Below are positions 1 to 64,000 of a stretch of 64,000 bases of DNA, piece after piece. The notes under the pieces are model-generated. The model saw nothing but the letters and a program-made list of their open reading frames with translations, did not search any database and was not told where the DNA came from. The stretch's first letter is position 1, and each line of letters starts with the position of its first letter. The position numbers were made by a program, and so were the translations under genes. The stretch is from Gammaproteobacteria bacterium. Its GTDB lineage: Bacteria > Pseudomonadota > Gammaproteobacteria > Magnimaribacterales > TMED112. The stretch covers positions 741,850-805,849 of the forward strand of contig JAYQTH010000002.1 of assembly GCA_038147295.1 (NCBI GenBank). The letters are read 5' to 3'.

Positions 1-809
1 TGAGTAACGCTATCAAGAACGGAGTTAAAATTTGCTCGTTGACTAATTGTATTATCAATTTCCTTTGCCAGGCGCTCTGATATTTCTTCCACAGTTTTAG
101 ATATATTCTGTACTTGACTATCAGCAGGCCCCATTTTTTTGAATTTTTTACCTTTCAAAGCTCTTTGAGTTATCTCATATAATTTTGACAATTCTCTACG
201 TAGATTATTTTCAACACTAAGACTTAAAAACGTTGATGATGCGATGACCAAAATAAGTATTATAAAAAATGGATAAACAAAGAAATTATAAAACGAAGCA
301 TTAATATCCAATGGCAATGCAACTCTGATAATTCCTTGCGATAGATCATCTTTATCTCTCAGCAGTGCTACATAAATAAAATCTCTACCAGTAGTGTCGC
401 TTTTTCTTGTTGTAGAACCATAATCATTCAATAAAGCATCACCAATTTCTTGTCTAGTCTCTGGGGAATGCTTATCAAGAGAAGAAAGATTAGATTTTAT
501 AACAGCTGAATCGCCTATAACTATCCAATCTGAGTTGATAATAGAAACTCTTAGCTCATTACCATTATCATCTGTGACAGCATATTGGTCAGCTAGAAGG
601 TCAAAATCAACATTAGTGGAACTTAATTGTGGTAATGATTGGTTGATCGACTGAGCCTGTAAATATAGAGACTGTATTAGCTGTACACGAGAATTGTTAT
701 ATATAAATGTTGAGAAAATTGTTGTAACAATAGTTATGATAAAAAAAAGAAAGAGAGAGGACAGTATAAAGGTTCTTGAAAAGCCAATACCAAAAGGACT
801 TCTAGTCAT
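1..809 (-). CDS. Sensor histidine kinase, N-terminal part (C-terminus beyond window edge)
   Basis: The minus-strand frame is open from the ATG at 807-809 to position 1. The ATG shares one base with the upstream regulator stop (TAATG). Translation begins MTRSPFGIGFSRTFILSSLFLFFIITIVTT (TM1), continues through a ~150-aa extracytoplasmic segment and a second TM (FFVYPFFIILILVIASSTF), then a HAMP-like linker. It lies directly downstream of an OmpR-type regulator. The kinase core is not in the window. Confidence 0.7.
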   Translation of the reverse strand, partial: MTRSPFGIGFSRTFILSSLFLFFIITIVTTIFSTFIYNNSRVQLIQSLYLQAQSINQSLPQLSSTNVDFDLLADQYAVTDDNGNELRVSIINSDWIVIGDSAVIKSNLSSLDKHSPETRQEIGDALLNDYGSTTRKSDTTGRDFIYVALLRDKDDLSQGIIRVALPLDINASFYNFFVYPFFIILILVIASSTFLSLSVENNLRRELSKLYEITQRALKGKKFKKMGPADSQVQNISKTVEEISERLAKEIDNTISQRANFNSVLDSVT

Positions 810-1492
810 TAATTAGGAATATTTAATCTATAACCAACACCCCTGATAGTTTGAATAAAATCAATTTCAGAGCCAAGCTTTTCACGCAATCGCTTTATGT
901 GCGTATCTACGGTTCTGGTTGTTATTTCAGAACTATAGCCCCACACATCACCCAATAACTGGTCACGAGTTTGCACTCTTCCTCTACGTTGTGCCAAATG
1001 TTTAAGAAGCTTAAATTCTAAAGCAGTTAGTAAAATCTCATCTCCATTGATTGAAACTTCGTGAGCCGATAAATTTAAGTTAAGTGGGCCAAGGGAAATC
1101 TTATTATCGGTTTCAAATCCATTAGCCTGTTTTTTTATTATTACTTTAACTCGTAAGATTAACTCTCTAATACTGAATGGTTTCGTTACATAATCATCTG
1201 CGCCAACTTCAAAGCCTATGATTCTATCAACCTCCTCTCCTTTAGCTGTAAGCATAATTATTGATGGATCTGGGTACTCATCAGAATTTTTTATTTTTTT
1301 ACATACATCAATACCAGACATATCTGGCAACATTAAATCTAAAATAATGATATCTGGTTCAAATGATTTACTTAAAGTTAATGCCCCTTTACCAGATGAT
1401 TCGGATTTAACTTTAAAGCCTTCATTTTTAAAGTTGTAAGACAATGTTTCACGGATATCCGGTTCGTCTTCAATAATTAGTATCTTAGTCAT
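809..1492 (-). CDS. OmpR/PhoB-family response regulator (receiver + winged-helix)
   Basis: 227 aa. Receiver motifs are ILIIEDEPDIRE, DIIILDLMLPDMSG and TAKGEE..DDYVTKPFS. The C-terminal winged helix carries LTALEFKLL...RTVDTHIKRLREKL...IRGVGYRL. Confidence 0.9.
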   Translation of the reverse strand: MTKILIIEDEPDIRETLSYNFKNEGFKVKSESSGKGALTLSKSFEPDIIILDLMLPDMSGIDVCKKIKNSDEYPDPSIIMLTAKGEEVDRIIGFEVGADDYVTKPFSIRELILRVKVIIKKQANGFETDNKISLGPLNLNLSAHEVSINGDEILLTALEFKLLKHLAQRRGRVQTRDQLLGDVWGYSSEITTRTVDTHIKRLREKLGSEIDFIQTIRGVGYRLNIPN

Positions 1493-3161
1493 TTATTTTA
1501 TGGTCTGATAGCATTTGTTTTATCAAGACTCTATCAATTTTCTCAGATGCAATTCGTGGTAAAGGGTTAGATGAAAATAAGATAACTTCAGGAAGTTTAT
1601 AGCCAGCAAGATTGCTGGAAAGAAAATCTTTAATTTCTTGTGAAGATAAATTTTCTTTGCAATATATCATTGCTCCAACAATTTCACCAAATTTCTCATC
1701 TTCAATTCCACTAACGCATGATTCAAGAACAAATGGATGTTTATCAATGGCGTTTTCAACTTCTAATGTTGAAATATTTTCTCCCCCTCGAATAATTAAT
1801 GCCTTTTTTCTATCAACAATAAAGAGATAGCCATCTTCATCGATGTAGCCTAAGTCACCTGTACGCAACCATCCATTTTGAATGGTTTTTGCTGTTTCTT
1901 CTGAATTTTTTAGATACCCAACAGTATTAGTTGGTGATTTGAATACAAGTTCGCCAATATCATTTGTATTTAATAGATTCCAATTCTCATCCATGATGCC
2001 AATCTCAGTAATTAGAGGAACTGGCAATCCACAACTTGTTGGTCTCTCTAAATAAGATTCTCCTCTATGAATAGTTCCCAGAGCAGCCGTTTCTGTCATA
2101 CCCCAAGCAAATGTTAGTGGAAGGTTAAACTTTTCTGTTAATTGCTTTACTTGCTCTTCTGGGCGTGCAGAACCCCCAGCACCTATATCAATTAATGAAG
2201 AAAGATCATAGGAATCAACATCTGGATGATTTAGTAAGTCCCAAGATTGTGTAGGAACTCCACTTAAATTTGTAATTTTTTCATTGTGGATGAGTTTAAG
2301 TGCCTCCTCTGCATCCCACTTATGCATAAGATACATATTTCTTTTAGCAAGCATTGATAGTAAAAATTGTGTTATAAGTCCTGTAACATGAAAAAGAGGC
2401 ACATTAATGATTACACTGGCATTTTCTACTTGTAAAAGTGGTTCTTTGGTAATGTGAGTTGTTAATTCGCCTAACGCATAAAACCCTAACATAGAGTTAA
2501 CGATTGAAAGATGTGTAAGCATGACTCCTTTGGGCAAACCAGTGCTTCCGGATGTATATAAGACAACAGCTACATCTTCATCTTTAGCATTTAATTCAGG
2601 CCAATTATCAGCAGATGTATCTAATGCTTCATCTATAGATGTTGTTCCATCAACATTTCCACTTACTACTAAATTGACATTTAAATTTTTTGCTAGATCG
2701 TATCTTTTTTGATCTACGAAAATAAGTTTTACTTCACTATGCTCAACACCGTAAGCAAGCTCATCTTCTTTCCACCATGAATTAAATGGCACACAAGTTA
2801 TGCCACTACCAGCAACCCCTAGAAAGGCAATAACCCAATCGATGGAATTTTGCATGCAAATACCAACACTATCTCCTGGTTTTAAATTCTGCTCGGCAAG
2901 GTAACTAGATATGCTTTTAGCTTTGGCAATAATCTCACTAAATTGATACTGTGTTCCCCTATCATTGATAAATGGGAAATCTCCCATCAATAATTGAACT
3001 GTATTAATAAGATCACGCAGCGTCGGAGGAGCATTTTTAAAGACGTTGTGATCAGTACCGTTGATATTTCTTTCAACCAATTCAAGCATTGGATTTACAT
3101 GCCTTAATTCTTCAAAGGCAACTCTTAAGTCATTGAGACTTGAAACTTTTTGGTTCGTCAT
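1485..3161 (-). CDS. AMP-dependent synthetase/ligase (acyl-CoA synthetase family)
   Basis: 558 aa with the adenylation motifs LYTSGSTGLPKGV, WGMTE, GWLRTGDLGYIDEDGY and IVDRKK. It overlaps the regulator start by 8 nt. Confidence 0.85.
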   Translation of the reverse strand: MTNQKVSSLNDLRVAFEELRHVNPMLELVERNINGTDHNVFKNAPPTLRDLINTVQLLMGDFPFINDRGTQYQFSEIIAKAKSISSYLAEQNLKPGDSVGICMQNSIDWVIAFLGVAGSGITCVPFNSWWKEDELAYGVEHSEVKLIFVDQKRYDLAKNLNVNLVVSGNVDGTTSIDEALDTSADNWPELNAKDEDVAVVLYTSGSTGLPKGVMLTHLSIVNSMLGFYALGELTTHITKEPLLQVENASVIINVPLFHVTGLITQFLLSMLAKRNMYLMHKWDAEEALKLIHNEKITNLSGVPTQSWDLLNHPDVDSYDLSSLIDIGAGGSARPEEQVKQLTEKFNLPLTFAWGMTETAALGTIHRGESYLERPTSCGLPVPLITEIGIMDENWNLLNTNDIGELVFKSPTNTVGYLKNSEETAKTIQNGWLRTGDLGYIDEDGYLFIVDRKKALIIRGGENISTLEVENAIDKHPFVLESCVSGIEDEKFGEIVGAMIYCKENLSSQEIKDFLSSNLAGYKLPEVILFSSNPLPRIASEKIDRVLIKQMLSDHKIND

Positions 3162-3205
3162 TCCTAAAATTTATAATGTAGACTAAAAACTTTAAACTAA
3201 TCTCT

Positions 3206-3754
3206 ATGGAAGACCAAATATTCTTTGACAATAAATTTATTTTTTTTCAAGAGAAGAATAAAGACGATTTTTTTTATGGATCTTTGGTATATATAGTAGA
3301 GCATAATTCAAATGGTGCCATCGGTATCGTTGTAAATAAATTGATCTCAGTTGATGAAAATCAAATTTATAAATCCTTAGGAATTAAAAGTGATAGTAAC
3401 CACAAATCTTTATTAAATGGTGGGCCTGTAGATATCAATAAATTATTTATCATTCATGAAAAACCCGATCATAATGAATCAATCTATACATCATCAGGCA
3501 TTGGTTTAACTTCCAATATTGAAATCATTAAATCCTTACACGAAATAGTTAATTATAAGTTTGCTATTGGTTATTGTGGTTGGGATGCAGGACAGCTTGA
3601 CTATGAGATATCACTAAATAGCTGGCTTGTTTTGGATGTAAATCCTAAAATAATATTCGATTTTCCACCAAATAAAATTGTGGATGAAGTTTCAAAGTTG
3701 ATGGGCTTTGATATCAATCAAGTTCAAAATACTGAAACTGTGACAAAACATTAA
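3206..3754 (+). CDS. YqgE/AlgH-family protein (UPF0301)
   Basis: 182 aa. FFYGSLVYIVEHNSNGAIGIVVNK and GGPV...LFIIH are collinear with E. coli YqgE as I recall it. Confidence 0.8.
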   Translation: MEDQIFFDNKFIFFQEKNKDDFFYGSLVYIVEHNSNGAIGIVVNKLISVDENQIYKSLGIKSDSNHKSLLNGGPVDINKLFIIHEKPDHNESIYTSSGIGLTSNIEIIKSLHEIVNYKFAIGYCGWDAGQLDYEISLNSWLVLDVNPKIIFDFPPNKIVDEVSKLMGFDINQVQNTETVTKH

Positions 3755-3755
3755 T

Positions 3756-4754
3756 ATGAGAATCTTTTTATCAATTTCATCATACAAAGATCCATTGCTA
3801 ATCAATACCCTCTTATCTGCCTATAACAATGCAAACAATAAAGATAATGTTATCTTTGCTGTCGTTGATCAAAATAATCAGAAGCTTGATCTAGATATTT
3901 TTCCTTTCAAAGATCAGCTGCGATACTTATTTTTACCTGCTGAGTATGCCAGAGGCTGTGCATGGGCTAGATCTTTAGCTCAAAGTTTGTACATGGGCGA
4001 AGAGTATTTTTTTCAAGTAGATTCGCATACTATCTTTGAGCCTGGGTGGGATGAGTATTTTGTTTCATACCTTAAAAAAATTCAGCAAAGATTCCATAAA
4101 CCAGTTATAAGTTGCTATCCAAGAAATTTTGAAATCGAGGACCTTGATAGCCAAAGATATACCAAATCACAGTACGAAGATAAAACAACCCACGTAATGG
4201 TGATTGATGAAACTCGTGTTTTTAAAGAGGGTTATTTTTCTATGAAAAAAGGAATTTCAAGCGGAGATAATGCTATTAAAAAAGGATTTTTGATAGCCGG
4301 TGGTTGCATCTTTGGTCCTGGCTCGATGGTTGATGAAGTTCCTTACGATCCTTTCTTATATTTCGATGGCGAAGAAGACTCTTTAGCATGGCGGCTGTAT
4401 ACGAATGGATACACAATATTTCATACCCCTGATACTCCTTTGTATCACTATTACGTAAATCCTAATAACGTAATTAAACGTCCGTTGCACTGGGATCCTG
4501 AAGAAAATATAGATAGACCAACAAATTGGGTAGATCTTAAAAATAGAGGCCGTGAGCGACTAAATCAAATTGTTGAAAATAATCTCAAGCCGCCATATGG
4601 TCTTGGAAATGTTAAAACTCTTGAAGATTATGCAAACTTTACTGGGCTAGATATAAAAAATAGATCGGTAATTAAACCAGACAATGTTTTTAAATTTACA
4701 GAACTAAATGAGCTTAAATGGACCGAAAATGCTGAAAAGTTTAAATTTTTTTAA
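3756..4754 (+). CDS. Glycosyltransferase, GlcNAc-transferase-like family (GT-A fold)
   Basis: 332 aa. The N-terminus RIFLSISSYKDPLLINTLLSAY....IFAVVDQ resembles the Glycosyltransferase (GlcNAc) family signature from memory, and an acidic DGEED segment is present. The family assignment has not been verified by search. Confidence 0.5.
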   Translation: MRIFLSISSYKDPLLINTLLSAYNNANNKDNVIFAVVDQNNQKLDLDIFPFKDQLRYLFLPAEYARGCAWARSLAQSLYMGEEYFFQVDSHTIFEPGWDEYFVSYLKKIQQRFHKPVISCYPRNFEIEDLDSQRYTKSQYEDKTTHVMVIDETRVFKEGYFSMKKGISSGDNAIKKGFLIAGGCIFGPGSMVDEVPYDPFLYFDGEEDSLAWRLYTNGYTIFHTPDTPLYHYYVNPNNVIKRPLHWDPEENIDRPTNWVDLKNRGRERLNQIVENNLKPPYGLGNVKTLEDYANFTGLDIKNRSVIKPDNVFKFTELNELKWTENAEKFKFF

Positions 4755-4755
4755 A

Positions 4756-6450
4756 ATGAGAATTGCCTTTTTATTAACCATATTCATAAGTAGTTTAAAT
4801 GCACAAGAAGTGATTCGAGGAAAAACTGTCAGTGCAACTGATTCAATGGTGGTTACAAGACATTATCTTGCAACTGAAGTCGGAAACGATGTTTTAATGG
4901 ATGGTGGAAATGCCATTGATGCAGCTGTTGCTATTTCTTTTGCTCTAGCTGTTGTGCTTCCCCAGGCAGGGAATATTGGTGGAGGAGGTTTTTTGGTTCA
5001 TTACAATAAGGACCAAGATTCTTTTTACTCAATTGATTATCGTGAACAGGCTCCAGGAAAATCATATGAATCCATGTTTATTAGAAATGGCAAAGTAGAT
5101 AGAAACCTTGCAATCCAATCTTATCTTAGTTCTGGTACTCCAGGCAGTGTTCATGGGCTATATGAAGCACATAAACGCTTTGGTAATCTATCATGGTCTC
5201 GTTTAGTAAATCCAGCTATAAAATTGGCATTAAATGGTTTTACTGTCACTAAAACACTAGCGGATTCTCTCAAAAGTAATGTACAAAAACTATCAGCTAC
5301 ACCCGATGGGAAAAAGATATTTTTTAAAAACAATCAACCTCTTTTAGAAGGCGATTTATTAATTCAAAAAGAGCTAGCCAAAACCTTAACTCTTATTGCT
5401 GAAAATGGTGCTAAAGGCTTCTATGAAGGAGAAACTGCCAAGAAAATAGCTAAAGATATGGCAGATAACGATGGAATAATTACCGAGGAGGATTTAAAGC
5501 AATATAGATCTAAATTCAGGAAGCCTGTTAAGTTTAATTATAAAGACTTAGAGATTGTTACCATGCCTCCACCATCTTCAGGCGGCTTATTGTTACAGTT
5601 AATGTTAAGGCTTTTTGAATTAAATAATTTAAATACCAACGATCCTTACGATTCAAAAAACATTTTGCTAACTTCAGAAATTATGCAAATAGCATATTCC
5701 GTAAGATCTGAATATCTAGGAGATCCAGATTTTTATGATGTGCCGTTTGAAAGTTTTAGCGATGAAGAAATAATCAAAAAACTTAATCAGATGATAAATT
5801 TTAAACAATCATCAACAGCAAATACTTACCTACCCGGTGAGTATATTTTTAAAGAGAACACTACTCATTTCTCTGTAGCAGATCAATTTGGCAATCTAGT
5901 TAGTAATACAACAACTTTAAATACCGCATTTGGTTCTGGTGTAGTGATTAAAGGTACTGGCGTATTAATGAATAATGAAATGGATGATTTTTCCGCTGCT
6001 CCTGGTGAACCTAATTATTTTGGTTTGCTTGGTAATGAAGCGAATAAAATTGAACCTTTTAAGAGGCCTCTTAGTTCCATGACACCGACTATTGTATTTA
6101 AAGATGGAGAACCTTTTTTATTAACAGGCGCTCAAGGTGGTTCAAGAATTATTACAGCAGCATTGCAAGTGATTCTAAATTATTATGAATACGGTTTATC
6201 TCCTGAAGAGAGTGTAATGAACGCTAGATACCACCATCAATGGTTACCAGATAAACTTTATTTTGAAAAAGACTTAAATAATTCCTTCAATGCATTTCTG
6301 CAAAATGAATTGCAAGCTCTAGGATTTACTCTAGAGGAAAGAGAAACAAATGGAATAACTGCGTCTATAATGTTTCATGATAAAGAGATGACCGGTGTTA
6401 GTGATAAACGATCATCGGATTATTTAGCAATTGGAGTAAGCAATGAATAG
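4756..6450 (+). CDS. ggt: Gamma-glutamyltranspeptidase
   Basis: Family motifs are GGNAIDAAVA, PPPSSGG, the catalytic TTHFSVAD, and MDDFS...PNYFGL...KRPLSSMTP. I moved the start to the ATG at 4756 (MRIAFLLTIFISSLNAQE signal peptide) rather than the track start at 4708, which overlaps the previous gene. Confidence 0.9.
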   Translation: MRIAFLLTIFISSLNAQEVIRGKTVSATDSMVVTRHYLATEVGNDVLMDGGNAIDAAVAISFALAVVLPQAGNIGGGGFLVHYNKDQDSFYSIDYREQAPGKSYESMFIRNGKVDRNLAIQSYLSSGTPGSVHGLYEAHKRFGNLSWSRLVNPAIKLALNGFTVTKTLADSLKSNVQKLSATPDGKKIFFKNNQPLLEGDLLIQKELAKTLTLIAENGAKGFYEGETAKKIAKDMADNDGIITEEDLKQYRSKFRKPVKFNYKDLEIVTMPPPSSGGLLLQLMLRLFELNNLNTNDPYDSKNILLTSEIMQIAYSVRSEYLGDPDFYDVPFESFSDEEIIKKLNQMINFKQSSTANTYLPGEYIFKENTTHFSVADQFGNLVSNTTTLNTAFGSGVVIKGTGVLMNNEMDDFSAAPGEPNYFGLLGNEANKIEPFKRPLSSMTPTIVFKDGEPFLLTGAQGGSRIITAALQVILNYYEYGLSPEESVMNARYHHQWLPDKLYFEKDLNNSFNAFLQNELQALGFTLEERETNGITASIMFHDKEMTGVSDKRSSDYLAIGVSNE

Positions 6451-7498
6451 AAATATAAATTTTGATTTTATAAGTTCCCTGCCCTGGATAGAATTAACCG
6501 TCATTGTCGTTTGCACGATATTTGCAATTATCATTGCAAGGACAGTTATATTTGGTCTTATAAAAAAAGCCACTCACCTAACAGATTCGAAACATGACGA
6601 TGCATTAGCAGACTCTCTAAAAAAGCCTTTAACACTAGTACCTCTTGGTATTGGTTTATATGTATTTATTAATGCATTGCCATTAAATGAGAACCTGGGT
6701 GCATATGCAGAATTATTTGTACTAAGTTATTTCTATATCACAATTTTTTGGTCAATAGCTAGCTCATTGGATCCTGTGAAAGATATAGTTACTGAACAAT
6801 ACGAATTCTTAACTCCAACCTTAAGAAATTGGATTTTTAGAACATTAAAATTCATTGCTTATTTAATTGCCATTGTCAGTGTATTGGAACTATGGGGAGT
6901 TGATGCAGCCTCTATAATAGCTGGTTTAGGGCTATTTTCTGTAGCCTTAGCACTTGGGGCACAAAATTTCTTTAAAAATTTAATTGGTGGATTGCTAATT
7001 ATTGGTGAAAAAAGATTTAAACAAGGTGACTGGATCAATATTGAAGGAGTCGCTGAAGGAGAAGTAGAAAAAATAGATTTTAGATCAACATTAATAAGAC
7101 GTTTTGATAAAGCGCCAATTTATGTACCTAATTCAGTACTGAGTGATTCTGAGATTATAAATTTTTCTGAAATGCCATTTAGAAGAATCAGATTCCATGT
7201 TGGCTTAATCTATCAAACATCACCGGAAACAATGATGGCTATAAGAAAAGATATCGAGAAGTATATCGAAAGCAATGACAACTTAGTTAATTCTGAAGAA
7301 GTTAAGTCTACTATCAGAGTTACAAATTTTAATGATTCAAGTATTGATGTTCTTGTTAACTGCTTTACTAAATCAACTTTATGGCATGATTTTTGTATAG
7401 CAAGAGAAGATTTAATTCTTGAAATAATGCGCATTGTTAAATCCAATGGTTCGGATTTTGCTTATCCAACGAGAACAATCCATTTAGAAAAAGATTGA
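6443..7498 (+). CDS. Mechanosensitive ion channel (MscS family)
   Basis: 351 aa. N-terminal TM helices are followed by the MscS core GAQNFFKNLIGGLLIIGEKRFKQGDWI...G.VE.I.FRST.IR. Confidence 0.85.
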   Translation: MNRNINFDFISSLPWIELTVIVVCTIFAIIIARTVIFGLIKKATHLTDSKHDDALADSLKKPLTLVPLGIGLYVFINALPLNENLGAYAELFVLSYFYITIFWSIASSLDPVKDIVTEQYEFLTPTLRNWIFRTLKFIAYLIAIVSVLELWGVDAASIIAGLGLFSVALALGAQNFFKNLIGGLLIIGEKRFKQGDWINIEGVAEGEVEKIDFRSTLIRRFDKAPIYVPNSVLSDSEIINFSEMPFRRIRFHVGLIYQTSPETMMAIRKDIEKYIESNDNLVNSEEVKSTIRVTNFNDSSIDVLVNCFTKSTLWHDFCIAREDLILEIMRIVKSNGSDFAYPTRTIHLEKD

Positions 7499-7553
7499 AC
7501 TTTTTTAAACTCTCATCAATCTAATAAATTAATCGACATCCTCACTCGATATT

Positions 7554-7580
7554 AGGGCGCTACATGCGCCCTTCTTATTT
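7554..7580 (+). terminator. Putative intrinsic terminator after the MscS gene
   Basis: GC-rich hairpin AGGGCGC-tacat-GCGCCCT (7554-7572) followed by the T-rich tail TCTTATTT. It lies 55 nt after the stop codon. Confidence 0.55.
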
Positions 7581-7607
7581 ATAAATGTCAAAAGTATAAT
7601 TTCTTAT

Positions 7608-8150
7608 ATGTGTGGTAGATTTGTTATTACTGGCAACCCCTTTGAATTAGGATTAAAAGATAACTTTAACGTTAGTCCTGGACAAAATATTCCGATAAAA
7701 ACATTAAATTGTGATGGCCAGTTAAAATCTTGGTTTTATTCACCTACTTGGAAAAAAGATATGAATTTAATCAATTGTAGATCTGAGACAATGTTAGAAA
7801 AACCATCCTTTAAAGAAGCTAAGAAATGCATTATTCCATTTTCTGGCTGGTATGAATGGAAGAATGAGAATAATATCAAAGTTCCATACTATCTTTACTC
7901 TGATGCTAAATATTTTGCAGGGTTATACAACAATGATGGGTGCCTGATAGTAACAACAAAAGCATCGTCTAATATTAAGCACATTCATCACCGCCAACCC
8001 TTATTAATTGATGAATGGAACTTGGATAAATGGTTTATGGATAATGCTCTACAGGAAAATTATTCAGTAAATGAAATTAATTACTACCAAGTGAGTAAAA
8101 GTGTTAATAATCCAAAAAATAATACACCAGCCTTAATTCAAGAGCTTTAA
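7608..8150 (+). CDS. SOS-response-associated peptidase (SRAP/YedK family), short form
   Basis: N-terminal MCGRF (catalytic Cys2), SGWYEW, and HHRQPLLI. At 180 aa it is somewhat shorter than typical members. Confidence 0.8.
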   Translation: MCGRFVITGNPFELGLKDNFNVSPGQNIPIKTLNCDGQLKSWFYSPTWKKDMNLINCRSETMLEKPSFKEAKKCIIPFSGWYEWKNENNIKVPYYLYSDAKYFAGLYNNDGCLIVTTKASSNIKHIHHRQPLLIDEWNLDKWFMDNALQENYSVNEINYYQVSKSVNNPKNNTPALIQEL

Positions 8151-9964
8151 GGCAACAGGTAATTAAGAATAAATTCTTGAGTTAAAGCAGGATCATTTAA
8201 TGGCAAGATTAGAGATTTATCCAACTGTTTATTAACTATATTGATGCAGTAAGTTTCAGGAATTGATTCAGTATTTATTGATGCATATATCTTTAGGCAT
8301 TCATCGATCCAGATATAGCTTTTATGTAAATCATCATTACCTGCTCCAGTCCAGTTTAAATCAATAATTTTTCTCGAAAGCGGTACAGAATAGTAGAAAT
8401 CATAAAATATTTTCTCAATTTGATTGTTATCAAAAACAAAAATAGCTGGAAATTGAGAGTATCTATCACCAAAATTTATTCGTCGCTTAACAAGATCAAC
8501 ATTAAACCCACTGTCCAATTGAGGAAAGGACCAAAGATTTAATACCTTCTTTTTGTTAAGTGAGATAATCTTATCAAGATCTTGTGTCTCTAAGCTCTCT
8601 TGGAAGAACAAGTTTCTGCCTAACCCCAATCCTTTTACATCAGTGCCAATTAAACTTAAAACGGTGGGTCCAATATCGAACACATTGCCTTTCATATGAA
8701 GCTTTCCAGGATTAACATTGGCATCAAAAATCATAAATAAGTTTTTTCTGTTGCCTTTATCAAGAACATCTGAGGCAGTATTAACACGTGCATAATGATC
8801 AGAAAGTACAACTAAGGTAGTATTTTTATATATTGGCGATGTAAGAATATTTTCAATAAATCTACCTGCTAATAGGTCGGCGCAATGAACTGCATTAAGT
8901 ATTGGATTGGATCCATCTTTATAAGGTTTATCTTTGCAAGAATCTGAGATGTAGCCATTTGGATGGTGAGTATCGAGAGTGAGTGCAAATACTCCAAAAG
9001 GATTTTTATCTCTATTAAGAGAATTGATTCTCTCTAGCACTATATCAAGTAACTCATCATCGTACACACCCCAGGGTGAGCGATAGTATGGATCATTAAT
9101 TTGTGTTTTTAATTCTGTCCATCCTTCAACGACATCAAAACCGTGCGATTTATAAAACTTACCTTTGCCACCAAAATCTAAATCTGCTCCTCCAATAAAA
9201 TGTAAGTTGTAATTTCTGTTTTTTAAAATATCACCTATACAAAGAGCTGAGGGTAAAAATTCGTCAACACCAGACATTGAGCTACCGCTTGCAACAGGTG
9301 TATACAATGGAATGCCGCATTGTGATGCAGACATACCTGCAATTGTCCAGTTAGTTGCTTTTGGTGATGAGATATTAGTAAAGCTAAGGGATAATTTTTC
9401 AAGACTAGCTAAATTTGGAGTCAATTCAGGAAATAGAGTTTCATTAAAATAAGTACGCTCTAGTTGTTCTAGGTATAAGAAAATAACGTTATTAGTGCTA
9501 TCGGAATAAGAAATATCCTGCTCAAAGAAAAAATTATCATCGGTGCTCGCCTCATTCAAAGTAATAAATTTTTGAAAATCTTTAATAAATGGGGTAGAAA
9601 TAATGGAGCAAAAGATAAGAAATAAAGCTAAATATCCATTAAAAAGGGTCTTATTTTGATTGATCAAAAAATTTTTATATTTTGGTATCAAGTAAACCAT
9701 AGAACCAATTGATGCTGTTGTTAAAACAATTGCTAGATAGTAGTCATCTAAACCACTTCCCTTTATGCCGAAAACAAGATGAAATACTATGGCTTCAAAT
9801 ATTTCAGATCCAAATATATTCTGAAGAACTTGGTACCCAGCTAAAAGAAAGATGCTCAGATAAGAAAAAGCAATAAAACATATCCAGAGCAGCTTACTAT
9901 GTAATTTAAAGCTTGATCTTGCTAGTAACAAGGAAAGTATTAACAAAAATATTGATACGAACAT
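8147..9964 (-). CDS. Membrane-anchored sulfatase-family transferase (phosphoglycerol transferase/LTA-synthase-like)
   Basis: 605 aa. Four to five N-terminal TM helices are followed by an alkaline-phosphatase-superfamily domain (TNWTIAGM, LTLDTHHPNGY, VVLSDHY). Confidence 0.65.
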   Translation of the reverse strand: MFVSIFLLILSLLLARSSFKLHSKLLWICFIAFSYLSIFLLAGYQVLQNIFGSEIFEAIVFHLVFGIKGSGLDDYYLAIVLTTASIGSMVYLIPKYKNFLINQNKTLFNGYLALFLIFCSIISTPFIKDFQKFITLNEASTDDNFFFEQDISYSDSTNNVIFLYLEQLERTYFNETLFPELTPNLASLEKLSLSFTNISSPKATNWTIAGMSASQCGIPLYTPVASGSSMSGVDEFLPSALCIGDILKNRNYNLHFIGGADLDFGGKGKFYKSHGFDVVEGWTELKTQINDPYYRSPWGVYDDELLDIVLERINSLNRDKNPFGVFALTLDTHHPNGYISDSCKDKPYKDGSNPILNAVHCADLLAGRFIENILTSPIYKNTTLVVLSDHYARVNTASDVLDKGNRKNLFMIFDANVNPGKLHMKGNVFDIGPTVLSLIGTDVKGLGLGRNLFFQESLETQDLDKIISLNKKKVLNLWSFPQLDSGFNVDLVKRRINFGDRYSQFPAIFVFDNNQIEKIFYDFYYSVPLSRKIIDLNWTGAGNDDLHKSYIWIDECLKIYASINTESIPETYCINIVNKQLDKSLILPLNDPALTQEFILNYLLP

Positions 9965-10053
9965 TAGCTATGAGATATATCAAAATAATATTAAAGCATA
10001 ACAATCACAGCACAATCTTTGTAAGACTTTAAATAATTTTGTAAATTTTATAC

Positions 10054-12126
10054 ATGAAAAAAATTTTCATGGTTTTACTTTGCCAGCTGTTTGCTTCTGC
10101 TAACTACGAGTGGGTTGATGAAATAATCAATATTGACGAAAAGAACTTCGTTTATCAGGAAGGATCTGATGCAAACCTTGAACTTTATACTAAAAGTTTA
10201 TTTGTAAACGATGTAATACTTTCTCCCGATGGAGAACACCTGGCATTTCAAAGTGATAGCGATGATTTTACTCAAGGCATAATAATTGCAAACTTAAACA
10301 AATACCTCAAGGATGGCCTAAGCAAATCTACAGTTGCAAGACTTGCTATTGATGAACCAGGCTCAAGAGATCTTGGGATTAGGCGTCTTTTTCTATGCAA
10401 TATAACTTGGGCATCCAAAAGGCATTTACTGGTTGAGCTATGTGGAAAAACTACGGATTTTATCCAAGGGGAGCAGTATTTTTCTGTAGGCATATACAAA
10501 ATTTATGACCTGCAAACCAACGAATTTAGAAATTTTCTCTATCCCTTTGGTAAATTACGTAAAAAAGTTAATAACACATTTCAAGATCGATATAAGCCAG
10601 CAACCTTTATATCTAGATACGATGATAACCATATATTGATTTCAGTATCAGAAAATAGACGAGGTTTTAGATTCGCTACCCTAAGAAAAATTAGTTTGAA
10701 TAAAGAAGGAACTGAACCAAAAGGTGAAGACATTTTTAAATCAAATGTTCCTTGCCAATATAGAGTTGCTTACAGAACAAATGCCTTTTGTGAGAATCCT
10801 AATATTTTTGTTTTGAACGATAAAAAGCAGCCAGTTTTAACCTTCTCTTCAAACATTGATACTGTTTTCGCTCACGCTGTTCAAGAAGATAACAGAAAAA
10901 TTGATGTTGATCTTGAAGAGTATGGCCTCTTAGGGCTAAAGGGCTCTAATTTATGGTTGCTTGGAGATCCAGATGGACAAACACAAGGTCTAAGCATTCT
11001 AAATATTAATTCAGGCAAAATAACACTCGTTACTCCGTCTGATTGTAGCTCACTGCTTGAGGGTTATGTTTCTGCCAATCAAACGACTCCATATGCTGTT
11101 GGCATGGAATGTCAGGGCATGAAAGATATTGTTACTTTTAATAACGGTAGAGATGCTCAGATCTTAACAAGCTTAATAAGAAGCTTCCCGGATAAAACAG
11201 TGGAATTATCTTCATGGAGCGATGATGGCATGAAAGCTTTGTTAAAAATCAAAGATTCTTCTACAGTCACTGACACATTTTTGCTAAACCTAGAGAAAAA
11301 TAGCCTTGAGTTCATCGTGAATAACTCTAATGTTCCTAAAAATAAGCTTTATAAGAATAAATCCTATCAATTTACTGCTAATGATGGTTTTGTCTATTAT
11401 GGCTATCTAACTCTGCCCGACGGCCCTATTAAAAAATTGTTTACATACGTACACGGTGGACCTCATGGCCCAAGGGATTACGATGAATATGAACCTTTCG
11501 AACAATATCTAGCCAGTAATGGAGTAGCTGTATTAAAAGTCAATTTCAGAGGATCCGGAGGCTACGGCAAGAATTACGAAGAATCAGGTTACAAAGAATG
11601 GGGTGGCAAAATCATGGACGATATTGCACATGCAACAACTGATATCCAAGGGAAATTTAATATATCGAGTGACGACACATGTATTGGGGGTGCTAGTTTC
11701 GGTGGTTATGCAGCCTTAACAATGGCATATAAATACCCTCAAATTTTAGATTGTGTTGTAGGCATGATGGGCGTTTATGATTTGAATATGTTGCGCTATG
11801 GAGAAGATGATAGCGTCTACACACGACAAGATAGATACGACGAGATAATGTCTGATTACTTGGGTGAAAATGAAGACCAGCTTAATGATTTTTCTCCAAT
11901 AGATAACGTTTCAAAGTTGGATGCCCGAATATTAATGTGGCATGGAAAACAAGACTTTATAGCTCCAATCGTACACTTTGATGATTTAAAAGAAGCGCTT
12001 GACGTGAATGATGTTGAATATCAGGCATTTACTATGACTAGGCTTGGCCATACATATGGTGCACAAGAGGATATGTACATTCATTTACCGATAATGAAAA
12101 ACTTTATCCTTGGGCAATTAGAATAA
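10054..12126 (+). CDS. S9 family serine peptidase (prolyl oligopeptidase/dipeptidyl aminopeptidase type), secreted
   Basis: 690 aa with a signal peptide and an N-terminal beta-propeller-like region. The C-terminal hydrolase carries HGGPHG, the nucleophile elbow GGASFGGYAA, HGKQDFIAP and LGHTYG. Confidence 0.8.
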   Translation: MKKIFMVLLCQLFASANYEWVDEIINIDEKNFVYQEGSDANLELYTKSLFVNDVILSPDGEHLAFQSDSDDFTQGIIIANLNKYLKDGLSKSTVARLAIDEPGSRDLGIRRLFLCNITWASKRHLLVELCGKTTDFIQGEQYFSVGIYKIYDLQTNEFRNFLYPFGKLRKKVNNTFQDRYKPATFISRYDDNHILISVSENRRGFRFATLRKISLNKEGTEPKGEDIFKSNVPCQYRVAYRTNAFCENPNIFVLNDKKQPVLTFSSNIDTVFAHAVQEDNRKIDVDLEEYGLLGLKGSNLWLLGDPDGQTQGLSILNINSGKITLVTPSDCSSLLEGYVSANQTTPYAVGMECQGMKDIVTFNNGRDAQILTSLIRSFPDKTVELSSWSDDGMKALLKIKDSSTVTDTFLLNLEKNSLEFIVNNSNVPKNKLYKNKSYQFTANDGFVYYGYLTLPDGPIKKLFTYVHGGPHGPRDYDEYEPFEQYLASNGVAVLKVNFRGSGGYGKNYEESGYKEWGGKIMDDIAHATTDIQGKFNISSDDTCIGGASFGGYAALTMAYKYPQILDCVVGMMGVYDLNMLRYGEDDSVYTRQDRYDEIMSDYLGENEDQLNDFSPIDNVSKLDARILMWHGKQDFIAPIVHFDDLKEALDVNDVEYQAFTMTRLGHTYGAQEDMYIHLPIMKNFILGQLE

Positions 12127-12127
12127 T

Positions 12128-12203
12128 TGGAGCGACTGACGGGATTCGAACCCGTACCAAAAGCTTGGAAGGCTTTTGTGCTAGCCATTAACACCACAGT
12201 CGC
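12128..12203 (-). tRNA. tRNA-Gly (anticodon UCC)
   Basis: The reverse complement GCGACTGTGGTGTTAATGGCTAGCACAAAAGCCTTCCAAGCTTTTGGTACGGGTTCGAATCCCGTCAGTCGCTCCA folds as a cloverleaf. The acceptor is GCGACTG/CAGTCGC, the anticodon loop is CT-TCC-AA, a TTCGAAT T-loop is present, and CCA is encoded. Confidence 0.9.
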
Positions 12204-12231
12204 AGAACCGTAATTATAAGAGCTAATCAAC

Positions 12232-12828
12232 CTAAGGGAAATAGTAAAGCTCAGGTATTGAGCAATAACCAACAGATTTAAGTTGCTTTGCTATGAGCCC
12301 AGAGTTTCTATCACTGGTCCAGGCGTTGAGCACTTCATTTCTATGTTCATTGTTTTTGAATAGATTGACCCAGTAGAAGTTACCATTATCAAGGTCTGAT
12401 ACACCATGCCAGACTGAGGTAGATAAGTCTGAAGTTACATTTAGAAAATCAGAAAAAACTTCATTGATATCAAAAATTTCTACAATTGACTTACACTCAC
12501 TGATATCAATTAAAAATTCCTTTGCAAATGGATTGCCTTCTTGAGGTGTAAGTTCATTTAAAGCAAAGGTATCTTTTGTGCATCCCTCAATATCCAATGC
12601 TAGGGAATCAATGGTACTAATTTCTATAAAATGCTGATTATCAATAGTACTTCTTATGTTGGTTAGTTTATTTTGTGGCTGATCACAGCTAAAAAAACTT
12701 ATGTTGTATCTTTCTTTTTGAAAAAAATAAGAATCATCAATTTTTACGACATTGGATGAATTATCAAATTCACTGTTACAACTAATTAATAAAATTAGTA
12801 AAAAACTCTGCATCAAGCGTATTAACAT
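12232..12828 (-). CDS. Hypothetical lipoprotein
   Basis: 198 aa with N-terminal LLILLISC (lipobox). I recognise no family motif. Confidence 0.5.
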   Translation of the reverse strand: MLIRLMQSFLLILLISCNSEFDNSSNVVKIDDSYFFQKERYNISFFSCDQPQNKLTNIRSTIDNQHFIEISTIDSLALDIEGCTKDTFALNELTPQEGNPFAKEFLIDISECKSIVEIFDINEVFSDFLNVTSDLSTSVWHGVSDLDNGNFYWVNLFKNNEHRNEVLNAWTSDRNSGLIAKQLKSVGYCSIPELYYFP

Positions 12829-12858
12829 GCTTTAATTATAGAGAACTTATAAATAATT

Positions 12859-14124
12859 ATGAAAAAAATTCTTTTAACATTTACGATCTTAGGTTTCTTG
12901 AATGCAGAAACACTTATTCATACATCCATTTATATCGATGGGGTTAGTGACAAAGAAAAGAGGAATGCCTCCATTGTTATCGGTGACGATGGTCGGATTA
13001 AACAAATTGCCGATGGTTTTCTAAACATAGATGGTTACAACTATTACGATTTAAGAGATTACACAGTTCTGCCAGGTCTTATGGATATGCACGTTCATTT
13101 TGGACAAGAATATGTCTCCAAAGCTGAACGTGAAACCAAAGTAGAAAGAGAATATAGCGCTGTTAGAGCAGTTCAACATGCCAAAGTGACATTAGATGCA
13201 GGATTTACAACTGTTAGACAGGTTGGTGATATGGGCCTTGTAGCTATTTCTTTAAGAGATGCAATTCAAAGAGGATATGCAGAAGGACCGCGTATCTTTT
13301 CTTCTGGAAAGAGTTTAGCAACTACTGGCGGTCATGCAGATCATACAAATGGAAGAGCAAAAGATGACTACGTTTATCCAGAACCTGAAAGTGGTGTTGT
13401 AAATGGACCATATGAAGTTTTTGCGGCAATACGTCAAAGATATAAAGATGGAGCTGACGGCATTAAAATTACGGTCACAGGTGGTGTTTTGAGTTTAGCA
13501 AAATCAGGTGATAACCCACAATTCACTCAGGAAGAAGCCAATGCAGTTGTAGCAGCTGCAAAAGATTATGGTTTTTGGGTTGCAGTGCACGCACACGGTG
13601 CAGAAGGCATGAAAAGGGCTATAAAAGCAGGTGTTGATTCAATAGAACATGGTACATACATGGATGATGAAGCAATGGATTTAATGATTGCAAATGGAAC
13701 CTATTATGTACCTACCATATCTGCTGGTGAATTTGTCGCCGAGAAATCCAAGCTTGATAATTATTTTCCAGAGATTGTTAGACCTAAGGCAGCAGCAGTT
13801 GGACCACAAATAGGCAGTACCTTTGGTAAAGCTTATAAAAGAGGTGTAAAAATAGCTTTTGGCACAGATGTTGGAGTTCAACCGCATGGCACCAATTGGA
13901 AAGAATTTGTTTATATGAAGCAATACGGCATGCCAGAAATGGCTGCTATCAAATCAGCAACTATGGAAACAGCTAAACTCTTGGGCATTGAAAAAGATTT
14001 AGGTTCATTAGAAGTTGGTAAAATTGCCGATATTATTGCTGTTAGGGGTAATCCTCTCAAGGATATCAGCGTCATGGAAAATGTGACGTTCGTTATGAAA
14101 GAGGGAAAAGTATATAAAAATTGA
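12859..14124 (+). CDS. Amidohydrolase-family metallohydrolase, secreted
   Basis: 421 aa with a signal peptide. Amidohydrolase motifs are [21 protein letters not shown] and FGTDVG. Confidence 0.8.
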
Positions 14125-15602
14125 AAAAAATTCGTCTTGTCTTGGGAAATCAATTGTTTCCCAGGACAAAGATTAATCTTGATAGAAAAACACCTATCTT
14201 TATGTGCGAAGACAATGGTCTATGCACATACATAAAACATCATAAAGCTAAAATTGCTTTGTTCTTTTGCGCAATGCGTGAATACAGAGATGAACTTATA
14301 TCTGAGGGGTATGAAGTTATCTATAAAGACTGTAATGTCGACTTCACAAACTCTTTCACAAACAAATTACGTAATACTATTAAACAACTCCAGATCAGTA
14401 CTATAGAATGCTTTGAGATTGAAGATAAGTTATTTGAATCTGAAATAATTCAATTTTGCGCTGAGGAAGAGATAGAACTTAACTTCGTACCAAGTCCAAT
14501 GTTTCTTGACAGTAGAGACGCATTTAAAGATTTTGTTGGGGCTAAAAATTCAGTTTTGCATGGAAATTATTATAAAAAACGTAGAAAGGAATTAAATATT
14601 CTTATTTCTGATGGTCAACCTCAAGGAGGGAAATGGACTTTTGATGAAGATAATAGAAAAAAGATCCCAAAAGACTATAAATTACCCAAAAAATACAAGC
14701 TTGATCAAAGCAGATACTTTGATGAAGTATCACAATTTATTAACAAAGAGTTTGCCGATCACCCTGGTGAGCTTAACTCCATTATGCCCTATTCCTCTAA
14801 AACAGCTAAAAAGTGGTTGTCAAATTTTTTAAAATATAAATTTAATGACTTTGGTCCATATGAGGATGCCATCTATGAAAATGAGCATTTCTTATTGCAC
14901 AGTGCACTAAGCTCTTCTTTAAATTTAGGAATTATTACACCAGATATTATCATTGAAGAGTCTTTGACATATGCCAAGAAAAATAATATTCCCATAAACA
15001 GTCTTGAAGGTTTTATAAGACAAATAATTGGATGGCGCGAGTTTATTAGAGGAATGTATCAAAATTTCTCCACTAAAATGGAAACCACCAACTTTTGGCA
15101 ACATACCAATAAAATGAATGATAAATGGTATGAAGGCACTACAGGCATACCTCCACTGGATGATGCCATTCACGGTGCACAAAAATATGGTTATACCCAC
15201 CATATAAATCGATTAATGGTATTGGCTAACATAATGAACCTCTGTCGTTTAGACCCAAAAGAAATCTATAAATGGTTTATGGAAATGTTTGTTGATTCGT
15301 CTGATTGGGTCATGGTGCCAAATGTCTTTGGAATGGGTACATTTTCCGATGGAGGAACTTTTTCAACTAAACCTTACATTTGTGGATCAAGTTATATGCT
15401 ACGGATGTCGAATTTTTCCAAGGGTGAATGGTGTGATGTTGTAGATGGTCTTTACTGGAAATTTATTGAAGACAATCAAACGTTCTTTGTTGCCAACCAT
15501 CGTTTGTCTTTAATGATAAATGCCTTAAATAAATTAGAATCTACTCGAAAAGAAATGATTTTTGATAAGGCAAATACTTTTATTAGATCCGTTACCGAAT
15601 GA
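14121..15602 (+). CDS. Cryptochrome/photolyase-related protein (COG3046-type, FeS-BCP/(6-4)-photolyase-like)
   Basis: 493 aa. The N-terminus is [12 protein letters not shown]. The C-terminal half carries [18 protein letters not shown]...[14 protein letters not shown] and [11 protein letters not shown]...GG..STKPY. The TTG start overlaps the upstream stop (TTGA). Confidence 0.75.
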
Positions 15603-16588
15603 TTGTTAAAGACGATATTGGCCTTTATTGTGCTGCTGGCAACTTCTATGTCGATCCATTAAAACCATGTGAAAATGCAATCATTACCCATGCTCATGCC
15701 GATCATGCTAGACCTGGTATGACCAACTATATTTGTACGCATGCTACCAAAGACATCATGAAGCTTCGTATAGGGCATGAATTAAATATTTCATCCGTTG
15801 ATTATGAACAAGAAATTACTCTTGGTAATGCTACAGTGTCTTTTCATTCTGCAGGACATATTTTAGGTTCAGCTCAAATCAAAATAAAAGTTAATGAAAA
15901 GATTACTGTCATCACTGGTGATTATAAAGTTCACAGCGACAATACTTGCGATGCTTTTCAGCATATTGAATGCAATACATTTATTTCCGAAGCTACGTTT
16001 GCCAATCCAAAATACATATGGACTGATTTTGGTTTAGAAATTGAAAGAATTTATAACTGGTATCTTGGAAACAAAAATAATGGAGTTAATAGTGTATTGT
16101 GCGCATATTCTTTAGGTAAATCACAAAGAATCATCAATGCACTAAATGCACAATATAAGGTGGATATATATGCACATGACAATATCCGCAATATCAATAA
16201 GATATATCAAGATCATGGAATTTCTAATTTGCATACTAAAAGGGTTAATGAAAATAAAGATATGACGAATGGTTTAATTGTTATTCCACCAGGCGCAAGG
16301 AAAGCAAATTTATTAAAAAATATTGGCCGCTATAAAACAGGTTTTTGTAGTGGTTGGGCTATCAATAGACTAGACGAATATGATGAAGGTTTTAAAATTT
16401 CAGATCACGCCGATTGGAATGAATTGATATCTGCAATTACTAAATCAAAAGCTAAAGAGGTTATCTTAATTCATGGTACAGGCAATGTTCTAAAAAAATA
16501 TCTAAACACTAAAGGCATACAAATTTCAGATTTCACTAGATCTAATAATAAAGAATCAACAATGCAATTATCGATGTTCAATGAATAG
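15599..16588 (+). CDS. Ligase-associated DNA-damage-response exonuclease (MBL/beta-CASP fold)
   Basis: 329 aa with GLYCAAGNFYVDP....AIITHAHADHARPG, SAGHILGSA, VITGDYK and a C-terminal SDHAD...LIHG. The start ATG overlaps the photolyase stop (ATGA). Confidence 0.7.
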   Translation: MIVKDDIGLYCAAGNFYVDPLKPCENAIITHAHADHARPGMTNYICTHATKDIMKLRIGHELNISSVDYEQEITLGNATVSFHSAGHILGSAQIKIKVNEKITVITGDYKVHSDNTCDAFQHIECNTFISEATFANPKYIWTDFGLEIERIYNWYLGNKNNGVNSVLCAYSLGKSQRIINALNAQYKVDIYAHDNIRNINKIYQDHGISNLHTKRVNENKDMTNGLIVIPPGARKANLLKNIGRYKTGFCSGWAINRLDEYDEGFKISDHADWNELISAITKSKAKEVILIHGTGNVLKKYLNTKGIQISDFTRSNNKESTMQLSMFNE

Positions 16589-16694
16589 AAAAATCTCAGA
16601 CAAAGCAATGCAGCTATCCTATTCCCTTGGCATGATAGTGGTCATAATTTTATCGATTGGTGGGTTTGTCTATTTATTGTCTTTAATTATTTGA
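16581..16694 (+). CDS. Candidate 37-aa single-TM micro-protein (below ORF-track cutoff)
   Basis: My translation is MNRKISDKAMQLSYSLGMIVVIILSIGGFVYLLSLII. The ATG overlaps the exonuclease stop (ATGAATAG), and a hydrophobic helix follows a basic N-terminus. There is no homology evidence. Confidence 0.25.
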   Translation: MNRKISDKAMQLSYSLGMIVVIILSIGGFVYLLSLII

Positions 16695-17649
16695 TGTACT
16701 TAAAAAAAGACTCATCATCAACATTGCCACCGGAAATAGTCACTAAAACGTTTTTTCCTTCGATTTGAATTTTATTGCTTAAAACTGCAGCAAGACTAAC
16801 ACAACCACTTGGTTCTGCTTTGATATTAAATTCTTCATAAAGATACTTCATTGCATGGCAAACTTCTTCATCAGAAACCGATAAACCTGCTGCACAATTT
16901 TGTAGATTTATTGGAAATGTAATTTCTCCAGGTATTTCAACTTCTAGAGCATCGCATATAGTTCGTGTGTGATTTTTTAATCTTGTACGCGTTTTATTTT
17001 TTAAGGAAATCTGGGTATCGTTGCATGTAGTTGGCTCAACAGGGTAAATCTCACAATCAGGAAAATGATGTTTAAATGCAATGCTGGTACCAGCAACCAA
17101 TCCACCGCCTGAAGTACAAGAAAGTACAATATTTGGTGTTATTTTGTGTTCATTAAAATATTCACAAGCCTCAATGCCAAAACTGCCCTGGCCAGCAATG
17201 ATATATGGATTATCAAAGGGTTTAACTAGAGGGAAATTTCTTTCCTCAGATAAATTAAATGCTATTTGTTCACGACTTTCTATGTGACGTTTATACAGCA
17301 CTACCTCTGCACCATTGGCTTTAGTCTTTTCAATTTTATTTTTGGGGGCATCTTCTGGCATTACAATTATGGCTCTCATATCGAAGATCTGAGCTGCTTT
17401 TGATACACCCTGTGCATGATTTCCAGATGAAAATGCAACAACTCCTTCAACACCCTCCTCTTTTAATTTACTAAGTGCAGATAGTGCTCCTCTGATCTTA
17501 AAAGACCCTGTAAGTTGTTCAACTTCATTCTTTAAGAATAGATTTGCATTAAATGAACTATTCAAACGTTCTGAAGTAACGATAGGTGTATTAACTAGGT
17601 ATTTAGAAATTCGTTGATAACTAGCCCTTAGATCATCAAATTTAACCAC
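16687..17649 (-). CDS. PLP-dependent threonine/serine ammonia-lyase (fold-type II, short catabolic or racemase-like form)
   Basis: 320 aa with the PLP lysine motif TGSFKIRGA, SSGNHAQG and a glycine-rich GGGL loop. Confidence 0.8.
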   Translation of the reverse strand: MVKFDDLRASYQRISKYLVNTPIVTSERLNSSFNANLFLKNEVEQLTGSFKIRGALSALSKLKEEGVEGVVAFSSGNHAQGVSKAAQIFDMRAIIVMPEDAPKNKIEKTKANGAEVVLYKRHIESREQIAFNLSEERNFPLVKPFDNPYIIAGQGSFGIEACEYFNEHKITPNIVLSCTSGGGLVAGTSIAFKHHFPDCEIYPVEPTTCNDTQISLKNKTRTRLKNHTRTICDALEVEIPGEITFPINLQNCAAGLSVSDEEVCHAMKYLYEEFNIKAEPSGCVSLAAVLSNKIQIEGKNVLVTISGGNVDDESFFKYIK

Positions 17650-17691
17650 TTGTGTAGTTTAAACTAAATATATCGTATATATAATAAAGAT

Positions 17692-18459
17692 ATGAACTCA
17701 AAACAAGCATTACAAACTTTTGGCCGATCAGGTAACCCTATGTTTTCAAACAAAACTTTTTCAGAAACAGTTATTGAAGGTCAAATCGAACAAATGACAT
17801 TGCAAGGAACCGTCAATAAAGTTGGCATTAGTCTTCTCCTAGTATTATTAACTGCATCCTTTACCTGGAACCAATATTTCTCATATGGGGCTTCTGCTAT
17901 AACTGGTTACTTATGGGGTGGGATGATTGTAGGTTTTATTTTCGCTATGATCACAATATTTAAGAAAACATGGGCTGGAGTCACAGCACCAGCATATGCA
18001 ATCGCCAAAGGCTTTGCTTTGGGTGGCATATCAGCTATGTACGAAGCTCAATTTGGTGGCATTACTATACAAGCTGTAACGCTGACATTCGGTACATTAT
18101 TTTCTTTATTATTTGCTTACAAAACAGGCATCATCAAACCTGACGAAAATTTTAGACTCATGCTTTTTGCTGCAACCTTTGGTATTTTTATCACATATCT
18201 TGTTAATTTAATCATGGGATTTTTTGGTGCCAGCATAGGCTTCATACACTCTAACGGTACTTTTGGAATATTGTTTTCATTGGCCGTTGTAGCTATTGCC
18301 GCTTTAAATTTAGTTTTAGATTTCGACTATATTGAACAAGGTGCTGAGCAGCGTGCTCCAAAATATCTTGAATGGTATGGCGCATTCTCATTAATGGTGA
18401 CATTAATTTGGCTGTATTTAGAGATCCTTAGGTTGCTATCAAAAATTAGAAGCCGTTAA
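17692..18459 (+). CDS. Bax-inhibitor-1/YccA-like multi-pass membrane protein
   Basis: 255 aa. The N-terminus RSGNPMF precedes seven hydrophobic segments. The size and pattern resemble the BI-1-like family (from memory). Confidence 0.65.
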   Translation: MNSKQALQTFGRSGNPMFSNKTFSETVIEGQIEQMTLQGTVNKVGISLLLVLLTASFTWNQYFSYGASAITGYLWGGMIVGFIFAMITIFKKTWAGVTAPAYAIAKGFALGGISAMYEAQFGGITIQAVTLTFGTLFSLLFAYKTGIIKPDENFRLMLFAATFGIFITYLVNLIMGFFGASIGFIHSNGTFGILFSLAVVAIAALNLVLDFDYIEQGAEQRAPKYLEWYGAFSLMVTLIWLYLEILRLLSKIRSR

Positions 18460-18578
18460 TGGAAATATTTTTGATAATCATTCTTATATTGCTTGTTATT
18501 GCAACCTATTTTCTATTTAACGTGCGAGCCAGCAAAAAACAAACGGATAGAGACAATAGAATTAAGTGGAAACACTAA
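18459..18578 (+). CDS. Candidate 39-aa single-TM micro-protein
   Basis: My translation is MEIFLIIILILLVIATYFLFNVRASKKQTDRDNRIKWKH. The ATG overlaps the upstream stop (TAATG). The 3-prime end would overlap the convergent LOG gene by 17 nt. There is no homology evidence. Confidence 0.2.
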   Translation: MEIFLIIILILLVIATYFLFNVRASKKQTDRDNRIKWKH

Positions 18579-19332
18579 GAAGATTTTTAGTAATGTGTTC
18601 GAAAGCATCATCGACAGAATCTGTTATAAAAATGTGATCAAGATCGTTGCTTCCAACAGTGCCATACTGTTCCAGCACATTAGTATTTATTAAGCTATTC
18701 CAAAATTCTTTGCCAAACATAACAATTGGAAAATTCTTTTTTATCTTATTCGTTTGGATGAGAGTAAGGATTTCAAATAGTTCATCCAAAGTGCCAAAGC
18801 CACCTGGCATGATAACCAATGCTTCACTTCTATAAGCAAACATAAATTTTCTTAAGAAAAAATATTTAAAATTAAAATTTAAACCTTCACTAATGTAAGG
18901 GTTATCAATATTTTCAAATGGTAAATCAATATTTAAACCAATGCTCTTAGCACCTCCCTCAAATGCACCTTTGTTAGCAGCCATCATTATCCCTGGCCCG
19001 CCTCCTGAACAAATTGCATATCTATCGTCTTTAAAGGTAGATTTTATCCAGAGCGCTAATTTTTTTGCCAGATCTTCAGTGGCGACATAGTAAGGGGCAA
19101 GTTTTAATAACGGATTGGTTGAATCATTTTTTTGTATTTCAGCAGCCTCAAGTGGAGAAGGTGCTCGTGCTGAACCAAAGAAAACTATCATATTATCGAT
19201 CCCCATTTTTTGAAATTTGATATTTGGGTATTCATATTCAGACAACACTCTGAATAATCTACCTTCTTTTGAGTTTATGAAATCTGGATCTTGATATGAG
19301 AATTTCTTGTTTTTGTTAACTGGCATTATCAC
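18562..19332 (-). CDS. LOG-family (TIGR00730) nucleotide phosphoribohydrolase
   Basis: 256 aa with GGGPGIM and PGGFGTLDELFE motifs. Confidence 0.85.
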   Translation of the reverse strand: MIMPVNKNKKFSYQDPDFINSKEGRLFRVLSEYEYPNIKFQKMGIDNMIVFFGSARAPSPLEAAEIQKNDSTNPLLKLAPYYVATEDLAKKLALWIKSTFKDDRYAICSGGGPGIMMAANKGAFEGGAKSIGLNIDLPFENIDNPYISEGLNFNFKYFFLRKFMFAYRSEALVIMPGGFGTLDELFEILTLIQTNKIKKNFPIVMFGKEFWNSLINTNVLEQYGTVGSNDLDHIFITDSVDDAFEHITKNLLSVST

Positions 19333-19339
19333 ATGTAAC

Positions 19340-19415
19340 TGGAGCGAGTGACGGGGTTCGAACCCGTGACCTCAACCTTGGCAAGGTTGCGCACTACCAA
19401 CTGTGCTACACTCGC
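19340..19415 (-). tRNA. tRNA-Gly (anticodon GCC)
   Basis: The reverse complement is GCGAGTGTAGCACAGTTGGTAGTGCGCAACCTTGCCAAGGTTGAGGTCACGGGTTCGAACCCCGTCACTCGCTCCA. It has an anticodon stem-loop CAACC-TTGCCAA-GGTTG and a TTCGAAC T-loop, with CCA encoded. Confidence 0.9.
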
Positions 19416-19488
19416 TGATTAGAAGGATAAATATACTCTCTCTATTTTTTTGTTTCAAGCTTATTTGATTAGTAGTACCATGTAGCGG

Positions 19489-20448
19489 ATGAGAAATTTG
19501 AATAAGCTCTTTTTAATTATCTTATTTATTGCTAATTCATTATTTGCCACAGACGTTTTTAAGATGGCTTTTGGTTCTTGCCTTCATCAAAACTACCCTG
19601 CTCCCATCTGGACAGCAATAAAACAAAACAATATCGATAGTTTCTTTTTCCTTGGCGATAATATCTATGGAGACACACCATCGGGATTACCTTGGAAACT
19701 GAAATCATCTTATGAGCTTCAAAAAAAATCGATACCCAGTTGGGTGCAATCGATAGAACAATATTCAATCTGGGATGATCATGATTATGGGAAGAATAAT
19801 GCGGGTGCAGAATACAAATTTAAACAAAAAGCCGAAAACCTATATTTAGATTTCTGGAATGTTCCATCAGACGATGAGAGAAGATTTCGACCAGGCATAT
19901 ACTATGCCTCTGTTAAATCGGTTAACAATAATAAAGTATTAATTGTAGGTTTAGACACCAGATACTTTAGATCTAATATTCAAAGAGTTAAAGGAGTACA
20001 TTTACCCAATCTTGAACCATCAGCTACTATCTTAGGCACTGAACAGTGGACTTGGCTCAAAAAGACTCTGGAGATTGATCACGATCTATTAATAATAGCC
20101 TCATCAATACAAGTTATAGCTACTGAACATAGATTTGAAAAGTGGTCTAATATTCCTGCTGAAAGGGAGAGACTGCTACAATTATTAACTAATCATTTAG
20201 CCCCAACGCTGATCATATCTGGAGATAGACATAGAGGTGGCATATACCAATATGAGAATATCCTGGAAGTGACATCCTCTTCACTGAATCGCAATTCTTC
20301 ACAAAACAGTGAAACCGATGCATTGTTACTGGGACAAACATACCCTCAAAATAATTTTGGACTTTTGACAATCGACATAGATTCTTTAACTGTAGAATTA
20401 ATTGATAAGGACAATAACACATTAGAATCAGCATCAATTAGTTTCTAA
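19489..20448 (+). CDS. PhoD-like alkaline phosphatase/metallophosphatase, secreted
   Basis: 319 aa with a signal peptide. Motifs are [28 protein letters not shown] and ISGDRH. Confidence 0.75.
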
Positions 20449-20480
20449 ATCAATCTAGAAGTAGTTATAATGGCCTCATT

Positions 20481-21059
20481 ATGAAGAAACCAACAGAAGC
20501 AGAAGTCCATGACGCAGTCCGTACAATGTTGGCTTGGGCTGGCGATGATCCATCAAGAGAGGGTTTAATTGAAACTCCAAAACGAGTTGCTGAAGCATAT
20601 AAAGAATTCTTTGCTGGCTATGAGACTGATCCTGAGGAAATTTTAGAAAAGACATTTGAAGAAGTTGAAGGCTACGATGAAATGGTACTAGTCAAAGACA
20701 TTAGAGTTGAATCTCATTGTGAACATCATATGCTACCCATAATTGGAAAGGCACATGTAGCTTATATTCCAACTAATCGTGTAGTTGGGATAAGCAAATT
20801 AGCAAGAATTGTTGATGTTTATGGTAAAAGATTGCAAACACAAGAAACAATGACAGCACAAATTGCAAATGCCATACAAAAAGTTTTGAAGCCAAAAGGT
20901 GTGGCGGTTGTTATTGATGCCTATCATCAGTGTATGTCCACCAGAGGTGTTCACAAGACTGAATCCTCAACAGTAACAAGTTCAATGAAGGGTGTATTTA
21001 ACGATAACGTTCGTACAAGAAATGAATTTTTAAATCTAATTCGTCTGCCCAAGATTTAA
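20481..21059 (+). CDS. folE: GTP cyclohydrolase I
   Basis: 192 aa with [18 protein letters not shown] and RLQTQE. Confidence 0.95.
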
Positions 21060-21066
21060 TTTAATC

Positions 21067-21633
21067 TTGAAAATAGTCTTAGCATCAAATTCCGAGATAA
21101 GAAGAAAGATTGCTTCTACCTTTAGTTCAGATATTGTATTTACATCTCCTACAATCAATGAAGAACAGCTAAAAAAACAATTAGGTGATCTTGCTCCTAA
21201 TGATTTATGTTATGAGCTAGCTAAAGCTAAGGCTCTAAGCGTATCTGATTATGAAGATCACATAATATTGGGCTGCGACCAAATCTGTCTATTAGAAGAG
21301 AAGATTTATTCAAAACCTTTAAATAGTGAGGCTGCATTTAATCAATTAATGGAACTGAGCAACAAAACTCATTTTTTGATCGGCAGTTATGTTTTTTGTA
21401 AAAACAAAGAAGTCATCTATGAAGAGCAAGTAACAAGTGAAATGGTAATGAGATCATTATCAAAACAAGAAATTAAGGACTACATAAAATTAGATGAACC
21501 ATATAATTCATGTGGGGCATATAAGTTTGAAGAAAATGGATATAAACTTTTTAACAGTGTAACTGGAACTTTAGAAGCCATAAATGGGTTACCAATTGAA
21601 CATTTATTAAAGAATTTTAACGAACATGTATAG
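21067..21633 (+). CDS. maf: Maf-like nucleoside-triphosphate pyrophosphatase
   Basis: 188 aa with IVLASNSEIRR, LGCDQ and GAYKFEENG. The start is TTG. Confidence 0.85.
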   Translation: MKIVLASNSEIRRKIASTFSSDIVFTSPTINEEQLKKQLGDLAPNDLCYELAKAKALSVSDYEDHIILGCDQICLLEEKIYSKPLNSEAAFNQLMELSNKTHFLIGSYVFCKNKEVIYEEQVTSEMVMRSLSKQEIKDYIKLDEPYNSCGAYKFEENGYKLFNSVTGTLEAINGLPIEHLLKNFNEHV

Positions 21634-22060
21634 AGTCACAAAAAAATTTGGTCATGACAGAGGTTACTCCTGTGCATTTCGCCAATGGAATGCACAATCG
21701 GATTGTAAATATATTCATGGCTATAGTTTGGCTTTTGAAGTTGGATTATCTGCAAACCAATTAAATGAGCAAAACTGGGTTTATGATTTTGGTAATTTTA
21801 ATTTCCTAAAAGAATGGTTGCAAAATAACTTTGATCATAAATTAATTCTTGCACAAGATGATCCTGAATTAGATGAGTTAGTAAAGCTTAATCAGGTTTC
21901 CGCTAATATTGTCATTGTGCCAAGAATAAGTTGCGAAGCATTTGCTCAAATGACGTATGATTTTATTGATGATCATATCAAATCTTTAGGACATAAAATT
22001 ATGGTTGAATACGTTACTGTTTCAGAACATCAAGCAAATAGTGCGACATACAGTAAATGA
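21626..22060 (+). CDS. 6-pyruvoyl-tetrahydropterin synthase/QueD-family protein
   Basis: 144 aa with FGHDRGYSCAFRQW, CKYIHGY and DHK.IL. It lies next to folE. I cannot decide from sequence whether it serves queuosine or folate synthesis (PTPS-III-like). Confidence 0.75.
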   Translation: MYRVTKKFGHDRGYSCAFRQWNAQSDCKYIHGYSLAFEVGLSANQLNEQNWVYDFGNFNFLKEWLQNNFDHKLILAQDDPELDELVKLNQVSANIVIVPRISCEAFAQMTYDFIDDHIKSLGHKIMVEYVTVSEHQANSATYSK

Positions 22061-23388
22061 CAATGAAACTATACAACAGTCTTACTAAAACAAAAGAAGA
22101 TTTTGTACCGATTGATAAGGAGCACATACGAATTTATTTTTGTGGGCCAACCGTATACAACAAATTGCATGTCGGAAATTTCAGAGCTGCTTTAGTAGGA
22201 GATTTGCTTTCAAAAGTCCTTAAAGGCATATACCCAAAAGTTACTTATGTATCCAATATTACAGATATTGATGACAAAATTATTGCTGCTAGCAATGAAG
22301 CAAAATTATCGATCGATGAGTTAACCAACAAATATTTCCAACAATACATTGATGATTCTTCTTTGCTTGGAATTTCTGCTCCCGATATACAACCTTTTGC
22401 AACTGACTTTATACCATCCATGATAAGTTTTATTGAAGTTTTGCTGGATAAAGATGCTGCTTATGAAGTGAATGGTAACGTTTTATTTGATACCACTACA
22501 TTTTCACAGTATGGAGTTTTATCGGATAGAAAACTCGAAGATCAAATTAAAGGGTCTCGTATTAAAGTTGAATCATATAAGAAGAATTCAAATGATTTTA
22601 TATTATGGAAACCGTCTTTAGATAATGAACCAGGTTGGGAATCTCCTTGGGGCATTGGGAGACCAGGATGGCATCTAGAATGTTCTGTAATGTCACAAGA
22701 GACACTATCAGTACCCTTTGACATCCATGGAGGTGGGAATGATCTTAAATTTCCGCATCACGATAATGAAATTGCTCAAACTTGTGGCTTTCATGGGACA
22801 AATAATCCAACATCATTTGCTAAGTATTGGGTACACAATGGATTTTTAAACTTGCAAAATGAGAAAATGTCAAAATCTGAGGGCAACGTTATTTACTTAG
22901 ACGATTTATTAACTGATTTTAAAGGAAACGAAATACGACTTGCCCTGTTATCTTCACACTACAGACAACCCATACCCTGGTCTCAAACATTGCTAACACA
23001 ATCGGCTTCAATCCATAAAAAAATATGCTCTAAGCTTCAAAACTTTGATCATATTGAACCTGCGTTCCATCTTGATTCTAAAGTTGGAGAGTGTCTTTTA
23101 GATGACTTAAATACCCCTCTTGCACTGTCTGTGTTTCAAGAGGAAATAGCTAACGATCATCAAAACATCGACCGAGAAGTAGCAACATATAAATATATAT
23201 TTGAGGGTTCGAATCAAGATAATTCAATTTCTGTTGAGGAAATTAAACTAATTGAGCAATTGATTACACAGAGAAATCAAGCAAGAAAAAATGGCAATTA
23301 TGAAGAAGCTGATAAAATTAGAGATAAATTGGATAAAATGAAGGTCTCTATTAAAGATATTGATGGTAAAACTGAATGGACGAAATAA
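22057..23388 (+). CDS. cysS: Cysteinyl-tRNA synthetase
   Basis: 443 aa with the class I HVGN (HIGH) motif, KMSKS, and WHLEC...HGGG.DL.FPHH. Confidence 0.95.
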   Translation: MTMKLYNSLTKTKEDFVPIDKEHIRIYFCGPTVYNKLHVGNFRAALVGDLLSKVLKGIYPKVTYVSNITDIDDKIIAASNEAKLSIDELTNKYFQQYIDDSSLLGISAPDIQPFATDFIPSMISFIEVLLDKDAAYEVNGNVLFDTTTFSQYGVLSDRKLEDQIKGSRIKVESYKKNSNDFILWKPSLDNEPGWESPWGIGRPGWHLECSVMSQETLSVPFDIHGGGNDLKFPHHDNEIAQTCGFHGTNNPTSFAKYWVHNGFLNLQNEKMSKSEGNVIYLDDLLTDFKGNEIRLALLSSHYRQPIPWSQTLLTQSASIHKKICSKLQNFDHIEPAFHLDSKVGECLLDDLNTPLALSVFQEEIANDHQNIDREVATYKYIFEGSNQDNSISVEEIKLIEQLITQRNQARKNGNYEEADKIRDKLDKMKVSIKDIDGKTEWTK

Positions 23389-25319
23389 ATATAAAGCTAC
23401 CTGATGGCTCAACTAAACAGTTGCCTCAACATTCAAATGGCTTAGATTTAGCAAAAAGTATTGGTGAAAGACTAGCCAATGATTCTATTGCTGTGCTGGT
23501 CAATGGAACACAACAGGATTTACTAGATCAACTTAATGATAATGACGAAGTATCAATTATTACTAAAAATACTCCCGAGGGCCTTGAGATTATGCGTCAC
23601 ACACTGACAGCTCAGGTTCTTGCATCAGCCATAAAAAACCTTTATCCCAAAGCACAATTAGCTATTGGGCCTACTATTAATGATGGATTTTATTACGATT
23701 TCTTAAGTCCAGAGAGTATTTCAATTGATGATTTACCAAAGATTGAGCAAGAAATGTTGAGCATCATAAGTAGCGGCTCCGATATAACCAAAACACTACA
23801 CACAAAAAAATCAGCTATTAAAGAATTCACTAATATCAATGAACCATTTAAAGCTGAAATAATTGCCGAATCGGAACAAAAAGACAATTTTCAAATTTAT
23901 CTTCAAGAGGAAAGTGGATTTATTGATCTGTGCCGAGGACCTCATTTAAGAAACTTAAAACAGATAGGACATTTTAAGTTGACAAAGGTTTCAGGGGCTT
24001 ACTGGAAAGGAGATGCCAACAACACCATGCTTACAAGAATTTATGGAACCGCATGGAATAGCAAAAAAGAGCTAGATGCTTATCTCAAACAAATTGAAGA
24101 AGCTGAATTAAGAGACCATCGAAAAATTGGTAAAGATTTGAAACTCTTTCACTTTCAAGACGATGCTCCAGGCATGGTATTTTGGCATCCAGATGGTTGG
24201 AAAATATATACTGAACTTGAAAGATACGTTAGAAAGATGCAATCAGATTACAACTATCAAGAAATTAAAACACCACAAGTAGTTGATAGAAAATTATGGG
24301 AAAAATCAGGGCATTGGGATAAATACCGAGAAAATATGTTTATTACTGAAATAGATGAACAGCATGCGAATGATAAGCGTACCAATGCTCTTAAACCAAT
24401 GAATTGCCCATGTCATGTTCAAATTTACAATCACGAACTTAGGTCCTATAGGGACCTGCCGTTAAGACTTGCAGAATTTGGTTCATGTCATAGATACGAA
24501 CCATCTGGCACAATGCATGGTTTAATGAGAGTTAGAGGTTTCACTCAAGACGATGGTCATATCTTCTGTACTGAAGATCAAATAATGCAAGAGACAGAAA
24601 AGTTTATAGAACTTTTATCAAAAATATATTCTGATCTTGGATTTAATAAATTCGATATAAAACTTTCAACACGTCCAGAAAATCGCGTTGGATCTGATGA
24701 AATTTGGGACAAGGCGGAAAAATCATTGGAAGATGCCATTAAGCACCTTGAGCTTAATTATGAAATTGATGAAGGCGATGGAGCATTTTATGGTCCTAAA
24801 CTTGATTTTGTTCTTACTGATGCTATTGGTAGAAAGTGGCAATGTGGTACTTTTCAAGCAGATTTTAATCTTCCAACTAGATTAGAAGCTACTTACATTG
24901 GCGAAGATGGCAATAAACACGTCCCAGTAATGATGCACAGAGCCATACTTGGGTCGTTTGAACGCTTTATTGGGATTTTAACTGAAAACTACAGTGGGAA
25001 TTTCCCCCTTTGGTTGGCACCCGTTCAAGTTGTTATTTGTACGATTACATCAGAGGCCGATGACTATGCCAAATCACTGGGCGAATTGTTAAATAACGCT
25101 AATATAAGAGCGCAGCTGGACACTAGGAATGAACAAATTAGCTATAAAATACGTGAACATAGTGAATTAAAAAGACCAATTATCATCGCACTTGGGAAAA
25201 ATGAAGTCTCAAATAAAACAGTTTCGATACGAAGGCTGGGCTCAACCAAAACCGAATCTATAAACACAAAAGACTTCTTAACATCTATAGTTGAAGAGGC
25301 CAAGTCTCCATTGGATTGA
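23376..25319 (+). CDS. thrS: Threonyl-tRNA synthetase
   Basis: 647 aa. The N-terminal TGS domain begins IKLPDGS. Class II motifs include [28 protein letters not shown] and MHRA.LGS.ERF. Confidence 0.95.
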
Positions 25320-25540
25320 TGTCCAAACTTATTAACTTCATCTTTATTTTACCTATTAAGATTTATCAAATATTACTGTCTCCATTGATTGGACCTAGCT
25401 GTAGATTTAACCCAACCTGTTCTCACTATGCAATACAAGCAATTACCAAATATGGTGCTTTAAAGGGTTTGTATCTTGCTTTAAAAAGAATTATCAGGTG
25501 TCATCCTTGGGGTGAATCAGGAAACGATCCAGTGCCTTAA
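25316..25540 (+). CDS. yidD: Membrane protein insertion efficiency factor YidD
   Basis: 74 aa with YQ..LSP......CRF.PTCS.YA..A....G...G..L...RI.RCHP. Confidence 0.9.
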
Positions 25541-26850
25541 ATATGAAATTCAATAGGCTTATTTGCTTTATTAATTAGTTCACCTTCTCTCATGATTGTT
25601 TGCCCACGTATGATTGTCATTACAGGAAAACCAGTAACTTTTTTATTATCGTAAGGCGTCCATTTAGACTTTGAGGCTTGTTCATCATTCGTAATAATGT
25701 GTGTCAATTTAGGATCTACTATAGTGAAATCAGCATCATACTTCTCTCTAATAAAACATTTATTTTTGATTTTATGAACTCTTGAAGGACCATAAGCCAT
25801 CAGGTCCACTAACCGCTCATAGGACAGTCTGCCTTCATGAACATGATTTAACATTATTGGAATAAGTGTCTGCACTCCAGGTGTACCACTTGGCGTATTT
25901 GGGTAGATTCCATTTTTTTCATCTAAGGTATGTGGTGCATGATCTGATGCAACTATATCGATGGTTCCATCGCTTACTGCCTGCCACAAAGCATCCTGGT
26001 GTTCTTTTTCTCTAATTGGTGGATTTTGTTGAGCAAGAGTACCATAAAGCTCATAACAATCAGGTGCATGGAGTGTTAAATGATTAGCTAGCACCTCAGC
26101 ACTTGCAACCGATTTATGATTTCTTAGAAAAGCCATTTCTTCTTTGGTTGTCAGGTGAAGAATATGAACACGTCTATTGTGTTTGGTCGCCAATGCAACA
26201 ATGCGTTTAGTTGCACTTAAACAACTTTCAACGCTTCGCCATTTATTATGCATAGCAACATCATTGCTATCACCAAGGATAGTAATTTTGTTTGCGTTCA
26301 TTATGTGTTCATCTTCAGCGTGCACTGCTATAACTCTTTGACCATTTTTCACTATCAATTCGATTTCTTCATCTGTGGCAGATAGTAGATTACCTGTGCT
26401 TGCTCCCATAAAAATCTTAATACCACATACACCAGGCAGATTCTCCCAATCTACAAGTTGCGATGAATTTTGAGCTGTGCCACCAAAATAAAAGGCAAAA
26501 TCAACATGAGAGGTTTCTATGGCTTTATTGATCTTAAAATCCATGGCTTCAGGTGTAACCGTTAGAGGATTGGTATTTGGCATCTCAAATATACCAGTAA
26601 CTCCTCCTAATGCTGCAGATTTAGTGCCAGTTTCTAATGTTTCTTTATGCTCACCACCAGGTTCTCTAAAATGACATTGTGTATCTATTAGGCCTGGGAA
26701 AATAAATAAGTTAGAGCAGTCTATAATTTGGTCAGCTAAATTGAATGAACCAAATCCAACAATTTTTTCATTTTTTACAGCAACATCAGTAATTTCCCTT
26801 TTATCTGGAAAAAAAACAGTTCCATTTTTTAGAATCAGGTCGTATGACAT
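25537..26850 (-). CDS. pyrC: Dihydroorotase (long, multifunctional-complex type)
   Basis: 437 aa with [19 protein letters not shown], and IVASDHAPH. Confidence 0.9.
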
Positions 26851-26858
26851 TTTGTGAA

Positions 26859-27305
26859 TTATAACTTTGATTCCCTTTTATCACGAAAAAAAGAGGACAA
26901 TAAATCAGCAGTTTCTTTCTCATAAATATGAGAAACATGGTTCATTGGTTTTAAATTATCCTGTGTACCATTGATTATGCCCCCACCCTTTTGATCTTCG
27001 GCACCAAAATATAAAGTATTAAAATGGCATTTTTTTATTGCATAAGCGCACATGGGGCAAGGTTCAATCGTTACATATATATCGCAATTGTTTAACCTGT
27101 TGGTATGGAGTAGTTCTAGGGCTTGATCAATAACAATTAATTCAGCATGCCCTACCGGTGAATCAGAATTTGCAGCTTTGGCAATTATTTCATTAGTTAA
27201 TGTGTCAACTATTAATGCTGCAATTGGTATTTGATTTTTTTTAAGGTTATTTTTCGCTTCTGTTATCACCAAGCGCATGTTTGCATAGACATTAGCACTA
27301 AGCAT
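26859..27305 (-). CDS. tadA: tRNA adenosine(34) deaminase
   Basis: 148 aa with the HAELIVI and PCPMCAYAI zinc motifs. Confidence 0.9.
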   Translation of the reverse strand: MLSANVYANMRLVITEAKNNLKKNQIPIAALIVDTLTNEIIAKAANSDSPVGHAELIVIDQALELLHTNRLNNCDIYVTIEPCPMCAYAIKKCHFNTLYFGAEDQKGGGIINGTQDNLKPMNHVSHIYEKETADLLSSFFRDKRESKL

Positions 27306-27930
27306 TTACAAGAAACGGATTTGTTTGTCGCTCAATACCAATATTGGTTGGTGCTCCATGACCGGAATAAACTTTGTAATCATCATCAAGGGTTAATAAG
27401 TTACTTTTTATGGATTCAAGTAAATCTTGATGGTTTCCTCTGGGTAAATCAGTACGCCCTATAGAACCTTGAAATAGCACATCACCAGCAATGATAATCC
27501 TAGAATTATGATTAATTAATACAATATGGCCTGGAGTGTGTCCTGGACAGTGAGCAATCTCTAGTTCTTGATTACCAAATGTTAGTTTCTCGCCATGTTC
27601 TAACCATCTATTAGGCTCAAATACCTGTGCTGCAATGCCATACATTTGACCCTGTAGTTCTAATGAATCTAGTAAGAATTTATCAGCTTTGTGTGGTCCA
27701 ACAATATCAATATTTAAAATTTGAGCTATTTTTTTAGTGCCACCAGCATGATCTATATGCCCATGCGTTAAGACTATGTATTTGATATTGAGATTGTTGG
27801 TTTTTGCAACATCTAAAAGCTTTTCAACTTCATCGCCAGGGTCAACCAAAATAGCATCGGATGTATCTTCACAAGCAAGTATTGGGGCATTTTGAAGAAA
27901 TGGTGATATTGGTGTTTCAATCACACGCAT
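27298..27930 (-). CDS. MBL-fold metallohydrolase (glyoxalase-II/YcbL-like)
   Basis: LTHGHIDHAGG, CPGHTPGH and GDVLF.GSIGRTD. I placed the start at MRVIETPI (27930) to avoid a 32-nt overlap with the upstream permease. The track start is 27966. Confidence 0.8.
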   Translation of the reverse strand: MRVIETPISPFLQNAPILACEDTSDAILVDPGDEVEKLLDVAKTNNLNIKYIVLTHGHIDHAGGTKKIAQILNIDIVGPHKADKFLLDSLELQGQMYGIAAQVFEPNRWLEHGEKLTFGNQELEIAHCPGHTPGHIVLINHNSRIIIAGDVLFQGSIGRTDLPRGNHQDLLESIKSNLLTLDDDYKVYSGHGAPTNIGIERQTNPFLVNA

Positions 27931-27934
27931 AGTT

Positions 27935-29167
27935 TTAAGATCTAAAGATGATGCGTTCATCATCAAACATTACGTAAGTAAGGTAGATGGCCACTAACGA
28001 ATATAGTACCGTTGATCCTAGAGTAACTCCATATAGCATCCAATTAATGTTTTCTGCAATCAATGCATTGGTATGCAATGCTAAACTATAGCAAGGAATC
28101 AAGGCCCCAATCATATCTATCTCTAGTCCAGGATTTATTAAAGGCAAGTAAGCTGGGGCAAAAAATACTAGCATTACATTGCCCAACAATAAGCCAGCCT
28201 CTTTGGGATTTTTTGAATAGACTGAAATTGCCAGCATTAAAGCTCCCATAAATATACTTAGAGGTATTAAGAGGATAAATATTCCTAAAATAGCCACAGG
28301 GTTAACAATAGCCGCAACAATATTGAAGAACGCCTCTGGTAGGTTATCGCCAAAATATAAAAACACTATAAGCAGTGGCACAATAAATCCAAGTGTTGAA
28401 AATATGGCTGTAATGACAGCTGATCCGGTTATCGCAAACATCTTACCGATAATTATTTCTAATGAGGAAATATTGGTAGAAATTAATGTTTCCATAGTTC
28501 CACGCTCTTTTTCTCCTGCACCTAAATCAATGGCTGGATACATTGAGCCCTGTAAAATATAAGCAATAAATAAAAAGGCAATAAGTGCACCTATAATGGT
28601 CCCTGCAAATTCTTTGTCAGTTGTTAAATCGTTTTCATTTATCACAAGTGGTTCAAGAAATTCCTTCTCAATTCCTAACTTATCTATTCGTTCTTGGAGC
28701 ATTAAATCTTCGTAAACAGACACATTGTTCATTAATAAGGATTTAGCCTGCGAAAAAGTATCAAGATCTTTAGAAAAAATATTTATTTCAGTTTGATTTG
28801 TAGATATATCAGATTGATTAAGTGGATTCGGGAAACTTATTGCTATATCGATTTCATCGTTTTCCATTGCCAATACCAACTCCTCTTCACCATCAAAGAG
28901 ATTTAAGTTAAAGCGTTCTGTATTCGATAATTCAGAATAAAGCTCATTATTTATGTCGCCTTGGTAACCAAGATCGTAGATTTTTACACTTTCCTCTTGT
29001 GCTACAGAACCCATATACCAGACAATCGCTCCTATTAAAAGTGGTGTTATAAAAGTAGGCACAACAACAGTTTGGACAATCGTTTTTGTATCTCTAAACA
29101 GATGTCTAATTTCCTTGAGTACAAGAATTTGCCACTTAGCCACTAGTAATCTCCGTGAATATTTCAT
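27935..29167 (-). CDS. ABC-2-type transporter permease (NatB-like)
   Basis: The architecture is an N-terminal TM, a ~150-aa extracytoplasmic insert, then five C-terminal TM helices. It follows the ATPase gene. The start is uncertain: ATG at 29167 (MKYSRRLL) or GTG at 29143 (GTGGCTAA overlap). The track start at 29245 lies deep inside the ATPase gene. Confidence 0.7.
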   Translation of the reverse strand: MKYSRRLLVAKWQILVLKEIRHLFRDTKTIVQTVVVPTFITPLLIGAIVWYMGSVAQEESVKIYDLGYQGDINNELYSELSNTERFNLNLFDGEEELVLAMENDEIDIAISFPNPLNQSDISTNQTEINIFSKDLDTFSQAKSLLMNNVSVYEDLMLQERIDKLGIEKEFLEPLVINENDLTTDKEFAGTIIGALIAFLFIAYILQGSMYPAIDLGAGEKERGTMETLISTNISSLEIIIGKMFAITGSAVITAIFSTLGFIVPLLIVFLYFGDNLPEAFFNIVAAIVNPVAILGIFILLIPLSIFMGALMLAISVYSKNPKEAGLLLGNVMLVFFAPAYLPLINPGLEIDMIGALIPCYSLALHTNALIAENINWMLYGVTLGSTVLYSLVAIYLTYVMFDDERIIFRS

Positions 29168-29894
29168 TGAAACTATGGTTAGGTTTTTTTGCTTGGTACT
29201 CTGAAGTGGTGCCATCAAACAACTTTTTACCTTTAGCCATAACAACTATTTTATCTGCTATGTCTTTAACCTCACCTAGTTGGTGCGTTGAAAAGATTAT
29301 GGTTTTACCTTGTTGCTTGATTGAATTGACTAGGTCCATAATGATTGATTGTCCTGTGATATCAACACCAGTTGTTGGCTCGTCTAATATGACGACATCT
29401 GGATCATGTATTAAAGTCCTAACAATTGAAGTTTTTTGTTTCATGCCTGTACTCAAATCAGCAATTTTTTTATTTAAATACTCATCCATATCTAGCTGAT
29501 TAAATAACTCATCAGCTCTTTTTTTATAGGTTTCTACCGGTATTTGGTTAAGTTCAGCAAAAAACTTAATGGTTTCAATTACAGTCAATCGATCGTACAA
29601 CGATGTGTTATTGGTCATGTAGCCAATATTGGACTTTACTTTATGTTTATCTGCTCTGACGTCAATATTGTTAACAATAGCCGTACCTGAAGATGGCTCT
29701 AGCATTCCTGCTATCATGCGAAGTGTTGTCGTTTTACCACAACCATTGGGTCCTAATATGCTTAAAACTTGACCTTTGTCTAGAGTAAAAGACATATCGT
29801 TGACGGCAAAGAAAGGCTCTTTAATAGCGCTAAACAATCCTTTTTTGCCAGTATCGGCTTTAAAGGATTTATATAAGTTGCGAACTTCTATCAT
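29136..29894 (-). CDS. ABC transporter ATP-binding protein (NatA-like)
   Basis: 252 aa with Walker A GPNGCGKTT, signature LSTGMKQK, Walker B VVILDEP and the H-loop STHQ. Confidence 0.9.
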   Translation of the reverse strand: MIEVRNLYKSFKADTGKKGLFSAIKEPFFAVNDMSFTLDKGQVLSILGPNGCGKTTTLRMIAGMLEPSSGTAIVNNIDVRADKHKVKSNIGYMTNNTSLYDRLTVIETIKFFAELNQIPVETYKKRADELFNQLDMDEYLNKKIADLSTGMKQKTSIVRTLIHDPDVVILDEPTTGVDITGQSIIMDLVNSIKQQGKTIIFSTHQLGEVKDIADKIVVMAKGKKLFDGTTSEYQAKKPNHSFNEIFTEITSG

Positions 29895-30445
29895 GCAAGG
29901 TCTTTAGTTACCTTTCTAAATATAGCTAAAAAAATTATTACTACAAGCGCGCCAATAATATCTCCCATTACAAATCTAATACTTATCAGTGGTGCAGCTT
30001 CACCATCACCAAAAGTTGGATAATAGGCACCATTAGCAAGACCATTAAACAACGCAGAGAAAATAATAAAAATAACTAAATGCTTCCAGTTTGTATTTTG
30101 CAGATTGCCAAATGGTTTTAATTCTGCATCCAGTAGTTTAAAGAAGCCCCATGTAATAGCGATTGCGGAAGAGCTTATAACAACACCCATTCCGGTTCTA
30201 TCAAAAATCTCAAAAGGCCAAATATAAAACCAACAAATGTATTCAGCAATGATTATGCCAAGCAGTGCCCAGGGTCCAAAATACACCACAGGCAGAACTC
30301 TTGCAGCATGAGGCAGAAACAAGAGACTACCAAGAGCAAGAGTGTTTGAAGATAACTCAACAGGGACAATAAAAATAGTCCAAATAACAAACAAAAATAA
30401 ATAAAAGACAATGGTCATACTGAGGATTTCAAAGATTTTATACAT
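29891..30445 (-). CDS. Uncharacterised 6-TM membrane protein, paralog B
   Basis: 184 aa, collinear with the upstream paralog. Shared blocks are FIVPVE/FIVPLE, GSLLFLPHAARVLPVVYFG/GSLLFLPAAGRILPVLFFG, LLDAE/YLDAE, NWKHLV.F/NWRHLV.F, LFNGL.NGAYY/LLNGLFDGAFY and PLISIRFVMGD/PLISLRFFVGD. The start overlaps the upstream stop. Confidence 0.6.
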   Translation of the reverse strand: MYKIFEILSMTIVFYLFLFVIWTIFIVPVELSSNTLALGSLLFLPHAARVLPVVYFGPWALLGIIIAEYICWFYIWPFEIFDRTGMGVVISSSAIAITWGFFKLLDAELKPFGNLQNTNWKHLVIFIIFSALFNGLANGAYYPTFGDGEAAPLISIRFVMGDIIGALVVIIFLAIFRKVTKDLA

Positions 30446-30996
30446 TAGTTCCTTTTTATATCAAACGCAGATATTATAAGCATACAGAATAGAAGTATAA
30501 AAATAGTCCCGGTGACATCACCTACAAAGAACCTTAGTGATATTAAAGGATTGATTGTATTCACAAAAGTTGAATAAAAAGCGCCATCAAACAAACCATT
30601 CAGCAGTGAGCAAAGCAGAATAAAAAGAACTAGATGTCGCCAATTGCTAAGCTTAAGTTTGCTATCAAATGAAATTTCAGCATCCAAGTATTTAAAAACA
30701 CCCCAAGCAACTAAGATAGCTAAAAAAGAAATTAATAAGCCTAAATTTCTGGCTTCGTACATATCGTATGGCCAGAGAAAATTCCAAGCAATTAGTGAAG
30801 ATAGGAACAGTGCTGGTATTGTTTTGATGCCAAAAAATAGCACAGGAAGAATCCTGCCTGCTGCAGGCAAAAAGAGAAGACTGCCAGAGGTTTGGAGAAA
30901 ATCTTGTTCAAGAGGAACAATAAAAGCAACCCAGAAAAAAAACGTAGTGAAATAAAATAAGCTAGCTATTGCGCTATCTCTGAGTAAAAAATTCAC
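30445..30996 (-). CDS. Uncharacterised 6-TM membrane protein, paralog A
   Basis: 183 aa with six predicted hydrophobic helices. See paralog B for the shared motifs. It abuts the wHTH gene stop with no gap. Confidence 0.6.
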   Translation of the reverse strand: MNFLLRDSAIASLFYFTTFFFWVAFIVPLEQDFLQTSGSLLFLPAAGRILPVLFFGIKTIPALFLSSLIAWNFLWPYDMYEARNLGLLISFLAILVAWGVFKYLDAEISFDSKLKLSNWRHLVLFILLCSLLNGLFDGAFYSTFVNTINPLISLRFFVGDVTGTIFILLFCMLIISAFDIKRN

Positions 30997-31284
30997 TTAA
31001 ATTTGTGTTTTTAGCAAGAAGGAACGTTTATCTTCGGTTGAGCTTTCAATTAAAAGAACATTTTTATGGACTAATTTACGAATTGTTTTGTAAACAGTTG
31101 AACGAGACTTGCCTGAAACTTCTACTGCTTTAAGCATTGAACATTTGCCCTTCTCTTCTATCTCTTGAATGATATCGAAGAAAATTGAAAACTCTGTTGG
31201 GTTAAAATCATCAATTCCTAAGTCAGTGCCCACGGAGTCGAGCATTTTATTAAGTTGTGAAATTTCTTTTGTTAGCTTGGACAT
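30997..31284 (-). CDS. Small winged-helix DNA-binding protein (truncated MarR-like)
   Basis: 95 aa. SGKSRSTVYKTIRKLVHKNVLLIESSTEDKRSFLL matches the MarR recognition-helix/wing pattern (S.V...I..L...GL......D.R). It lacks the usual C-terminal dimerisation helices. Confidence 0.6.
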   Translation of the reverse strand: MSKLTKEISQLNKMLDSVGTDLGIDDFNPTEFSIFFDIIQEIEEKGKCSMLKAVEVSGKSRSTVYKTIRKLVHKNVLLIESSTEDKRSFLLKTQI

Positions 31285-31292
31285 AATTAAAG

Positions 31293-31309
31293 TGTAATTT
31301 AAAATTACA
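31293..31309. promoter_or_regulatory. Perfect 8-1-8 palindrome, candidate operator upstream of the wHTH gene
   Basis: TGTAATTT-A-AAATTACA lies 9 nt upstream of the wHTH start codon and 2 nt after the stop of the upstream OMP gene. It is AT-only, so a chance origin or a weak hairpin cannot be excluded. Confidence 0.3.
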
Positions 31310-31310
31310 T

Positions 31311-33461
31311 TTAATCAAAATTAAATAAATATTGTAGCTTCATATAAATTTGAGAGCCTTCTCTAACCCATGTGCCTTCAATATCTTCTTGATTGATAGT
31401 GCCCCCGATATAGAAAATAGTGGCTGAATCTGGCTGCCATTGAAACAAAGCTTGGGTATACGAATCATTATTAAAATCGTTGTATTCATGCACAACTCTT
31501 ATGAACGAATCCTTATTGAATTGATAGGTAGCACGAACTGAGGTGACATAACCAGCAAAATAATCTTCCTTAGTAATTTGATCTGATAGTGAGTTGTATC
31601 GATATTGAAGTCGAACATTAAATTCATCAGTAAATTGATAACGAGTACTTAGATTATAGTTTTCTCTATCGCCAATAGATGGAGTATCAATATTTCGTGC
31701 AATGCCTTCACCAGCAGAATAGCCTAATCTAAAGTAGAAGTTGCCAGATGGTGAATAGGTTGCATTGAAATTGTAATCTGAAAAGTTTTTAAAATTGTAT
31801 TCCTCAAACATGACCTTTACATTGTTTTCATACCCAAATCCAAATTCCATTTGATTGGCCAAATCAAGATTAAAGTTTATGCCAAATTCTTGTTGCAGAA
31901 GTTGATTGTCATAGTTGTGAGATACGCTGGCATTAAATCTAGCATTGGCTGAGCGTATTAGACCTGTACCTCTATACTCATACCTTTGCCACAAATCATC
32001 TTTAATCCAATTATTTTCAGTGGTAAATCCTAAATCCGTGCGAAATTCAGGTGATTTAGTCGCACGTTGGAAGTAAGTAAACCAATTTTCAGTACTTCTA
32101 GAAAAAGCAACCAAGCCACCATAACCGCTGAAAGACTCGCCATCTAAACGGTAAGTATATTTATCTGTTTCAGTTGTAGTTGTTATTAAATCGCTTACAG
32201 GTTCCTCAGTATCACTTTGAGCTAGCTCAAAACGAAATGCATGTTTACTATCAAGAATAAATAAACCTCGAGATACATAATTTCGACCATAACCACCCTC
32301 CTCATATTCCCTATTGGTTGCTAAAAATGAAAGATATTGGCCATTGTCTCTGTTGTAATTGTAACTAAATATATTGGCATGACTTTTTCCCAGCAATGCT
32401 GAATAACTACGCATATTTCCTGGCACAATTAAAGGTGTACTTTGATCCTCTGCATCAAGAAAATAATAGCTGTGCTTATCTCCTCTATTAAATACTTTTA
32501 ATGCGTAATCGGGTGAATTTATTGACCTTGTGTAGACTGCAGATAAGTCTGTTCTAAGAAAATCTGCACCCTCATTAAAGAAAATTCTACGCTCAGGGAA
32601 ACGCAGAGCAGTTGTAGAATTAACATTTATCTGACTTTCATCTGCTTCAACTTGTGAGAAATCTGGATTAATGGTGAATTCAAAAGTATTATCGTTTACC
32701 TCATAAATACCATTCAATGATATTTCTGGATCTACTTTATCGGTGACCATTGCACCTGAATCATCTCTAAAGGACCTGGAATTTGCTGTTAGTGACGGAA
32801 TGAGTCGTTTTTTTGATTTCTGACTAATATTGGTTAATTCATAAAAATATGGCGATTGGCATATAAGACAACCTTTGCCAGCAAGGACTTTATGGCTAAG
32901 GTATCCAGACTCAACACCCTTGTTATAAAGTTTTCTATAAAATGCAACCTTCCAGCGCTTAATGTCTGTATCTTCGTAATTAATGGATGAAAATGGTATT
33001 TTGAGTTCAACGTCATAGCCGTAATCTGTAAATTGTGCTTCAGCTTCAAATTCTACGTTGTATGAGCGTTCGGGCTCTCCAATTGGACCTTCTTTATAAT
33101 CTAAGATGCTGCCATAAGGATTGGCTCCAAAACCAATAAAATACCTCCCATCTCCATAGGTATCCAAACCAAATATTACATGGTCATTGGTGTAGAAAAT
33201 ACCATCACGCGATCTAACCTGAGCTCTGATAAATTCTTTATTGCCATAAACTTTAAAACCAACGTAAAGGTAAAATTCATCGTGCATGACATAGGCATCG
33301 GTTTTGTGTTCTGCTGGTGTGTTATAGCTGGGTCTAGTTTCAACATTAATGTCGTATCTAACGGCATTTTGCCATTCATCTTGGTCAACTGAACCATCAA
33401 ACTGAATATCAGAAAATAATAAGAATGGAATTAATAGAAGCAGCCCTTTGAATTGTTTCAT
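31311..33461 (-). CDS. Putative outer-membrane protein with CBM9/DOMON-like N-terminal domain (DUF5916-like)
   Basis: 716 aa with a signal peptide. The N-terminus has DG.VD..EW..A..... and Y.MHDEFYLYVGFK. The C-terminal two thirds are rich in alternating aromatic/polar beta-strand repeats (YQF, YRY, YEYR), typical of a barrel. The family name is from memory. Confidence 0.6.
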   Translation of the reverse strand: MKQFKGLLLLIPFLLFSDIQFDGSVDQDEWQNAVRYDINVETRPSYNTPAEHKTDAYVMHDEFYLYVGFKVYGNKEFIRAQVRSRDGIFYTNDHVIFGLDTYGDGRYFIGFGANPYGSILDYKEGPIGEPERSYNVEFEAEAQFTDYGYDVELKIPFSSINYEDTDIKRWKVAFYRKLYNKGVESGYLSHKVLAGKGCLICQSPYFYELTNISQKSKKRLIPSLTANSRSFRDDSGAMVTDKVDPEISLNGIYEVNDNTFEFTINPDFSQVEADESQINVNSTTALRFPERRIFFNEGADFLRTDLSAVYTRSINSPDYALKVFNRGDKHSYYFLDAEDQSTPLIVPGNMRSYSALLGKSHANIFSYNYNRDNGQYLSFLATNREYEEGGYGRNYVSRGLFILDSKHAFRFELAQSDTEEPVSDLITTTTETDKYTYRLDGESFSGYGGLVAFSRSTENWFTYFQRATKSPEFRTDLGFTTENNWIKDDLWQRYEYRGTGLIRSANARFNASVSHNYDNQLLQQEFGINFNLDLANQMEFGFGYENNVKVMFEEYNFKNFSDYNFNATYSPSGNFYFRLGYSAGEGIARNIDTPSIGDRENYNLSTRYQFTDEFNVRLQYRYNSLSDQITKEDYFAGYVTSVRATYQFNKDSFIRVVHEYNDFNNDSYTQALFQWQPDSATIFYIGGTINQEDIEGTWVREGSQIYMKLQYLFNFD

Positions 33462-33518
33462 TATTTTGTCAACGCCTAGTATAGGTAAAAAATTTTAAAC
33501 GTTAAGTAAATGTTTAAA

Positions 33519-34898
33519 TTATTTAAGATTTTTCTCAATATTATCAATAACTTCTTTTACACAAGCTTTTTCAGCTTGATCTGTCACGGAATTAAGCAAT
33601 TCCTTAGCATTGGATAATTCTTTTGTAGCATCGGGCCAGGGACCGTCTTGATTAAACCTTTGATCAATTAAATTATGACAATATTGAATAAAATTTTGAG
33701 GCACATCACCAGGCATAGACTGAGAGCAAATACGCCAGGCAAATTCTTTATATCGCTGTTCAGGAAATAGATTAATAACCCTTAACTTTTCATCTAATGT
33801 TTTGGCTTGATGAAATTTATTGAAAGCATCGTAAGTTGCATTGCTTGGAAATCCACCTGAATATAATTGCTGTTCATAGCTAGAATTATCGTATTGGGGC
33901 ATTTCTTGTGTAACTTTGAGTTCAAAGAGCTTGTCTACAAAATTTTGGTTGTCTTTTAACTGTTCAGCGCGCATTAAATAATTATCATCCAAGACCAAGT
34001 CAACATCGTCATTTTTCAGAGAATTATAGGTTACTGTAGGCTGTGTTTTACCTAATTTGACCCACTTGATAGGAGAATCCTTAGAATTAAAAATAGCTGA
34101 TTCTAATTCACCTAAACTCATATGAATGTAATCCTGAGGATCAAAATTTAAATTAAATATTGGTATTTCATGGTGATCATACATATATGAAGACAAAGCA
34201 GTAAAAGGATAATAATTTCCAAACCTTGTAACATTTAAATGCAACACATTGTTTATTAAGCATTCTTTGTGATTGGTTTTACTGCAACTTGAAATTGTCT
34301 CTTGATAAAAATTTGGCGCTATATCTTTAATTAATTTTTGTAATTCCAGTAAAAAAATACAGTCAGCTAGTGCATCGTGAGCTTTAGCAGTATTCATTCC
34401 AAGTGATTTTGCTAGCAGTTCTAATTTATAGGAAGGTTTGTTATTGATTTGAGGTATTGTAAATTTATCTGCATAAAATTTACCAAGCACATACATTTTT
34501 GGTAATAAATCTAGCCGAGCATTGCCATTGGTATTCGTAATATAAGGATTGATGAGATTCCAATAAAATTGTCGTCTTATAATTTCCTCGTCAAAGAAAA
34601 GACCATTATAGGTTACAAAGGTTGCTGGCTCTTGTGCGCACCATTTAGACCAAACATTGAACCATTGGCATGTCATATCGTAATGAGTATTTGGGTTATT
34701 AAATGTTTCGTATTTTTTATTAGTCAGAAGTGCTCCAGCTGTGACAAGAGTCCACGGCAATGGTCTACAAGATAAGTCCATATCATTGAGCTGCTCAAGG
34801 TGACTGTTTGTTAAAATAGAGGCTACCTGGATTACTTGGATAAAATCTCTCTGATCTTTACCTGTAGTCTCAGTATCGTAAAAAACAAAGTTAGTCAT
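33519..34898 (-). CDS. sbcB: Exodeoxyribonuclease I
   Basis: 459 aa. DEDDh exonuclease motifs are FVFYDTETTG, YNGLFFDEE and AHDALAD. The size and C-terminal helical region fit ExoI. Confidence 0.85.
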   Translation of the reverse strand: MTNFVFYDTETTGKDQRDFIQVIQVASILTNSHLEQLNDMDLSCRPLPWTLVTAGALLTNKKYETFNNPNTHYDMTCQWFNVWSKWCAQEPATFVTYNGLFFDEEIIRRQFYWNLINPYITNTNGNARLDLLPKMYVLGKFYADKFTIPQINNKPSYKLELLAKSLGMNTAKAHDALADCIFLLELQKLIKDIAPNFYQETISSCSKTNHKECLINNVLHLNVTRFGNYYPFTALSSYMYDHHEIPIFNLNFDPQDYIHMSLGELESAIFNSKDSPIKWVKLGKTQPTVTYNSLKNDDVDLVLDDNYLMRAEQLKDNQNFVDKLFELKVTQEMPQYDNSSYEQQLYSGGFPSNATYDAFNKFHQAKTLDEKLRVINLFPEQRYKEFAWRICSQSMPGDVPQNFIQYCHNLIDQRFNQDGPWPDATKELSNAKELLNSVTDQAEKACVKEVIDNIEKNLK

Positions 34899-35121
34899 TA
34901 AAGGTATTTAATAACTCAGTATATCCGCCTATTAGTTCATTATTTATGAAGATCACGGGGACAGTTCTCATATTGGGTGCTAATTGGCGCATTTCATTAA
35001 AAAAATCTTGGGATTGATCAATATTTTTTTCAATAAAATCTAGATTTTTTGATGCCAAAAGGTTTTTTGCTGCAACACAATACGAACACACGTTTCTACT
35101 ATATATTGTGTATTTATCCAT
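34891..35121 (-). CDS. Glutaredoxin
   Basis: 76 aa with the CSYC active site and TVPVIFINNELIGGYTEL. Confidence 0.85.
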   Translation of the reverse strand: MDKYTIYSRNVCSYCVAAKNLLASKNLDFIEKNIDQSQDFFNEMRQLAPNMRTVPVIFINNELIGGYTELLNTFND

Positions 35122-35383
35122 TTGATGGCTGTTCTGGAATCTCTTTCTCTTTTATTTCATTGTCAACTGGTGGAACGGTTGATTTTTTTATTCTAGAGCC
35201 ACTGGTGTTACAGATATAAATTTCTTCTCCTTCAATATACTCAACAGAGACAAAATCACATTCGTTCTTAAGTTTATCAATTTTTGCTTTCCGTTCGGTC
35301 TCGTACAAACTATCTTCTGTTGAAGCACAACTAAAGATACAGATTAAAGTTAGGAAAAAAATTAAAATCTTTGTTAATCTCAT
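35114..35383 (-). CDS. Small lipoprotein (hypothetical)
   Basis: I placed the start at MRLTKILIFFLTLICIFSCAS (signal plus lipobox), giving 89 aa. The longer track ORF (to 35497) would run 109 nt antisense into glpK. Confidence 0.5.
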   Translation of the reverse strand: MRLTKILIFFLTLICIFSCASTEDSLYETERKAKIDKLKNECDFVSVEYIEGEEIYICNTSGSRIKKSTVPPVDNEIKEKEIPEQPSNG

Positions 35384-35388
35384 AAAAG

Positions 35389-36825
35389 ATGATTTTAACA
35401 ATTGATCAAGGCACCACAAGCTCAAGAGCAATAATTTTTGATATTGATGGCTCTGTAATTGATTCAAAGCAAGAGGAGTATCCGTTGATCTACCCACATA
35501 ATGGTTGGGTAGAAATAGATCCCGAGAAATTGTTAGAAAGTGTTACTAACACTTTAAAAAACTTTCAATCTCTGAAGATTGAGTGTGCAGCAATTACCAA
35601 TCAAAGAGAAACGACAATTGTTTGGGATAAAGATACAGGTAAAGCTATTTATAACGCTATAGTCTGGCAAGATAGACGAACCGATCAATATTGCTCGAGC
35701 ATTGATTCGCCTGATCTGAAAGAACAAATATTAAATAAAACTGGCCTAATTCTAGATCCTTATTTTTCAGCAACAAAAATCAGGTGGATTCTTGATAATG
35801 TTGAAGGTGCACGGGATAAAGCCAAACAAGGGAAGCTTCTATTCGGTACTGTGGATACTTATCTTATGTATAAGCTATCCAACCACACAATTCATAAAAC
35901 GGATTTTACAAACGCTTCACGCACCATGCTTTTCAATATACATACTTGTGAATGGGATCAAGATCTCCTTGACCTGTTTGATATTCCAGCTTCAATGTTA
36001 CCTGAAGTCATGCCATCTGATTCATCATTTGGTTCCCTGGAGATAATGAACAACATCGAAGTTAGAGCGGTTTTAGGTGATCAGCACGCGGCATTGTTTG
36101 GACAACATTGTATCAACAAGGGCGATCTTAAAAGCACATATGGCACTGGATGCTTTTTGATGGTAAATACCGGCCATGAAATCGTTAAATCATCTTCAGG
36201 ATTACTAACTACTATAGGCTACGCTTTCAATGGAGAGGTTAATTATGCTCTTGAAGGCAGCATTTATTCAGCAGGAACCATTACGCAATGGTTAAGGGAT
36301 CAATTAATGTTTTTTGAAACCGCAAAAGATTCAGAAAATTTTCTAAATAATTCTTTATTAAGTAATGAGGTATTTTTTATACCAGCATTCAATGGATTAG
36401 GAGCGCCCTACTGGGACTCAAATGTTCGAGGATCCTTTCATGGTTTAACTAGAGATACAAATAAAAATGATCTTACAACAGCTGCTCTTGCCTCTATAAG
36501 CTTTCAAACTAAAGATATTATTGCAACATTAAGAAAGGATAATATTCAGGTAGAAAAATTAAAAATAGATGGTGGCATGGTAGAGAATGATTGGTTTACC
36601 AAACACTTGGCAACCAGTATTAATCGCAGTGTTTTAATACCCGATAACAAAGAATCTACAGCACTTGGTGTTGCTATGATGGCTGGTATTGCCTCTGGTC
36701 TTTGTTCAGAAGATGTTTTGGCACAAGCAAAGACGAGAGAAGTTAGAGCAGTCACAGAGAAGAGTAAAGAGGTATTAGCTGAGTATGAAGCTTGGAAATC
36801 AATCTTAGAAAAACAGCTTTTCTAA
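35389..36825 (+). CDS. glpK: Glycerol kinase
   Basis: 478 aa with LTIDQGTTSSRAIIFD, NQRETTIVWD, WQDRRT and GDQHAALFGQ. Confidence 0.95.
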   Translation: MILTIDQGTTSSRAIIFDIDGSVIDSKQEEYPLIYPHNGWVEIDPEKLLESVTNTLKNFQSLKIECAAITNQRETTIVWDKDTGKAIYNAIVWQDRRTDQYCSSIDSPDLKEQILNKTGLILDPYFSATKIRWILDNVEGARDKAKQGKLLFGTVDTYLMYKLSNHTIHKTDFTNASRTMLFNIHTCEWDQDLLDLFDIPASMLPEVMPSDSSFGSLEIMNNIEVRAVLGDQHAALFGQHCINKGDLKSTYGTGCFLMVNTGHEIVKSSSGLLTTIGYAFNGEVNYALEGSIYSAGTITQWLRDQLMFFETAKDSENFLNNSLLSNEVFFIPAFNGLGAPYWDSNVRGSFHGLTRDTNKNDLTTAALASISFQTKDIIATLRKDNIQVEKLKIDGGMVENDWFTKHLATSINRSVLIPDNKESTALGVAMMAGIASGLCSEDVLAQAKTREVRAVTEKSKEVLAEYEAWKSILEKQLF

Positions 36826-37256
36826 AGCCATTTTCTAGTTTTAGAAGCATAATCATTCCATTCTTTTTCAAACAAAGTTTTTAGTTTGTTCTCTTCATGT
36901 TTAATCCAGGTATTTTCAATAATAAAAATAAATAAAACCGGGATAAGGAAAGATGATAGCGATTGAGAAAACAATCCTACCGATATTAATACGCCCAACA
37001 TGCCAAGATAGATTGGGTTTCTTGAATAGGCAAATGGACCAGATGTTACTAAGTGCTCAGGCTCACCATCAGGAATATAAGTCGTTTCATGGTTTTTCAG
37101 CTCAATGAAGGAATAAATAATTAAAAATATAGAAAAAGAGATCATCAAGAGTCCAATCAGTACCGATAGGTCAATAGCAATTGGAGCAACACCAATTAAT
37201 AGGAATTGCAGCAATAAGCATAGCAATAATATGATTGGAGGAAAATTTAATTTCAT
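36822..37256 (-). CDS. Membrane methyltransferase-family protein (ICMT/PEMT-like)
   Basis: 144 aa with four TM helices, LVTSGPFAYSRNPIYLGML and a C-terminal HEE..L...F...Y..Y..K..RW. Confidence 0.65.
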   Translation of the reverse strand: MKLNFPPIILLLCLLLQFLLIGVAPIAIDLSVLIGLLMISFSIFLIIYSFIELKNHETTYIPDGEPEHLVTSGPFAYSRNPIYLGMLGVLISVGLFSQSLSSFLIPVLFIFIIENTWIKHEENKLKTLFEKEWNDYASKTRKWL

Positions 37257-37301
37257 TTAAGTAGTTTATCTATTTTTAGCTATTAGCACATGAAAATTGG
37301 A

Positions 37302-39365
37302 CTAAAAATAATAGCTAAATACGACCCTAGCATTGAATGGTTCACCTACGCTAACTTGATGCATGGCGTGGGCATGTGGAAAATAAAGTTCATCGAACAG
37401 GTTCTCAAGATGTAGACGCAGTGTAAGCCGTTCGCTGTAGCTGTATGAACCAGATATATCTAGACGACTATACTGAGGTAAAGTTAAAGCCTCATTGTCA
37501 TCCATAATTAATGATTCGCCTTGCGATAAATAACCAAAACCAAGATTAAGTTTATTTGTTAGCTGGTATTGGGCATTAGCAGAAAAAGTAAATTCAGGGA
37601 TTTCTCGAGGTGTGCCTCCTGATTGAGTTTTACCATTCAATGAGGTGTAACTGGCCATAACATATGAAAAGTTTTGTCCAATATCCCCTTTAACTTCGAG
37701 TTCATAACCATCCACACTTAGTCCCCTAATGTTGTATGTTTCACCAGATATATTATCCCGTGCTGCTCTAATTTGTTGACTGTTAAAATAAGCAGCTGTT
37801 AGATTTAATTGATTATTAAGCAGTATTTTTATCCCAATTTCTTTGCTTTCAAAAACATCTGGATCCAATCGAGCTGCACTGGAATTTAATTTTTTATATT
37901 GTTCTCCTGATCTTGGTAAAAAGCTTTCACTGTAACTTAAGTACATTGATACATTTTGTTGTGGTTTAAATATTAATCCTCCTCTGGGTGATAAAGTGTT
38001 GTCTTTTTTTGTCTCTAAGGTGTTGCTGATGTGATCCTCAACACTAATATCAAATTGATCCAATCGAGCTCCTATAACCAACTTCCAGCGTTCACTTAGA
38101 TCTATCTGATCTTGCAGATAAAATGAAGAGATAGTTATTTCAGAATGAGTTTTACTATTAGGAGTTAAGTAACTTAAAGAGGTATCTATACCACTACTAT
38201 TTATAGCAAAGTCGATAGGTGTTGAAATAGAAAATAAATCAGTATCGTTCTGAGTTGCTGACCAATATGCATCGAAACGTGAATTATTATTGGTGGTTTG
38301 AATGTATTCAATACCGAACAACAAGGTATGAATAACCTTACCATAATTGATTTCATTTATAAGGTTGCTGGAAAAAATAAAGTTATCTCGTTTGGTTGGG
38401 TCTAAATATCCGTCCATCATTATCAGGCTACCATCGTAATCCGATGTATAAATGTTCTGATAAACTTTCTCAAAATTATTTGCTGTAAGGTTGAAGTTAG
38501 CCTTAAATGTATCTGACATTTGATAGCTTGCCTGTAATCTATAAATATCTGCTTCTAGGGTGTGATAATTAAAATCAGGATTGCCAAATACAGTGTTTCT
38601 TAAGGATGTATCTGGTCTACCATAGAGTGTAGGGATCCCTCTATCAATAAATCTTTCATGATTGATGTATTCGTATGAAAGGTTAAGAGTTAGCTCAGAA
38701 CCGAGAATTAGTGTTAATGAAGGGTTTATACCCATCCTATTACCAAAGAAATGATCTCGATGATTCTCTAGTTGATCAGTATGTAGGTTGATACGTAATC
38801 CAGAGTTTATGCCTAATATATGATTGCTATCTATTGCTAAATCTGTCCCTCCAAAAGTATTGAGCCCTAAATTTAAATGAGTAAAGTTTTCTGAAGTTAC
38901 AGCTTTTTTTGTAACACGATTTACAATGCCACCAGTGCCACCTCTGCCAAAAAGCAAGGCGTTTGGACCACGCAGTATCTCTAGTTGATCAACATTGTAT
39001 AAGGAGCGAATATATTGAACATCATCGCGTATCCCATCTTGATAGAAATCGGCAGTAGATCTGATACCCCTTATGACAATAGCATCTCTATGCCCTTCCC
39101 CTTGTGAACTAGTGACACCTGGAACAAATCTAATAATATCTTCAATATTGCTAAAACCATTATTTAAAATTTCTTCATCGGTAATGATAGAAACAGTTTG
39201 AGGTACATTGAGTATCGGAACTGGGGTTTTTAAAGCACTTACTTGGTCTTGATAAAGAACTTTGCCCTTTACTACAAGCTCTTCTAGATCAGAATTATTT
39301 TCACTACAAACAAAGTTAATAAATACTAAAAGAAAAAAAACTTTAAATTTATTGTTTAATATCAT
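37302..39365 (-). CDS. TonB-dependent outer-membrane receptor (siderophore/iron-complex type)
   Basis: 687 aa. A signal peptide is followed by a TonB-box-like LEELVV, a plug domain (VPGVT...G....I.IRG, LEILRGPNALLFG.GGTGG) and a C-terminal barrel ending in F. Two Fur boxes lie upstream. Confidence 0.9.
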   Translation of the reverse strand: MILNNKFKVFFLLVFINFVCSENNSDLEELVVKGKVLYQDQVSALKTPVPILNVPQTVSIITDEEILNNGFSNIEDIIRFVPGVTSSQGEGHRDAIVIRGIRSTADFYQDGIRDDVQYIRSLYNVDQLEILRGPNALLFGRGGTGGIVNRVTKKAVTSENFTHLNLGLNTFGGTDLAIDSNHILGINSGLRINLHTDQLENHRDHFFGNRMGINPSLTLILGSELTLNLSYEYINHERFIDRGIPTLYGRPDTSLRNTVFGNPDFNYHTLEADIYRLQASYQMSDTFKANFNLTANNFEKVYQNIYTSDYDGSLIMMDGYLDPTKRDNFIFSSNLINEINYGKVIHTLLFGIEYIQTTNNNSRFDAYWSATQNDTDLFSISTPIDFAINSSGIDTSLSYLTPNSKTHSEITISSFYLQDQIDLSERWKLVIGARLDQFDISVEDHISNTLETKKDNTLSPRGGLIFKPQQNVSMYLSYSESFLPRSGEQYKKLNSSAARLDPDVFESKEIGIKILLNNQLNLTAAYFNSQQIRAARDNISGETYNIRGLSVDGYELEVKGDIGQNFSYVMASYTSLNGKTQSGGTPREIPEFTFSANAQYQLTNKLNLGFGYLSQGESLIMDDNEALTLPQYSRLDISGSYSYSERLTLRLHLENLFDELYFPHAHAMHQVSVGEPFNARVVFSYYF

Positions 39366-39378
39366 CTGATTTTTAAAT

Positions 39379-39397
39379 GAGAATGATTCTCGTTTAG
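39379..39397. promoter_or_regulatory. Fur box 1 (proximal to the receptor gene)
   Basis: GAGAATGATTCTCGTTTAG contains the perfect palindrome GAGAAT-G-ATTCTC. The core AATGATTCTC resembles the AATGATAATCATT core of the Fur consensus. It lies over the expected transcription start of the receptor promoter. Confidence 0.65.
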
Positions 39398-39406
39398 TAT
39401 ATTATT

Positions 39407-39425
39407 GAGAATGATTCTCATTTGC
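39407..39425. promoter_or_regulatory. Fur box 2 embedded in a promoter spacer
   Basis: GAGAATGATTCTCATTTGC matches the Fur consensus GATAATGATAATCATTATC at 14 of 19 positions by hand alignment. On the minus strand it fills the 17-nt spacer between TTGCAA (39422-39427) and TAATAT (39399-39404). Confidence 0.7.
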
Positions 39426-39467
39426 AATAACAGAAGCAAAAAAACAATATTTAATTTAAAATAAAGT

Positions 39468-40625
39468 ATGGCCAGATTAAAAAAATATATAACAAACAGA
39501 GGTTTCTTACCCGAAGCAACTCCTTTAAGAGCTGTGCAAAATAAAACTGCTAGTACAGATATAATTAACAACGTAGCACTCGAACTTCCAAAACTTCTTC
39601 TTACCAATCAAATACGTCCAACAATAAACAAAATTAAAAATTTAGATCTACATCTAAATGATCACTCTCTAGAGGAGCAAGAATTACTCTTTGCACAACT
39701 CTCATTTATAGCCCATGCATATGTTTGGGGCGACTTAAAGCCTGTCCAAAATTTACCACACAACATTAGTGCACCTTGGGTTAAGCTTTCAGAAAAATTT
39801 AAACGCCCTCCTATCCTGAGTTATGCCTCCTATTGCTTACACAATTGGTACAAAATTAATGAAACTAAAGATGTTTCTTTAGATAATGTGGCCCTAATCA
39901 ATAATTTTTTAGGTGGCATAGATGAGGATTGGTTTGTAACGATCCATGTATGCATAGAAGATGCTGCGAGTCCAGCAATATCAAGTATAGCTAAAATTGT
40001 AGATGATGAGCTATGGAATGATGAGTCGTTATTAGCAGAAGAGTTGCAAACCGTAAAAGAATCTATGGCAAAAGTAAATGAAATCTTTAGATTAATGCCA
40101 GAGAAATGCGATCCATATATCTACTACCATAGAGTAAGACCATATATATTTGGATGGAAAAACAATCCAGATTTACCCGATGGTCTAATTTATGATGGTT
40201 TTTTTCAAAATAAACCGCAATTATTCAGAGGTGAAACAGGTGCACAGAGCTCCATTATTCCATCTCTTGATGCATTGTTTAATGTTCATCATGAGAAAGA
40301 CGAATTACGAGATTATCTTGATGAAATGAAACTTTACATGCCAGATAATCATAGAAATTTCATTCGAATAGTAGAAGAAGAATCTAAAGTTAAAGATGCT
40401 GCACTTTCTAGTAGCAAAATTAATGCTTTAGTTAATGATTGTCTTGATGAGATGACAAACTTTCGATCTCAGCATTTGCAATATGCTGCAGATTACATTC
40501 ATCAACAAAATGTTAAAAGCACACTATTTGGTACAGGAGGTTCTACAGTTAGAGGCACAGGCGGAACACCCTTTATGAAATATCTTAAAAAACATAGAGA
40601 CGAAACCAACACATCAAAAAGATAA
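39468..40625 (+). CDS. Indoleamine 2,3-dioxygenase-family heme protein
   Basis: 385 aa, collinear with the IDO1 C-terminal signature blocks as I recall them. The pairs are GETGAQSS (IDO GGSAGQSS), MKLYMPDNHRNFI (MRRYMPPAHRNFL), FRSQHLQYAADYI (LRSYHLQIVTKYI, proximal His) and RGTGGTPFMKYLKKHR (KGTGGTDLMNFLKTVR). Confidence 0.85.
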   Translation: MARLKKYITNRGFLPEATPLRAVQNKTASTDIINNVALELPKLLLTNQIRPTINKIKNLDLHLNDHSLEEQELLFAQLSFIAHAYVWGDLKPVQNLPHNISAPWVKLSEKFKRPPILSYASYCLHNWYKINETKDVSLDNVALINNFLGGIDEDWFVTIHVCIEDAASPAISSIAKIVDDELWNDESLLAEELQTVKESMAKVNEIFRLMPEKCDPYIYYHRVRPYIFGWKNNPDLPDGLIYDGFFQNKPQLFRGETGAQSSIIPSLDALFNVHHEKDELRDYLDEMKLYMPDNHRNFIRIVEEESKVKDAALSSSKINALVNDCLDEMTNFRSQHLQYAADYIHQQNVKSTLFGTGGSTVRGTGGTPFMKYLKKHRDETNTSKR

Positions 40626-40669
40626 TTAACTGTTGAAATATTTTTATCTGCCTTCAATTAGAATCTATT

Positions 40670-41788
40670 ATGTTTAAAAAACTTTTTACTGCTTTCACAC
40701 TCGTTTTACTAACTGCTTGTGGCGGTGGCGGTGGCGGCTCTGAAGCTCCTGCTCCAGCTCCAACTCCAGCACCAACACCAGCACCAACGCCAGCACCAAC
40801 TCCTGAGCCTACTCCTGAGCCAACGCCGGAACCAACACCAGCACCAACACCAGAACCAGTAACCAATGTTACTTACTCTGATGATTTTGAAGCTTATTCA
40901 TCTGATGATGCTAACTTAGCACCATGGGATGCTTATGTTAATCAGTTTAATGCTGATGGTTCATACATTGGTGGATATGCTGCAGCTCCAGCTCCAATAG
41001 CAGGCGATATTAGTGCACTAGTTGAAGAGGAAGTTAACAAATACGTCAATATTTATAGCAACTATCAAGACGGCACTCACAATGGAGGTATTGTTGAAGC
41101 AAATTTCTTTAGAGAGCTCGGAGCAGACGAAGGTTTAATTACAGCTTCAATGGTTGGAACATATCGTATGACTTTTGACGCCAAACACCCTGAATCCAAT
41201 AATTGTGGCTCAACTAACCCTGACAATGGAGCAAGTGGTGCTGAATGTAGTGCATTTATAAAAGTTTTAAATTCAAGTGATTTTAATGAATTACTTTTTG
41301 TAGAGACTGATACAACAGAATTAACCACAGAGTGGCAAACTTTGACTTTAGATTTTGAAATTACAGAAGCAATGGTTGGTCATATTTATCAATCCGGATT
41401 TATGAATACAGCAGGCAATTACGCTCCAACTGGCGTACATTACGACAATGTCAAAGTTGAGACTTATTCAGAAACTGTAGAGGTCACCGTAACCAATCAA
41501 GGCAACACCTACTATATGAATGGTGAAATGCATGGCAGCATTACAGTGCGTCGTGGTCAAACCGTTGTATTTGACACCTCAGCATTTGGTAATAGTCATC
41601 CATTTCGACTTAGCAAAACTAAAGATGGAACATTTGGTGGTGGAACTGCTTACACTGAAGGAGTTAGTGGTGACCAAAATACTCTGACATGGGTTGTTCC
41701 GACAGATTTAGACGTTGATACAATGTACTATTTCTGCACTTTACATGCCGGAATGGCTGGAGATGGAGTAATCAATATAATTGATTAA
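40670..41788 (+). CDS. Lipoprotein with Pro/Thr/Ala/Glu linker, central beta-sandwich-like domain and C-terminal cupredoxin-like (type-1 Cu) domain
   Basis: 372 aa. The lipobox is LLTAC, followed by G6 and a (PAPT/PEPT)n linker. The central region ends in HYDNVKVE, which is CBM-like. The C-terminal ~100 aa carry candidate Cu ligands His310 (NSHPF) and Cys356-x2-His359-x2-Met362 ([12 protein letters not shown]). That spacing is the same as in amicyanin-type blue copper sites. Confidence 0.7.
40745..40858 (+). repeat. In-frame imperfect 12-bp tandem repeat encoding the (P-A/E-P-T)n linker
   Basis: The repeat reads gctccagctccaactccagcaccaacaccagcaccaacgccagcaccaactcctgagcctactcctgagccaacgccggaaccaacaccagcaccaacaccagaacca, encoding [38 protein letters not shown]. 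Confidence 0.9.
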
Positions 41789-42171
41789 TTAACGGTTATT
41801 AGTATCTCTTCAGAATAAATTGGGTTGCTATGTGGAATATGTACATAGTTTCCAAGTAGCAACCTCAATCTGTATTCACCTTTAGGTAGCTCCAATACAG
41901 CTTCAGTCTGTCCCTTGCCAAAATGAATATGATTGCTATCAGCAGGGATTGGTTTAGTTAAATCGATTGGAAAATCAACGTTGATCAACAAGTGATGATG
42001 GCCGGTGTTATCAATATCGTAACCTGCAGGAGCAACGCCAAAATCCTTTAATCCAAAAACAACTTTTACTGGCCCTGAAATATTTGCTTTATTTTGCGGT
42101 TCAATAAAATAAAGTTCGGGTTCAGATAGTAGGATCTGAGATACGAGATAAATTAAAGCAAGCCTTTTAAT
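41785..42171 (-). CDS. DUF4399-like secreted protein; no canonical start codon (candidate ATT start)
   Basis: The frame is open from a TAA at 42190-42192 down to the stop at 41785. My translation is (I)KRLALIYLVSQILLSEPELYFIEPQNKANISGPVKVVFGLKDFGVAPAGYDIDNTGHHHLLINVDFPIDL...ILITVN, and the GHHHLL motif is typical of DUF4399. The only ATG/GTG/TTG in frame is the internal TTG used by the ORF track (68 aa), which would delete the signal peptide. The ATT at 42169-42171 is preceded by GGAGAAGGA. Confidence 0.6.
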   Translation of the reverse strand: MKRLALIYLVSQILLSEPELYFIEPQNKANISGPVKVVFGLKDFGVAPAGYDIDNTGHHHLLINVDFPIDLTKPIPADSNHIHFGKGQTEAVLELPKGEYRLRLLLGNYVHIPHSNPIYSEEILITVN

Positions 42172-42911
42172 ATTCCTTCTCCAATAAGAAATTTATTTAT
42201 ACCCTCATTTTGGTAAATTTCCAAATCCTTAGAATTAGAAAACCCTGATTCAGCGATTATAGAGAAATTTTGAAAGTCATTACTATATTTTTTATATAGC
42301 CTAAGAGCATGCATATTATCTGTCTGCAGGGTTTTAAGATTTCTGTTATTAATACCTATATGGTCTAGTTCCTGGTTTAGCACCTTACCCAATTCACGTT
42401 CTTCATGAAATTCAAGTAAAACGTCTAGATCAAGCGACTTAGCAAGCTTTATAAATGCTGAAATTTGAGCTTCCGATAAGTATTCAGCAATAAGCAGAAT
42501 ACAATCAGCACCTATGTATTTTGATTCGTATATTTGCCACTCATCAAAAATAAAATCTTTTCTTAGCACTTTTAAGTTGGTATTTGAGGCAATCTTTGTG
42601 AGGTCTGAGTTTACACCATAAAAGTACCCAGATTCAGTTAAGACAGAAATATTTTCATAGCCTTTCTCTTCGTAGGATTGTGCTATTGAAAGAGGGTCAT
42701 ATTGCTCCTTAATGATACCTGCTGATGGAGAGCCTTTTTTAGTTTCAGCAATAATTTTAAAATTGCTTCTATTGCCATCTAAGGTGCTAAAAAAATTTCC
42801 AGAGCTACGCTTTTGGTCAAAATTTTCAATAAAAAAATCTATGGATTGGATTTTCTTAGCTTCAGCTACTTGGGCTCTTTTTAACTGAAATATGGTTTCA
42901 AGCTGATTCAT
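42153..42911 (-). CDS. trpC: Indole-3-glycerol-phosphate synthase
   Basis: 252 aa with IIAETKKGSPSAG, LRKDFI and INNRNL. Confidence 0.9.
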   Translation of the reverse strand: MNQLETIFQLKRAQVAEAKKIQSIDFFIENFDQKRSSGNFFSTLDGNRSNFKIIAETKKGSPSAGIIKEQYDPLSIAQSYEEKGYENISVLTESGYFYGVNSDLTKIASNTNLKVLRKDFIFDEWQIYESKYIGADCILLIAEYLSEAQISAFIKLAKSLDLDVLLEFHEERELGKVLNQELDHIGINNRNLKTLQTDNMHALRLYKKYSNDFQNFSIIAESGFSNSKDLEIYQNEGINKFLIGEGILKGLL

Positions 42912-43912
42912 TCTTGAGTTGCTTTGGCGTACACATTCAAGTTAAGAAGGACTTTTCCGGATATTAATTGTTTTTTTGCTATTTCAAAACATTCGATTAG
43001 ATCATCGCATAATCCTAATAAATACAAACAGAAACCTGCATTTAGAGCTACCATATCCAGTCCTGGTCCTCTTTTACCATTTAGCACCTCTACCCCAAAC
43101 AGGTAAGCTTCTTCAAGTGATTGTACCTGGATATCAGATAGAGAGCAGTCTACAAAGCCATAATCTTTAGGATTGAATTGCCATTCTAAGATTTCATTAT
43201 TTCTAATTTCGGTTATTGAAGTTGGTTCATGTATTACTATTTCATCAATGCCTGAACTAGAGGTTGCGACTATACCTCTTTGTATTCCATTATTTAACAA
43301 AGCATTTGCCATATCTCTGTTAATAGAAGAATCGGATGTTCCCAGCAATTGGAATTGTGGTTTGGCAGGGTTAACAAGTGGCCCCAAGATATTAAATATT
43401 GTTCTTACACCTAACTCTTTACGAACTTTAGCAACATTTTTTAATTTTGGATGTTGATTTGGAGCAAATAAAAAGCAAATGCCTAATCTTTGATATAGGT
43501 TGATAAGCTGACTGTTATCAACATTTAAATTTACACCGGCCCTTTCTAGGAAATCAGCGCTTCCAGATTTGCTTGTTATTGATCTATTGCCATGTTTGAT
43601 TACTTTCCCGCCACATGAAGCAACAGTAAATGCAGAAAGGGTCGAACAGTTAAAAATTGACTGACCAGAACCACCTGTACCACACGTATCGATACAATCG
43701 TTATGGTCTAAGTCAATTAGATTAGAGTGTTTAAGGATCTCATTTGATAATACGGAAAGATGATTATAGTTAATGCCAACTTCATTTAAACTTAATAAAA
43801 TTTCTTTTTTCTCTTCATCAGATGAGTCTTCACTAAGCAAATGACTGAATAAAAACTCTAGTTCCGCTTTTCGCGATGTTGAGTTGTTTAGTATTGCTAA
43901 TAGATTATCCAT
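42908..43912 (-). CDS. trpD: Anthranilate phosphoribosyltransferase
   Basis: 334 aa with DTCGTGGSG, KHGNRS.TSKSGSAD and NILGPL.NP. Confidence 0.9.
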   Translation of the reverse strand: MDNLLAILNNSTSRKAELEFLFSHLLSEDSSDEEKKEILLSLNEVGINYNHLSVLSNEILKHSNLIDLDHNDCIDTCGTGGSGQSIFNCSTLSAFTVASCGGKVIKHGNRSITSKSGSADFLERAGVNLNVDNSQLINLYQRLGICFLFAPNQHPKLKNVAKVRKELGVRTIFNILGPLVNPAKPQFQLLGTSDSSINRDMANALLNNGIQRGIVATSSSGIDEIVIHEPTSITEIRNNEILEWQFNPKDYGFVDCSLSDIQVQSLEEAYLFGVEVLNGKRGPGLDMVALNAGFCLYLLGLCDDLIECFEIAKKQLISGKVLLNLNVYAKATQE

Positions 43913-44486
43913 ATAAAGTAAAAAAGTTATCTAATAACTTATTGCCTTGTTCGGTAAATATTGATTCAGGATGAAACTGAATGCCCACAACCGGATACGT
44001 TTTGTGTTTAACTGCCATTATTGTTTTTTTATTATCATCCTCACACCAGGCCAAAATCTCAAGATCATCTGATACAGATTTTTCAGAGATTACCAAGCTG
44101 TGATATCTCATGGCAATGTATGGTTCTTTTATATTTTGAAAAATTGAAGATTTAGTGTGGCTGAGATTTGACGTCTTGCCATGCATTATTTTATCAGCAA
44201 TGACAATTTTCCCACCGAACACCTCACCTATACATTGATGTCCTAAACAAATACCTAAAATAGGTTTCTTATCATAAAAATAATTTATTAACTCTAAGCT
44301 TATACCAGCATTTTTAGGGTTTGATGGGCCAGGACCAATAACAAAAGCATCGTAATCCAGTTGAGATATCTCATCAATGGAGATCTTATCGTTACGTATA
44401 ACATTTACTTCGTGATCAAGCATTAAAAGCTGATGTTCAACGTTAAAAGTAAATGAATCGTAATTATCAATTAGACAGATTTTCAT
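43905..44486 (-). CDS. trpG: Anthranilate synthase component II (glutamine amidotransferase)
   Basis: 193 aa with GPGPS.P, GICLGHQ, and QFHPES. Confidence 0.9.
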   Translation of the reverse strand: MKICLIDNYDSFTFNVEHQLLMLDHEVNVIRNDKISIDEISQLDYDAFVIGPGPSNPKNAGISLELINYFYDKKPILGICLGHQCIGEVFGGKIVIADKIMHGKTSNLSHTKSSIFQNIKEPYIAMRYHSLVISEKSVSDDLEILAWCEDDNKKTIMAVKHKTYPVVGIQFHPESIFTEQGNKLLDNFFTLYG

Positions 44487-45925
44487 TTATATCTTAACGC
44501 CTCATAAAATACCTTAGCTTTTGATTCTGTTTCTTCCCACTCTGAATCGGGATCTGAATCGTAAACAATTCCTGCTCCAACACCAACTTTTACATGATCA
44601 TCAAAATGCATACCGGTACGAATAACAATGGCTGTATCCAGTGAACCATTAAATCCTAAATATCCTACTGCACCGCCATAAACACCTCTTGGTCGTTTTT
44701 CAATTTCGCTTAGAATCTCCATAGCCCTTATTTTTGGAGCTCCACTTAAAGTACCAGCTGGCAAGGCTGCTTTCATGCAATCTATAGTTGAAACGTCTGT
44801 TTTTGATCGTCCAATCACATTCGATGTCATATGCATAACGTGAGAGTATTTCTCAACAACCATCATTTCATCTACTTGAACGGTTCCTTGCTCACATACT
44901 TTTGAAAGGTCATTCCTTGCTAAATCAACAAGCATCATATGTTCAGATTTTTCTTTTTCATCCTCAATAAGATCGATTTTATTTTTTAGGTCCTCAGATT
45001 TATTAAGACCTCGCCTACGTGTGCCTGCAATAGGTCTTATTGTTACTTTGTCATCATTTTTTTGAACCAGTATTTCTGGTGAGGAACCAATAATTCGAAA
45101 TTTGTCAAAGTTTAAGAAAAACATATAAGGCGATGGATTAATTAATCGAAGAGCACGGTAAAGCGTATAGGGATCAAATTCACCATCAAACGTAATCTCC
45201 TTTGATAATACTGCTTGCATTATTTCGCCTTGGTTAATTAGTTTTTTTAGGTCTTTAACTTGATTTATAAATGTTTTTTTATCGACATTGGAAGATGATT
45301 TTAAGGTTTTATTATCTATTGAAATGCTTTGATTAACAGAAGGTTGAAGAGAAAATACCGCTTGTTTAATTTCGGAAATTCTTTTCTTTGCTTTCTCCCA
45401 GCCTATTTCTGACTTATCGGTAGTATTAACTACGATATAAAATGTACCTTTGAAGTTATCAAAAATAATTAATTCATTGCATTCAATTAGAGATATTAGA
45501 GGTATGTCTTGATCTGGAAAAGTAACTTTATGCTCTATAAATTGGAATGATTCATAACTAAAGTAACCAACCAAACCTCCAAGAAATTCAGGGAGATGAT
45601 TTATTTTTGGTGATGAAAAAGATTGACTAATTTTATCTATATGATCATAAGCATTAATAATTCTTTGTTTTGTAGTTTGTGAATCATTAACTATTTCTAA
45701 CTCATCTTTAAAGTAATTGTATTTTTTCTGAGATGGAAGGCTCATTATTGAGTAACGGCCTTTTACTTCATGAGATTTTGCTGATTCAAATAAAAAAGTA
45801 TTTTCTTGATTGTAAAAGTTTGAATAAACGTAAAGCGGACTTACCAAATCTGCTGTAAATTCTTCATATACTGGTATGTGTGAATAAGATGAATTCTTGT
45901 ATCTTAAAAAATCTTCTTTATTCAT
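44483..45925 (-). CDS. trpE: Anthranilate synthase component I
   Basis: 480 aa with LFES, NPSPYMFF, IAGT..RG, DL.RND, and GAVGY....G..D.AI.IRT. Confidence 0.9.
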   Translation of the reverse strand: MNKEDFLRYKNSSYSHIPVYEEFTADLVSPLYVYSNFYNQENTFLFESAKSHEVKGRYSIMSLPSQKKYNYFKDELEIVNDSQTTKQRIINAYDHIDKISQSFSSPKINHLPEFLGGLVGYFSYESFQFIEHKVTFPDQDIPLISLIECNELIIFDNFKGTFYIVVNTTDKSEIGWEKAKKRISEIKQAVFSLQPSVNQSISIDNKTLKSSSNVDKKTFINQVKDLKKLINQGEIMQAVLSKEITFDGEFDPYTLYRALRLINPSPYMFFLNFDKFRIIGSSPEILVQKNDDKVTIRPIAGTRRRGLNKSEDLKNKIDLIEDEKEKSEHMMLVDLARNDLSKVCEQGTVQVDEMMVVEKYSHVMHMTSNVIGRSKTDVSTIDCMKAALPAGTLSGAPKIRAMEILSEIEKRPRGVYGGAVGYLGFNGSLDTAIVIRTGMHFDDHVKVGVGAGIVYDSDPDSEWEETESKAKVFYEALRYK

Positions 45926-46697
45926 TTTTAATTGCTTTAAGGATGGGTGTCAGGAATTTGCGTAATTTTGCTTGATGATTATCTTGGTTTAATAATTCAA
46001 CAATGGCACTGCCAATCACAAATCCATCAGCGTGAGATTTAAACTCATTTATTTGTGATGGATCTTTTAATCCAAAGCCTAAGACAACAGGCAAACTAGT
46101 TTTATCTCTAATGGCTTGAATATTGTCTAAAACCTCATTTTTATTGATATTTGATGATCCAGTAACTCCTCTTTGAGAGATGAAATATATAAACGCAGGA
46201 TTGTTTGATATGCATGATTCAATTTCATTTAATGGAGTAGTTGGGGCGATAAGTTGAATAAATTCAATTTCATTATCATGAAACGTTTTATAGATATCTT
46301 TTTCTACGTAAGGTAAATCTACAATTAAAAAGCCATCAACAAGTGCTTTTTTTGCTCGCTCTATAAATGCTTCTAGGCTTGGAGAAATAAATGAATTGGT
46401 ATATCCCATTAAAACAATTGGTATATCAGAATCTAATTTAAAATTTTTAATTACTTCCAATGCACTGACTAAATTAAAATTATCATTAAGAACTTGATGA
46501 TGTGCGGATTCAATAATCTTACCTTCAGCAATTGGATCAGAAAATGGGATGCCAACTTCAATTAAATCTGCCCCTAAATCTTTTAAGGTATACAAAGTTT
46601 CAGTAAAAACATCTTGGTTTGGGAAATTAGCGACCACATAAGGTATAAATGCCTTTTTTTGATTGGCCGCTAAATTTAAGAACTTATTTTTTATCAT
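45918..46697 (-). CDS. trpA: Tryptophan synthase alpha chain
   Basis: 259 aa with [17 protein letters not shown] and GF.VGSAIV. Confidence 0.9.
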
Positions 46698-47850
46698 TAT
46701 TCATTACCGAATAGAGATCTTTATCTCCTCTACCAGACATGTTTACAACAACATCATTGGATGAATCTAGGCTTCCTAATTTTTCTAGATAAGCAAGAGC
46801 ATGGGCTGTTTCTAGTGCAGGTATTATTCCTTCGAGCCTTGAGGTTTTATAAAAAGCAGCTAGAGCTTCTTCATCGTATATTTTTTTATATTCAGCCCTT
46901 TTGATTTCATCTAAATAAGCATGTTCAGGGCCTACCCCAGGATAATCAAGGCCTGCAGAAATACTGCTTGTTTCAAGAATATTTCCATCCTCGGATTGTA
47001 GTATTTTTGTTTTAGCTCCATGTAGCACACCTATGCTGCCGTCTGATATCGATGCACTACCTATATCAGAACTATTTTTTCCACCTGCTTCAATTCCTAT
47101 TAATTGAACATTTATATCGTCTATAAAAGGATAAAAGACACCCATTGCATTAGAACCACCACCAACACAAGCAATAATCATATCCGGCAATTTTCCTATT
47201 TGATTTTTTGCTTGATGTTTTAATTCCTGACCAGCAATTGCATTAAAATCTCTCACTATAGTTGGGTAAGGGTGTGGGCCAGTTACACTACCAATAATGT
47301 AGTGTGTATTGTCTACATTTGTAACCCAGTCTCTGATTGATTCATTTAAGGCATCTTTAAGAGTTGCTGTTCCACTGGTAACAGGTATTACTTCTGCGCC
47401 TAGAGTTTTAATTTTAAAAACATTAAGTTCCTGTCGAACGATATCGGTTTGCCCCATATATATAGTGCAATCTAAATCAAGTTTGGCACAGATTGTAGCA
47501 GTTGCGACACCATGTTGGCCTGCACCCGTTTCAGCAATAATTCTTTTTTTCCCAAGCCTTTTGGCTAACAAAGCCTGTCCGACAGTATTATTGATTTTAT
47601 GTGCACCAGTATGATTAAGATCCTCTCGCTTGAACCATATATTAGGACCGCCAATATCAGTAGTGTATTTTTCTGCAAAATATAATGGAGATGGTCGTCC
47701 AACATAATTTTTATATAGATCTTCTAGTTCAGTTCTGAAAGAAATATCATCTTTAGTTGAATTATAAAGCTCATCAAGCTCTCTTAATGCATAAGACAGA
47801 GTTTCAGGTATAAACAACCCGCCAAAACTTCCAAAATATCCTTTATTCAT
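46684..47850 (-). CDS. trpB: Tryptophan synthase beta chain
   Basis: 388 aa with [30 protein letters not shown] and GGGSNA.G. Confidence 0.95.
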
Positions 47851-48433
47851 ATCTAAACTGTTCCAACAACTTTATCTTTTTTAGATCTTTTATACCTGGA
47901 GATATTTCAATTTTTGAATTTAAATCAACCCCAAAAATTTGAAGTGTTGATAAATAATCTATATCTTCAACTCCAACTCCTCCAGCTATCATAAAATTTG
48001 AAAGGTTTACATTATCGAGGATAGACCAATCAAATTTATTCCCACTGCCTCCCAGCGTGCTAGCCATATTATCAAGTAAAAAAATAGTATTTCTAATAGG
48101 TTCTATCTGCAACAAATCATTTTGTTGCAAATTTGTTGCAGAAAGTGGTTCAAAACACATACTTTTTTTAGGTTTTTGATAGTTGCCATATAGTTGGAAA
48201 TTTGATTGCACATTAGTATCCAAGAACTTTGCAATATCATCGACTGTTGGATTTTCTAACAGGCATGTAAATTTATCTTGTAAATTGTATTTTCTTGACA
48301 TATCTAAGGCCCAATCAACAGAAACTTTTCGCGGGCTCGATTTAATAAAATTAAAGCCAATATAATCAATATTTACACTTAAAAGCGCTTCAATATCATT
48401 TTCTCGGGTAACCCCGCACACTTTAATTTTCAT
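47843..48433 (-). CDS. trpF: Phosphoribosylanthranilate isomerase
   Basis: I placed the start at MKIKVCGVT (48433). This leaves a 7-nt gap (48434-48440) after the cupin stop, whereas the track ORF start at 48496 overlaps the cupin gene. The C-terminus carries IAGG...N. Confidence 0.8.
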
Positions 48434-48440
48434 ATTATTT

Positions 48441-48869
48441 TTATTGCGGGTCTTGGTTTGATTCAGGGGAACGGCCTCGCCAACCCTGTTTATCAAAAAT
48501 TCTTAGATACACTAATTGGTCGTGGTCACTTTCATTTACAACTTTAATGTAATCACCTTCCTCAGCGAGAATGACATCCCCGGCTGATAAAGAGTATTCA
48601 TCTTTATGCATAATGCCGTGTGAGGGATCAGAACCGTGTCCATCTTGAGTATTGGCATATTCAACAACTTCCATTATTCCTCTGCCGGATATGACAACAA
48701 AAATTACCTCACTCTCCAATAGTCGATGTCCAAAAGTTGACATATTTGGTTCGATAACAGTTTTACTAGCTATAAGTTTTGTCAGAAGGTCGTTGGTCCA
48801 AACGGTATAACTATCCTCCTTTCTTTCAGGAACTCCACCTACTCTAAAGTTGACGTATTTTTTTGCCAT
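48441..48869 (-). CDS. Cupin-domain protein
   Basis: 142 aa with G.H......E.IFVV.G.G and LSAGDVI...EGDY..V.N. It lies immediately upstream of trpF on the same strand. Confidence 0.65.
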   Translation of the reverse strand: MAKKYVNFRVGGVPERKEDSYTVWTNDLLTKLIASKTVIEPNMSTFGHRLLESEVIFVVISGRGIMEVVEYANTQDGHGSDPSHGIMHKDEYSLSAGDVILAEEGDYIKVVNESDHDQLVYLRIFDKQGWRGRSPESNQDPQ

Positions 48870-48906
48870 GACGCTATTCTATATAATTTTATGTAAAAAT
48901 AAATTA

Positions 48907-49308
48907 TTAACGCCAGATTTCAGGATTCAGGAGATGTTTCTCCATTTCTTGCTGAATAAGGTCAAGGCTTTTTTGAGGACGTAACAATACCTTCATTTCT
49001 GTAAACTTACCTTCCTCATTCCACTTAAAAGTATCAACACCATTAATTTGGATCCCATTTATTTCACATCTAAACTCTAGCATTGCATCGTTTTCCCCAA
49101 TAATCTCTCTCGAATAAGTAAAATTTTCTGCAGTTAGAAAGGTTCTACTTGCAGCAATTAGGTATATAAATCCCATGTACTTTTCTTTGGGTCTAAAGAC
49201 AACTGGTGAATAAAATAAAAATTCATCATCTAGGGTTTCGTATAACAATGATAAATTTGGTTCTTTTATTGATTTATGCCAGTTATCTATTGGATTGATT
49301 TTTTGCAT
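48907..49308 (-). CDS. NTF2/SnoaL-like small protein (hypothetical)
   Basis: 133 aa. The size and alpha+beta pattern (F.SP......G......L......F.Y.......A.LEF...I.G....GVD.F.....GK) suggest a SnoaL-like fold. Certainty is low. Confidence 0.45.
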   Translation of the reverse strand: MQKINPIDNWHKSIKEPNLSLLYETLDDEFLFYSPVVFRPKEKYMGFIYLIAASRTFLTAENFTYSREIIGENDAMLEFRCEINGIQINGVDTFKWNEEGKFTEMKVLLRPQKSLDLIQQEMEKHLLNPEIWR

Positions 49309-50392
49309 ACTCTTCTACCTCGCGCCACACTCGAGCCGTATTACCACCTAAAATCTTAGCGATATCGCTTCTAGAATAACCACGTTTGTAAAGCTCTTCA
49401 ATTAAATTTGGAAATTGCGATACGTCCTTTAAGCCAATGGGCAGTGTATCCCCTACTCCATCATAGTCAGAACCAATCCCAACATGATCAATTCCTGCCA
49501 ATGAGACAGCACGATCGAAATGATCTACAACTTGTTCAAGGGTAGCAAAATTGTAGTCTTCCGTTGGATTGGCATCGTTAGTTCTTGCTTTATCTATAAT
49601 GAAACTTGAACCGAAATTAATTTGTAGAACTCCACCATTTTCTGCTAATTTGATCAACATTTCATCGGAGACATTCCTTTCCCAACCAGGTGTGAAATGT
49701 CTAAGCGAGGAGTGACTTGCAATCACAGGAGCTTTTGAAATTTCAAGCACTTGCATAAAAGCATCATCAGAAACATGAGAAATATCAATCATCATCCCAA
49801 CATTATTCATTTCGACAATAAGCTCTTTCCCGAACGGGCTTAAGCCTTTCCATCTTTTATTTTCATCGTATGATGAATCAGAAATATGATTACTCTCTGA
49901 ATGAGCCAAGGTTATGTAACGAATACCTTTATCATAAAAGTATCGAACTCTATCAAGCTGCCCTTCGATCGGAGCACCATTTTCCATCCCAAGAGCTATT
50001 CCAACTAAGTTTTGTCCAGCCAAATTCCCTAAATAGGTGCTTTGATCCAATAAAAAGTATTTATCATTATTTTCTTTAATCACATCATTAATAATGCCGA
50101 TTAATTGATTTGCTACCTCAAAACTAGTTCCATCAGTCTCAGTGCTGGCAGGCAAATAAATTGAAAAGAAAGGCACATTTAGTCCACCTGCAACTGCTCT
50201 AGGATAATCAAAATCAAAACTAGTTGATTCAGCTATATTTTCGAATTTTCCAGTTTCATCGAGTTGAGCCTTTAATCTATAGGGAATATCAATGTGTGTA
50301 TCAATAATCAAATGATCTTGGGCAAATTTATTTGCATCAAATTGAGTGGTGCAACTACCCAACAATAAAACCAATACAATTACTCTACTCAT
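49283..50392 (-). CDS. Membrane dipeptidase (peptidase M19), lipoprotein
   Basis: IDTHIDIPY, ITLAHS, IDISHVSD, ASHSS and IGSDYDG. I placed the start at MSRVIVLVLLLGSC (ATGAGTAG overlap with the SDR stop). Confidence 0.85.
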   Translation of the reverse strand: MSRVIVLVLLLGSCTTQFDANKFAQDHLIIDTHIDIPYRLKAQLDETGKFENIAESTSFDFDYPRAVAGGLNVPFFSIYLPASTETDGTSFEVANQLIGIINDVIKENNDKYFLLDQSTYLGNLAGQNLVGIALGMENGAPIEGQLDRVRYFYDKGIRYITLAHSESNHISDSSYDENKRWKGLSPFGKELIVEMNNVGMMIDISHVSDDAFMQVLEISKAPVIASHSSLRHFTPGWERNVSDEMLIKLAENGGVLQINFGSSFIIDKARTNDANPTEDYNFATLEQVVDHFDRAVSLAGIDHVGIGSDYDGVGDTLPIGLKDVSQFPNLIEELYKRGYSRSDIAKILGGNTARVWREVEEYAKNQSNR

Positions 50393-51182
50393 ATCTACCA
50401 CCTGCAATTTTATTACCAATAAACCTAATAAAGGATTTAGGTAAATAGCTTAAGCCACTAACTAAAAATCTATAGATACCACCAGAAATTACTATCTCTT
50501 TATTTTTAAACATTCCATCTATTCCCTCTTTAGCAACATGTTCTGCTGAATACTTCATAAATTTTGGCACCTTATCCATCCTATCCTGCGTGCCACTAAC
50601 GCTATGAAATTCAGTGATAGTAAAACCTGGGCACAATGCTGTTGCATAGATATTGTGCTTGTTATAGGCAACATTCAAAGCTTCAACAAATCTATTCATG
50701 AAGGTTTTTACAGGACCATACAAGGTAGCAAATTCTCCAGATGGTGGTGCAAATCCAGCAACAGACGAAACTACCATTATTCTACCGCCCCCACGATTAA
50801 TTAATGTTTTTATGAACAGTTTGCTTTGCATAATAACCGACAGGCCTAACACTCTTAAACAATCTTCTTCGTCCTCTAGTGATACATCCTCAAATTTTTT
50901 GTGGTGTTGGTAGCCAGCATTAAGAATTAATACCTCAACATCTATATTATTTTGTTCAACATAGTTAAAAATATTTTGTGGTGCATCCTTGTTTGTTAGG
51001 TCTTCTGTCAAATAGTCGACCTTTATGTTGAATTTATTTTGCAGCTCCTTTGAAATGTCCTTTAATCTTTCTTCTCTGCGTGCAACCAAAATAAGGTTGT
51101 ATCCTCTTTCTGCTAATTGATAAGAAATAGCTTTTCCAATACCAGCTGTAGGACCGGTAATAATTGCATAACTCATAGTCAC
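50385..51182 (-). CDS. Short-chain dehydrogenase/reductase
   Basis: 265 aa with ITGPTAGIG, NAG and the catalytic S...Y...K arrangement (YGPVK). Confidence 0.9.
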   Translation of the reverse strand: MTMSYAIITGPTAGIGKAISYQLAERGYNLILVARREERLKDISKELQNKFNIKVDYLTEDLTNKDAPQNIFNYVEQNNIDVEVLILNAGYQHHKKFEDVSLEDEEDCLRVLGLSVIMQSKLFIKTLINRGGGRIMVVSSVAGFAPPSGEFATLYGPVKTFMNRFVEALNVAYNKHNIYATALCPGFTITEFHSVSGTQDRMDKVPKFMKYSAEHVAKEGIDGMFKNKEIVISGGIYRFLVSGLSYLPKSFIRFIGNKIAGGRYE

Positions 51183-51391
51183 CTCCTTTAAATTAAATTA
51201 TAGATTTAAATTTGATAAAAAAATAATTTAATATTGATTATTTAATAATCACTTTGGTTATTTTTTAATCATAAAGAAATTTAATAATTTAATTAATTAA
51301 ACTTTTTTTATTTTTTTTATGCTCCGGAAGTAACTTAAATAAGGGTTTTAGAGAATAAGAAAAAAAAGTAGTATTTTTTTTTACATTATAC

Positions 51392-51418
51392 TTGCATAAA
51401 GAAATTCTCTTTTATAAA
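51392..51418 (+). promoter_or_regulatory. Candidate sigma70 promoter for the intergenic RNA
   Basis: TTGCAT (51392-51397), a 15-nt spacer, then TATAAA (51413-51418). The spacer is shorter than optimal, so this call is tentative. Confidence 0.3.
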
Positions 51419-51424
51419 GTAGTC

Positions 51425-51650
51425 CTTACCTCGCGGTAACAGACTAAGAAGGGAACTGCAGAACCCAAATTAGAAAGAAACCACAGGCAGAGAACAGAAA
51501 GGTGAAAGTTCAAGTAAGCTAGCCGGCAAAAAAGCAAACTTGACCACCAAGGATAAAAGAGATCTTATCCAAGGATGCAAAAGATAATCTCACTTTTGAC
51601 ACCTACTGATCTCGAACTTAAAGAAAACTGAGCTTGCTCAGTTTTTTTTT
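51425..51650 (+). ncRNA. Candidate structured small RNA or pheA 5-prime leader (unclassified)
   Basis: A ~225-nt segment has about 41% G+C by hand count over 51421-51620. The flank at 51241-51340 has about 15%. The segment is strongly purine-rich and has no ORF above 18 codons. Local hairpins include GGTG..TCAAGT/ACTTGA.CACC at 51501-51549, GGATAA/TTATCC at 51551-51570 and CAAAAG/CTTTTG at 51578-51598. It ends in a strong intrinsic terminator. The 5-prime end is an estimate. Confidence 0.4.
51624..51650 (+). terminator. Intrinsic terminator
   Basis: The sequence AAAACTGAG-CTTG-CTCAGTTTTTTTTT is a stem with a tetraloop, A-tract/U-tract extension and a 9-T run. It lies 27 nt upstream of the pheA GTG. 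Confidence 0.7.
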
Positions 51651-51676
51651 GTCTAAAAAATCATTACAATCCAATC

Positions 51677-52492
51677 GTGAAAGTTTTCTACCTAGGCCCT
51701 GAGGGCACGAACTCTAATTTAGCAGCGCAAGAAATATTTACTGCAGAGTTTGACTATGTTCCTCTTCCTTCAATTGAGGACATATTTCAAAAGGTAGCTT
51801 TAAGTCATTCTTATTATGGCGTTATTCCATTTGAAAATTCATATCAAGGCGTAATAAATTCGTCATTAAATTGTCTGATCGATTACGATTTAAAAATTGT
51901 AAAAGAACTTAATTTTGCCATCAGCCATTCTTTTTGCTCATCTAATAAAGATGTTGCAGATATAAATGTTCTAAAAATTGCTAGCCATCCTCAGGTTCTT
52001 GGTCAATGTAATTATTGGTTGAGTAGCAATTATCCAAATGCAGAAAAAATTGTCTGCACAAGCACTGCAGAGGCAGCAAAAATGGCTAGTGATAATGCTG
52101 ATATCTTTTGTATTGCTAATGAATATGCAATTAAGCTGTTCAATTTATATTCTCATGCAAAAGATATACAGGATTCATCTAACAACTCAACAAGATTTTT
52201 AGTAATTGGCAAGATGATTGAGGAACGTTCATCATCAAACAAGACATCGATTATGGTTAATATTGCTGATACTCCTGGATCGCTTATGAAAATTTTGCAA
52301 CCCTTTTCAGATTTGGCTATAAATATGACACGTATAGAAACAAGACCCTCTAGAAATAACCAATATTTACATACTTTTTTTATAGATTTTGAAGGTTGGT
52401 ATGAAGATAGCAACATACAGAAACTATTAAATATTTTGGAAGATATTTCAGAAGAATTACGAATAATAGGTTCTTATCCGGTAAAGTCTTAA
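51677..52492 (+). CDS. pheA: Prephenate dehydratase (PDT + ACT domains, monofunctional)
   Basis: 271 aa with YLGPEGTNS, IPFENS..G, TRF and the ACT region S.....PG.L...L..F.....NMTRIETRP. The start is GTG. Confidence 0.85.
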   Translation: MKVFYLGPEGTNSNLAAQEIFTAEFDYVPLPSIEDIFQKVALSHSYYGVIPFENSYQGVINSSLNCLIDYDLKIVKELNFAISHSFCSSNKDVADINVLKIASHPQVLGQCNYWLSSNYPNAEKIVCTSTAEAAKMASDNADIFCIANEYAIKLFNLYSHAKDIQDSSNNSTRFLVIGKMIEERSSSNKTSIMVNIADTPGSLMKILQPFSDLAINMTRIETRPSRNNQYLHTFFIDFEGWYEDSNIQKLLNILEDISEELRIIGSYPVKS

Positions 52493-53448
52493 CTATTATC
52501 TGCTAGATGTTGAGATAAGGGCTCACTAAATGCTTCCAAGATTTCTTGGCTTAATAAATGACCCATATCTTTTATTTCAATAAAACTGCTATTTTTTATT
52601 AACTCGTGTGATCTTTTTCCCTCTGATATAGGAATAAGTGGATCTAGAGTGCCGTGAATAATAAGTGTTGGCGTAGAAATCTTTTGAATACTATTAATTC
52701 GCTTGCGGTCTGCAATGATTGCTAATAACTGCCTAGAAAAACCTGTGTCATTAGGGCTCCTTTCTATATTTTTTTTAACTCCTTGACGAAATTCCGGGTT
52801 ATTGAAGTTCTCTTTACCTGTACCAAGCAGTGTGTAGATTTCTATTGCTCTATCAATTCTTTGTTCATCAGTTAATGATTGTCCTGCCCTATTACGAAGT
52901 AGTTCACCCAAACGGCCCTTAGGGGCAGTACTTGCATCTGGCGCTTTGGCCATTGATGCAATTTGAGTGTATGAATAGAATCGGTTTGGATTATTTATCA
53001 AGACATGCTGAGAGATCATTCCACCCATTGACATCCCGATGAGGTGTGATTTTTCTATATCTAAGTTATCTAAAATAGCAATGATGTCATTGGACATATC
53101 ATCAAGAGAGTATGGAGATTTAATTGGCAGGTTCAAATAGAATTTAAGGTAATTTAAAAATACATTTGGTCTACCTGCCGATTCAAAGCTAGTGGATAAG
53201 CCGACATCCCGATTATCGAATATTATTGGTCGATAGCCACTCTCGATTAAAAAATCTAAAAGGTAGTCAGGCCAATAGGTTAACTGCCCTCCTAGACCCA
53301 TTACAAGGATTACTGGTGTATTTTCAGTAGGACCAAGATCTTTATAGAAAATATCAACTTGACCATTTCTGGCATATCCTTCGTTACTTGCAATGAGGTT
53401 TGTAGAAAAAAATAGGCAAAGAATAAATATAAATAACTTTTTTATCAT
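52489..53448 (-). CDS. Alpha/beta hydrolase, secreted
   Basis: 319 aa with a signal peptide, an oxyanion-hole-like motif VMGLGG, the nucleophile elbow GMSMGG and a C-terminal GH. Confidence 0.8.
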   Translation of the reverse strand: MIKKLFIFILCLFFSTNLIASNEGYARNGQVDIFYKDLGPTENTPVILVMGLGGQLTYWPDYLLDFLIESGYRPIIFDNRDVGLSTSFESAGRPNVFLNYLKFYLNLPIKSPYSLDDMSNDIIAILDNLDIEKSHLIGMSMGGMISQHVLINNPNRFYSYTQIASMAKAPDASTAPKGRLGELLRNRAGQSLTDEQRIDRAIEIYTLLGTGKENFNNPEFRQGVKKNIERSPNDTGFSRQLLAIIADRKRINSIQKISTPTLIIHGTLDPLIPISEGKRSHELIKNSSFIEIKDMGHLLSQEILEAFSEPLSQHLADNS

Positions 53449-53453
53449 TGTAT

Positions 53454-53798
53454 TTATTTAAAGAAATTAAACATTTTTGAATCCATATTTCGTAAGTAAC
53501 TATAGACAGTCACAAGAATTAACGAAATACAAATCGGATAAAAGTAAGTTTCTATAAAAACTAATGGATTGATAAAAATTTGATTAAAGTTATTAATGAT
53601 AGAAAAGATTAATTCATGATTGATTGCACCAATTACTATAAACACAAGAAAAAACATTAAATCAATAATACCAATAGATGCTGATGATCTTATCTTTGAC
53701 ATCATTACTACGTATCTAGCTAACAAATTAGGATTATTGACTTTATAGTGTTTAAGCTTCTCGCCTGCAATAGCATTTTTTAGGTTATTGTTTCTCAT
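53454..53798 (-). CDS. Small membrane protein downstream of the ECF sigma (possible anti-sigma; unsupported by motif)
   Basis: 114 aa with two to three TM helices. The start overlaps the sigma stop (ATGA). No zf-HC2 or RskA motif is seen. Confidence 0.45.
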   Translation of the reverse strand: MRNNNLKNAIAGEKLKHYKVNNPNLLARYVVMMSKIRSSASIGIIDLMFFLVFIVIGAINHELIFSIINNFNQIFINPLVFIETYFYPICISLILVTVYSYLRNMDSKMFNFFK

Positions 53799-54286
53799 TT
53801 TAACTTCTCTAAAGCTCTTTTTATTACCGACTTTACAGTATTTAGATTCATACTAAGATCTCTAGCTATATCGGCATTTTTATAGTCATAAATGTACTTC
53901 ATCGTAAGGATTGTGCGCTCATCTGATGAAAGATCACTGATTAGTTTATAAAAATCTTGATCATCTCCTCTATTTTCGTTGGCACTGATGTGATCCATAT
54001 TTTCTTCTAAGTTATATTTTGCATGTTTTTTCACTTCTGTACGAAAACAATTAATTGCTATAGTCGCAAGCCATCCTCTGAATTCTTTTTCTGGATTGTA
54101 AGATTTAAGATAAGAGATGGCTCTTAGAAAAGCAGTTTGAGTTAAATCCTCAGCAAACATTTGATTACCGCCTGTAAGACGCATCATAAAACCATAAATA
54201 TAGTTTGAATGTCTTTTAATAAGCTCTTCGAAATGTTCATTACCTTCTTGTATACATTTCTCTACTATTTCTTGATCTGAGATCAT
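53795..54286 (-). CDS. ECF-type RNA polymerase sigma-70 family factor
   Basis: 163 aa. Region 2 is IYGFMMRLTG....AEDLTQTAFLRA, and region 4 is ERTILTMKYIYDYKNADIARDLSMNLNTVKSVIKRALEKL. Confidence 0.85.
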   Translation of the reverse strand: MISDQEIVEKCIQEGNEHFEELIKRHSNYIYGFMMRLTGGNQMFAEDLTQTAFLRAISYLKSYNPEKEFRGWLATIAINCFRTEVKKHAKYNLEENMDHISANENRGDDQDFYKLISDLSSDERTILTMKYIYDYKNADIARDLSMNLNTVKSVIKRALEKLK

Positions 54287-54828
54287 TAAACATTAGCTGG
54301 TCTATCTTTTCTAATGATGTACTTCCCAACTAATTCAGCTAATCCAATAAAGAAGATCAATGCACCAATCCCTGAAAGTGGGTTGTAAAAGCTCTGAAAT
54401 AACAGAAGCCCAAAGAACATTAGACCCAGCCCAGTACCGGTAGTAGTGAATGCTTGATAGGAGTCTTTTTTCTTTTCTCCCTCATATCCAGGAAGAGACT
54501 TGATGACATCAACAGACAGCTCTTGGCCGTTTTGCAATGCTATTTGTAAAGTTTCATGTACTAGTTTTGCTCGTCTGTTTTTAAAAAAATTAACTATTAA
54601 AACTATCCATATTGGCAAACCAAAAAATATGATTACAAAAAATAGCCCAGTAAGTCGTCCAACATATGACTCACCAGACCACGGTGCATTCGAGGAGATT
54701 TCACTGCTGCTTGGAGAGATGCTCTCTAAACTTGTTTGAATATAAACACTTATGGAATGCATAAGATAATTTAAAGAATCAGATAAAAACTGACCAAGAA
54801 GAAGTATTAGTTCGCTTAAAGTTTCCAT
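54286..54828 (-). CDS. Membrane protein upstream of the ECF sigma (hypothetical)
   Basis: 180 aa. TM helices flank an amphipathic segment RRAKLVHETLQIALQNGQELSVDVIKSL. Its stop overlaps the sigma start by one base. Confidence 0.45.
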   Translation of the reverse strand: METLSELILLLGQFLSDSLNYLMHSISVYIQTSLESISPSSSEISSNAPWSGESYVGRLTGLFFVIIFFGLPIWIVLIVNFFKNRRAKLVHETLQIALQNGQELSVDVIKSLPGYEGEKKKDSYQAFTTTGTGLGLMFFGLLLFQSFYNPLSGIGALIFFIGLAELVGKYIIRKDRPANV

Positions 54829-54895
54829 ATACCAAATATACTAACAGTTCATTAAAAGAGTTGCATATAAATGACTTAAAGGAATTTTTGTTTTA

Positions 54896-55765
54896 TCAGC
54901 TGTAAAATCTACGCCATAGATTGATGCCAAAAATTAATGAAATTAACCACAACAGTACTTCTATATAGTTTGGATTTGAGTTGTAGCCAAAAAAACCCTT
55001 AGCAAACTCACCCGCATAACCTGAGTCATGCAAGGGGTGATAATATAGGCCCTTACTTCTATCGTACCTATAGAGGATATCGTTGTCTGGTTTCTCAGAT
55101 GTTGGCTGCAATATATCCCATGGTCGTGCAATTTGATTTTTTTCAATATAACCAGATTTTTCTAAATACTCTTCAGCTTCATGTGTGCCGTAAGCAACCA
55201 TACCGGATGCCAAAAGTACCAATAATAGTGTAGTGCCTTTAAAAAACGGCCTTAAATTAATTTTCTTTCCCAATACTACTACTAAATAACCAATATAAAG
55301 CGCCAATACTGCACCCAAAATAAAACCAATAAATGAAAAACCATCGCCTCGGTCCTGGGCCAGTAACATAACTACTGTTTCAAACCCTTCCCTTAAAATT
55401 GAAAAGAACACTACCCAAAACACACCCCAAGATGACATCTTCAAAGCTTGTTCTGTTTTAGATTCAAGGTCCTTACGATCCGAAACATGTTTTGATAGCC
55501 AAAATACAACATACCAAATTAAACCTGCAGCAGCATACATAAACAGTGCTTCAAATAATTTTTCATAGCGGGTATCGCCAGCTACTGATTTAAGGTAAAC
55601 CACTATAAATGCTACAAAAATACTAGCTAGCACTGATGCACCAACGCCAAGCCATAGTTTTGAAATTGCTTCAGTTAGATTAGAACGAGATAAAAAGCTA
55701 TAAATGATACCAACTATTAGTGACGCTTCTAAGCATTCTCGAAAGACAATTATAAACTCGTTCAT
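54896..55765 (-). CDS. FTR1/EfeU-family high-affinity iron permease
   Basis: Two REXXE-type motifs are present (FRECLEASL and LREGFETV) along with seven TM helices. I placed the start at the ATG (MNEFIIVF) at 55765. The track used the TTG at 55774. Confidence 0.85.
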   Translation of the reverse strand: MNEFIIVFRECLEASLIVGIIYSFLSRSNLTEAISKLWLGVGASVLASIFVAFIVVYLKSVAGDTRYEKLFEALFMYAAAGLIWYVVFWLSKHVSDRKDLESKTEQALKMSSWGVFWVVFFSILREGFETVVMLLAQDRGDGFSFIGFILGAVLALYIGYLVVVLGKKINLRPFFKGTTLLLVLLASGMVAYGTHEAEEYLEKSGYIEKNQIARPWDILQPTSEKPDNDILYRYDRSKGLYYHPLHDSGYAGEFAKGFFGYNSNPNYIEVLLWLISLIFGINLWRRFYS

Positions 55766-55782
55766 TGTTAACAAATACTAAT

Positions 55783-55801
55783 GAGAATGATTCTCATTTG
55801 C
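55783..55801. promoter_or_regulatory. Fur box within the FTR1 promoter
   Basis: GAGAATGATTCTCATTTGC is identical to Fur box 2 at 39407-39425. On the minus strand the layout is TTGCAA (55798-55803), a 17-nt spacer that is the box, TAGTAT (55775-55780), then 9 nt to the ATG. Confidence 0.7.
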
Positions 55802-55824
55802 AATAAATATAGTTCAAAATAGTC

Positions 55825-56787
55825 TTATTTTATTGGTATTGATACTTGGTTGAGGTTATCTAAGAAGAATGGAATGCCTGGTTGCGAAGTTGCGAAAATA
55901 ACATCCTTAGATATTAAATCTTTAATTAAAGCTGGAGGTTCATAAAGGTCTTCTTTGGATAAGAAAAAGGTTCCCCAATGTATGCCATAGGCAAATTGAA
56001 TATTAAGATCATTATAGATTTTTACTGCCTCTTCTGGATTAACATGATGTTCCATTTCAACTTCTCTAGGTGCATAAGAGCCGATAGGAATAAATGCCAA
56101 ATCAAGGTTTTGCATAAATTCTGGAAATTTAATAAACCTGTCGTCGTAAGCGGTATCACCAAAATGAGCCACTGTATAATTATTTGATTTTAAATACCAA
56201 CCACCCCAAAGGCTTGCTTTTTTATCAAAAAAACCACGCGCTGACCAATGCTTAACGGGGAAGAAAACTATCTGAAGATTTTTATCAACAATCTCATCCC
56301 ACCAATTTAGTTCTCTTACATTGGATAAACCTTTCCTTAACAATAATTTCTGGTCGCCCATAGGAACATAGAAAATTATATCTTTGTTGCTCTCTTGTAG
56401 CTGTCGCAGACTGGGAATATCTAAGTGATCGTAATGATTGTGAGAGATAAAGACCTTATCAATCTTTGGTAAATTTTTAATATCAATTGCTGGAGGAATA
56501 ATTCGTTTTGGCCCAATAAAAGAAACTGGCGAAGATCTCTCTGAAAATATTGGGTCAAATAAAACGTTAACGCCATCTAAATTTAAATAGATGGTTGCAT
56601 GCCCAATCCATGTAAAAGAATTGTCTAAGCTTTCTTGCTGTTGCCAGACGTTAGATACACCAATATTTTCTCCGTCTCCTCTTGAATCAAGTGTATTTAG
56701 CAGTGATTTAAACTCACTGTAGATATACATTGATAATCCAAGGAAAACGATAGCAAGACCAATTAAAAGAACCCTAAAAATATTCAT
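55825..56787 (-). CDS. MBL-fold metallohydrolase (NAPE-PLD-like), membrane-anchored
   Basis: 320 aa with an N-terminal TM helix, W.GHAT, DP.FS and ISHNHYDHLD. Confidence 0.75.
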   Translation of the reverse strand: MNIFRVLLIGLAIVFLGLSMYIYSEFKSLLNTLDSRGDGENIGVSNVWQQQESLDNSFTWIGHATIYLNLDGVNVLFDPIFSERSSPVSFIGPKRIIPPAIDIKNLPKIDKVFISHNHYDHLDIPSLRQLQESNKDIIFYVPMGDQKLLLRKGLSNVRELNWWDEIVDKNLQIVFFPVKHWSARGFFDKKASLWGGWYLKSNNYTVAHFGDTAYDDRFIKFPEFMQNLDLAFIPIGSYAPREVEMEHHVNPEEAVKIYNDLNIQFAYGIHWGTFFLSKEDLYEPPALIKDLISKDVIFATSQPGIPFFLDNLNQVSIPIK

Positions 56788-56842
56788 TAGATGTACATTA
56801 TGAAATTAATAGAAATAATTAAAGTCTTTTCATAAACTGTTA

Positions 56843-57703
56843 ATGCTTAAATTAATTAAGATGAATATGTTTCGAATTATTTTAGTGTTGTTTCTGGTTT
56901 CCTGCTCAAATGCAGTAATTAACGAAAAATCAGAAAATTACGATAGTAGAGTACGTTACCTAATCATTCATTACACATCAGAAAATTTTGCTGAAAGTCT
57001 TAGACTTTTAACGCAAAGAACCGACCGTCCGGTAAGTGCACATTATCTAATTCCAGAGTCGAATGACGTAACTTATACAAAAGATAATTTACGCATTTAC
57101 CAACTGGTTGATGAGAACAATCGTGCCTGGCATGCGGGATTAAGTTATTGGGGTGGTGAACGTGGATTAAATGACAATTCTATAGGTATTGAAATTGTTA
57201 ATACCTCTGGTTGTGATAAATCAATCAATCAATTAGATCGATTTGAAGACTTACAAGCATCATGTAACTTTAAAGAATTTGATGGTGATCAAATTGATTT
57301 AGTTGTTAACTTATTACGAGATATTATTGAGCGTCATCCTGACATTAAACCAAAGAATATAGTAGGACATTCAGATATTGCACCCGACCGTAAAGTTGAT
57401 CCAGGCCCCTTCTTTCCTTGGTTTAAGCTTTATGAAAGAGGGTTTGGTGCCTGGTATGAAGCAAGTGATTATGAATACTTTTTAAATAAATTTAACAATG
57501 AACTGCCAAACATTATGAAACTACAAGAAGCTCTTGCTAATTATGGGTATGAAATAGAAGCTACTGGAGTTGAAGACAAACAATCCAAAAATGCGGTGAG
57601 AGCTTTCCAGCTACATTTTAGACCTAATAAATACGATGGTCTGTTTGATAAGGAGTCAGCTGCAATTATTTATGCGCTGAATAAAAAATACCAGGATAGT
57701 TAG
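56843..57703 (+). CDS. N-acetylmuramoyl-L-alanine amidase (Amidase_2, AmiD-like) with C-terminal peptidoglycan-binding repeat
   Basis: 286 aa with the lipoprotein signal LFLVSCS, then IIHYT, AHYLI, AWHAG.S.W, IGIEIVN, GHSDIAPDRK.DPGP.FPW and a C-terminal LQ..L...GY......D..S..AV.AFQ. Confidence 0.85.
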   Translation: MLKLIKMNMFRIILVLFLVSCSNAVINEKSENYDSRVRYLIIHYTSENFAESLRLLTQRTDRPVSAHYLIPESNDVTYTKDNLRIYQLVDENNRAWHAGLSYWGGERGLNDNSIGIEIVNTSGCDKSINQLDRFEDLQASCNFKEFDGDQIDLVVNLLRDIIERHPDIKPKNIVGHSDIAPDRKVDPGPFFPWFKLYERGFGAWYEASDYEYFLNKFNNELPNIMKLQEALANYGYEIEATGVEDKQSKNAVRAFQLHFRPNKYDGLFDKESAAIIYALNKKYQDS

Positions 57704-57720
57704 TGCGGCCGAAGCCGCAC
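57703..57720. terminator. GC-rich hairpin between convergent genes (bidirectional terminator candidate)
   Basis: GTGCGGC-cgaa-GCCGCAC has a 7-bp all-strong stem. It sits in the 23-nt gap between the amidase stop and the convergent gene stop. U-tracts are weak on both sides. Confidence 0.55.
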
Positions 57721-57726
57721 ATTGGT

Positions 57727-58152
57727 TTAGTTAAAAATAATTCTGTTGATCATCTCGACACGAACTATCTCTCTGATATCTTCGTACCCTTGAGCTCTTG
57801 CTGTTTGATCGTCTTCAGAAATAACCTGTCTAAATTTCTCTTGAAACTCAGCCTGTTGCTCGTCTGTCCATGGATCAAGACTTGCATAATTTGGATAGTT
57901 AATAGTTAGATAAACATAGCTATTGTTGCCAACATGAACGTTGTAGCCATCAATTAGCCCCATTTCTTGTTGGATTTTATTGGCCGCAACCCATGTTTTC
58001 TCCAGACCATCTAAATAATCTTGAATGTAATTTGTTTTAACCTTCACTACGGTAAGCTGTGTTACTCCCGGTGCTGGTTCTCTGCTTGGTTCATCTTCCT
58101 GTGAAAATGCGTATATTGAAAAAGTAAGTAATAAAGATAGAAAATACTTCAT
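57727..58152 (-). CDS. Hypothetical secreted protein
   Basis: 141 aa with the signal peptide MKYFLSLLLTFSIYAFS. I recognise no motif. Confidence 0.5.
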   Translation of the reverse strand: MKYFLSLLLTFSIYAFSQEDEPSREPAPGVTQLTVVKVKTNYIQDYLDGLEKTWVAANKIQQEMGLIDGYNVHVGNNSYVYLTINYPNYASLDPWTDEQQAEFQEKFRQVISEDDQTARAQGYEDIREIVRVEMINRIIFN

Positions 58153-58234
58153 AATTCCTCCTATTTTGATTCTATAGAAATGGCTAAAAAAAAACCACTA
58201 AAAATGTGTGTCAGAGTGAATGACATCAAGAAGA

Positions 58235-58310
<76 letters not shown>

Positions 58311-58355
58311 ACAGGAGTAATTATATAAGCAAATTATGATTTTTAAAGTCTAAGA

Positions 58356-59087
58356 TTATTCTTCTATTTTTTTCTCTATCGAAGATAAAAAGCCCCTTAA
58401 AAAATTTACTTCCATTTCGTCAAGACCTACACGCGTAAATAATCTTTTTATTCGAGCACCAATTTGTCTTGGATTGCCTTTATTGTAGACTTCAAGTTGC
58501 TCTGCAACTTTAATGAAATGACTAATGAGGTTGTTAATGTGGTTTGATTTAGCCATTGGTACATCCCATAAATGTGCTTGTGATGCTTGCGTCTGTAACA
58601 TTTTATCCAAGTACAGCTGATAACATACTACCTGAACTGACATTGCTAAATTTAATACTGGGTATTCAGGATTAGCTGGTATTGATAAATGCAGATTTGA
58701 TCTTTGCAACTCATCATTGGTTAACCCTCTATCTTCTCGACCAAACATAATCGCAATTTTTGATGTGTCAGAATGTTTAATAATCTTAGGCGAAGCTTCT
58801 TCTAATGATTCGCATGGCCAAGGCACTCGTCTCATTCTAGAGGATGTTGCAACCACAAAGTTTGTATCCTCTAATGCTTCATCAAGTGATGTCACAACTT
58901 TTACAGAATCTAGTAAATCGGATGCATTGGCCGACATAGCTAAAGCTTCATCTGATGGGAAATTTTTGGGATTGACTAAAACCAGCTCACTAAAATCCAT
59001 CGTCTTCATAGCTCTTAGTGCTGATCCAATATTGCCAGAATTTGTTGTTTCAATAAGAATTATTTTGACTTGACTGCCTAAACTCAT
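58356..59087 (-). CDS. trmJ: tRNA (cytidine/uridine-2'-O)-methyltransferase TrmJ (SpoU family)
   Basis: 243 aa with ILIET.NSGNIG...RAM...G, FGRE..GL.N.EL and IP.NPEYP.LNL. It is divergent from suhB, as in E. coli. Confidence 0.85.
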   Translation of the reverse strand: MSLGSQVKIILIETTNSGNIGSALRAMKTMDFSELVLVNPKNFPSDEALAMSANASDLLDSVKVVTSLDEALEDTNFVVATSSRMRRVPWPCESLEEASPKIIKHSDTSKIAIMFGREDRGLTNDELQRSNLHLSIPANPEYPVLNLAMSVQVVCYQLYLDKMLQTQASQAHLWDVPMAKSNHINNLISHFIKVAEQLEVYNKGNPRQIGARIKRLFTRVGLDEMEVNFLRGFLSSIEKKIEE

Positions 59088-59099
59088 AATATAGTCACT

Positions 59100-59906
59100 A
59101 TGTCATTGCCTCCAATCTTAAACAGAGCACTTAAAGCATCTTATGAGGGTGCCAATGAGATTATTCATTTTAGTAAAAGAATAGATAATCTAGAAGTAAT
59201 TTCTAAAGGAAAAAATGATATCACCACCAATCTGGATAAGCAGGTTGAAGAAAAAGTTTTTGATTACTTAAAACAATACTACCCAGATTTTGGTTATTTT
59301 GGAGAAGAGTCTGGAATTGATGGCTTAGAAAATAAAGATCAATATTGGATACTTGACCCACTAGATGGAACAAGGAATTTTGTTCACCAATACCCACATT
59401 ATGCTCTTTCCTTAGCATGCGTTAGTGAAGGAAAAGTCATTTGTGCAGTTATTATTGATCCTGTACGAGATGAAGTTTTTTGTGCTGGCGAAGGGACAGG
59501 AGCTCTACTTAACAATAAAAGAATTAGGGCAAGCAAAAAAAATACACTGACAAATGCCATGCTTGCAAATGTCGGGCATATTAATGCAGAGCAAAATTAT
59601 AAATACTCTATTTTAGACTCTATCAAGGAGCTAAATTCTTACGATGTGACATTACGTAGATCAGGCTGTACAACATTGGATCTAGCTTATGCAGCTTCAG
59701 GAAGAATTGATGGGTTTTGGGGTTACGGACTTCAGTTATGGGACAGAGCAGCAGGATTATTTCTAGCACAAAGTGCAGGCTGTCTTATTAGTTCCTTTAA
59801 TGGTGTGCCTGATTCATATGATCATGACCATGTGATTGTAGCTACACCTAAATGTTTTAAAGATTTATCAAAGTGTATTCAGAAAGGTTTTCAATCTAAA
59901 GAATAA
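59100..59906 (+). CDS. suhB: Inositol monophosphatase family protein
   Basis: 268 aa with GEESG, WILDPLDGT.NF and W.YGLQLWD.AAG. Confidence 0.9.
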   Translation: MSLPPILNRALKASYEGANEIIHFSKRIDNLEVISKGKNDITTNLDKQVEEKVFDYLKQYYPDFGYFGEESGIDGLENKDQYWILDPLDGTRNFVHQYPHYALSLACVSEGKVICAVIIDPVRDEVFCAGEGTGALLNNKRIRASKKNTLTNAMLANVGHINAEQNYKYSILDSIKELNSYDVTLRRSGCTTLDLAYAASGRIDGFWGYGLQLWDRAAGLFLAQSAGCLISSFNGVPDSYDHDHVIVATPKCFKDLSKCIQKGFQSKE

Positions 59907-60805
59907 CTCTCTTCAGGCTCGTTTTTAGGTTTCTCCATATCTTTTACGCTAAGATTTAAACCCAACAAAACGCCAACAACTATCACAATAGATGAATATG
60001 AGCCAACAATAACGCCAATAGATAGCGCTAGGCTAAAATTTTGCAGAGCAGCACCGCCTGCAACAAGCAATGCTATAAGAACTAATAAAGTCGTAAAAGA
60101 TGTGATAATTGTTCTTGTAAGCACCTGATTTAAAGAAAGATTAATTAGACTATCGGCACTGCCTTTGGAATTTTTATCTAAGAGATTTTCTCTTATTCGA
60201 TCTGAAACAACAATTGAGTCATTTAAAGAATATCCAACAATAGCCAGTAGAGCAGCAAGCACTGAAAGATCAAATGTTAGATTGAATAAAGAAAATATTC
60301 CTAGAATAATTAATACATCGTGCACCAAAGCAGCAATGGCACCATATCCAAATTTTATTTGAAATCTGAAAATGATGTACAAGAGAATAGCAAAAATTGC
60401 CACCAAAATAGCAATACCACCCTTATCTCGTAATTCTTCACCTATTTGCGGGAAAATTGTTTCACTTTTAGTCACCTCTCCTAAATAATTATCTTCTTGA
60501 AGTTTTGCAATAACCGTTTCTGCATTCAAATTTAAGGACTCATCACTTTGAAATTTAATTAAGACATCTTCATCACTTCCGAAATTTAAAACTACAAAAT
60601 TAGCTCCATCAATTTCATTCAGACTTCCTCTAATTTTTTCAAGGTCAGCTTTCGACTCGTACTTTAGCTCAACTGATACCCCTCCTGTGAAATCTAGTCC
60701 CAGGTTAAGGCCTTTCAGAAAGAGTGTGCCTATAGCTATAACCAGCATGGATGCAGAAAATAGCAATGCAGGCCTGTTAAATTTTGTAAAAGGTATATTC
60801 ATCAT
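59891..60805 (-). CDS. secF: Protein translocase subunit SecF
   Basis: 304 aa with GLDFTGG and the C-terminal 6-TM module with HDV....G, SLND.IVV.DRIRE and R...TS.TT. Confidence 0.95.
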   Translation of the reverse strand: MMNIPFTKFNRPALLFSASMLVIAIGTLFLKGLNLGLDFTGGVSVELKYESKADLEKIRGSLNEIDGANFVVLNFGSDEDVLIKFQSDESLNLNAETVIAKLQEDNYLGEVTKSETIFPQIGEELRDKGGIAILVAIFAILLYIIFRFQIKFGYGAIAALVHDVLIILGIFSLFNLTFDLSVLAALLAIVGYSLNDSIVVSDRIRENLLDKNSKGSADSLINLSLNQVLTRTIITSFTTLLVLIALLVAGGAALQNFSLALSIGVIVGSYSSIVIVVGVLLGLNLSVKDMEKPKNEPEESYSLD

Positions 60806-62640
60806 ATTTTTAAATCCCTTACATCGCGGTAGCCATAAATTAGATTAACAAGAGATCTTGTTACCAATATAGCTGTGAAGATAGATGTTACAATTCCAAT
60901 ACTTAAAGTCACAGCAAAACCTTTTATTGGACCAGTTCCAATGGCATAAAGAATTAGTGCCACAATTAAAGTAGTAATATTAGCATCCATAATGGTGCTA
61001 AAAGCCTTGGAGAAACCATTTCTTATTGCATTTTGTGGATCAATATTATTCTTAATCTCTTCAGAAATTCTGGCAAAAATTAATACATTCGCATCGACAG
61101 CCATACCAACAGTAAGAACAATTCCAGCAATCCCTGGTAGCGTTAGAGTGCCGCCCACCACAGACATGATTGATATGACTAAAATTAAATTGCACATCAG
61201 AGCAATGTTGGCTGAAAGACCAAATAATCTATATCTAATGAGCATAAAAATAAAAACTAAAATAAAACCAATAATTATGGAGTTAATTCCTTTTTGAATA
61301 TTCTCCTGACCAAGAGTAGGCCCAATGGTTTGTTCCTCAACAAATTTCATAGGTGCTGCCAATGCACCTGCTCTCAGTAAAAGTGCAAGCTCACTGGCTT
61401 CAGTTGAGCTAGAGAGGCCTGTGATTCGAAAACTTGTGCCCAACACAGCTTGAATTGTTGCATTACTGATTATTCCCTTTTCAATGTAGGATTCTTGAAC
61501 AACGTTATCGTCTTGATCAAAAAATGTTTTGGTTTTCTCTTCAACCAATACAACTCCTAATCGTCTACCAATATTTCCATTAGTAGCTTTCTGCATTGCT
61601 CTTCCTCCTTCAATATCTAAGCTAATATTTACTTGAGGGCGTCCATTTTCATCAAAACTGCTTTGTGCATTTGTCACACTATCCCCGGTCAAGATGACAA
61701 TTTTTTCTAAAAATGCTGATCCTTGAAATGTATTGCGATAATTAAATTTTTCTTTTCTTAAAAAAGAGTCATTGTTTCTAGCTTCGAGTCTAAATTCTAA
61801 GTTTGCTGTCTTTCCAATTATTTTTTTTGCAGATGCTGAATCTTGAACTCCAGGAAGCTCAACTACTATTCTACCCCTGCCCTCTCGCTGCACAATTGGT
61901 TCTGATACACCCAACTCATTTACTCTATTTCTAAGTGCAACAAGGTTTTGCTCTACAGCATAATCAACTATTTCCGAAAGATAATTGTCTGTATATCTAA
62001 GTTCTAAATCTAGATTAGATTGAATGAGTGAATACTTGTTACCTGAGGTAGTAAAGTTATTTTGATTTAGATAATCTCTTCCTTTTTCTAAATCATCTTG
62101 AGATGAAAATTTTAATAAAACTCTATCATCGAAAGATTCAAAATTTACAAGAAAACCTTGATTTTTAAATTCATCAGTGAGCGATGCAGCTTCTGAAGAA
62201 AGTCTTTCTTCAGAGTATCTATCTGTGTCAACTTCTAAAAGAAAATGTATGCCTCCTGCTAAATCAAGACCTAAATTAATAGGGCTAGCTCCAAGATTTT
62301 GTAACCACTCTGGTGTTGATGGTTCTGATGTAAGAGCAATAATAAAATCTCCGCCAGAGTAATCGGCTAGCACCCTTCTTGATGCTAGTTGAGATTCAAC
62401 ATCATCTAATACAATTTTTACAGATGCTTCACTTGCTTCAATAGATTGAAATGAGATCTCTTCTTTAGTTAACTCATTTGTTATTCCGGCTAAAAAATTA
62501 TCATTTAGCTGAATACTTGAATCACCAACCGCAATTTGTAAAGCTGGTTTTGATGGATAGATATTCGGTAATGCAAATAAGGCTCCCAGTATAAGTACTG
62601 AAAAAATAAGAAAATACTGCCAAACCTTAAATCTATTCAC
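60802..62640 (-). CDS. secD: Protein translocase subunit SecD
   Basis: 612 aa with LGLDL.GG, a large periplasmic domain, GP.LG, LTLPGIAGI.LT.GMAVDANVLIF.RI.EE and D.N.TT. Confidence 0.95.
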   Translation of the reverse strand: MNRFKVWQYFLIFSVLILGALFALPNIYPSKPALQIAVGDSSIQLNDNFLAGITNELTKEEISFQSIEASEASVKIVLDDVESQLASRRVLADYSGGDFIIALTSEPSTPEWLQNLGASPINLGLDLAGGIHFLLEVDTDRYSEERLSSEAASLTDEFKNQGFLVNFESFDDRVLLKFSSQDDLEKGRDYLNQNNFTTSGNKYSLIQSNLDLELRYTDNYLSEIVDYAVEQNLVALRNRVNELGVSEPIVQREGRGRIVVELPGVQDSASAKKIIGKTANLEFRLEARNNDSFLRKEKFNYRNTFQGSAFLEKIVILTGDSVTNAQSSFDENGRPQVNISLDIEGGRAMQKATNGNIGRRLGVVLVEEKTKTFFDQDDNVVQESYIEKGIISNATIQAVLGTSFRITGLSSSTEASELALLLRAGALAAPMKFVEEQTIGPTLGQENIQKGINSIIIGFILVFIFMLIRYRLFGLSANIALMCNLILVISIMSVVGGTLTLPGIAGIVLTVGMAVDANVLIFARISEEIKNNIDPQNAIRNGFSKAFSTIMDANITTLIVALILYAIGTGPIKGFAVTLSIGIVTSIFTAILVTRSLVNLIYGYRDVRDLKI

Positions 62641-62939
62641 TGTGATTCAATGCTGCTTATTGTGCCTTTTGGTAATTGTGAAGAAATAAATTCTTTTTGC
62701 ATATTTATTGTCACATTTTCATTAAGCTTTACTGAGACGTATCTCTCTTTGACATTTTCTATTTTGCCAACCAAACCAGATGAGGTCATAACTTCATCAC
62801 CTTTTTGTAAGCCTGAAACTAGTTGTTCATGTTCTTTTCTTCTTTTTTGTTGTGGTCTAATCGTTACGAAATAAACAAATAGAAAGAAAAACAATAACAT
62901 CAAAAATGGAAAAAATGTTGGTGCTGCCGCTTCGTTCAT
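62637..62939 (-). CDS. yajC: Preprotein translocase subunit YajC
   Basis: 100 aa with a single TM helix, RPQQKR.KEH, L.KGDEV.T..G..G.I. Confidence 0.9.
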   Translation of the reverse strand: MNEAAAPTFFPFLMLLFFFLFVYFVTIRPQQKRRKEHEQLVSGLQKGDEVMTSSGLVGKIENVKERYVSVKLNENVTINMQKEFISSQLPKGTISSIESQ

Positions 62940-62946
62940 ATAACTC

Positions 62947-64000
<1,054 letters not shown>

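Follow-up and report, generated by a model that had tools for sequence, protein, structure and literature searches.

The locus considered here lies in a window of 64 kb (the whole stretch of DNA analysed) and centres on a gene for a heme dioxygenase of the indoleamine 2,3-dioxygenase (IDO) family, divergent from a gene for an outer-membrane receptor and accompanied by the following features:

37302..39365, minus strand: gene for a TonB-dependent, siderophore-type outer-membrane receptor (Plug and TonB_dep_Rec domains; TIGR01783), divergent from IDO
39378..39392, no strand assigned: Fur-type 7-1-7 box A, TGAGAATGATTCTCg, separated by 12 nt from the ATG of the receptor gene
39399..39427, minus strand: predicted sigma-70 promoter of the receptor gene, read from the sequence
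39406..39420, no strand assigned: Fur-type 7-1-7 box B, TGAGAATGATTCTCA, between the -35 and -10 elements of the receptor promoter and separated by 47 nt from the IDO ATG
39468..40625, plus strand: gene for an IDO-family heme dioxygenase of the distal-His bacterial subtype (385 aa; Pfam PF01231)
40670..41788, plus strand: gene for a lipoprotein that has a Pro/Thr linker and a jelly-roll domain resembling CBM4/16/22 (AF2 model, Foldseek)
41785..42153, minus strand: DUF4399 gene (Pfam PF14347), the last of the trp transcription unit (3' end)
42153..48496, minus strand: complete trp operon, trpF-trpB-trpA-trpE-trpG-trpD-trpC, convergent with the IDO/lipoprotein unit
51434..51626, plus strand: IMES-1 small RNA gene (Rfam RF02034; 136 bits, gathering score 81)
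54896..55774, minus strand: gene for an FTR1-family iron permease (Pfam PF03239, E=3e-39)
55782..55796, no strand assigned: third Fur-type box, 7 nt upstream of the FTR1 start, also with a TTGCAA extension

The first-pass annotation had recognized the signature blocks of IDO in this protein, including the proximal-His segment SQHLQ and the GTGGT loop, and the identification holds well: PF01231 is matched over its full length (residues 9-382 against positions 9-411 of the 412 in the profile; E=8.1e-88; 295.4 bits, cut-off 26), while a Pfam-level scan gave no match to the tryptophan 2,3-dioxygenase (TDO) or PrnB families. The structures of human IDO1 are matched at E about 1e-50 with 30.6% identity (the PDB matches at about this level include both IDO1 and IDO2), and in the alignment H336, in FRSQHLQ, corresponds to the human proximal His346, R224 to Arg231, F156 to Phe163, and the GTGGT beginning at G363 to the human loop that contains Thr379. 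In human numbering, F163, a His at 167, R231, R343, H346 and GTGGT are invariant among 75 orthologues of 44-90% identity; among the 109 nearest 50%-cluster representatives, 108 have the proximal His and 77 a His at position 167. Judged by its sequence, the ORF is a genuine, intact member of the IDO family, and belongs to a large prokaryotic subtype in which the equivalent of Ser167 of human IDO1 is a His, as in TDO. Exact matches to the protein were confined to contigs of 2.8 and 5.2 kb, on which IDO has the same neighbours.

What reaction might such a protein catalyse? In IDO1-Trp complexes, the amino-acid end of L-Trp makes contacts with Arg231 and with the GTGGT/Thr379 loop. Most likely, the window protein would use heme b and O2 to convert L-tryptophan (or a very close indole carrying an alpha-amino acid) to N-formylkynurenine. 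The equivalents of Arg231 and GTGGT/Thr379 are invariant, and a distal His is exactly the means by which TDO deals with L-Trp, both of which argue against the idea, unlikely in our estimation, that this is not a tryptophan 2,3-dioxygenase and that its distal-His, Tyr-Tyr, GETGAQSS pocket is adapted to another indole or aromatic compound, or to heme/O2 binding. Such a change of function would account for the missing kynurenine genes beside IDO (below), although streamlined genomes often have the genes of a pathway unclustered in any case. Also in favour of the idea are the orphan status of IDO in all 80 genomic contexts, the pocket changes from human IDO1 that are fixed across the clade (S167H, F226Y/F227Y, C129Y and G262E/S263T/A264G), and the proposal that ancestral IDOs were broad indole oxidizers, IDO-like myoglobins having been noted as well (PMC4191572). 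The catalytic residues are the same in lineages that have the adjoining receptor gene and in those that do not.

The receptor scores 256 bits against TIGR01783 (TonB-dependent siderophore receptor; cut-off 223.5), and only 102 bp separate its gene from IDO. The proposal from the first pass that IDO and an iron-uptake receptor have a Fur-box region in common was well founded, as this spacer contains two Fur-type 7-1-7 palindromes, matching the consensus TGATAATnATTATCA at 12 of the 14 specified positions; an Rfam scan of the spacer revealed no riboswitch and no leader. Box A ends 75 nt, and box B 47 nt, before the IDO ATG. Both sit within a promoter that, read from the sequence, faces the receptor and not IDO: its -35 element is TTGCAA (39427-39422) and its -10 element TAATAT (39404-39399), and the 17-nt stretch between them consists of box B plus 1 nt on either side. 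Box A would span about +1 to +15 of the predicted receptor transcript. For comparison we assembled about 160 related loci, with a set anchored on IDO (L001-L080) and 67 receptor homologues from metagenomes. The layout of the receptor promoter is retained in four loci (L001-L003 and L013), and the canonical TGATAATGATTATCA occupies the orthologous site in L006. The palindromes are predicted to be real Fur-type operators.

The third box reinforces this picture. The exact 13-mer core of the boxes occurs only three times in the 64 kb, the third copy being directly upstream of the FTR1 gene, 16 kb from the receptor; with up to two mismatches allowed, there are seven matches in the window where 2.4 would be expected, a number reached in none of 100 shuffles. 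A 25-nt module comprising the box plus TTGCAA is identical between box B and the FTR1 site, and the FTR1 promoter layout (TTGCAA-17-TAGTAT) is of the same design as that of the receptor. The FTR1 box is also present in one of the related loci (L016). For both receptor and FTR1, then, the box overlaps the promoter and is conserved with the gene, and we infer that FTR1 is a second member of the Fur regulon in this window.

The window belongs to SAR86, a marine gammaproteobacterial group; the nearest genome is that of SAR86 MED-G83 (90% identity), in which the entire block is syntenic. IDO was found in at least 55 SAR86 species genomes, in only about 12 of which it adjoins the receptor gene; homologues occur also in Actinomarina and Fimbriimonadales. 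In every one of the 12-13 IDO loci that are linked to the receptor, the spacer has one or more boxes matching at 13 or more of the 14 positions, but among the receptor-less loci (about 34 from SAR86 and 22 from other groups) no Fur box was found upstream of IDO. Conversely, a box lies within 260 nt upstream of 63 of the 67 receptor homologues (some of which, at 49-57% identity, may be paralogues rather than orthologues), and 52 of these 63 have no IDO nearby. Every perfect (14/14) box in L001-L080 is upstream of a receptor or FTR1 gene. The box is best viewed as the operator of the receptor, because it tracks the receptor and not IDO across genomes and because it also precedes FTR1. For IDO itself, an operator is present upstream in the window but is not conserved with the gene across lineages, so that the earlier suggestion that IDO is under iron control loses its footing, and the fall-back offered with it, of regulation on the receptor side only, becomes the best fit.

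Could IDO nevertheless have been recruited into the Fur regulon in this lineage, to be de-repressed with the receptor at iron scarcity, and perhaps to initiate synthesis of a tryptophan-derived iron ligand that the receptor would re-import? The divergent spacer common to the two genes is only 71-213 bp in 12 genomes, the spacing between box and IDO is conserved, a third box is present in three loci (L004, L006 and L007) nearer to IDO than to the receptor, with about 55 nt to the one ATG and 100 nt to the other, and TTGCAA, being palindromic, could act as a -35 element in both directions. However, the box is missing at every receptor-less IDO and present at 52 IDO-less receptors, the catalytic residues of IDO do not differ between the two situations, and the induction of a heme enzyme under iron scarcity would be costly. 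The genes for the remainder of such a pathway are also absent: no formamidase, kynurenine monooxygenase (KMO), aminotransferase, AMP-ligase, NRPS or exporter genes accompany IDO in the window or in the 80 IDO loci. Taken together, we regard this recruitment as quite unlikely.

The search for pathway genes covered the 64-kb window and about 21 kb from each of the related genomes. Among the 59 larger ORFs of the window, there is no kynureninase, formamidase, KMO or HAAO, which bears out the earlier observation that kynurenine formamidase and kynureninase are not to be found nearby; kynurenine, quinolobactin and NRPS genes are likewise absent from the window and from beside IDO in the 80 loci, and tblastn with verified human KYNU and HAAO as queries gave no match in 1.98 Mb of loci. 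A gene for an FAD monooxygenase, present near IDO in many SAR86 genomes, was considered as a candidate for KMO, but its best NCBIfam matches were to hydroxylases of the 3-hydroxybenzoate/urate types and it gave no match to KMO. The notion of a quinolobactin-like chelator pathway starting from Trp, raised in the first pass, is left with no partner genes, and nothing supports a Trp-derived siderophore pathway at the IDO locus. Our literature searches found no paper joining SAR86 with indoleamine (the matches for SAR86 and kynurenine were irrelevant) and nothing tying IDO to Fur; the IDOs of SAR86 and Actinomarina were absent from the papers found.

The shortness of the spacer, and the position of box B only 47 nt from the IDO ATG, nevertheless mean that Fur could still influence IDO transcription, and some co-regulation of IDO through the common 102 bp may occur. 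The distances from box to IDO ATG fall into tight clusters (47-57 nt and 71-80 nt) in spacers that have otherwise diverged, and this may point to a constraint on the architecture, of which a neighbour present purely by accident would have no need. One way of accommodating this would be an operator of dual sign, at which iron-loaded Fur represses the receptor while activating (or anti-silencing) IDO, giving a heme enzyme when iron is plentiful. All 14 syntenic sequences have hexamers resembling -10 elements 4-10 nt upstream of the IDO start codon. This puts the centre of the nearest box at roughly -55 to -85, counted from IDO, and farther upstream than a -35 element would lie, and holo-Fur reportedly activates genes of Neisseria and Helicobacter at such a geometry. 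Dual-sign control would remove the paradox of a heme enzyme induced without iron and would explain the conserved spacing; but its basis is purely geometric, the DNA is AT-rich (34% GC) and so full of -10-like hexamers, and in all other lineages IDO is expressed from promoters that are free of boxes. We consider it very unlikely.

Divergent from IDO in most other SAR86 lineages is IMES-1, an extremely abundant marine sRNA. An nhmmer survey found this arrangement in 26 other SAR86 species genomes, with the two genes about 130 nt apart, and the pair is retained across at least eight different far-side neighbours. In the window lineage, IMES-1 is instead about 50 nt upstream of pheA (an aromatic-amino-acid gene), and the receptor promoter occupies its usual place. 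Conceivably, IMES-1 and IDO are functionally coupled (for example, in aromatic-amino-acid turnover), and the sRNA has here been swapped for a dual-sign Fur operator that represses the receptor and activates IDO in iron-replete conditions, but we would give such a scenario only a small chance of being correct.

On its other side, IDO is followed after 44 nt by the lipoprotein gene, with no terminator predicted between them, and the two are probably co-transcribed. The lipoprotein has no Pfam match; its AF2 model (pLDDT 64) gave CBM-like Foldseek matches at E about 1e-6, and the main domain, as modelled, is a CBM-like jelly roll. Only the closest homologues share the C-terminal domain, which was modelled at pLDDT 63 with no Foldseek match better than E=0.19. 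The possibility, suggested by an H...C-x2-H-x2-M pattern, that it might be a cupredoxin, which would have provided a tie to ferrous oxidation of the FTR1 type, proved unsupported, and a phmmer search of the PDB was empty. Beyond lies the complete trp block that the first pass had noted near IDO; 1.53 kb separate the 3' end of the operon from the stop codon of IDO, and the open frame of its DUF4399 gene extends to the trpC stop codon. The operon has no regulatory DNA in common with IDO, and its place is taken by other genes in three syntenic genomes. Other genes flanking IDO and the receptor in the window encode a PEMT-like methyltransferase and GlpK.

Elsewhere, a gene for a PatB-like C-S lyase is found 7 nt upstream of IDO in one sub-lineage, a CinA/cytidylyltransferase-like gene 24 nt upstream in another, and an alanine dehydrogenase gene overlapping the IDO stop in Actinomarina. 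These were considered as possible pointers to a pathway and set aside: they include no known kynurenine enzyme, and none of them accompanies IDO generally.

The explanation that we favour, and think probable, is that IDO is an orphan Trp dioxygenase, that the boxes are the Fur operators of the receptor, and that the juxtaposition of the two genes is inherited synteny. In SAR86, IDO is a conserved single-copy orphan whose neighbours vary by lineage, the receptor being its neighbour in only one sub-lineage. The operators would be built into the receptor promoter, with box B between the -35 and -10 elements and box A over the transcription start, so that Fur bound to them in the presence of iron would turn the receptor off, and a lack of iron would allow its synthesis; FTR1 would be driven by the same promoter module. 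IDO would probably have a promoter of its own near the ATG, where the -10-like hexamers lie, and be at most secondarily affected by Fur bound 47-75 nt upstream, with the trp operon as an unrelated convergent neighbour. IDO most likely has a housekeeping role as a distal-His Trp dioxygenase and may, in the window lineage, be co-regulated passively. If the iron switch belongs to the receptor, the pairing would be a lineage-specific accident of gene order, and not a new chelator pathway.

SAR86 bacteria, whose genomes are streamlined, rank among the most abundant heterotrophs in the surface ocean that have not been cultured. Since IDO has been kept in essentially every lineage (as it has in Actinomarina), it must do something important. 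The apparent iron control of IDO would be borrowed from the neighbouring receptor, and recognizing this avoids the false annotation of a new siderophore pathway; at the same time, the receptor family and FTR1 together define a module of Fur box and promoter that can be used for SAR86.

How does the locus compare with known systems? Human IDO1 (PDB 2D0T and 5WMU, among other entries) and IDO2 belong to the same Pfam family as the window protein, with residues 36-382 aligned across both domains, and His346, Arg231, Arg343, Phe163, Tyr126 and GTGGT (Thr379) of IDO1 are conserved. Unlike IDO1, the window protein is prokaryotic, with a shorter N-terminus and no immune role, and it has His for Ser167, Tyr/Tyr for Phe226/Phe227, Tyr for Cys129 and GETGAQSS for GGSAGQSS; its best match in the PDB is the engineered S167H mutant, 6CXU. 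Bacterial homologues of IDO were already known, having been reported to occur instead of TDO and being taken as starting Trp catabolism (Yuasa, Ushigoe & Ball 2011, Gene 485:22, cited in the review PMC4191572). TDO (KynA) presumably carries out the same reaction as the window protein, but belongs to another sequence family (PF03301) and is tetrameric. The distal histidine of TDO is said to lie beside the indole N1, and in this it resembles the His of the window protein.

In the iron-repressed quinolobactin (qbs) locus of Pseudomonas fluorescens ATCC 17400, a Trp dioxygenase gene reportedly adjoins a gene for a TonB receptor, as here. The qbs operon also provides kynurenine formamidase, KMO, an aminotransferase, an AMP ligase and sulfur-transfer proteins, whereas the receptor is the only such partner in the window, and the other qbs-type genes are lacking both here and at related loci. 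An architectural parallel is offered by the fepA-fes and fepB-entC regions of E. coli, where Fur boxes lie over promoter elements in short divergent spacers and both genes of each pair function in iron uptake. There the boxes go with both partners, whereas at the SAR86 locus the box tracks one partner only, the receptor.

The first-pass annotation had placed an indoleamine-dioxygenase-family gene (IDO) under Fur control, beside a TonB-dependent receptor gene and the trp operon. The neighbourhood itself is real: IDO adjoins the receptor gene, Fur-type 7-1-7 palindromes lie in their shared spacer, and the complete trp operon is close by. The features concerned are as follows.

37302..39365, minus strand: TonB-dependent receptor gene, divergent from IDO, product passing the siderophore-receptor model TIGR01783
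39378-39392: box A, TGAGAATGATTCTCg, in the 102-bp IDO/receptor spacer
39406-39420: box B, TGAGAATGATTCTCA, in the same spacer
39468..40625, plus strand: IDO, 385 aa
40670..41788, plus strand: lipoprotein gene, 44 nt downstream of IDO
41785-42153, minus strand: DUF4399 gene, beyond the lipoprotein gene and on the opposite strand to IDO
42153..48496, minus strand: trpC-D-G-E-A-B-F, the complete trp operon, convergent with IDO
51434..51626, plus strand: IMES-1 RNA (Rfam RF02034), about 50 nt upstream of pheA
55782-55796: third perfect Fur-type box (exact core at 55783), 7 nt upstream of the FTR1 iron permease gene (54896-55774, minus strand)

The box motif differs from the Fur 7-1-7 consensus by a single symmetric T-to-G change, and the orthologous site in another SAR86 genome is the canonical TGATAATGATTATCA. 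The third box has the same 25-nt extension (...TCATTTGCAATAA) as is found in the IDO/receptor spacer. On the minus strand, the regions upstream of the receptor gene and FTR1 contain TTGCAA, a 17-nt spacer and then TAATAT or TAGTAT (TTGCAA-17-TAGTAT for FTR1, an arrangement repeated in L016, one of the IDO-anchored loci, L001-L080, from related genomes). A box fills the 17-nt promoter spacer and, at the receptor gene, the expected start site is covered by a second one. This layout would be a textbook repression design directed at iron-uptake genes, and the predicted Fur-controlled promoters of the receptor gene and FTR1 are in themselves ordinary. With just 9 nt between the putative FTR1 -10 element and the ATG, the FTR1 mRNA may be leaderless.

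Does the box follow the receptor gene or IDO? The receptor gene is divergent from IDO in 12 species genomes (L001-L010, L012, L016) and on the short contig L013, and in every one of these receptor-linked loci the spacer contains one or more boxes matching at 13/14 positions or better. In about 34 SAR86 and 22 non-SAR86 loci IDO has other neighbours; upstream of IDO in these receptor-free loci no box with at least 12/14 matches was found, despite a spacer of 340-440 nt. A metagenome scan with the receptor alignment gave 80 receptor homologues (49-99% identity), frequently adjoined by FTR1 homologues. A box with at most one mismatch was present in the 260 nt before the start in 63 of the 67 that had enough upstream DNA, 52 of these boxed homologues being without IDO alongside and 11 with it. 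The retention of the box with the receptor gene, and its absence from receptor-free IDO loci, argue that the operator belongs to the receptor gene (and FTR1) and that the adjacency of IDO is lineage-specific. Fur control of IDO itself is not borne out, and control confined to the receptor side, which had been among the explanations offered, appears from these comparisons to be the best reading.

Some features might nevertheless hint at co-regulation of IDO. The spacer is short, an extra box lies closer to IDO than to the receptor gene in three genomes, and the distance from box to IDO ATG takes values in two tight ranges (47-57 and 71-80 nt in the L001-L016 set) with diverged intervening sequence. 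Between box and called receptor ATG the distance is anything from 12 to 127 nt, an unevenness that may come partly from uncertain receptor start calls. In all 14 syntenic sequences (39440-39467 in the window and the L001-L016 equivalents), and also in many IMES-1-linked loci, -10-like hexamers (TAAAAT, TATAAT, TAGAAT, TACAAT) precede the IDO ATG by only 4-10 nt, which suggests an IDO mRNA with a very short leader or none, and would put the boxes farther upstream than the IDO -35. Such a geometry is compatible with no effect, weak repression or activation by iron-loaded Fur.

No terminator is predicted between IDO and the lipoprotein gene, whose product has a core modelled as a CBM-like jelly roll. 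Its C-terminus (41471-41785) is a domain of about 105 aa, present only in the closest homologues, whose H-P-F ... C-x2-H-x2-M pattern resembles type-1 copper sites; a cupredoxin reading found no support in a low-confidence structure prediction, which gave no cupredoxin match. The DUF4399 frame extends, open, back to the trpC stop codon, and its first ATG/GTG/TTG comes only at about codon 55; orthologues have 115-133 aa, and an unusual start or translational coupling to trpC may be involved. The sole domain match of a 716-aa protein (31311-33461, minus strand) is weak, CBM9-like and N-terminal; relatives with 34-35% identity are encoded directly downstream of IDO in two other SAR86 genomes (L040 and L042).

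A tryptophan-derived, quinolobactin-like chelator pathway had also been proposed, along with the remark that kynurenine genes are missing nearby. The remark holds, and the pathway is not supported: a Pfam scan of the 59 window ORFs gave no kynurenine-pathway, NRPS or quinolobactin-type gene. The locus is neither quinolobactin-like nor a kynurenine cluster. Elsewhere, IDO has neighbours of several kinds: DUF1330, malate synthase G and FAD monooxygenase; pyruvate kinase, PDH or a sodium:solute (SSF) transporter; a PatB-like C-S lyase 7 nt upstream with an SDR downstream (L011, L015, L018, L025, about 8830-9960); a CinA/cytidylyltransferase-like gene 24 nt upstream (L040, L042); in Actinomarina (L063-L079), alanine dehydrogenase overlapping the IDO stop and a divergent photolyase-related (DPRP) gene; and assorted genes in other phyla. 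None of these is a kynurenine enzyme, and tblastn with human kynureninase and HAAO (queries matching PDB at 1070 and 656 bits) found nothing in 1.98 Mb of loci. We know of no link between the PatB-like, SDR, CinA-like, alanine dehydrogenase or DPRP partners and tryptophan dioxygenation.

A persistent partner is IMES-1, an RNA abundant in marine metatranscriptomes and encoded in SAR86. In SAR86A and two other genomes, Rfam detects it (about 190-200 bits) as the divergent neighbour directly upstream of IDO. The pairing recurs in 26 species genomes of SAR86 in an nhmmer survey; IMES-1 and the IDO start are typically separated by 86-141 nt (L021-L055; e.g. L027, 9672-9864, minus strand), and the gene on the other side of IMES-1 varies, with at least eight kinds. 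In four receptor-linked genomes (the window, L008, L009, L016) it is instead about 50 nt upstream of pheA, with a perfect TTGACA -35; L021, L022, L036 and L038 have two copies. An abundant metatranscriptomic ncRNA was reported from the 'carbon assimilation' region of SAR86A and SAR86B, with no note of a link to IDO (Dupont et al., 2012; PMC3358033).

Scanning a single genome from each species gave 469 IDO relatives, the best 55 nearly all labelled SAR86 or unclassified marine Gammaproteobacteria of equally low GC, followed by Fimbriimonadales, Actinomarina and others. The closest (90% identity) is from SAR86 MED-G83, which shares gene order with the window across 17 kb. Family members are abundant in metagenomes from the sea. 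Library-wide, there are 2777 clusters at 50% identity (E<=1e-3). IDOs are known in bacteria (Yuasa et al., 2011, as cited in PMC4191572), and this is a further one, in an ecologically important clade; we found no paper mentioning IDO in SAR86. The finding as first posed is of low novelty; a universally kept yet orphan IDO, linked to IMES-1, is of moderate residual interest.

The protein belongs to this family: PF01231 covers it end to end (E=8.1e-88), with no second Pfam family at E<=0.01 and no NCBIfam model, and its solved-structure matches are human IDO1 and IDO2 only (E about 1e-50). Over 340 aligned positions it is 30.6% identical to IDO1, and the signature blocks first noticed are present, H336 of the SQHLQ segment aligning with proximal His346, R333 with Arg343, R224 with Arg231, F156 with Phe163, Y119 with Tyr126, and G363-T-G-G-T with the GTGGT loop. 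The catalytic columns are all invariant across 75 orthologues, in every genomic context. Differences from IDO1 are Tyr for Cys129, Tyr/Tyr for Phe226/Phe227, GETGAQSS for GGSAGQSS and, at Ser167, a TDO-like distal histidine (H160, codon 39945-39947); the best PDB match is 6CXU, the engineered S167H mutant. SAR86, Actinomarina and Fimbriimonadales all have this histidine without exception. Of the 109 nearest full-length family representatives, 77 have His, 23 Thr and two Ser at the position, so the distal-His form is the usual prokaryotic one, not peculiar to the window. Such proteins define a large 'His-type' prokaryotic IDO clade, for which we found no biochemical characterization in the literature. 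In IDO1, Arg231 and the GTGGT loop contact the amino-acid moiety of L-Trp, and TDO uses a distal His; because the former are invariant here and the latter is as in TDO, the reaction is most likely L-Trp 2,3-dioxygenation.

What the first reader, a model, noticed from the sequence alone, without database searches (positions are those of the whole stretch)
40670..41788. Surface lipoprotein with PT-rich tether and a type-1 copper (cupredoxin) site, possibly the missing redox partner of the solitary FTR1 permease
A lipobox (LLTAC) is followed by G6 and a 38-residue (PAPT/PEPT) tether. Next come a beta-sandwich-like domain and a C-terminal module with His310 plus Cys356-x2-His359-x2-Met362 ([12 protein letters not shown]), which is the amicyanin-type ligand spacing. 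The gene starts 44 nt after the IDO-family gene, with no obvious terminator, so it may belong to the Fur-controlled transcript. FTR1-type permeases normally need a copper or cupredoxin partner (Fet3 multicopper oxidase, the EfeO cupredoxin domain, or P19). The FTR1 gene at 54896-55765 has none adjacent, yet it carries the same Fur cassette. A tethered blue-copper lipoprotein acting as an extracytoplasmic ferroxidase or reductase would fit, but this is inference.
Basis: partly seen in the sequence, partly recalled or inferred. Interest (0 to 1): 0.55.

Follow-up and report, generated by a model that had tools for sequence, protein, structure and literature searches.

The report
Tethered SAR86 lipoprotein with phage-type cupredoxin
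A marine SAR86 bacterium encodes, next to iron-regulated genes, a tethered lipoprotein whose end domain is predicted to be a blue-copper-type fold; that domain belongs to a very large, unnamed family best known from marine phage tails, and nothing ties it specifically to the FTR1 iron permease.

Summary
ORF 40670-41788 (+) encodes a 372-aa lipoprotein: LLTAC lipobox, Gly6, a 38-residue PT tether, an orphan ~205-aa domain and a ~105-aa C-terminal domain carrying His310 and Cys356-x2-His359-x2-Met362.

With a family alignment, AlphaFold2 models the C-terminal domain at pLDDT 95. Foldseek returns mostly cupredoxins from the PDB (rusticyanin, plastocyanin, AcoP, pseudoazurin). The four residues align one-to-one with amicyanin's copper ligands and are kept in 93-95% of 224 related domains.

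Its close relatives are not iron-uptake proteins. They are modules of marine phage baseplate and tail-fibre proteins (283 cultured phage genomes, TM 0.75-0.88), adhesins and secreted nucleases. The family has at least 5,894 clusters and is almost entirely unannotated.

The gene sits in a conserved SAR86 module: TonB-dependent receptor, Fur boxes, IDO-family gene, lipoprotein, DUF4399.

- Orthologues at the same locus in three lineages lack the cupredoxin domain.
- None of 80 FTR1 loci has the domain within 10 kb.

The cupredoxin reading is supported. The FTR1-partner reading is not. Most likely this is an iron-regulated envelope lipoprotein whose copper-type domain is an interchangeable accessory module.

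The parts
37302..39365 (-). TonB-dependent siderophore-type outer-membrane receptor, transcribed divergently from the IDO/lipoprotein pair
   Evidence: Plug + TonB_dep_Rec_b-barrel. TIGR01783 scores 256 bits, above its 223.5 cutoff. Conserved at this position in L001, L006, L008, L009, L104 and L105.
39379..39419 (.). Two exact Fur-box-like palindromes GAGAATGATTCTC (39379-39391 and 39407-39419) in the divergent intergenic region
   Evidence: A promoter-like site on the + strand at 39377-39405 overlaps them. The boxes are conserved upstream of IDO in L001, L006, L008, L009, L104 and L105. They are absent upstream of IDO in SAR86 loci that lack the receptor and lipoprotein.
39468..40625 (+). 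IDO-family (indoleamine 2,3-dioxygenase-like) gene, probable first gene of the transcript
   Evidence: PF01231, E 8.1e-88.
40670..40738 (+). Signal peptide with lipobox LLTA|C (Cys17), followed by Gly18-Gly23
   Evidence: Read directly from the sequence. The lipobox is conserved in orthologues.
40739..40858 (+). S24-E25 followed by the 38-residue PT/PE-rich tether (A26-P63), aa 24-63 in all
   Evidence: Linker length varies between orthologues, from roughly 17 to roughly 60 residues.
40859..41473 (+). Orphan middle domain (aa 64-268) with conserved Cys179/Cys193 and motifs SNYxDxxH and NYAPTGxxYDN. This is the conserved core of the lipoprotein family
   Evidence: Alignment A5. Only 34 proteins match the A5 profile in a search of a 5.8-billion-protein database. 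No Pfam or PDB match. It is duplicated in L009, L104 and L105.
41474..41785 (+). C-terminal single-domain cupredoxin (aa 269-372) with type-1 copper ligand candidates: His310 (41597-41599), Cys356 (41735-41737), His359 (41744-41746), Met362 (41753-41755)
   Evidence: AF2 pLDDT 95, pTM 0.87. Foldseek PDB top hits are cupredoxins. Foldseek viral hits are phage tail and baseplate proteins, TM up to 0.88. Ligands are 93-95% conserved. hhalign to amicyanin pairs all four ligands.
41785..42150 (-). Convergent, abutting DUF4399 gene (His-rich, with a probable signal peptide). It is syntenic with the lipoprotein in all related loci
   Evidence: PF14347, E 1.8e-32. Synteny. There is no ATG/GTG/TTG start; a conserved ATT-AAA lies at the likely start.
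54896..55795 (-). FTR1-family permease (54896-55765/55774) with one exact Fur box at 55783-55795. This is the proposed partner, about 13 kb away
   Evidence: PF03239, E 4e-39. Fur box. The Fur box is conserved upstream of FTR1 in 24 of 80 related loci. No cupredoxin or middle domain lies within 10 kb in any of them.

Best explanation
The gene encodes a modular envelope lipoprotein specific to a subclade of the marine gammaproteobacterial group SAR86.

**Architecture**
- A lipidated Cys17 with Gly at +2. There is no Asp at +2, so outer-membrane sorting is inferred.
- A Gly6 run and a 38-residue PT string.
- An orphan ~205-aa domain that probably contains a disulphide. It is the conserved, and sometimes duplicated, core of the family and is probably its ligand-binding part.
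- A ~105-aa single-domain cupredoxin with an intact His/Cys/His/Met set at amicyanin-like spacing.

**The cupredoxin domain**
It belongs to a very large and essentially unannotated marine domain family. That family is used as a C-terminal or tandem module in cyanophage and pelagiphage baseplate/tail-fibre proteins, bacterial adhesins and secreted nucleases. I infer that it binds one copper ion, or another soft metal, in a type-1-like site. I infer that here it acts as an interchangeable accessory module: metal-stabilised and possibly capable of one-electron transfer. It is not the protein's essential business end.

**Regulation and role**
The gene is most likely co-transcribed with the IDO-family gene from a Fur-box promoter shared with the divergent TonB-dependent receptor. 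The protein would therefore be made under iron limitation and act at the cell envelope together with that module. It is not a dedicated redox partner of the FTR1 permease 13 kb away.

**Shown versus inferred**
- Shown: gene structure, predicted fold, ligand conservation, family distribution, synteny, Fur boxes.
- Inferred: metal binding, localisation, co-transcription, cooperation with the receptor.
For: - **Architecture and ligand positions:**
- **Fold:** pLDDT 95. Foldseek against the PDB returns mostly cupredoxins.
- **Ligands:** one-to-one alignment to amicyanin's copper ligands. 93-95% conservation over 224 domains. Invariant in alignment A3.
- **Family size and partners:** 5,894 clusters at E<=1e-3, with up to 8 matched stretches of the profile in one protein. 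Co-occurring domains include cadherin, Big, fn3, collagen, Laminin_G_3, Peptidase_S74 and DUF7483.
- **Phage relatives:** TM 0.75-0.88 to cyanophage virion, tail-fibre and gp9 proteins. 283 cultured phage genomes match. The ligands are present in P-SSM4 gp9 and in the HTVC028P tail fibre. One relative lies between SU10_adaptor genes in a phage contig.
- **Closest subfamily:** attached to GmrSD_C-type nuclease and LTD proteins.
- **The cupredoxin is accessory:** orthologues in L009, L104 and L105 have lipobox-PT-mid-PT-mid-LTD and no cupredoxin, at the same locus with Fur boxes. L001 and L008 insert an LTD between the middle domain and the cupredoxin.
- **Operon and Fur module:**
Against: - No experiment shows metal binding, localisation or iron-dependent expression.
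- The window's own domain does not reach any Pfam cupredoxin threshold.
- The function of the middle domain is unknown, and its fold was not predicted with confidence.
- The Fur boxes may control only the receptor.
- Strong conservation of a complete type-1 ligand set suggests that redox activity could matter more than an 'accessory' label implies.
Confidence: 0.5

Rival explanations
1. The tethered blue-copper domain is the extracytoplasmic ferroxidase or ferric reductase that serves the solitary FTR1 permease, by analogy with Fet3, the EfeO Cup domain or FtrB.
For: - Complete type-1 ligand set on a cupredoxin fold.
- The same exact Fur box stands upstream of both loci.
- FTR1 has no adjacent partner in the window or in 80 related loci, so a partner encoded elsewhere is conceivable.
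- A single-domain cupredoxin partner (FtrB) is a precedent (PMC11966278).
- The top Foldseek hits include rusticyanin and AcoP. By general knowledge these belong to an Fe(II)-oxidising chain.
Against: - Orthologues at the same locus lack the domain in three lineages.
- No co-localisation within 10 kb in any of 80 FTR1 loci.
- The lipoprotein family is tiny: 12 and 34 proteins in the database searches. FTR1 relatives are numerous: 134 matching stretches.
- The domain's relatives sit on phage tails, adhesins and nucleases.
- Known partners are co-operonic, and FtrB lacks the His-His-Cys site.
- There is no trinuclear cluster and no HxH motif (His positions) and no polyferredoxin nearby, so there is no electron sink.
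- The predicted outer-membrane anchor is on the wrong membrane for an inner-membrane permease, although the tether might bridge part of the periplasm.
Confidence: 0.08
2. Iron-sparing electron carrier. This would be a membrane-tethered type-1 copper protein induced under iron limitation to replace a haem c carrier in periplasmic electron transfer. The analogies, from general knowledge, are plastocyanin versus cytochrome c6, and the lipid-anchored auracyanins and halocyanins.
For: - Fur-box context.
- Canonical type-1 ligand set and cupredoxin fold.
- A lipobox plus a flexible tether resembles tethered cupredoxins known from other phyla (general knowledge, not tested here).
Against: - A 205-aa non-redox domain lies between the tether and the cupredoxin.
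- The cupredoxin is lost in orthologues.
- The closest relatives are appendages of nucleases and phage tail proteins.
- Gly at +2 suggests the outer rather than the inner membrane.
- No respiratory genes lie in the neighbourhood.
Confidence: 0.12
3. A generic surface adhesin or glycan-binding lipoprotein with no iron-specific role. The cupredoxin-like domain is a purely structural or binding module, with or without a metal, and the Fur boxes serve only the receptor gene.
For: - The family co-occurs with cadherin, Big, fn3, CBM, LTD and Laminin_G modules and with phage fibres.
- A distant middle-domain homologue lies next to a GH16 glycosidase.
- The domain architecture is highly plastic.
Against: - Tight, conserved linkage (32-55 nt gaps in L001, L006, L008 and the window; no terminator in the window) behind a Fur-box promoter in every locus that has the lipoprotein.
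- 93-95% retention of a free Cys plus His/His/Met argues for a real metal site.
Confidence: 0.2
4. A phage-interaction protein. A host lipoprotein carrying a phage-tail-type module would shield or mimic the neighbouring TonB receptor against phage adsorption. The analogy is to lipoproteins such as T5 Llp that block FhuA (general knowledge).
For: - The module is shared with tail-fibre and baseplate proteins of 283 marine phages.
- The gene lies adjacent to a TonB-dependent receptor, a common class of phage receptor.
Against: - No prophage context. The locus is chromosomal and syntenic across SAR86.
- The module also occurs on nucleases and adhesins.
- No similarity to known exclusion proteins was found.
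- Variants without the module exist.
Confidence: 0.05

Closest known systems
Single-domain type-1 (blue) copper proteins: amicyanin, plastocyanin, pseudoazurin, rusticyanin, AcoP
   Same: - Predicted Greek-key cupredoxin fold. These are the top Foldseek hits in the PDB (E ~4e-4, TM 0.55-0.60).
- A His upstream plus Cys-x2-His-x2-Met aligns to amicyanin H53/C92/H95/M98.
- The ligand loop lies between the last two strands.
   Different: - Only 12-23% sequence identity.
- Below the Pfam PF00127 threshold.
- The first His sits in an HPF/HPL motif rather than HN.
- A long conserved loop (S-T-T-x-D-G-T-x-x-G-G-x-x-Y-T-x-G-V) is specific to the family.
- It occurs as a module of large multidomain extracellular or virion proteins rather than as a soluble carrier.
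- Cu binding is untested.
C-terminal or tandem modules of marine phage virion proteins: T4-like cyanophage gp9 'baseplate wedge tail fibre connector', P-SSM2 proximal tail fibre, S-TIM5 virion structural protein, pelagiphage HTVC028P tail fibre
   Same: - Closest relatives by structure (TM 0.75-0.88, rmsd ~2 Å, 28-40% identity) and by sequence (283 phage genomes).
- Same HPF...YYxCxxHxxM signature.
   Different: - Here the module sits on a chromosomal bacterial lipoprotein behind a Fur-box promoter, not on a virion protein.
- The window's subfamily (C..H..MAG.G...INIID) is shared with bacterial LTD and nuclease proteins.
Cupredoxin partners of FTR1-type permeases: FtrB (Cup-II), the EfeO Cup domain, Fet3p
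   Same: Cupredoxin fold, extracytoplasmic location and an iron-regulated context.
   Different: - Not encoded next to FTR1 (13 kb away).
- FtrB lacks the His-His-Cys site and uses Asp118/His121 (PMC11966278). This domain has the full type-1 set.
- No trinuclear cluster as in Fet3p (no HxH motif).
- A lipoprotein with an extra domain.
Pfam PF25489 'At5g54830-like domain' (N-terminal domain of a plant cytochrome b561/DOMON protein)
   Same: 8 of 23 domain relatives and 12 of 95 full-length relatives match this model (best E 2e-5 and 2e-13). The phage/bacterial family therefore overlaps it.
   Different: - The window's domain itself gives no hit.
- Whether the plant domain keeps the Cu ligands was not examined.
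Lipid-anchored tethered cupredoxins (auracyanin, halocyanin) and poly-Gly surface lipoproteins of TonB-receptor systems (TbpB, HpuA)
   Same: A lipobox followed by a flexible linker, and a Gly run right after the lipidated Cys. This is recalled from general knowledge; it is a lead, not a test.
   Different: - No sequence similarity was detected to any of them.
- Localisation and any export machinery were not examined.

Membership tests
Type-1 copper cupredoxins (plastocyanin/azurin family) | Greek-key beta-sandwich cupredoxin fold | tested here: met
   The AF2 model built with 23 sequences has pLDDT 95 and pTM 0.87. The top 28 Foldseek PDB hits are all cupredoxins or multicopper-oxidase domains. 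This is a prediction, not an experimental structure.
Type-1 copper cupredoxins (plastocyanin/azurin family) | One upstream His plus Cys-Xn-His-Xm-Met in the loop before the last strand, at equivalent positions | tested here: met
They are invariant in A3 and 93-95% conserved over 224 domains.
Type-1 copper cupredoxins (plastocyanin/azurin family) | Match to the family HMM (PF00127) above the gathering score | tested here: not met
   The window protein gives no PF00127 hit, either whole or as the isolated domain. 3 of 95 relatives match (P0013 scores 23.5 bits against a 21.2 cutoff), and 5 of 23 match weakly.
Type-1 copper cupredoxins (plastocyanin/azurin family) | Trigonal His2Cys(+Met) geometry with ligand atoms within bonding distance | not testable with these tools
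   Model coordinates are not exposed (one search shows no model files).
Type-1 copper cupredoxins (plastocyanin/azurin family) | Binds Cu, with an intense ~600 nm band and small parallel hyperfine splitting in EPR | not testable with these tools
   Requires recombinant protein.
FTR1-associated redox partners (Fet3 / EfeO / FtrB / P19) | Encoded in the same operon as, or adjacent to, the FTR1-type permease | tested here: not met
   The genes are 13 kb apart. FTR1's neighbours are an MBL-fold protein, a DUF6249 protein, an ECF sigma factor and a hydrolase. There were no matches to the cupredoxin or middle-domain profiles in 80 FTR1 loci with flanks of up to 10 kb, 885 kb in all.
FTR1-associated redox partners (Fet3 / EfeO / FtrB / P19) | Metal site of the partner type: trinuclear cluster in Fet3, or the Cup-II Asp/His site in FtrB | tested here: not met
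   The protein has no HxH motif (His at 137, 173, 238, 257, 288, 310, 359). Its site is of the His-His-Cys(Met) type, which FtrB lacks.
FTR1-associated redox partners (Fet3 / EfeO / FtrB / P19) | Co-occurrence with FTR1 across genomes | tested here: inconclusive
   Whole-genome presence/absence could not be computed. Indirect evidence: orthologues without the cupredoxin exist, and the lipoprotein family (34 proteins) is far rarer than FTR1 relatives (134 matches).
Bacterial lipoproteins (signal peptidase II substrates) | N-terminal signal peptide ending in a lipobox [LVI][ASTVI][GAS]C | tested here: met
   [16 protein letters not shown]|C. The lipobox is conserved in L001, L006, L007, L008, L009, L104 and L105. 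No dedicated predictor was available.
Fur regulon member | Fur-box operator overlapping the promoter of the transcription unit | tested here: inconclusive
   Two exact palindromic boxes overlap a promoter-like site upstream of IDO and are conserved. Co-transcription and Fur binding were not tested.
Marine phage tail/baseplate cupredoxin-like module (unnamed; partly covered by PF25489) | Significant sequence and structure similarity, including the HPF...YYxCxxHxxM signature | tested here: met
   Foldseek against BFVD gives E down to 2.6e-10 and TM up to 0.88. tblastn finds 283 phage records. The profile search finds 5,894 clusters. The signature is present in P-SSM4 gp9 and in the HTVC028P fibre.

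The most novel reading that the evidence does not exclude
The HPF...YYxCxxHxxM modules would be genuinely copper-loaded, redox-active type-1 centres displayed outside the cell. They would sit on marine phage baseplates and tail fibres, on secreted enzymes, and on this iron-starvation-induced SAR86 lipoprotein.

If so, the lipoprotein would carry out one-electron chemistry on metal-ligand complexes at the cell surface beside its TonB receptor, for example reductive release of Fe from organic ligands. Phages would carry the same chemistry, or mimic it, to engage metal-regulated receptors. This would be a copper counterpart of the 'Ferrojan horse' idea for iron in phage tails.
Probability: 0.12. 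Interest if true: 0.8.

Novelty: new variant of a known kind. Interest (0 to 1): 0.45.

Why it matters
- **An unnoticed domain family.** The cupredoxin fold and the type-1 ligand set are textbook. This family has at least 5,894 clusters at 50% identity, carries no name in most databases, has no solved structure, and is not mentioned in the searched literature. It is a standard part of cyanophage gp9 and tail-fibre proteins.
- **If it binds copper.** Marine virions and cell surfaces would then carry blue-copper sites. That bears on phage adsorption biology and on trace-metal budgets.
- **For SAR86.** The gene marks a compact Fur-controlled module of receptor, IDO-like enzyme, modular lipoprotein and DUF4399 protein. 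Its substrate is unknown.
- **For the original question.** SAR86 FTR1 appears to be truly solitary, so how it obtains Fe(III) without a known oxidase partner remains open. This protein does not answer it.

Tried and rejected
- **Single-sequence AF2 of the whole protein.** pLDDT 38, unusable. It also used one of the two prediction slots, so the middle domain never got an alignment-based model.
- **Pfam and NCBIfam on the whole protein.** Only low-complexity matches from the PT linker (SslE, ClfB, TonB, PARP), rejected as compositional. CBM_4_9 at E 0.81 is not significant.
- **PDB sequence searches.**
  - Single C-terminal domain: nothing meaningful.
  - Family profile: only marginal multicopper-oxidase and plastocyanin hits, E 0.03-1.
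  - Middle-domain profile: nothing.
- **Genome-contig scan with the lipoprotein.** No confirmed hit. The IDO alignment was then used instead.
- **FTR1 loci.** The 10 kb flank limit cannot reach the 13 kb separation seen in the window. The test therefore shows only lack of adjacency, not lack of co-occurrence.
- **Literature.** Searches combining cupredoxin or plastocyanin with phage tail terms found nothing relevant. The 'iron-binding tail fibre' paper concerns HxH motifs, which are unrelated. The At5g54830 papers say nothing about the domain.
- **DUF4399.** No solved relative and no literature.
- **Middle-domain context.** A distant homologue next to a GH16 gene is only a weak hint of glycan binding. 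A second context was uninformative.
- **Spinach plastocyanin comparison.** hhalign aligned only the C-terminal loop, at probability 37%.
Full report
**1. The observation**

The ORF at 40670-41788 (+) is real and encodes 372 residues.
- the lipobox L-T-A-C with Cys17;
- six glycines at 18-23;
- a 38-residue Pro/Thr/Ala/Glu run from A26 to P63;
- HPF at His310;
- CTLHAGM at Cys356, His359 and Met362.

The protein has only four cysteines. They are the lipidated Cys17, a conserved pair in the middle domain (Cys179 and Cys193), and Cys356.

The upstream gene (39468-40625) is an IDO-family protein (PF01231, E 8e-88) and ends 44 nt before the start codon. The simple scan finds no terminator-like hairpin on the + strand between the two genes.

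The exact 13-mer GAGAATGATTCTC occurs three times in the 64 kb window. Two copies lie between the divergent TonB-dependent receptor (37302-39365, siderophore-receptor type) and IDO. One copy lies just upstream of the FTR1 gene (FTR1 confirmed). The descriptive part of the finding is correct.

**2. The C-terminal domain**

*Family databases.* Pfam and NCBIfam give no cupredoxin hit for this protein.

*Size of the family.* A four-sequence alignment of the C-terminal ~105 residues was searched with HMMER against 1.84 billion representative proteins. It found 5,894 clusters at E<=1e-3 and 2,086 at E<=1e-10. Some large proteins match the profile in up to eight separate stretches.

*Ligand conservation.* Across 224 domain instances from the best hits, the four candidate ligand columns are:

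| Column | Conserved residue | Count of 224 |
|---|---|---|
| His310 | H | 212 |
| Cys356 | C | 208 |
| His359 | H | 208 |
| Met362 | M | 211 |

All four are invariant in the 23-sequence alignment A3.

*Predicted fold.*
- With A3, AlphaFold2 models the window's domain at mean pLDDT 95 and pTM 0.87, as an all-beta domain of nine strands.
- Foldseek against the PDB returns mostly cupredoxins: rusticyanin, plastocyanin, AcoP, pseudoazurin and laccase or nitrite-reductase domains. E is about 4e-4 and TM 0.55-0.60.
- A profile-to-sequence alignment with amicyanin places His310, Cys356, His359 and Met362 on amicyanin's H53, C92, H95 and M98.

I could not measure the site geometry because model coordinates are not exposed. 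Copper binding is an inference.

**3. Relatives of the domain**

The best structural matches are not in the PDB. They are in the viral model library, at TM 0.75-0.88, rmsd about 2 Å and 28-40% identity. They include:
- a cyanophage S-TIM5 virion structural protein;
- 'baseplate wedge tail fibre connector' (gp9) proteins of S-RIM14 and S-H34;
- tail-fibre proteins of P-SSM2 and S-SCSM1.

A tblastn search with the window's domain finds it in 283 cultured phage genomes. These are 223 Synechococcus, 42 'Cyanophage' and 14 Prochlorococcus phages, plus pelagiphage HTVC028P and three others. The signature is intact in P-SSM4 gp9 (GGGHPFRIQS...LYYQCTLHAAMQG) and in the HTVC028P tail fibre. A metagenomic relative, P0012, lies between two SU10_adaptor genes in a phage structural block.

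Full-length family members combine the domain with cadherin, Big, fn3, collagen, SPRY, Laminin_G_3, Peptidase_S74 and DUF7483 modules. The subfamily closest to the window (C..H..MAG.G, ending INIID) is a C-terminal appendage of LTD-containing proteins and GmrSD_C-type nucleases.

Annotation of the family is almost absent:
- Of the 120 proteins listed from the second database search, one is labelled 'plastocyanin' by its source. The others carry no functional name; where a source names them at all, it is 'hypothetical protein'.
- A minority of relatives match Pfam PF25489 ('At5g54830-like domain') or, weakly, PF00127.
- I found nothing about this module in the searchable literature.

It is therefore a large, unnamed, extracellular and virion-associated cupredoxin family.

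**4. The rest of the protein and the locus**

The middle domain (aa 64-268) is an orphan. Only 12 proteins matched the protein without its signal peptide and linker, and 34 matched the middle-domain profile, in a search of a 5.8-billion-protein database. It has no Pfam or PDB match. One distant homologue lies beside a GH16 gene, which is a weak hint of glycan binding.

IDO-based loci identify the organism as a SAR86 cluster bacterium. The closest is MAG MED-G83, with 90% IDO identity.

The gene order PEMT(-), TonB receptor(-), Fur boxes, IDO(+), lipoprotein(+), DUF4399(-), trpC... is found, so far as each contig reaches, in seven related loci: L001, L006, L007, L008, L009, L104 and L105. More distant SAR86 loci have IDO without the receptor, the lipoprotein or the Fur boxes. 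Iron control therefore belongs to the receptor-containing module.

The lipoprotein's architecture varies between lineages:

| Loci | Architecture after the lipobox and PT linker |
|---|---|
| window, L006, L007 | mid + cupredoxin |
| L001, L008 | mid + LTD + cupredoxin |
| L104, L105 | mid + mid + LTD, then the stop codon |
| L009 | mid + mid + LTD, running off the contig end |

In L104 and L105 the gene ends directly before DUF4399, and no cupredoxin profile hit occurs anywhere in that interval. Those loci still have Fur-like boxes. The conserved core is therefore the tethered middle domain. The cupredoxin and LTD are swappable accessories.

**5. The FTR1 hypothesis**

I collected 80 metagenomic FTR1 loci at 54-98% identity, 885 kb in total.
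- None contains the cupredoxin or the middle domain within the flanks of up to 10 kb.
- The exact Fur box upstream of FTR1 is kept in the 24 closest loci.
- FTR1 has no conserved neighbour. The DUF6249-ECF sigma cassette seen in the window is found in only 5 of the 80 loci: three near-identical to the window and two at 65% FTR1 identity.

FTR1 does look solitary in this clade, but nothing links it to this lipoprotein beyond a shared regulator motif.

Known partners are co-expressed with their permease. The one characterised bacterial single-domain cupredoxin partner, FtrB, lacks the His-His-Cys site and uses Asp118/His121 (PMC11966278).

The mechanism is also incomplete. A lone type-1 centre can accept one electron but has no trinuclear cluster (there is no HxH motif). 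No nearby polyferredoxin is available to pass the electron on. In addition, Gly at +2 predicts an outer-membrane anchor, whereas FTR1 is in the inner membrane.

The limits of this test should be stated. The 10 kb flanks cannot reach the 13 kb spacing seen in the window, and I could not compute genome-wide co-occurrence.

**6. Most likely mechanism**

I commit to the following, at about 0.5 overall:
- An iron-limitation-induced envelope lipoprotein, probably anchored in the outer membrane, is co-transcribed with the IDO-like gene from the Fur-box promoter.
- Its tethered orphan domain provides the specific activity, probably ligand binding in support of the adjacent TonB-dependent receptor.
- Its C-terminal domain is a copper-type, metal-binding accessory module of the kind used on marine phage tails and secreted proteins.

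Confidence in the separate claims:

| Claim | Confidence |
|---|---|
| Cupredoxin fold with a type-1 ligand set | about 0.9 |
| Real metal (Cu) binding | about 0.6 |
| Fur-dependent co-transcription | about 0.6 |
| Cooperation with the receptor | about 0.3 |
| Dedicated FTR1 partner | about 0.08 |

Rival explanations are an iron-sparing tethered electron carrier (0.12), a generic adhesin with no iron role (0.2) and a phage-interaction or shield protein (0.05).

**7. Novelty and verdict**

The fold and the ligand set are known, and the lipoprotein is a lineage-specific assembly of modules. The new element is the family context. This is a very large, unannotated cupredoxin family with a conserved type-1 ligand set on phage baseplates and tail fibres, and here it is also placed behind a Fur-box promoter in SAR86.

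I rate it a new variant of a known kind, with interest 0.45. Its functional link to FTR1 is not supported.

Noticed in passing
window 41785-42150 (-); L001, L006, L007, L008: The convergent DUF4399 gene abuts the lipoprotein's stop codon with 0 nt spacing in the window, and overlaps it by 4 nt in L001. It has no ATG/GTG/TTG start before codon ~54. A conserved ATT-AAA-AGG precedes a signal-peptide-like stretch in five genomes, which suggests an ATT (or other non-canonical) start. The protein is His-rich (GHHH, HIH, HIPH) and has no known function, no solved relative and no literature.
   Followed up: partly
window 39468-40625 (+) and 42153-46697 (-): A haem-dependent IDO-family gene lies behind Fur boxes and next to the trp biosynthesis operon (trpC, trpD, trpG, trpE, trpA...). 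Iron-starvation control of a haem enzyme is odd. It could point to a tryptophan/kynurenine-derived chelator, or to a haem-related role linked to the neighbouring receptor.
   Followed up: no
window 53454-54828 (-); loci L022-L047: The DUF6249 membrane protein, ECF sigma factor and 114-aa protein cassette downstream of FTR1 is found in only 5 of the 80 FTR1 loci: three near-identical to the window (L022, L023, L043) and two at 65% FTR1 identity (L046, L047). In the 80-86% identical relatives, FTR1 lies directly between the MBL-fold gene and the alpha/beta hydrolase.
   Followed up: partly
L007 (CAJXMP010000176.1): This 6 kb contig is binned as 'uncultured Lewinella sp.'. It carries IDO, lipoprotein, DUF4399 and trpC at 95-100% protein identity to this SAR86 window, so it is almost certainly a mis-binned SAR86 contig.
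   Followed up: no
window 40739-40858; L001, L006, L008, L009, L104, L105: The PT linker is encoded by near-repetitive CCA-ACN/GAR-CCN DNA. Its length differs widely between orthologues, from about 17 to about 60 residues. Extra PT linkers separate the duplicated domains. This suggests frequent slippage or recombination and module shuffling.
   Followed up: partly
window 18473-18485 (-): A fourth Fur-box-like site (AAGAATGATTATC, 2 mismatches) lies elsewhere in the window. Its neighbouring genes were not examined.
   Followed up: no
L103 (P-SSM4 gp9, 532-1761) and L102 (HTVC028P gp32): T4-like cyanophage gp9 'baseplate wedge tail fibre connector' proteins and a pelagiphage tail fibre end in, or contain, a cupredoxin-like domain with an intact His/Cys/His/Met set. 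No annotation and none of the searched papers mention this. Virions may carry copper sites.
   Followed up: partly
L104 and L105 (long-read 'pilon' contigs): In these assemblies the lipoprotein, IDO and receptor genes are split into several ORFs by apparent frameshifts. These are probably homopolymer or repeat errors in the PT-coding DNA and elsewhere. They explain the many short 'fragment' proteins among the database hits (P0009, P0171, P0187).
   Followed up: partly

Follow-up and report, generated by a model that had tools for sequence, protein, structure and literature searches.

An autonomous IMES-1 RNA gene beside pheA in a SAR86 bacterium

The gap upstream of pheA

The window, the whole stretch of 64,000 nucleotides that was analysed, contains a gap at 51183-51676 between an SDR gene and a pheA-like gene. 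Proteins encoded nearby share 94-97% identity with their counterparts in the SAR86 MAG MED-G83, and the host is a SAR86 (Magnimaribacterales) bacterium. The features that border the gap are as follows.

50385-51182, minus strand: short-chain dehydrogenase/reductase (SDR) gene, the divergent upstream neighbour, outside the RNA unit; Pfam adh_short E = 2.6e-37, 96% identity to L017 (SAR86 MED-G83)
51664-51672, plus strand: TTACAATCC, with a possible pheA -10 box TACAAT (51665-51670), kept in all 7 aligned members of the sub-lineage
51677-52492, plus strand: pheA-like gene encoding prephenate dehydratase with an ACT domain, outside the RNA unit; Pfam PDT E = 9.8e-53

The first-pass annotation had singled out this gap as the only large non-coding stretch, and it is the longest part of the window in which no ORF reaches 70 aa, the next ones measuring 364, 267 and 203 nt. 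Its left half is AT-rich as described, with 15.6% G+C in 51183-51419. A jump in composition after this region was also found, with 59-64% purine and a raised G+C content, but the proposed G+C value of about 41% was slightly too high, the measured value being 39.7-39.9%. The whole window has 34.5% G+C and 50% purine. As previously stated, there is no meaningful ORF: the only plus-strand ORF of at least 20 aa in the gap, at 51634-51702, overlaps the start of pheA. Three ORFs of 41, 36 and 27 aa lie on the minus strand.

A search of Rfam revealed that the plus strand at 51434-51626 matches the IMES-1 family (RF02034) with 136.2 bits, well above the gathering score of 81 (E = 2.6e-29). The match is untruncated and covers model positions 1-191 of 191, and a local covariance-model search found it again with E = 2.8e-31. 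The transcript had been described as an orphan, and an Rfam search had been suggested as a check; that search returned a known family, which removes the orphan status. The impression by eye that it does not resemble 6S RNA or a T-box was borne out, in that the Rfam 6S model gave no match and no riboswitch or T-box model matched at E up to 1. The RNA 5' of pheA is therefore an IMES-1 gene, a truly structured member of an already known RNA family. As its genomic contexts show (see below), it is unrelated to the regulation of pheA. The Rfam model ends before the conserved terminator described below, which nevertheless belongs to the unit.

The IMES-1 motif was reportedly described in Nature in 2009 by Weinberg, Perreault, Meyer and Breaker, in a metagenome screen that is said to have yielded GOLLD as well, and Shi, Tyson and DeLong reportedly found IMES-1 RNAs among the abundant psRNAs in the same journal and year. 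According to these reports, IMES-1 is among the most abundant RNAs of surface-ocean metatranscriptomes, at a level comparable to that of 6S RNA. The RNA is reported to have had neither a known host nor a known function in 2009. In the literature that could be searched, which excludes the 2009 descriptions, we found no mention of IMES-1 and no link between SAR86 and an sRNA.

Homologues were collected by scanning genomes with a sequence pattern, which gave 120 loci. About two thirds of these were chance matches and were filtered out by nhmmer, and the true matches were from SAR86 SAGs and MAGs, with at least one further copy in a Porticoccaceae MAG (L029). The same pattern gave 7 loci in metagenomes, one of them a chance match, and none in the viral contigs scanned. 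Homologues from SAR86 genomes score 107-206 bits against the Rfam model. The window copy, at 136 bits, belongs to a divergent sub-lineage, compared with 185-206 bits for the mainstream SAR86 copies, and differs from these in its GGG/CCC P1c helix, its P2 register, its GCCGGC L3 palindrome and its weaker-looking promoter. It shares with the family its marine gammaproteobacterial origin, all of the helices and the conserved motifs AACUGCAGA, GGUGAAAG, CCACCAAG, AAGAGA, CAAGG and AAUCUCA.

Transcription unit and genomic contexts

The sequence elements assigned to the transcription unit are listed below.

51360-51391, plus strand: run of A followed by a run of T, probably UP-element-like; (A)7-9 ... 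(T)5-9 is kept 5' of the -35 box in nearly all homologues
51392-51397, plus strand: -35 box TTGCAT of the IMES-1 promoter, aligned with the near-invariant GTGTTGACA of mainstream copies; TTGCA is kept in the window's sub-lineage
51413-51418, plus strand: -10 box TATAAA, at a spacing of 15 nt in the window
51427-51650, plus strand: predicted IMES-1 transcript of ~224 nt, both ends estimated from the sequence
51624-51650, plus strand: intrinsic terminator, with a 9-bp stem (51624-51645), a CUUG loop and a T9 run (51642-51650)

The 5' end of the transcript was placed, within ~3 nt, from the position of the -10 box and the onset of conservation (UACC), and the predicted length agrees with the earlier estimate of ~225 nt. 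Upstream of the A/T tracts, the sequence is not conserved among homologues. In mainstream copies the promoter reads TTGACA-N16-TAATAT. A simple promoter scan with spacer limits of 16-18 nt missed the promoter in the window because its 15-nt spacer falls outside these limits. On paper, the window promoter (TTGCAT, 15-nt spacer, TATAAA) is weaker than the mainstream ones. The terminator was found where the first-pass annotation had placed it. A consensus terminator scan gave the hairpin on the minus strand only, and the plus-strand reading follows from the T9 run, which is kept in every homologue. Hairpin and T-run are retained in all homologues regardless of the downstream gene, and promoter (in mainstream copies with its A/T tracts) and terminator (ACAGAGC-loop-GCUCUG-U9) are found with the RNA in each genomic context, in keeping with the option of an independent sRNA that had been raised earlier. 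We conclude that IMES-1 is a free-standing RNA gene with its own sigma-70-type promoter and its own strong intrinsic terminator.

The other option was that the RNA is a cis-acting leader of pheA, i.e., a riboswitch-like or protein-mediated attenuator whose terminator conditionally stops transcription from the IMES-1 promoter. Consistent with this, pheA begins 27 nt past the terminator on the same strand, and the order SDR-IMES-1-pheA is held across the SAR86 sub-lineage of the window, in which pheA identity ranges from 70 to 97%. However, this order occurs only in that sub-lineage. Elsewhere the same RNA, promoter and terminator are found before pyruvate kinase (12 loci), before aceE (3 loci) or, in single cases, before other genes including a sodium-solute symporter, a TonB receptor and a monooxygenase; in about 8 contexts a convergent gene faces IMES-1, in 14 loci a divergent IDO-like gene lies upstream, and at least 7 loci carry tandem copies. 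Because the same unit sits beside unrelated or convergent genes, it is not a pheA leader. The negative Rfam result for riboswitches and T-boxes also speaks against a leader, as do the terminator stem and U9, which are invariant and strong, with no conserved antiterminator alternative seen. A pheL-type leader had already been excluded on the grounds that the longest ORF, of 18 codons, has no Phe codon, and we found no plus-strand ORF of at least 20 aa inside the RNA. IMES-1 thus has in common with the pheL-pheA attenuator of enterobacteria a terminator just upstream of pheA, but it lacks a Phe-rich leader ORF, occurs away from pheA in other genomes, and combines a promoter of its own with a conserved structured body. 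We regard control of pheA by this RNA as extremely improbable; pheA is a mere neighbour of IMES-1 in one SAR86 sub-lineage, with no regulation in cis.

A promoter for pheA inside the RNA had also been proposed. TTGACA (51596-51601) and TAAAGA (51619-51624) are both present as described. The internal TTGACA combines the P5 3' strand with a conserved GAC; in most homologues this stretch is UUAGAC, irrespective of the downstream gene. Conserved elements of the RNA thus account for the proposed TTGACA-N17-TAAAGA promoter, which has no independent support. A conserved TACAAT box lies instead between the terminator and pheA, a further point against a leader. The spacer around TTACAATCC otherwise diverges among the 7 members, whose pheA identity goes down to 70%. 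If TACAAT is the -10 box of pheA, which is possible, the pheA mRNA would be leaderless or have a very short leader.

Fold of the IMES-1 family

The structural analysis drew on 62 distinct homologues, the Rfam model and MAFFT alignments, and covariation was counted on 39 sequences (alignment A1; the second alignment is referred to as A2). The elements of the fold in the window copy are listed below.

51429-51487, plus strand: P1 arm, stacked helices CCU/AGG, GGU/ACC, CUAA/UUAG and GGG/CCC in the MFE fold
51490-51497, plus strand: P2 5' strand, which closes the multi-helix junction by pairing with 51606-51613 (GAGA/UCUC plus CAG/CUG; Rfam helix '((((((')
51502-51509, plus strand: GUGAAAGU, a possible 2-bp mini-hairpin with a GAAA tetraloop, tentatively suggested by RNAalifold
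51510-51543, plus strand: P3 hairpin of nine pairs, all with double-sided changes, 95.7% paired
51544-51552, plus strand: junction CCACCAAGG; CCACC-AG is invariant in A1 and A2
51551-51570, plus strand: P4 hairpin GGAUAA/UUAUCC, whose loop has an invariant GAGA; 93.4% paired, 5 of 6 pairs double-sided
51570-51578, plus strand: P4-P5 linker CAAGGAUGC, family form CAAGGAGC; C, A, G and G are invariant in A2 and the complete CAAGG in A1 (39 sequences)
51578-51598, plus strand: P5 hairpin CAAAAG/CUUUUG with the invariant loop AAUCUCA (51586-51592); 91.9% paired, 4 of 6 pairs double-sided
51606-51613, plus strand: P2 3' strand CUGAUCUC, found in the MFE fold, the Rfam model and the covariation

Covariation among aligned homologues, a check of the kind that had been proposed for this RNA, supported the fold. 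Across the 39 sequences, 88.7% of the cells in the family fold are paired, compared with 26-48% in slid controls, and 33 of 45 base pairs show changes on both sides; none of 500 shuffles reached the observed values. In the P1 arm, family helices 1-3 are 85-88% paired with double-sided changes at every pair, and P2 is 72.8% paired with such changes at 4 of its 6 pairs. The mini-hairpin at GUGAAAGU has an invariant GAAAG core and is 97% paired, with a change from U-G to C-G on one side only. Folding of the window RNA gave an MFE of -57.8 kcal/mol (z = -2.9 relative to shuffles), and this fold agrees with the family fold from P1 to P5. Across 39-62 homologues, 44-47 alignment columns are invariant. 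The IMES-1 fold is thus a multi-helix structure with covariation support, in which many purine-rich junction and loop nucleotides are invariant.

Four further pairings were considered and rejected. A pseudoknot between the UCGA of L3 and a 3' CUCGA does not hold, as L3 varies (UGCA, UAUA, UUAA) while CUCGA stays constant. Closure of P3 by GGUG/CACC occurs in the MFE fold of the window, yet GGUG changes to GGCG or GGAG without compensation. Pairing of the 5' UACC with GGUG shows no covariation, and the RNAalifold pairing of a junction AGAG with the terminator CUCU was judged to be an artefact of invariant columns.

The first-pass annotation had noted two CAAGGAU elements and a resemblance to CsrA-binding sites. 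The second element was confirmed at 51568-51578 and corresponds to the P4-P5 linker; the first one lies at 51546-51556, one base from its earlier position. A sponge of the CsrB/RsmZ type would titrate the translational repressor CsrA through such AAGGA motifs. IMES-1 resembles CsrB, CsrC, RsmX, RsmY and RsmZ in being free-standing and sometimes multi-copy, and in having its own terminator and A(N)GGA motifs. The RNA contains as many as four (A/C)AAGGA motifs, the CAAGGA(G/U)GC in the linker between two hairpins is almost invariant, and the several copies together with the reported very high abundance would suit a sponge. However, GGA is not enriched, either in the window copy (3 compared with 3.9 expected) or in the family (mean 4.73 compared with 5.04 in dinucleotide shuffles), and the GGAs of the window copy lie outside hairpin loops, namely beside the P1c stem, in the P4 5' strand and in the P4-P5 linker. 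The GacA/UvrY box TGTAAGN6CTTACA is matched just once in the gap, with 3 mismatches and at a site overlapping the -10/+1 region; the window as a whole contains 29 boxes with 3 mismatches, compared with 39 expected by chance. None of the Csr/Rsm Rfam models matched, and an elaborate covarying fold of tertiary appearance with 44 invariant columns is unlike the Csr/Rsm RNAs. With GGA neither enriched nor placed in hairpin loops and the GacA/UvrY box absent, the CsrA-binding idea was not sustained, and we consider a CsrA sponge very unlikely.

The corresponding proteins were also searched for. With the E. coli proteins CsrA, Hfq and ProQ as tblastn queries, we obtained no match in the 64-kb window or the 120 fetched loci, a very incomplete sample that covers the genomes only partially. 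The SAR86 isolate paper mentions neither Hfq, CsrA nor ncRNAs.

A base-pairing role in trans is a related alternative. IMES-1 could be a trans-acting sRNA or a CrcZ-like Hfq sponge, in which A-rich ARN stretches and the U-rich 3' end bind Hfq and conserved single strands pair with mRNAs. The purine- and A-rich single strands (AGAAAGAAA, AAGAGA and the A6 in L3), the Rho-independent terminator with its long U tail, and the free-standing gene with variable neighbours are in agreement with this. On the other hand, the conserved structure far exceeds that of typical seed-type sRNAs, the purine-rich strands would find no complement in ribosome-binding sites, and the available sequence, an incomplete sample, showed no hfq gene. 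Such a role seems unlikely to us.

IMES-1 might also act like 6S RNA, by sequestering RNA polymerase, but the reported abundance is the sole point in favour of this. In addition to the missing Rfam 6S match, the covariation-supported IMES-1 fold branches from a multi-helix junction and is not rod-shaped with a central bubble resembling an open promoter, and we give this possibility hardly any credence.

Palindromic loops and the proposed role

Two apical loops of the fold carry self-complementary hexamers.

51456-51461, plus strand: L1 palindrome CUGCAG in the 10-nt apical loop AACUGCAGAA (51454-51463), a putative symmetric kissing-loop site
51522-51527, plus strand: L3 palindrome GCCGGC in the P3 apical loop, a putative second symmetric kissing-loop site

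L1 is a Watson-Crick palindrome in all 62 homologues and occurs in four versions (CUGCAG, CUCGAG, CUUAAG and CUAUAG), with GC as the central pair in 54, CG in 6 and UA in 2. L3 is self-complementary in all 62 as well, counting G-U pairs and copy L062, in which the palindrome overlaps the stem, and its hexamer has ten variants. At a fixed position, the sub-lineage of the window has GCCGGC, GCAUGC or GUCGAC, and mainstream copies have GUCGAU, GUCGAC, GUCGGC, GUGCAU, GUAUAC or GUUAAC, with a central pair of CG in 36, UA in 6, AU in 4 and GC in 2; other lineages have GCUAGC. In the window, a GCUAGC at 51518-51523 overlaps the L3 palindrome GCCGGC. Permuting the ten types of L3 hexamer gives a circular test, as the hexamers had been picked for self-complementarity; we therefore used comparisons at fixed columns, and at fixed positions within sub-lineages. 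At fixed columns, 94.4% of the cells of the loop palindromes pair, compared with 23-55% when slid. The number of independent evolutionary changes behind this pattern is modest, with ~3 in L1 and some 8-9 in L3.

Because adjacent bases cannot pair within one chain, covariation at the centre of a palindrome points to pairing between molecules. Hexamers that vary yet remain palindromic, as in L1 and L3, are the signature expected of symmetric kissing loops, and from these patterns we give about an even chance to the proposal that IMES-1 self-associates. We found no description of such self-association in the searchable literature, a search that did not extend to the 2009 paper and its supplement.

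The dimerization initiation site (DIS) of HIV-1 has a 6-nt palindrome flanked by purines in an apical loop of 9-10 nt (AA-GCGCGC-A), and natural variants switch palindromes. L1 of IMES-1 is alike in its arrangement (AA-CUGCAG-AC) and its palindrome switching. The computed loop-to-loop duplex energies, -9.9 kcal/mol for L1 and -14.7 kcal/mol for the window L3, are similar to those of HIV-1 DIS loops in the same computation (-10.9 and -13.9 kcal/mol). The biology of the two RNAs is unrelated, and the stem that closes L1 has 2-3 base pairs only.

OLE, GOLLD and ROOL form homo-oligomers of RNA alone, in which symmetric kissing loops hold the copies together (Kretsch et al., Nature 2025, PMC12286853). 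For OLE L9.3, with the palindromes GGCC, GAUC and AGCU, and for GOLLD L21a, with GC versus CG, the argument from covarying palindromes was validated by cryo-EM (PMC12286853). At the level of sequence pattern, L1 and L3 of IMES-1 share with these RNAs self-complementary apical loops with covarying adjacent central nucleotides; OLE, GOLLD and ROOL are 600-800 nt long, whereas IMES-1 has about 190-225 nt.

Taken together, the explanation that we consider probable is that of an autonomous IMES-1 gene in SAR86 whose RNA has a covarying fold and acts in trans rather than controlling pheA. Transcription from its own promoter to its own terminator, giving a predicted RNA of ~224 nt, is strongly supported. 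The RNA would act in trans, most likely, in terms of mechanism class, as a structural or sequestering RNA of very high abundance. Each of the L1 and L3 hexamers would bind its counterpart in a second IMES-1 molecule, and these symmetric kissing loops would yield dimers or higher oligomers. Somewhat more tentatively, IMES-1 may be a self-assembling RNA that uses L1 (CUGCAG type) and L3 (GUCGAY, GCCGGC and GCUAGC types), with the assembly and not the monomer as the functional species.

The window and the related loci place IMES-1 firmly in SAR86/Magnimaribacterales, where its gene is autonomous and often duplicated. If the self-association is true, IMES-1 at its reported high abundance would exist as dimers, rings or chains, and would in principle be a small relative of the quaternary assemblies of OLE, ROOL and GOLLD.

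Identity and anatomy of the RNA gene

No stretch of the window lacking ORFs of 70 aa or more is longer than the gap upstream of pheA, the prephenate dehydratase gene; the runners-up measure 364, 267 and 203 nt, and the first of these (41789-42152) gave no Rfam match. An Rfam scan of the whole window revealed a single non-tRNA match, the IMES-1 RNA motif (RF02034), which scored 136.2 bits (gathering score, 81; E = 2.6e-29; model positions 1-191 of 191). Because this is a known RNA family, the transcript is not the orphan that the first-pass annotation had called it. A permissive local model search found no other RNA family at E up to 1, whether riboswitch, T-box, 6S, Csr or Rsm. The name IMES-1 stands for "identified in marine environmental sequences". 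Its description is credited to Weinberg et al. (Nature 2009), and Shi et al. (Nature 2009) are said to have counted it among their highly abundant putative sRNAs. It is reported to be exceptionally abundant in ocean metatranscriptomes, with neither a cultivated host nor a function known for it. The literature searched, the 2009 originals apart, does not mention it.

Features of the IMES-1 locus in the window
50385-51182, minus strand, short-chain dehydrogenase (SDR) gene, divergent neighbour
51183-51676, 494-nt gap between the divergent SDR gene and pheA
51392-51397, plus strand, -35 element TTGCAT, counterpart of the GTGTTGACA element of mainstream copies
51413-51418, plus strand, -10 element TATAAA, 15-nt spacer from TTGCAT
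51434-51626, plus strand, IMES-1 (RF02034)
51456-51461, L1 hexamer, loop of helix P1c
51522-51527, L3 hexamer GCCGGC, loop of helix P3
51624-51645, plus strand, intrinsic terminator with 9-bp stem and CUUG loop; T9 run at 51642-51650
51677-52492, plus strand, pheA, downstream neighbour

Re-examination of the window sequence confirmed the gap, the terminator and the composition shift at the RNA: G+C is 15.6% in the left part (51183-51419) and 39.7% from about 51427, where purines make up 59-64% (whole window, 34.5% and 50%). In the homologue alignments, the conserved sequence begins at the promoter and stops at the terminator, whose hairpin and U9 run are close to invariant. Mainstream copies carry A/T tracts, GTGTTGACA, TAATAT after a spacer of 16 nt and, some 7 nt further on, a conserved (U)ACC. 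From the positions of TTGCAT and TATAAA in the window, transcription is predicted to begin near 51427, which would make the RNA about 224 nt long.

Conserved fold

Pairs were counted on a 39-sequence MAFFT alignment, using the Rfam consensus structure plus the terminator. The relatives support the fold: 88.7% of cells are paired, and sliding the partners by 1-3 columns lowers this to 26-48%. Changes on both sides are seen in 33 of the 45 pairs, and the observed values were never reached in 500 shuffles. Support is best for helices P3 (9/9 pairs), P4 (5/6) and P1 (all pairs). P1c, an extra helix of 2-3 bp closing the loop AACUGCAGAC, covaries as CC/GG, GGG/CCC, GC/GC and CU/AG. The minimum-energy fold of the window copy contains P1, P2, P3, P4, P5 and the terminator. 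Invariant columns (47 across 39 sequences, 44 across 62) lie mostly in junctions and loops, as is usual in RNAs that have tertiary structure or bind a specific partner. The P4 loop GAGA (51559-51562) and the P5 loop UCUC (51588-51591) are complementary and invariant family-wide; they could form a loop-loop contact, intra- or intermolecular, which gives no covariation signal as neither side varies.

It had also been raised, as far from proven, that the RNA might sequester CsrA/RsmA. Both CAAGGAU elements behind this idea exist (the first at 51546-51556, one base from its annotated position). However, GGA is not enriched (the window copy has three where 3.9 are expected, and the family averages 4.73 where 5.04 are expected), none of the window's GGAs lies in a hairpin loop, there is no GacA/UvrY box, and the permissive search matched no Csr or Rsm model. 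Thus a CsrA sponge is not supported. No csrA was seen in the window and the collected loci, which cover SAR86 genomes partially. A 6S RNA is excluded by the lack of a model match and by the branched fold. An Hfq-linked role is possible, although nothing specific speaks for it.

Hosts and independence from pheA

A conserved-core pattern was searched for in one genome per species, with nhmmer as a filter, and further copies were taken from contigs encoding the neighbouring proteins, giving 62 distinct sequences. The homologues recovered by the pattern score 107-206 bits, all above the Rfam threshold. They come from SAGs and MAGs of the SAR86 cluster, among them SAR86A and the complete genome CP097973.1, and from a few unclassified gammaproteobacterial MAGs; no copy was found in the viral contigs scanned. 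The nearest locus belongs to the SAR86 MAG MED-G83 (L017), with four neighbouring proteins 94-97% identical to those of the window, and the window G+C of 33-38% is consistent with the 31-40% reported for SAR86 (PMC11582366). A Porticoccaceae (HTCC2207-group) MAG of 43% G+C carries a good copy with G+C-richer stems (L029, 2574-2808; 168.6 bits), adjoining a tRNA and a ferredoxin gene; therefore, the family is not confined to SAR86, and it may reach lineages more readily cultured. A copy in a 'Candidatus Neomarinimicrobiota' bin (L108, 293-525) and its aceE context are nearly identical to those of a SAR86 SAG (L106, 4945-5178), and the contig is probably mis-binned.

The genes flanking IMES-1 differ between loci. 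The commonest order is a divergent IDO-like gene, one or two IMES-1 copies, pyruvate kinase and aceE; elsewhere a gene for a sodium-solute symporter, TonB receptor or monooxygenase lies downstream, and roughly half of the distinct contexts have a convergent gene there. At least seven loci (L074, 1607-2141; L120, 2201-2757; L128, L148, L150, L151, L154) carry tandem copies about 300 nt from each other, and every copy has its own promoter and terminator. Two more copies, L018 and L070, share a contig at a distance of about 5 kb. The SDR-IMES-1-pheA order is confined to one SAR86 sub-lineage (the window, L017, L027 and L158-L170; pheA identity 70-97%) and is inherited synteny. That the same unit stands beside varied, unrelated or convergent genes argues against the suggested conditional leader for pheA: IMES-1 is an autonomous, often duplicated gene. 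A phenylalanine leader peptide is excluded because no such ORF is present, as had been noted from the outset.

The TTGACA/TAAAGA pair previously read as a possible pheA promoter is present, and its TTGACA (51596-51601) consists of the P5 3' strand and a conserved GAC; most homologues have UUAGAC there whatever gene follows. A TTACAATCC box (51664-51672) in the interval from the terminator to the pheA start codon is conserved at the same place in L017, L027 and L158-L161. Its TACAAT stops 7 nt short of the GTG or ATG of pheA, and the box could be the -10 element of a pheA mRNA with no leader or a very short one. Similarly, in mainstream copies CTTGCA follows directly on the terminator, ahead of pyk. 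Public gene calls (L161-L170, 3001-3843; L027) give a 280-aa pheA product whose ATG lies inside the end of the terminator T-run; a 271-aa start, MK(V/I)F(Y/F)LGPEG, is more likely, and the longer calls are probably over-extended.

Many metagenome contigs with the IDO-like gene stop 10-330 nt upstream of it, at the IMES-1 site (L138-L147, L152, L153, L156, L157). This suggests that assemblies break at IMES-1 as a repeated or micro-diverse element, so the RNA may be under-represented in MAGs. One SAR86 SAG carries three tandem glutamine riboswitch aptamers (RF01739; L068, 3102-3277, plus strand; 66-69 bits each) about 2 kb from its IMES-1 copy, adjoining an ammonium-transporter-like gene.

Palindromic loops and possible self-association

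The apical loops L1 and L3 are the sole apical-loop positions with a self-complementary hexamer in every sequence, and these hexamers vary while remaining self-complementary. L1 is a Watson-Crick palindrome in 62/62 copies, CUGCAG in most, with six copies of CUCGAG and one each of CUUAAG and CUAUAG (central pair GC in 54, CG in 6, UA in 2). At one fixed position, mainstream L3 reads GUCGAU, GUCGAC, GUCGGC, GUGCAU, GUAUAC or GUUAAC (central pair CG, GC, AU or UA); at the fixed position of the window's sub-lineage it reads GCCGGC, GCAUGC or GUCGAC, the last (L160) obtained after the idea was formed and thus a small test of prediction, and other lineages have GCUAGC. At fixed columns, 94.4% of cells pair, compared with 23-55% when slid.

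Several causes of this pattern were rejected. Neighbouring bases of one chain are unable to pair with each other, the L1 and L3 loops lack mutual complementarity, L3 varies without matching changes in the 3' CUCGA, and a protein site would not tolerate free swapping of the central bases. The palindromes would be accounted for if L1 and L3 each paired with the same loop of a second IMES-1 molecule; each molecule would then have two homotypic sites and could form dimers, rings or chains. The same covariation argument was applied to the symmetric kissing loops OLE L9.3 (GGCC, GAUC, AGCU) and GOLLD L21a (GC, CG), which cryo-EM confirmed (PMC12286853). As in the HIV-1 dimerisation initiation site, purines flank a 6-nt palindrome in the 9-10-nt loop of L1, and the computed loop-to-loop duplex energies (L1, -9.9 kcal/mol; the window's L3, -14.7 kcal/mol) fall within the range of that site. 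Self-association is inferred from the sequences, in which the number of independent changes is modest; we give it at best an even chance.

The feature is a real, well-defined structured RNA gene of a known family, and neither an orphan, a pheA regulator nor a supported CsrA sponge. The analysis assigns a host, SAR86, to IMES-1 and describes the promoter and terminator anatomy of its gene. It also offers a testable hypothesis of self-assembly.
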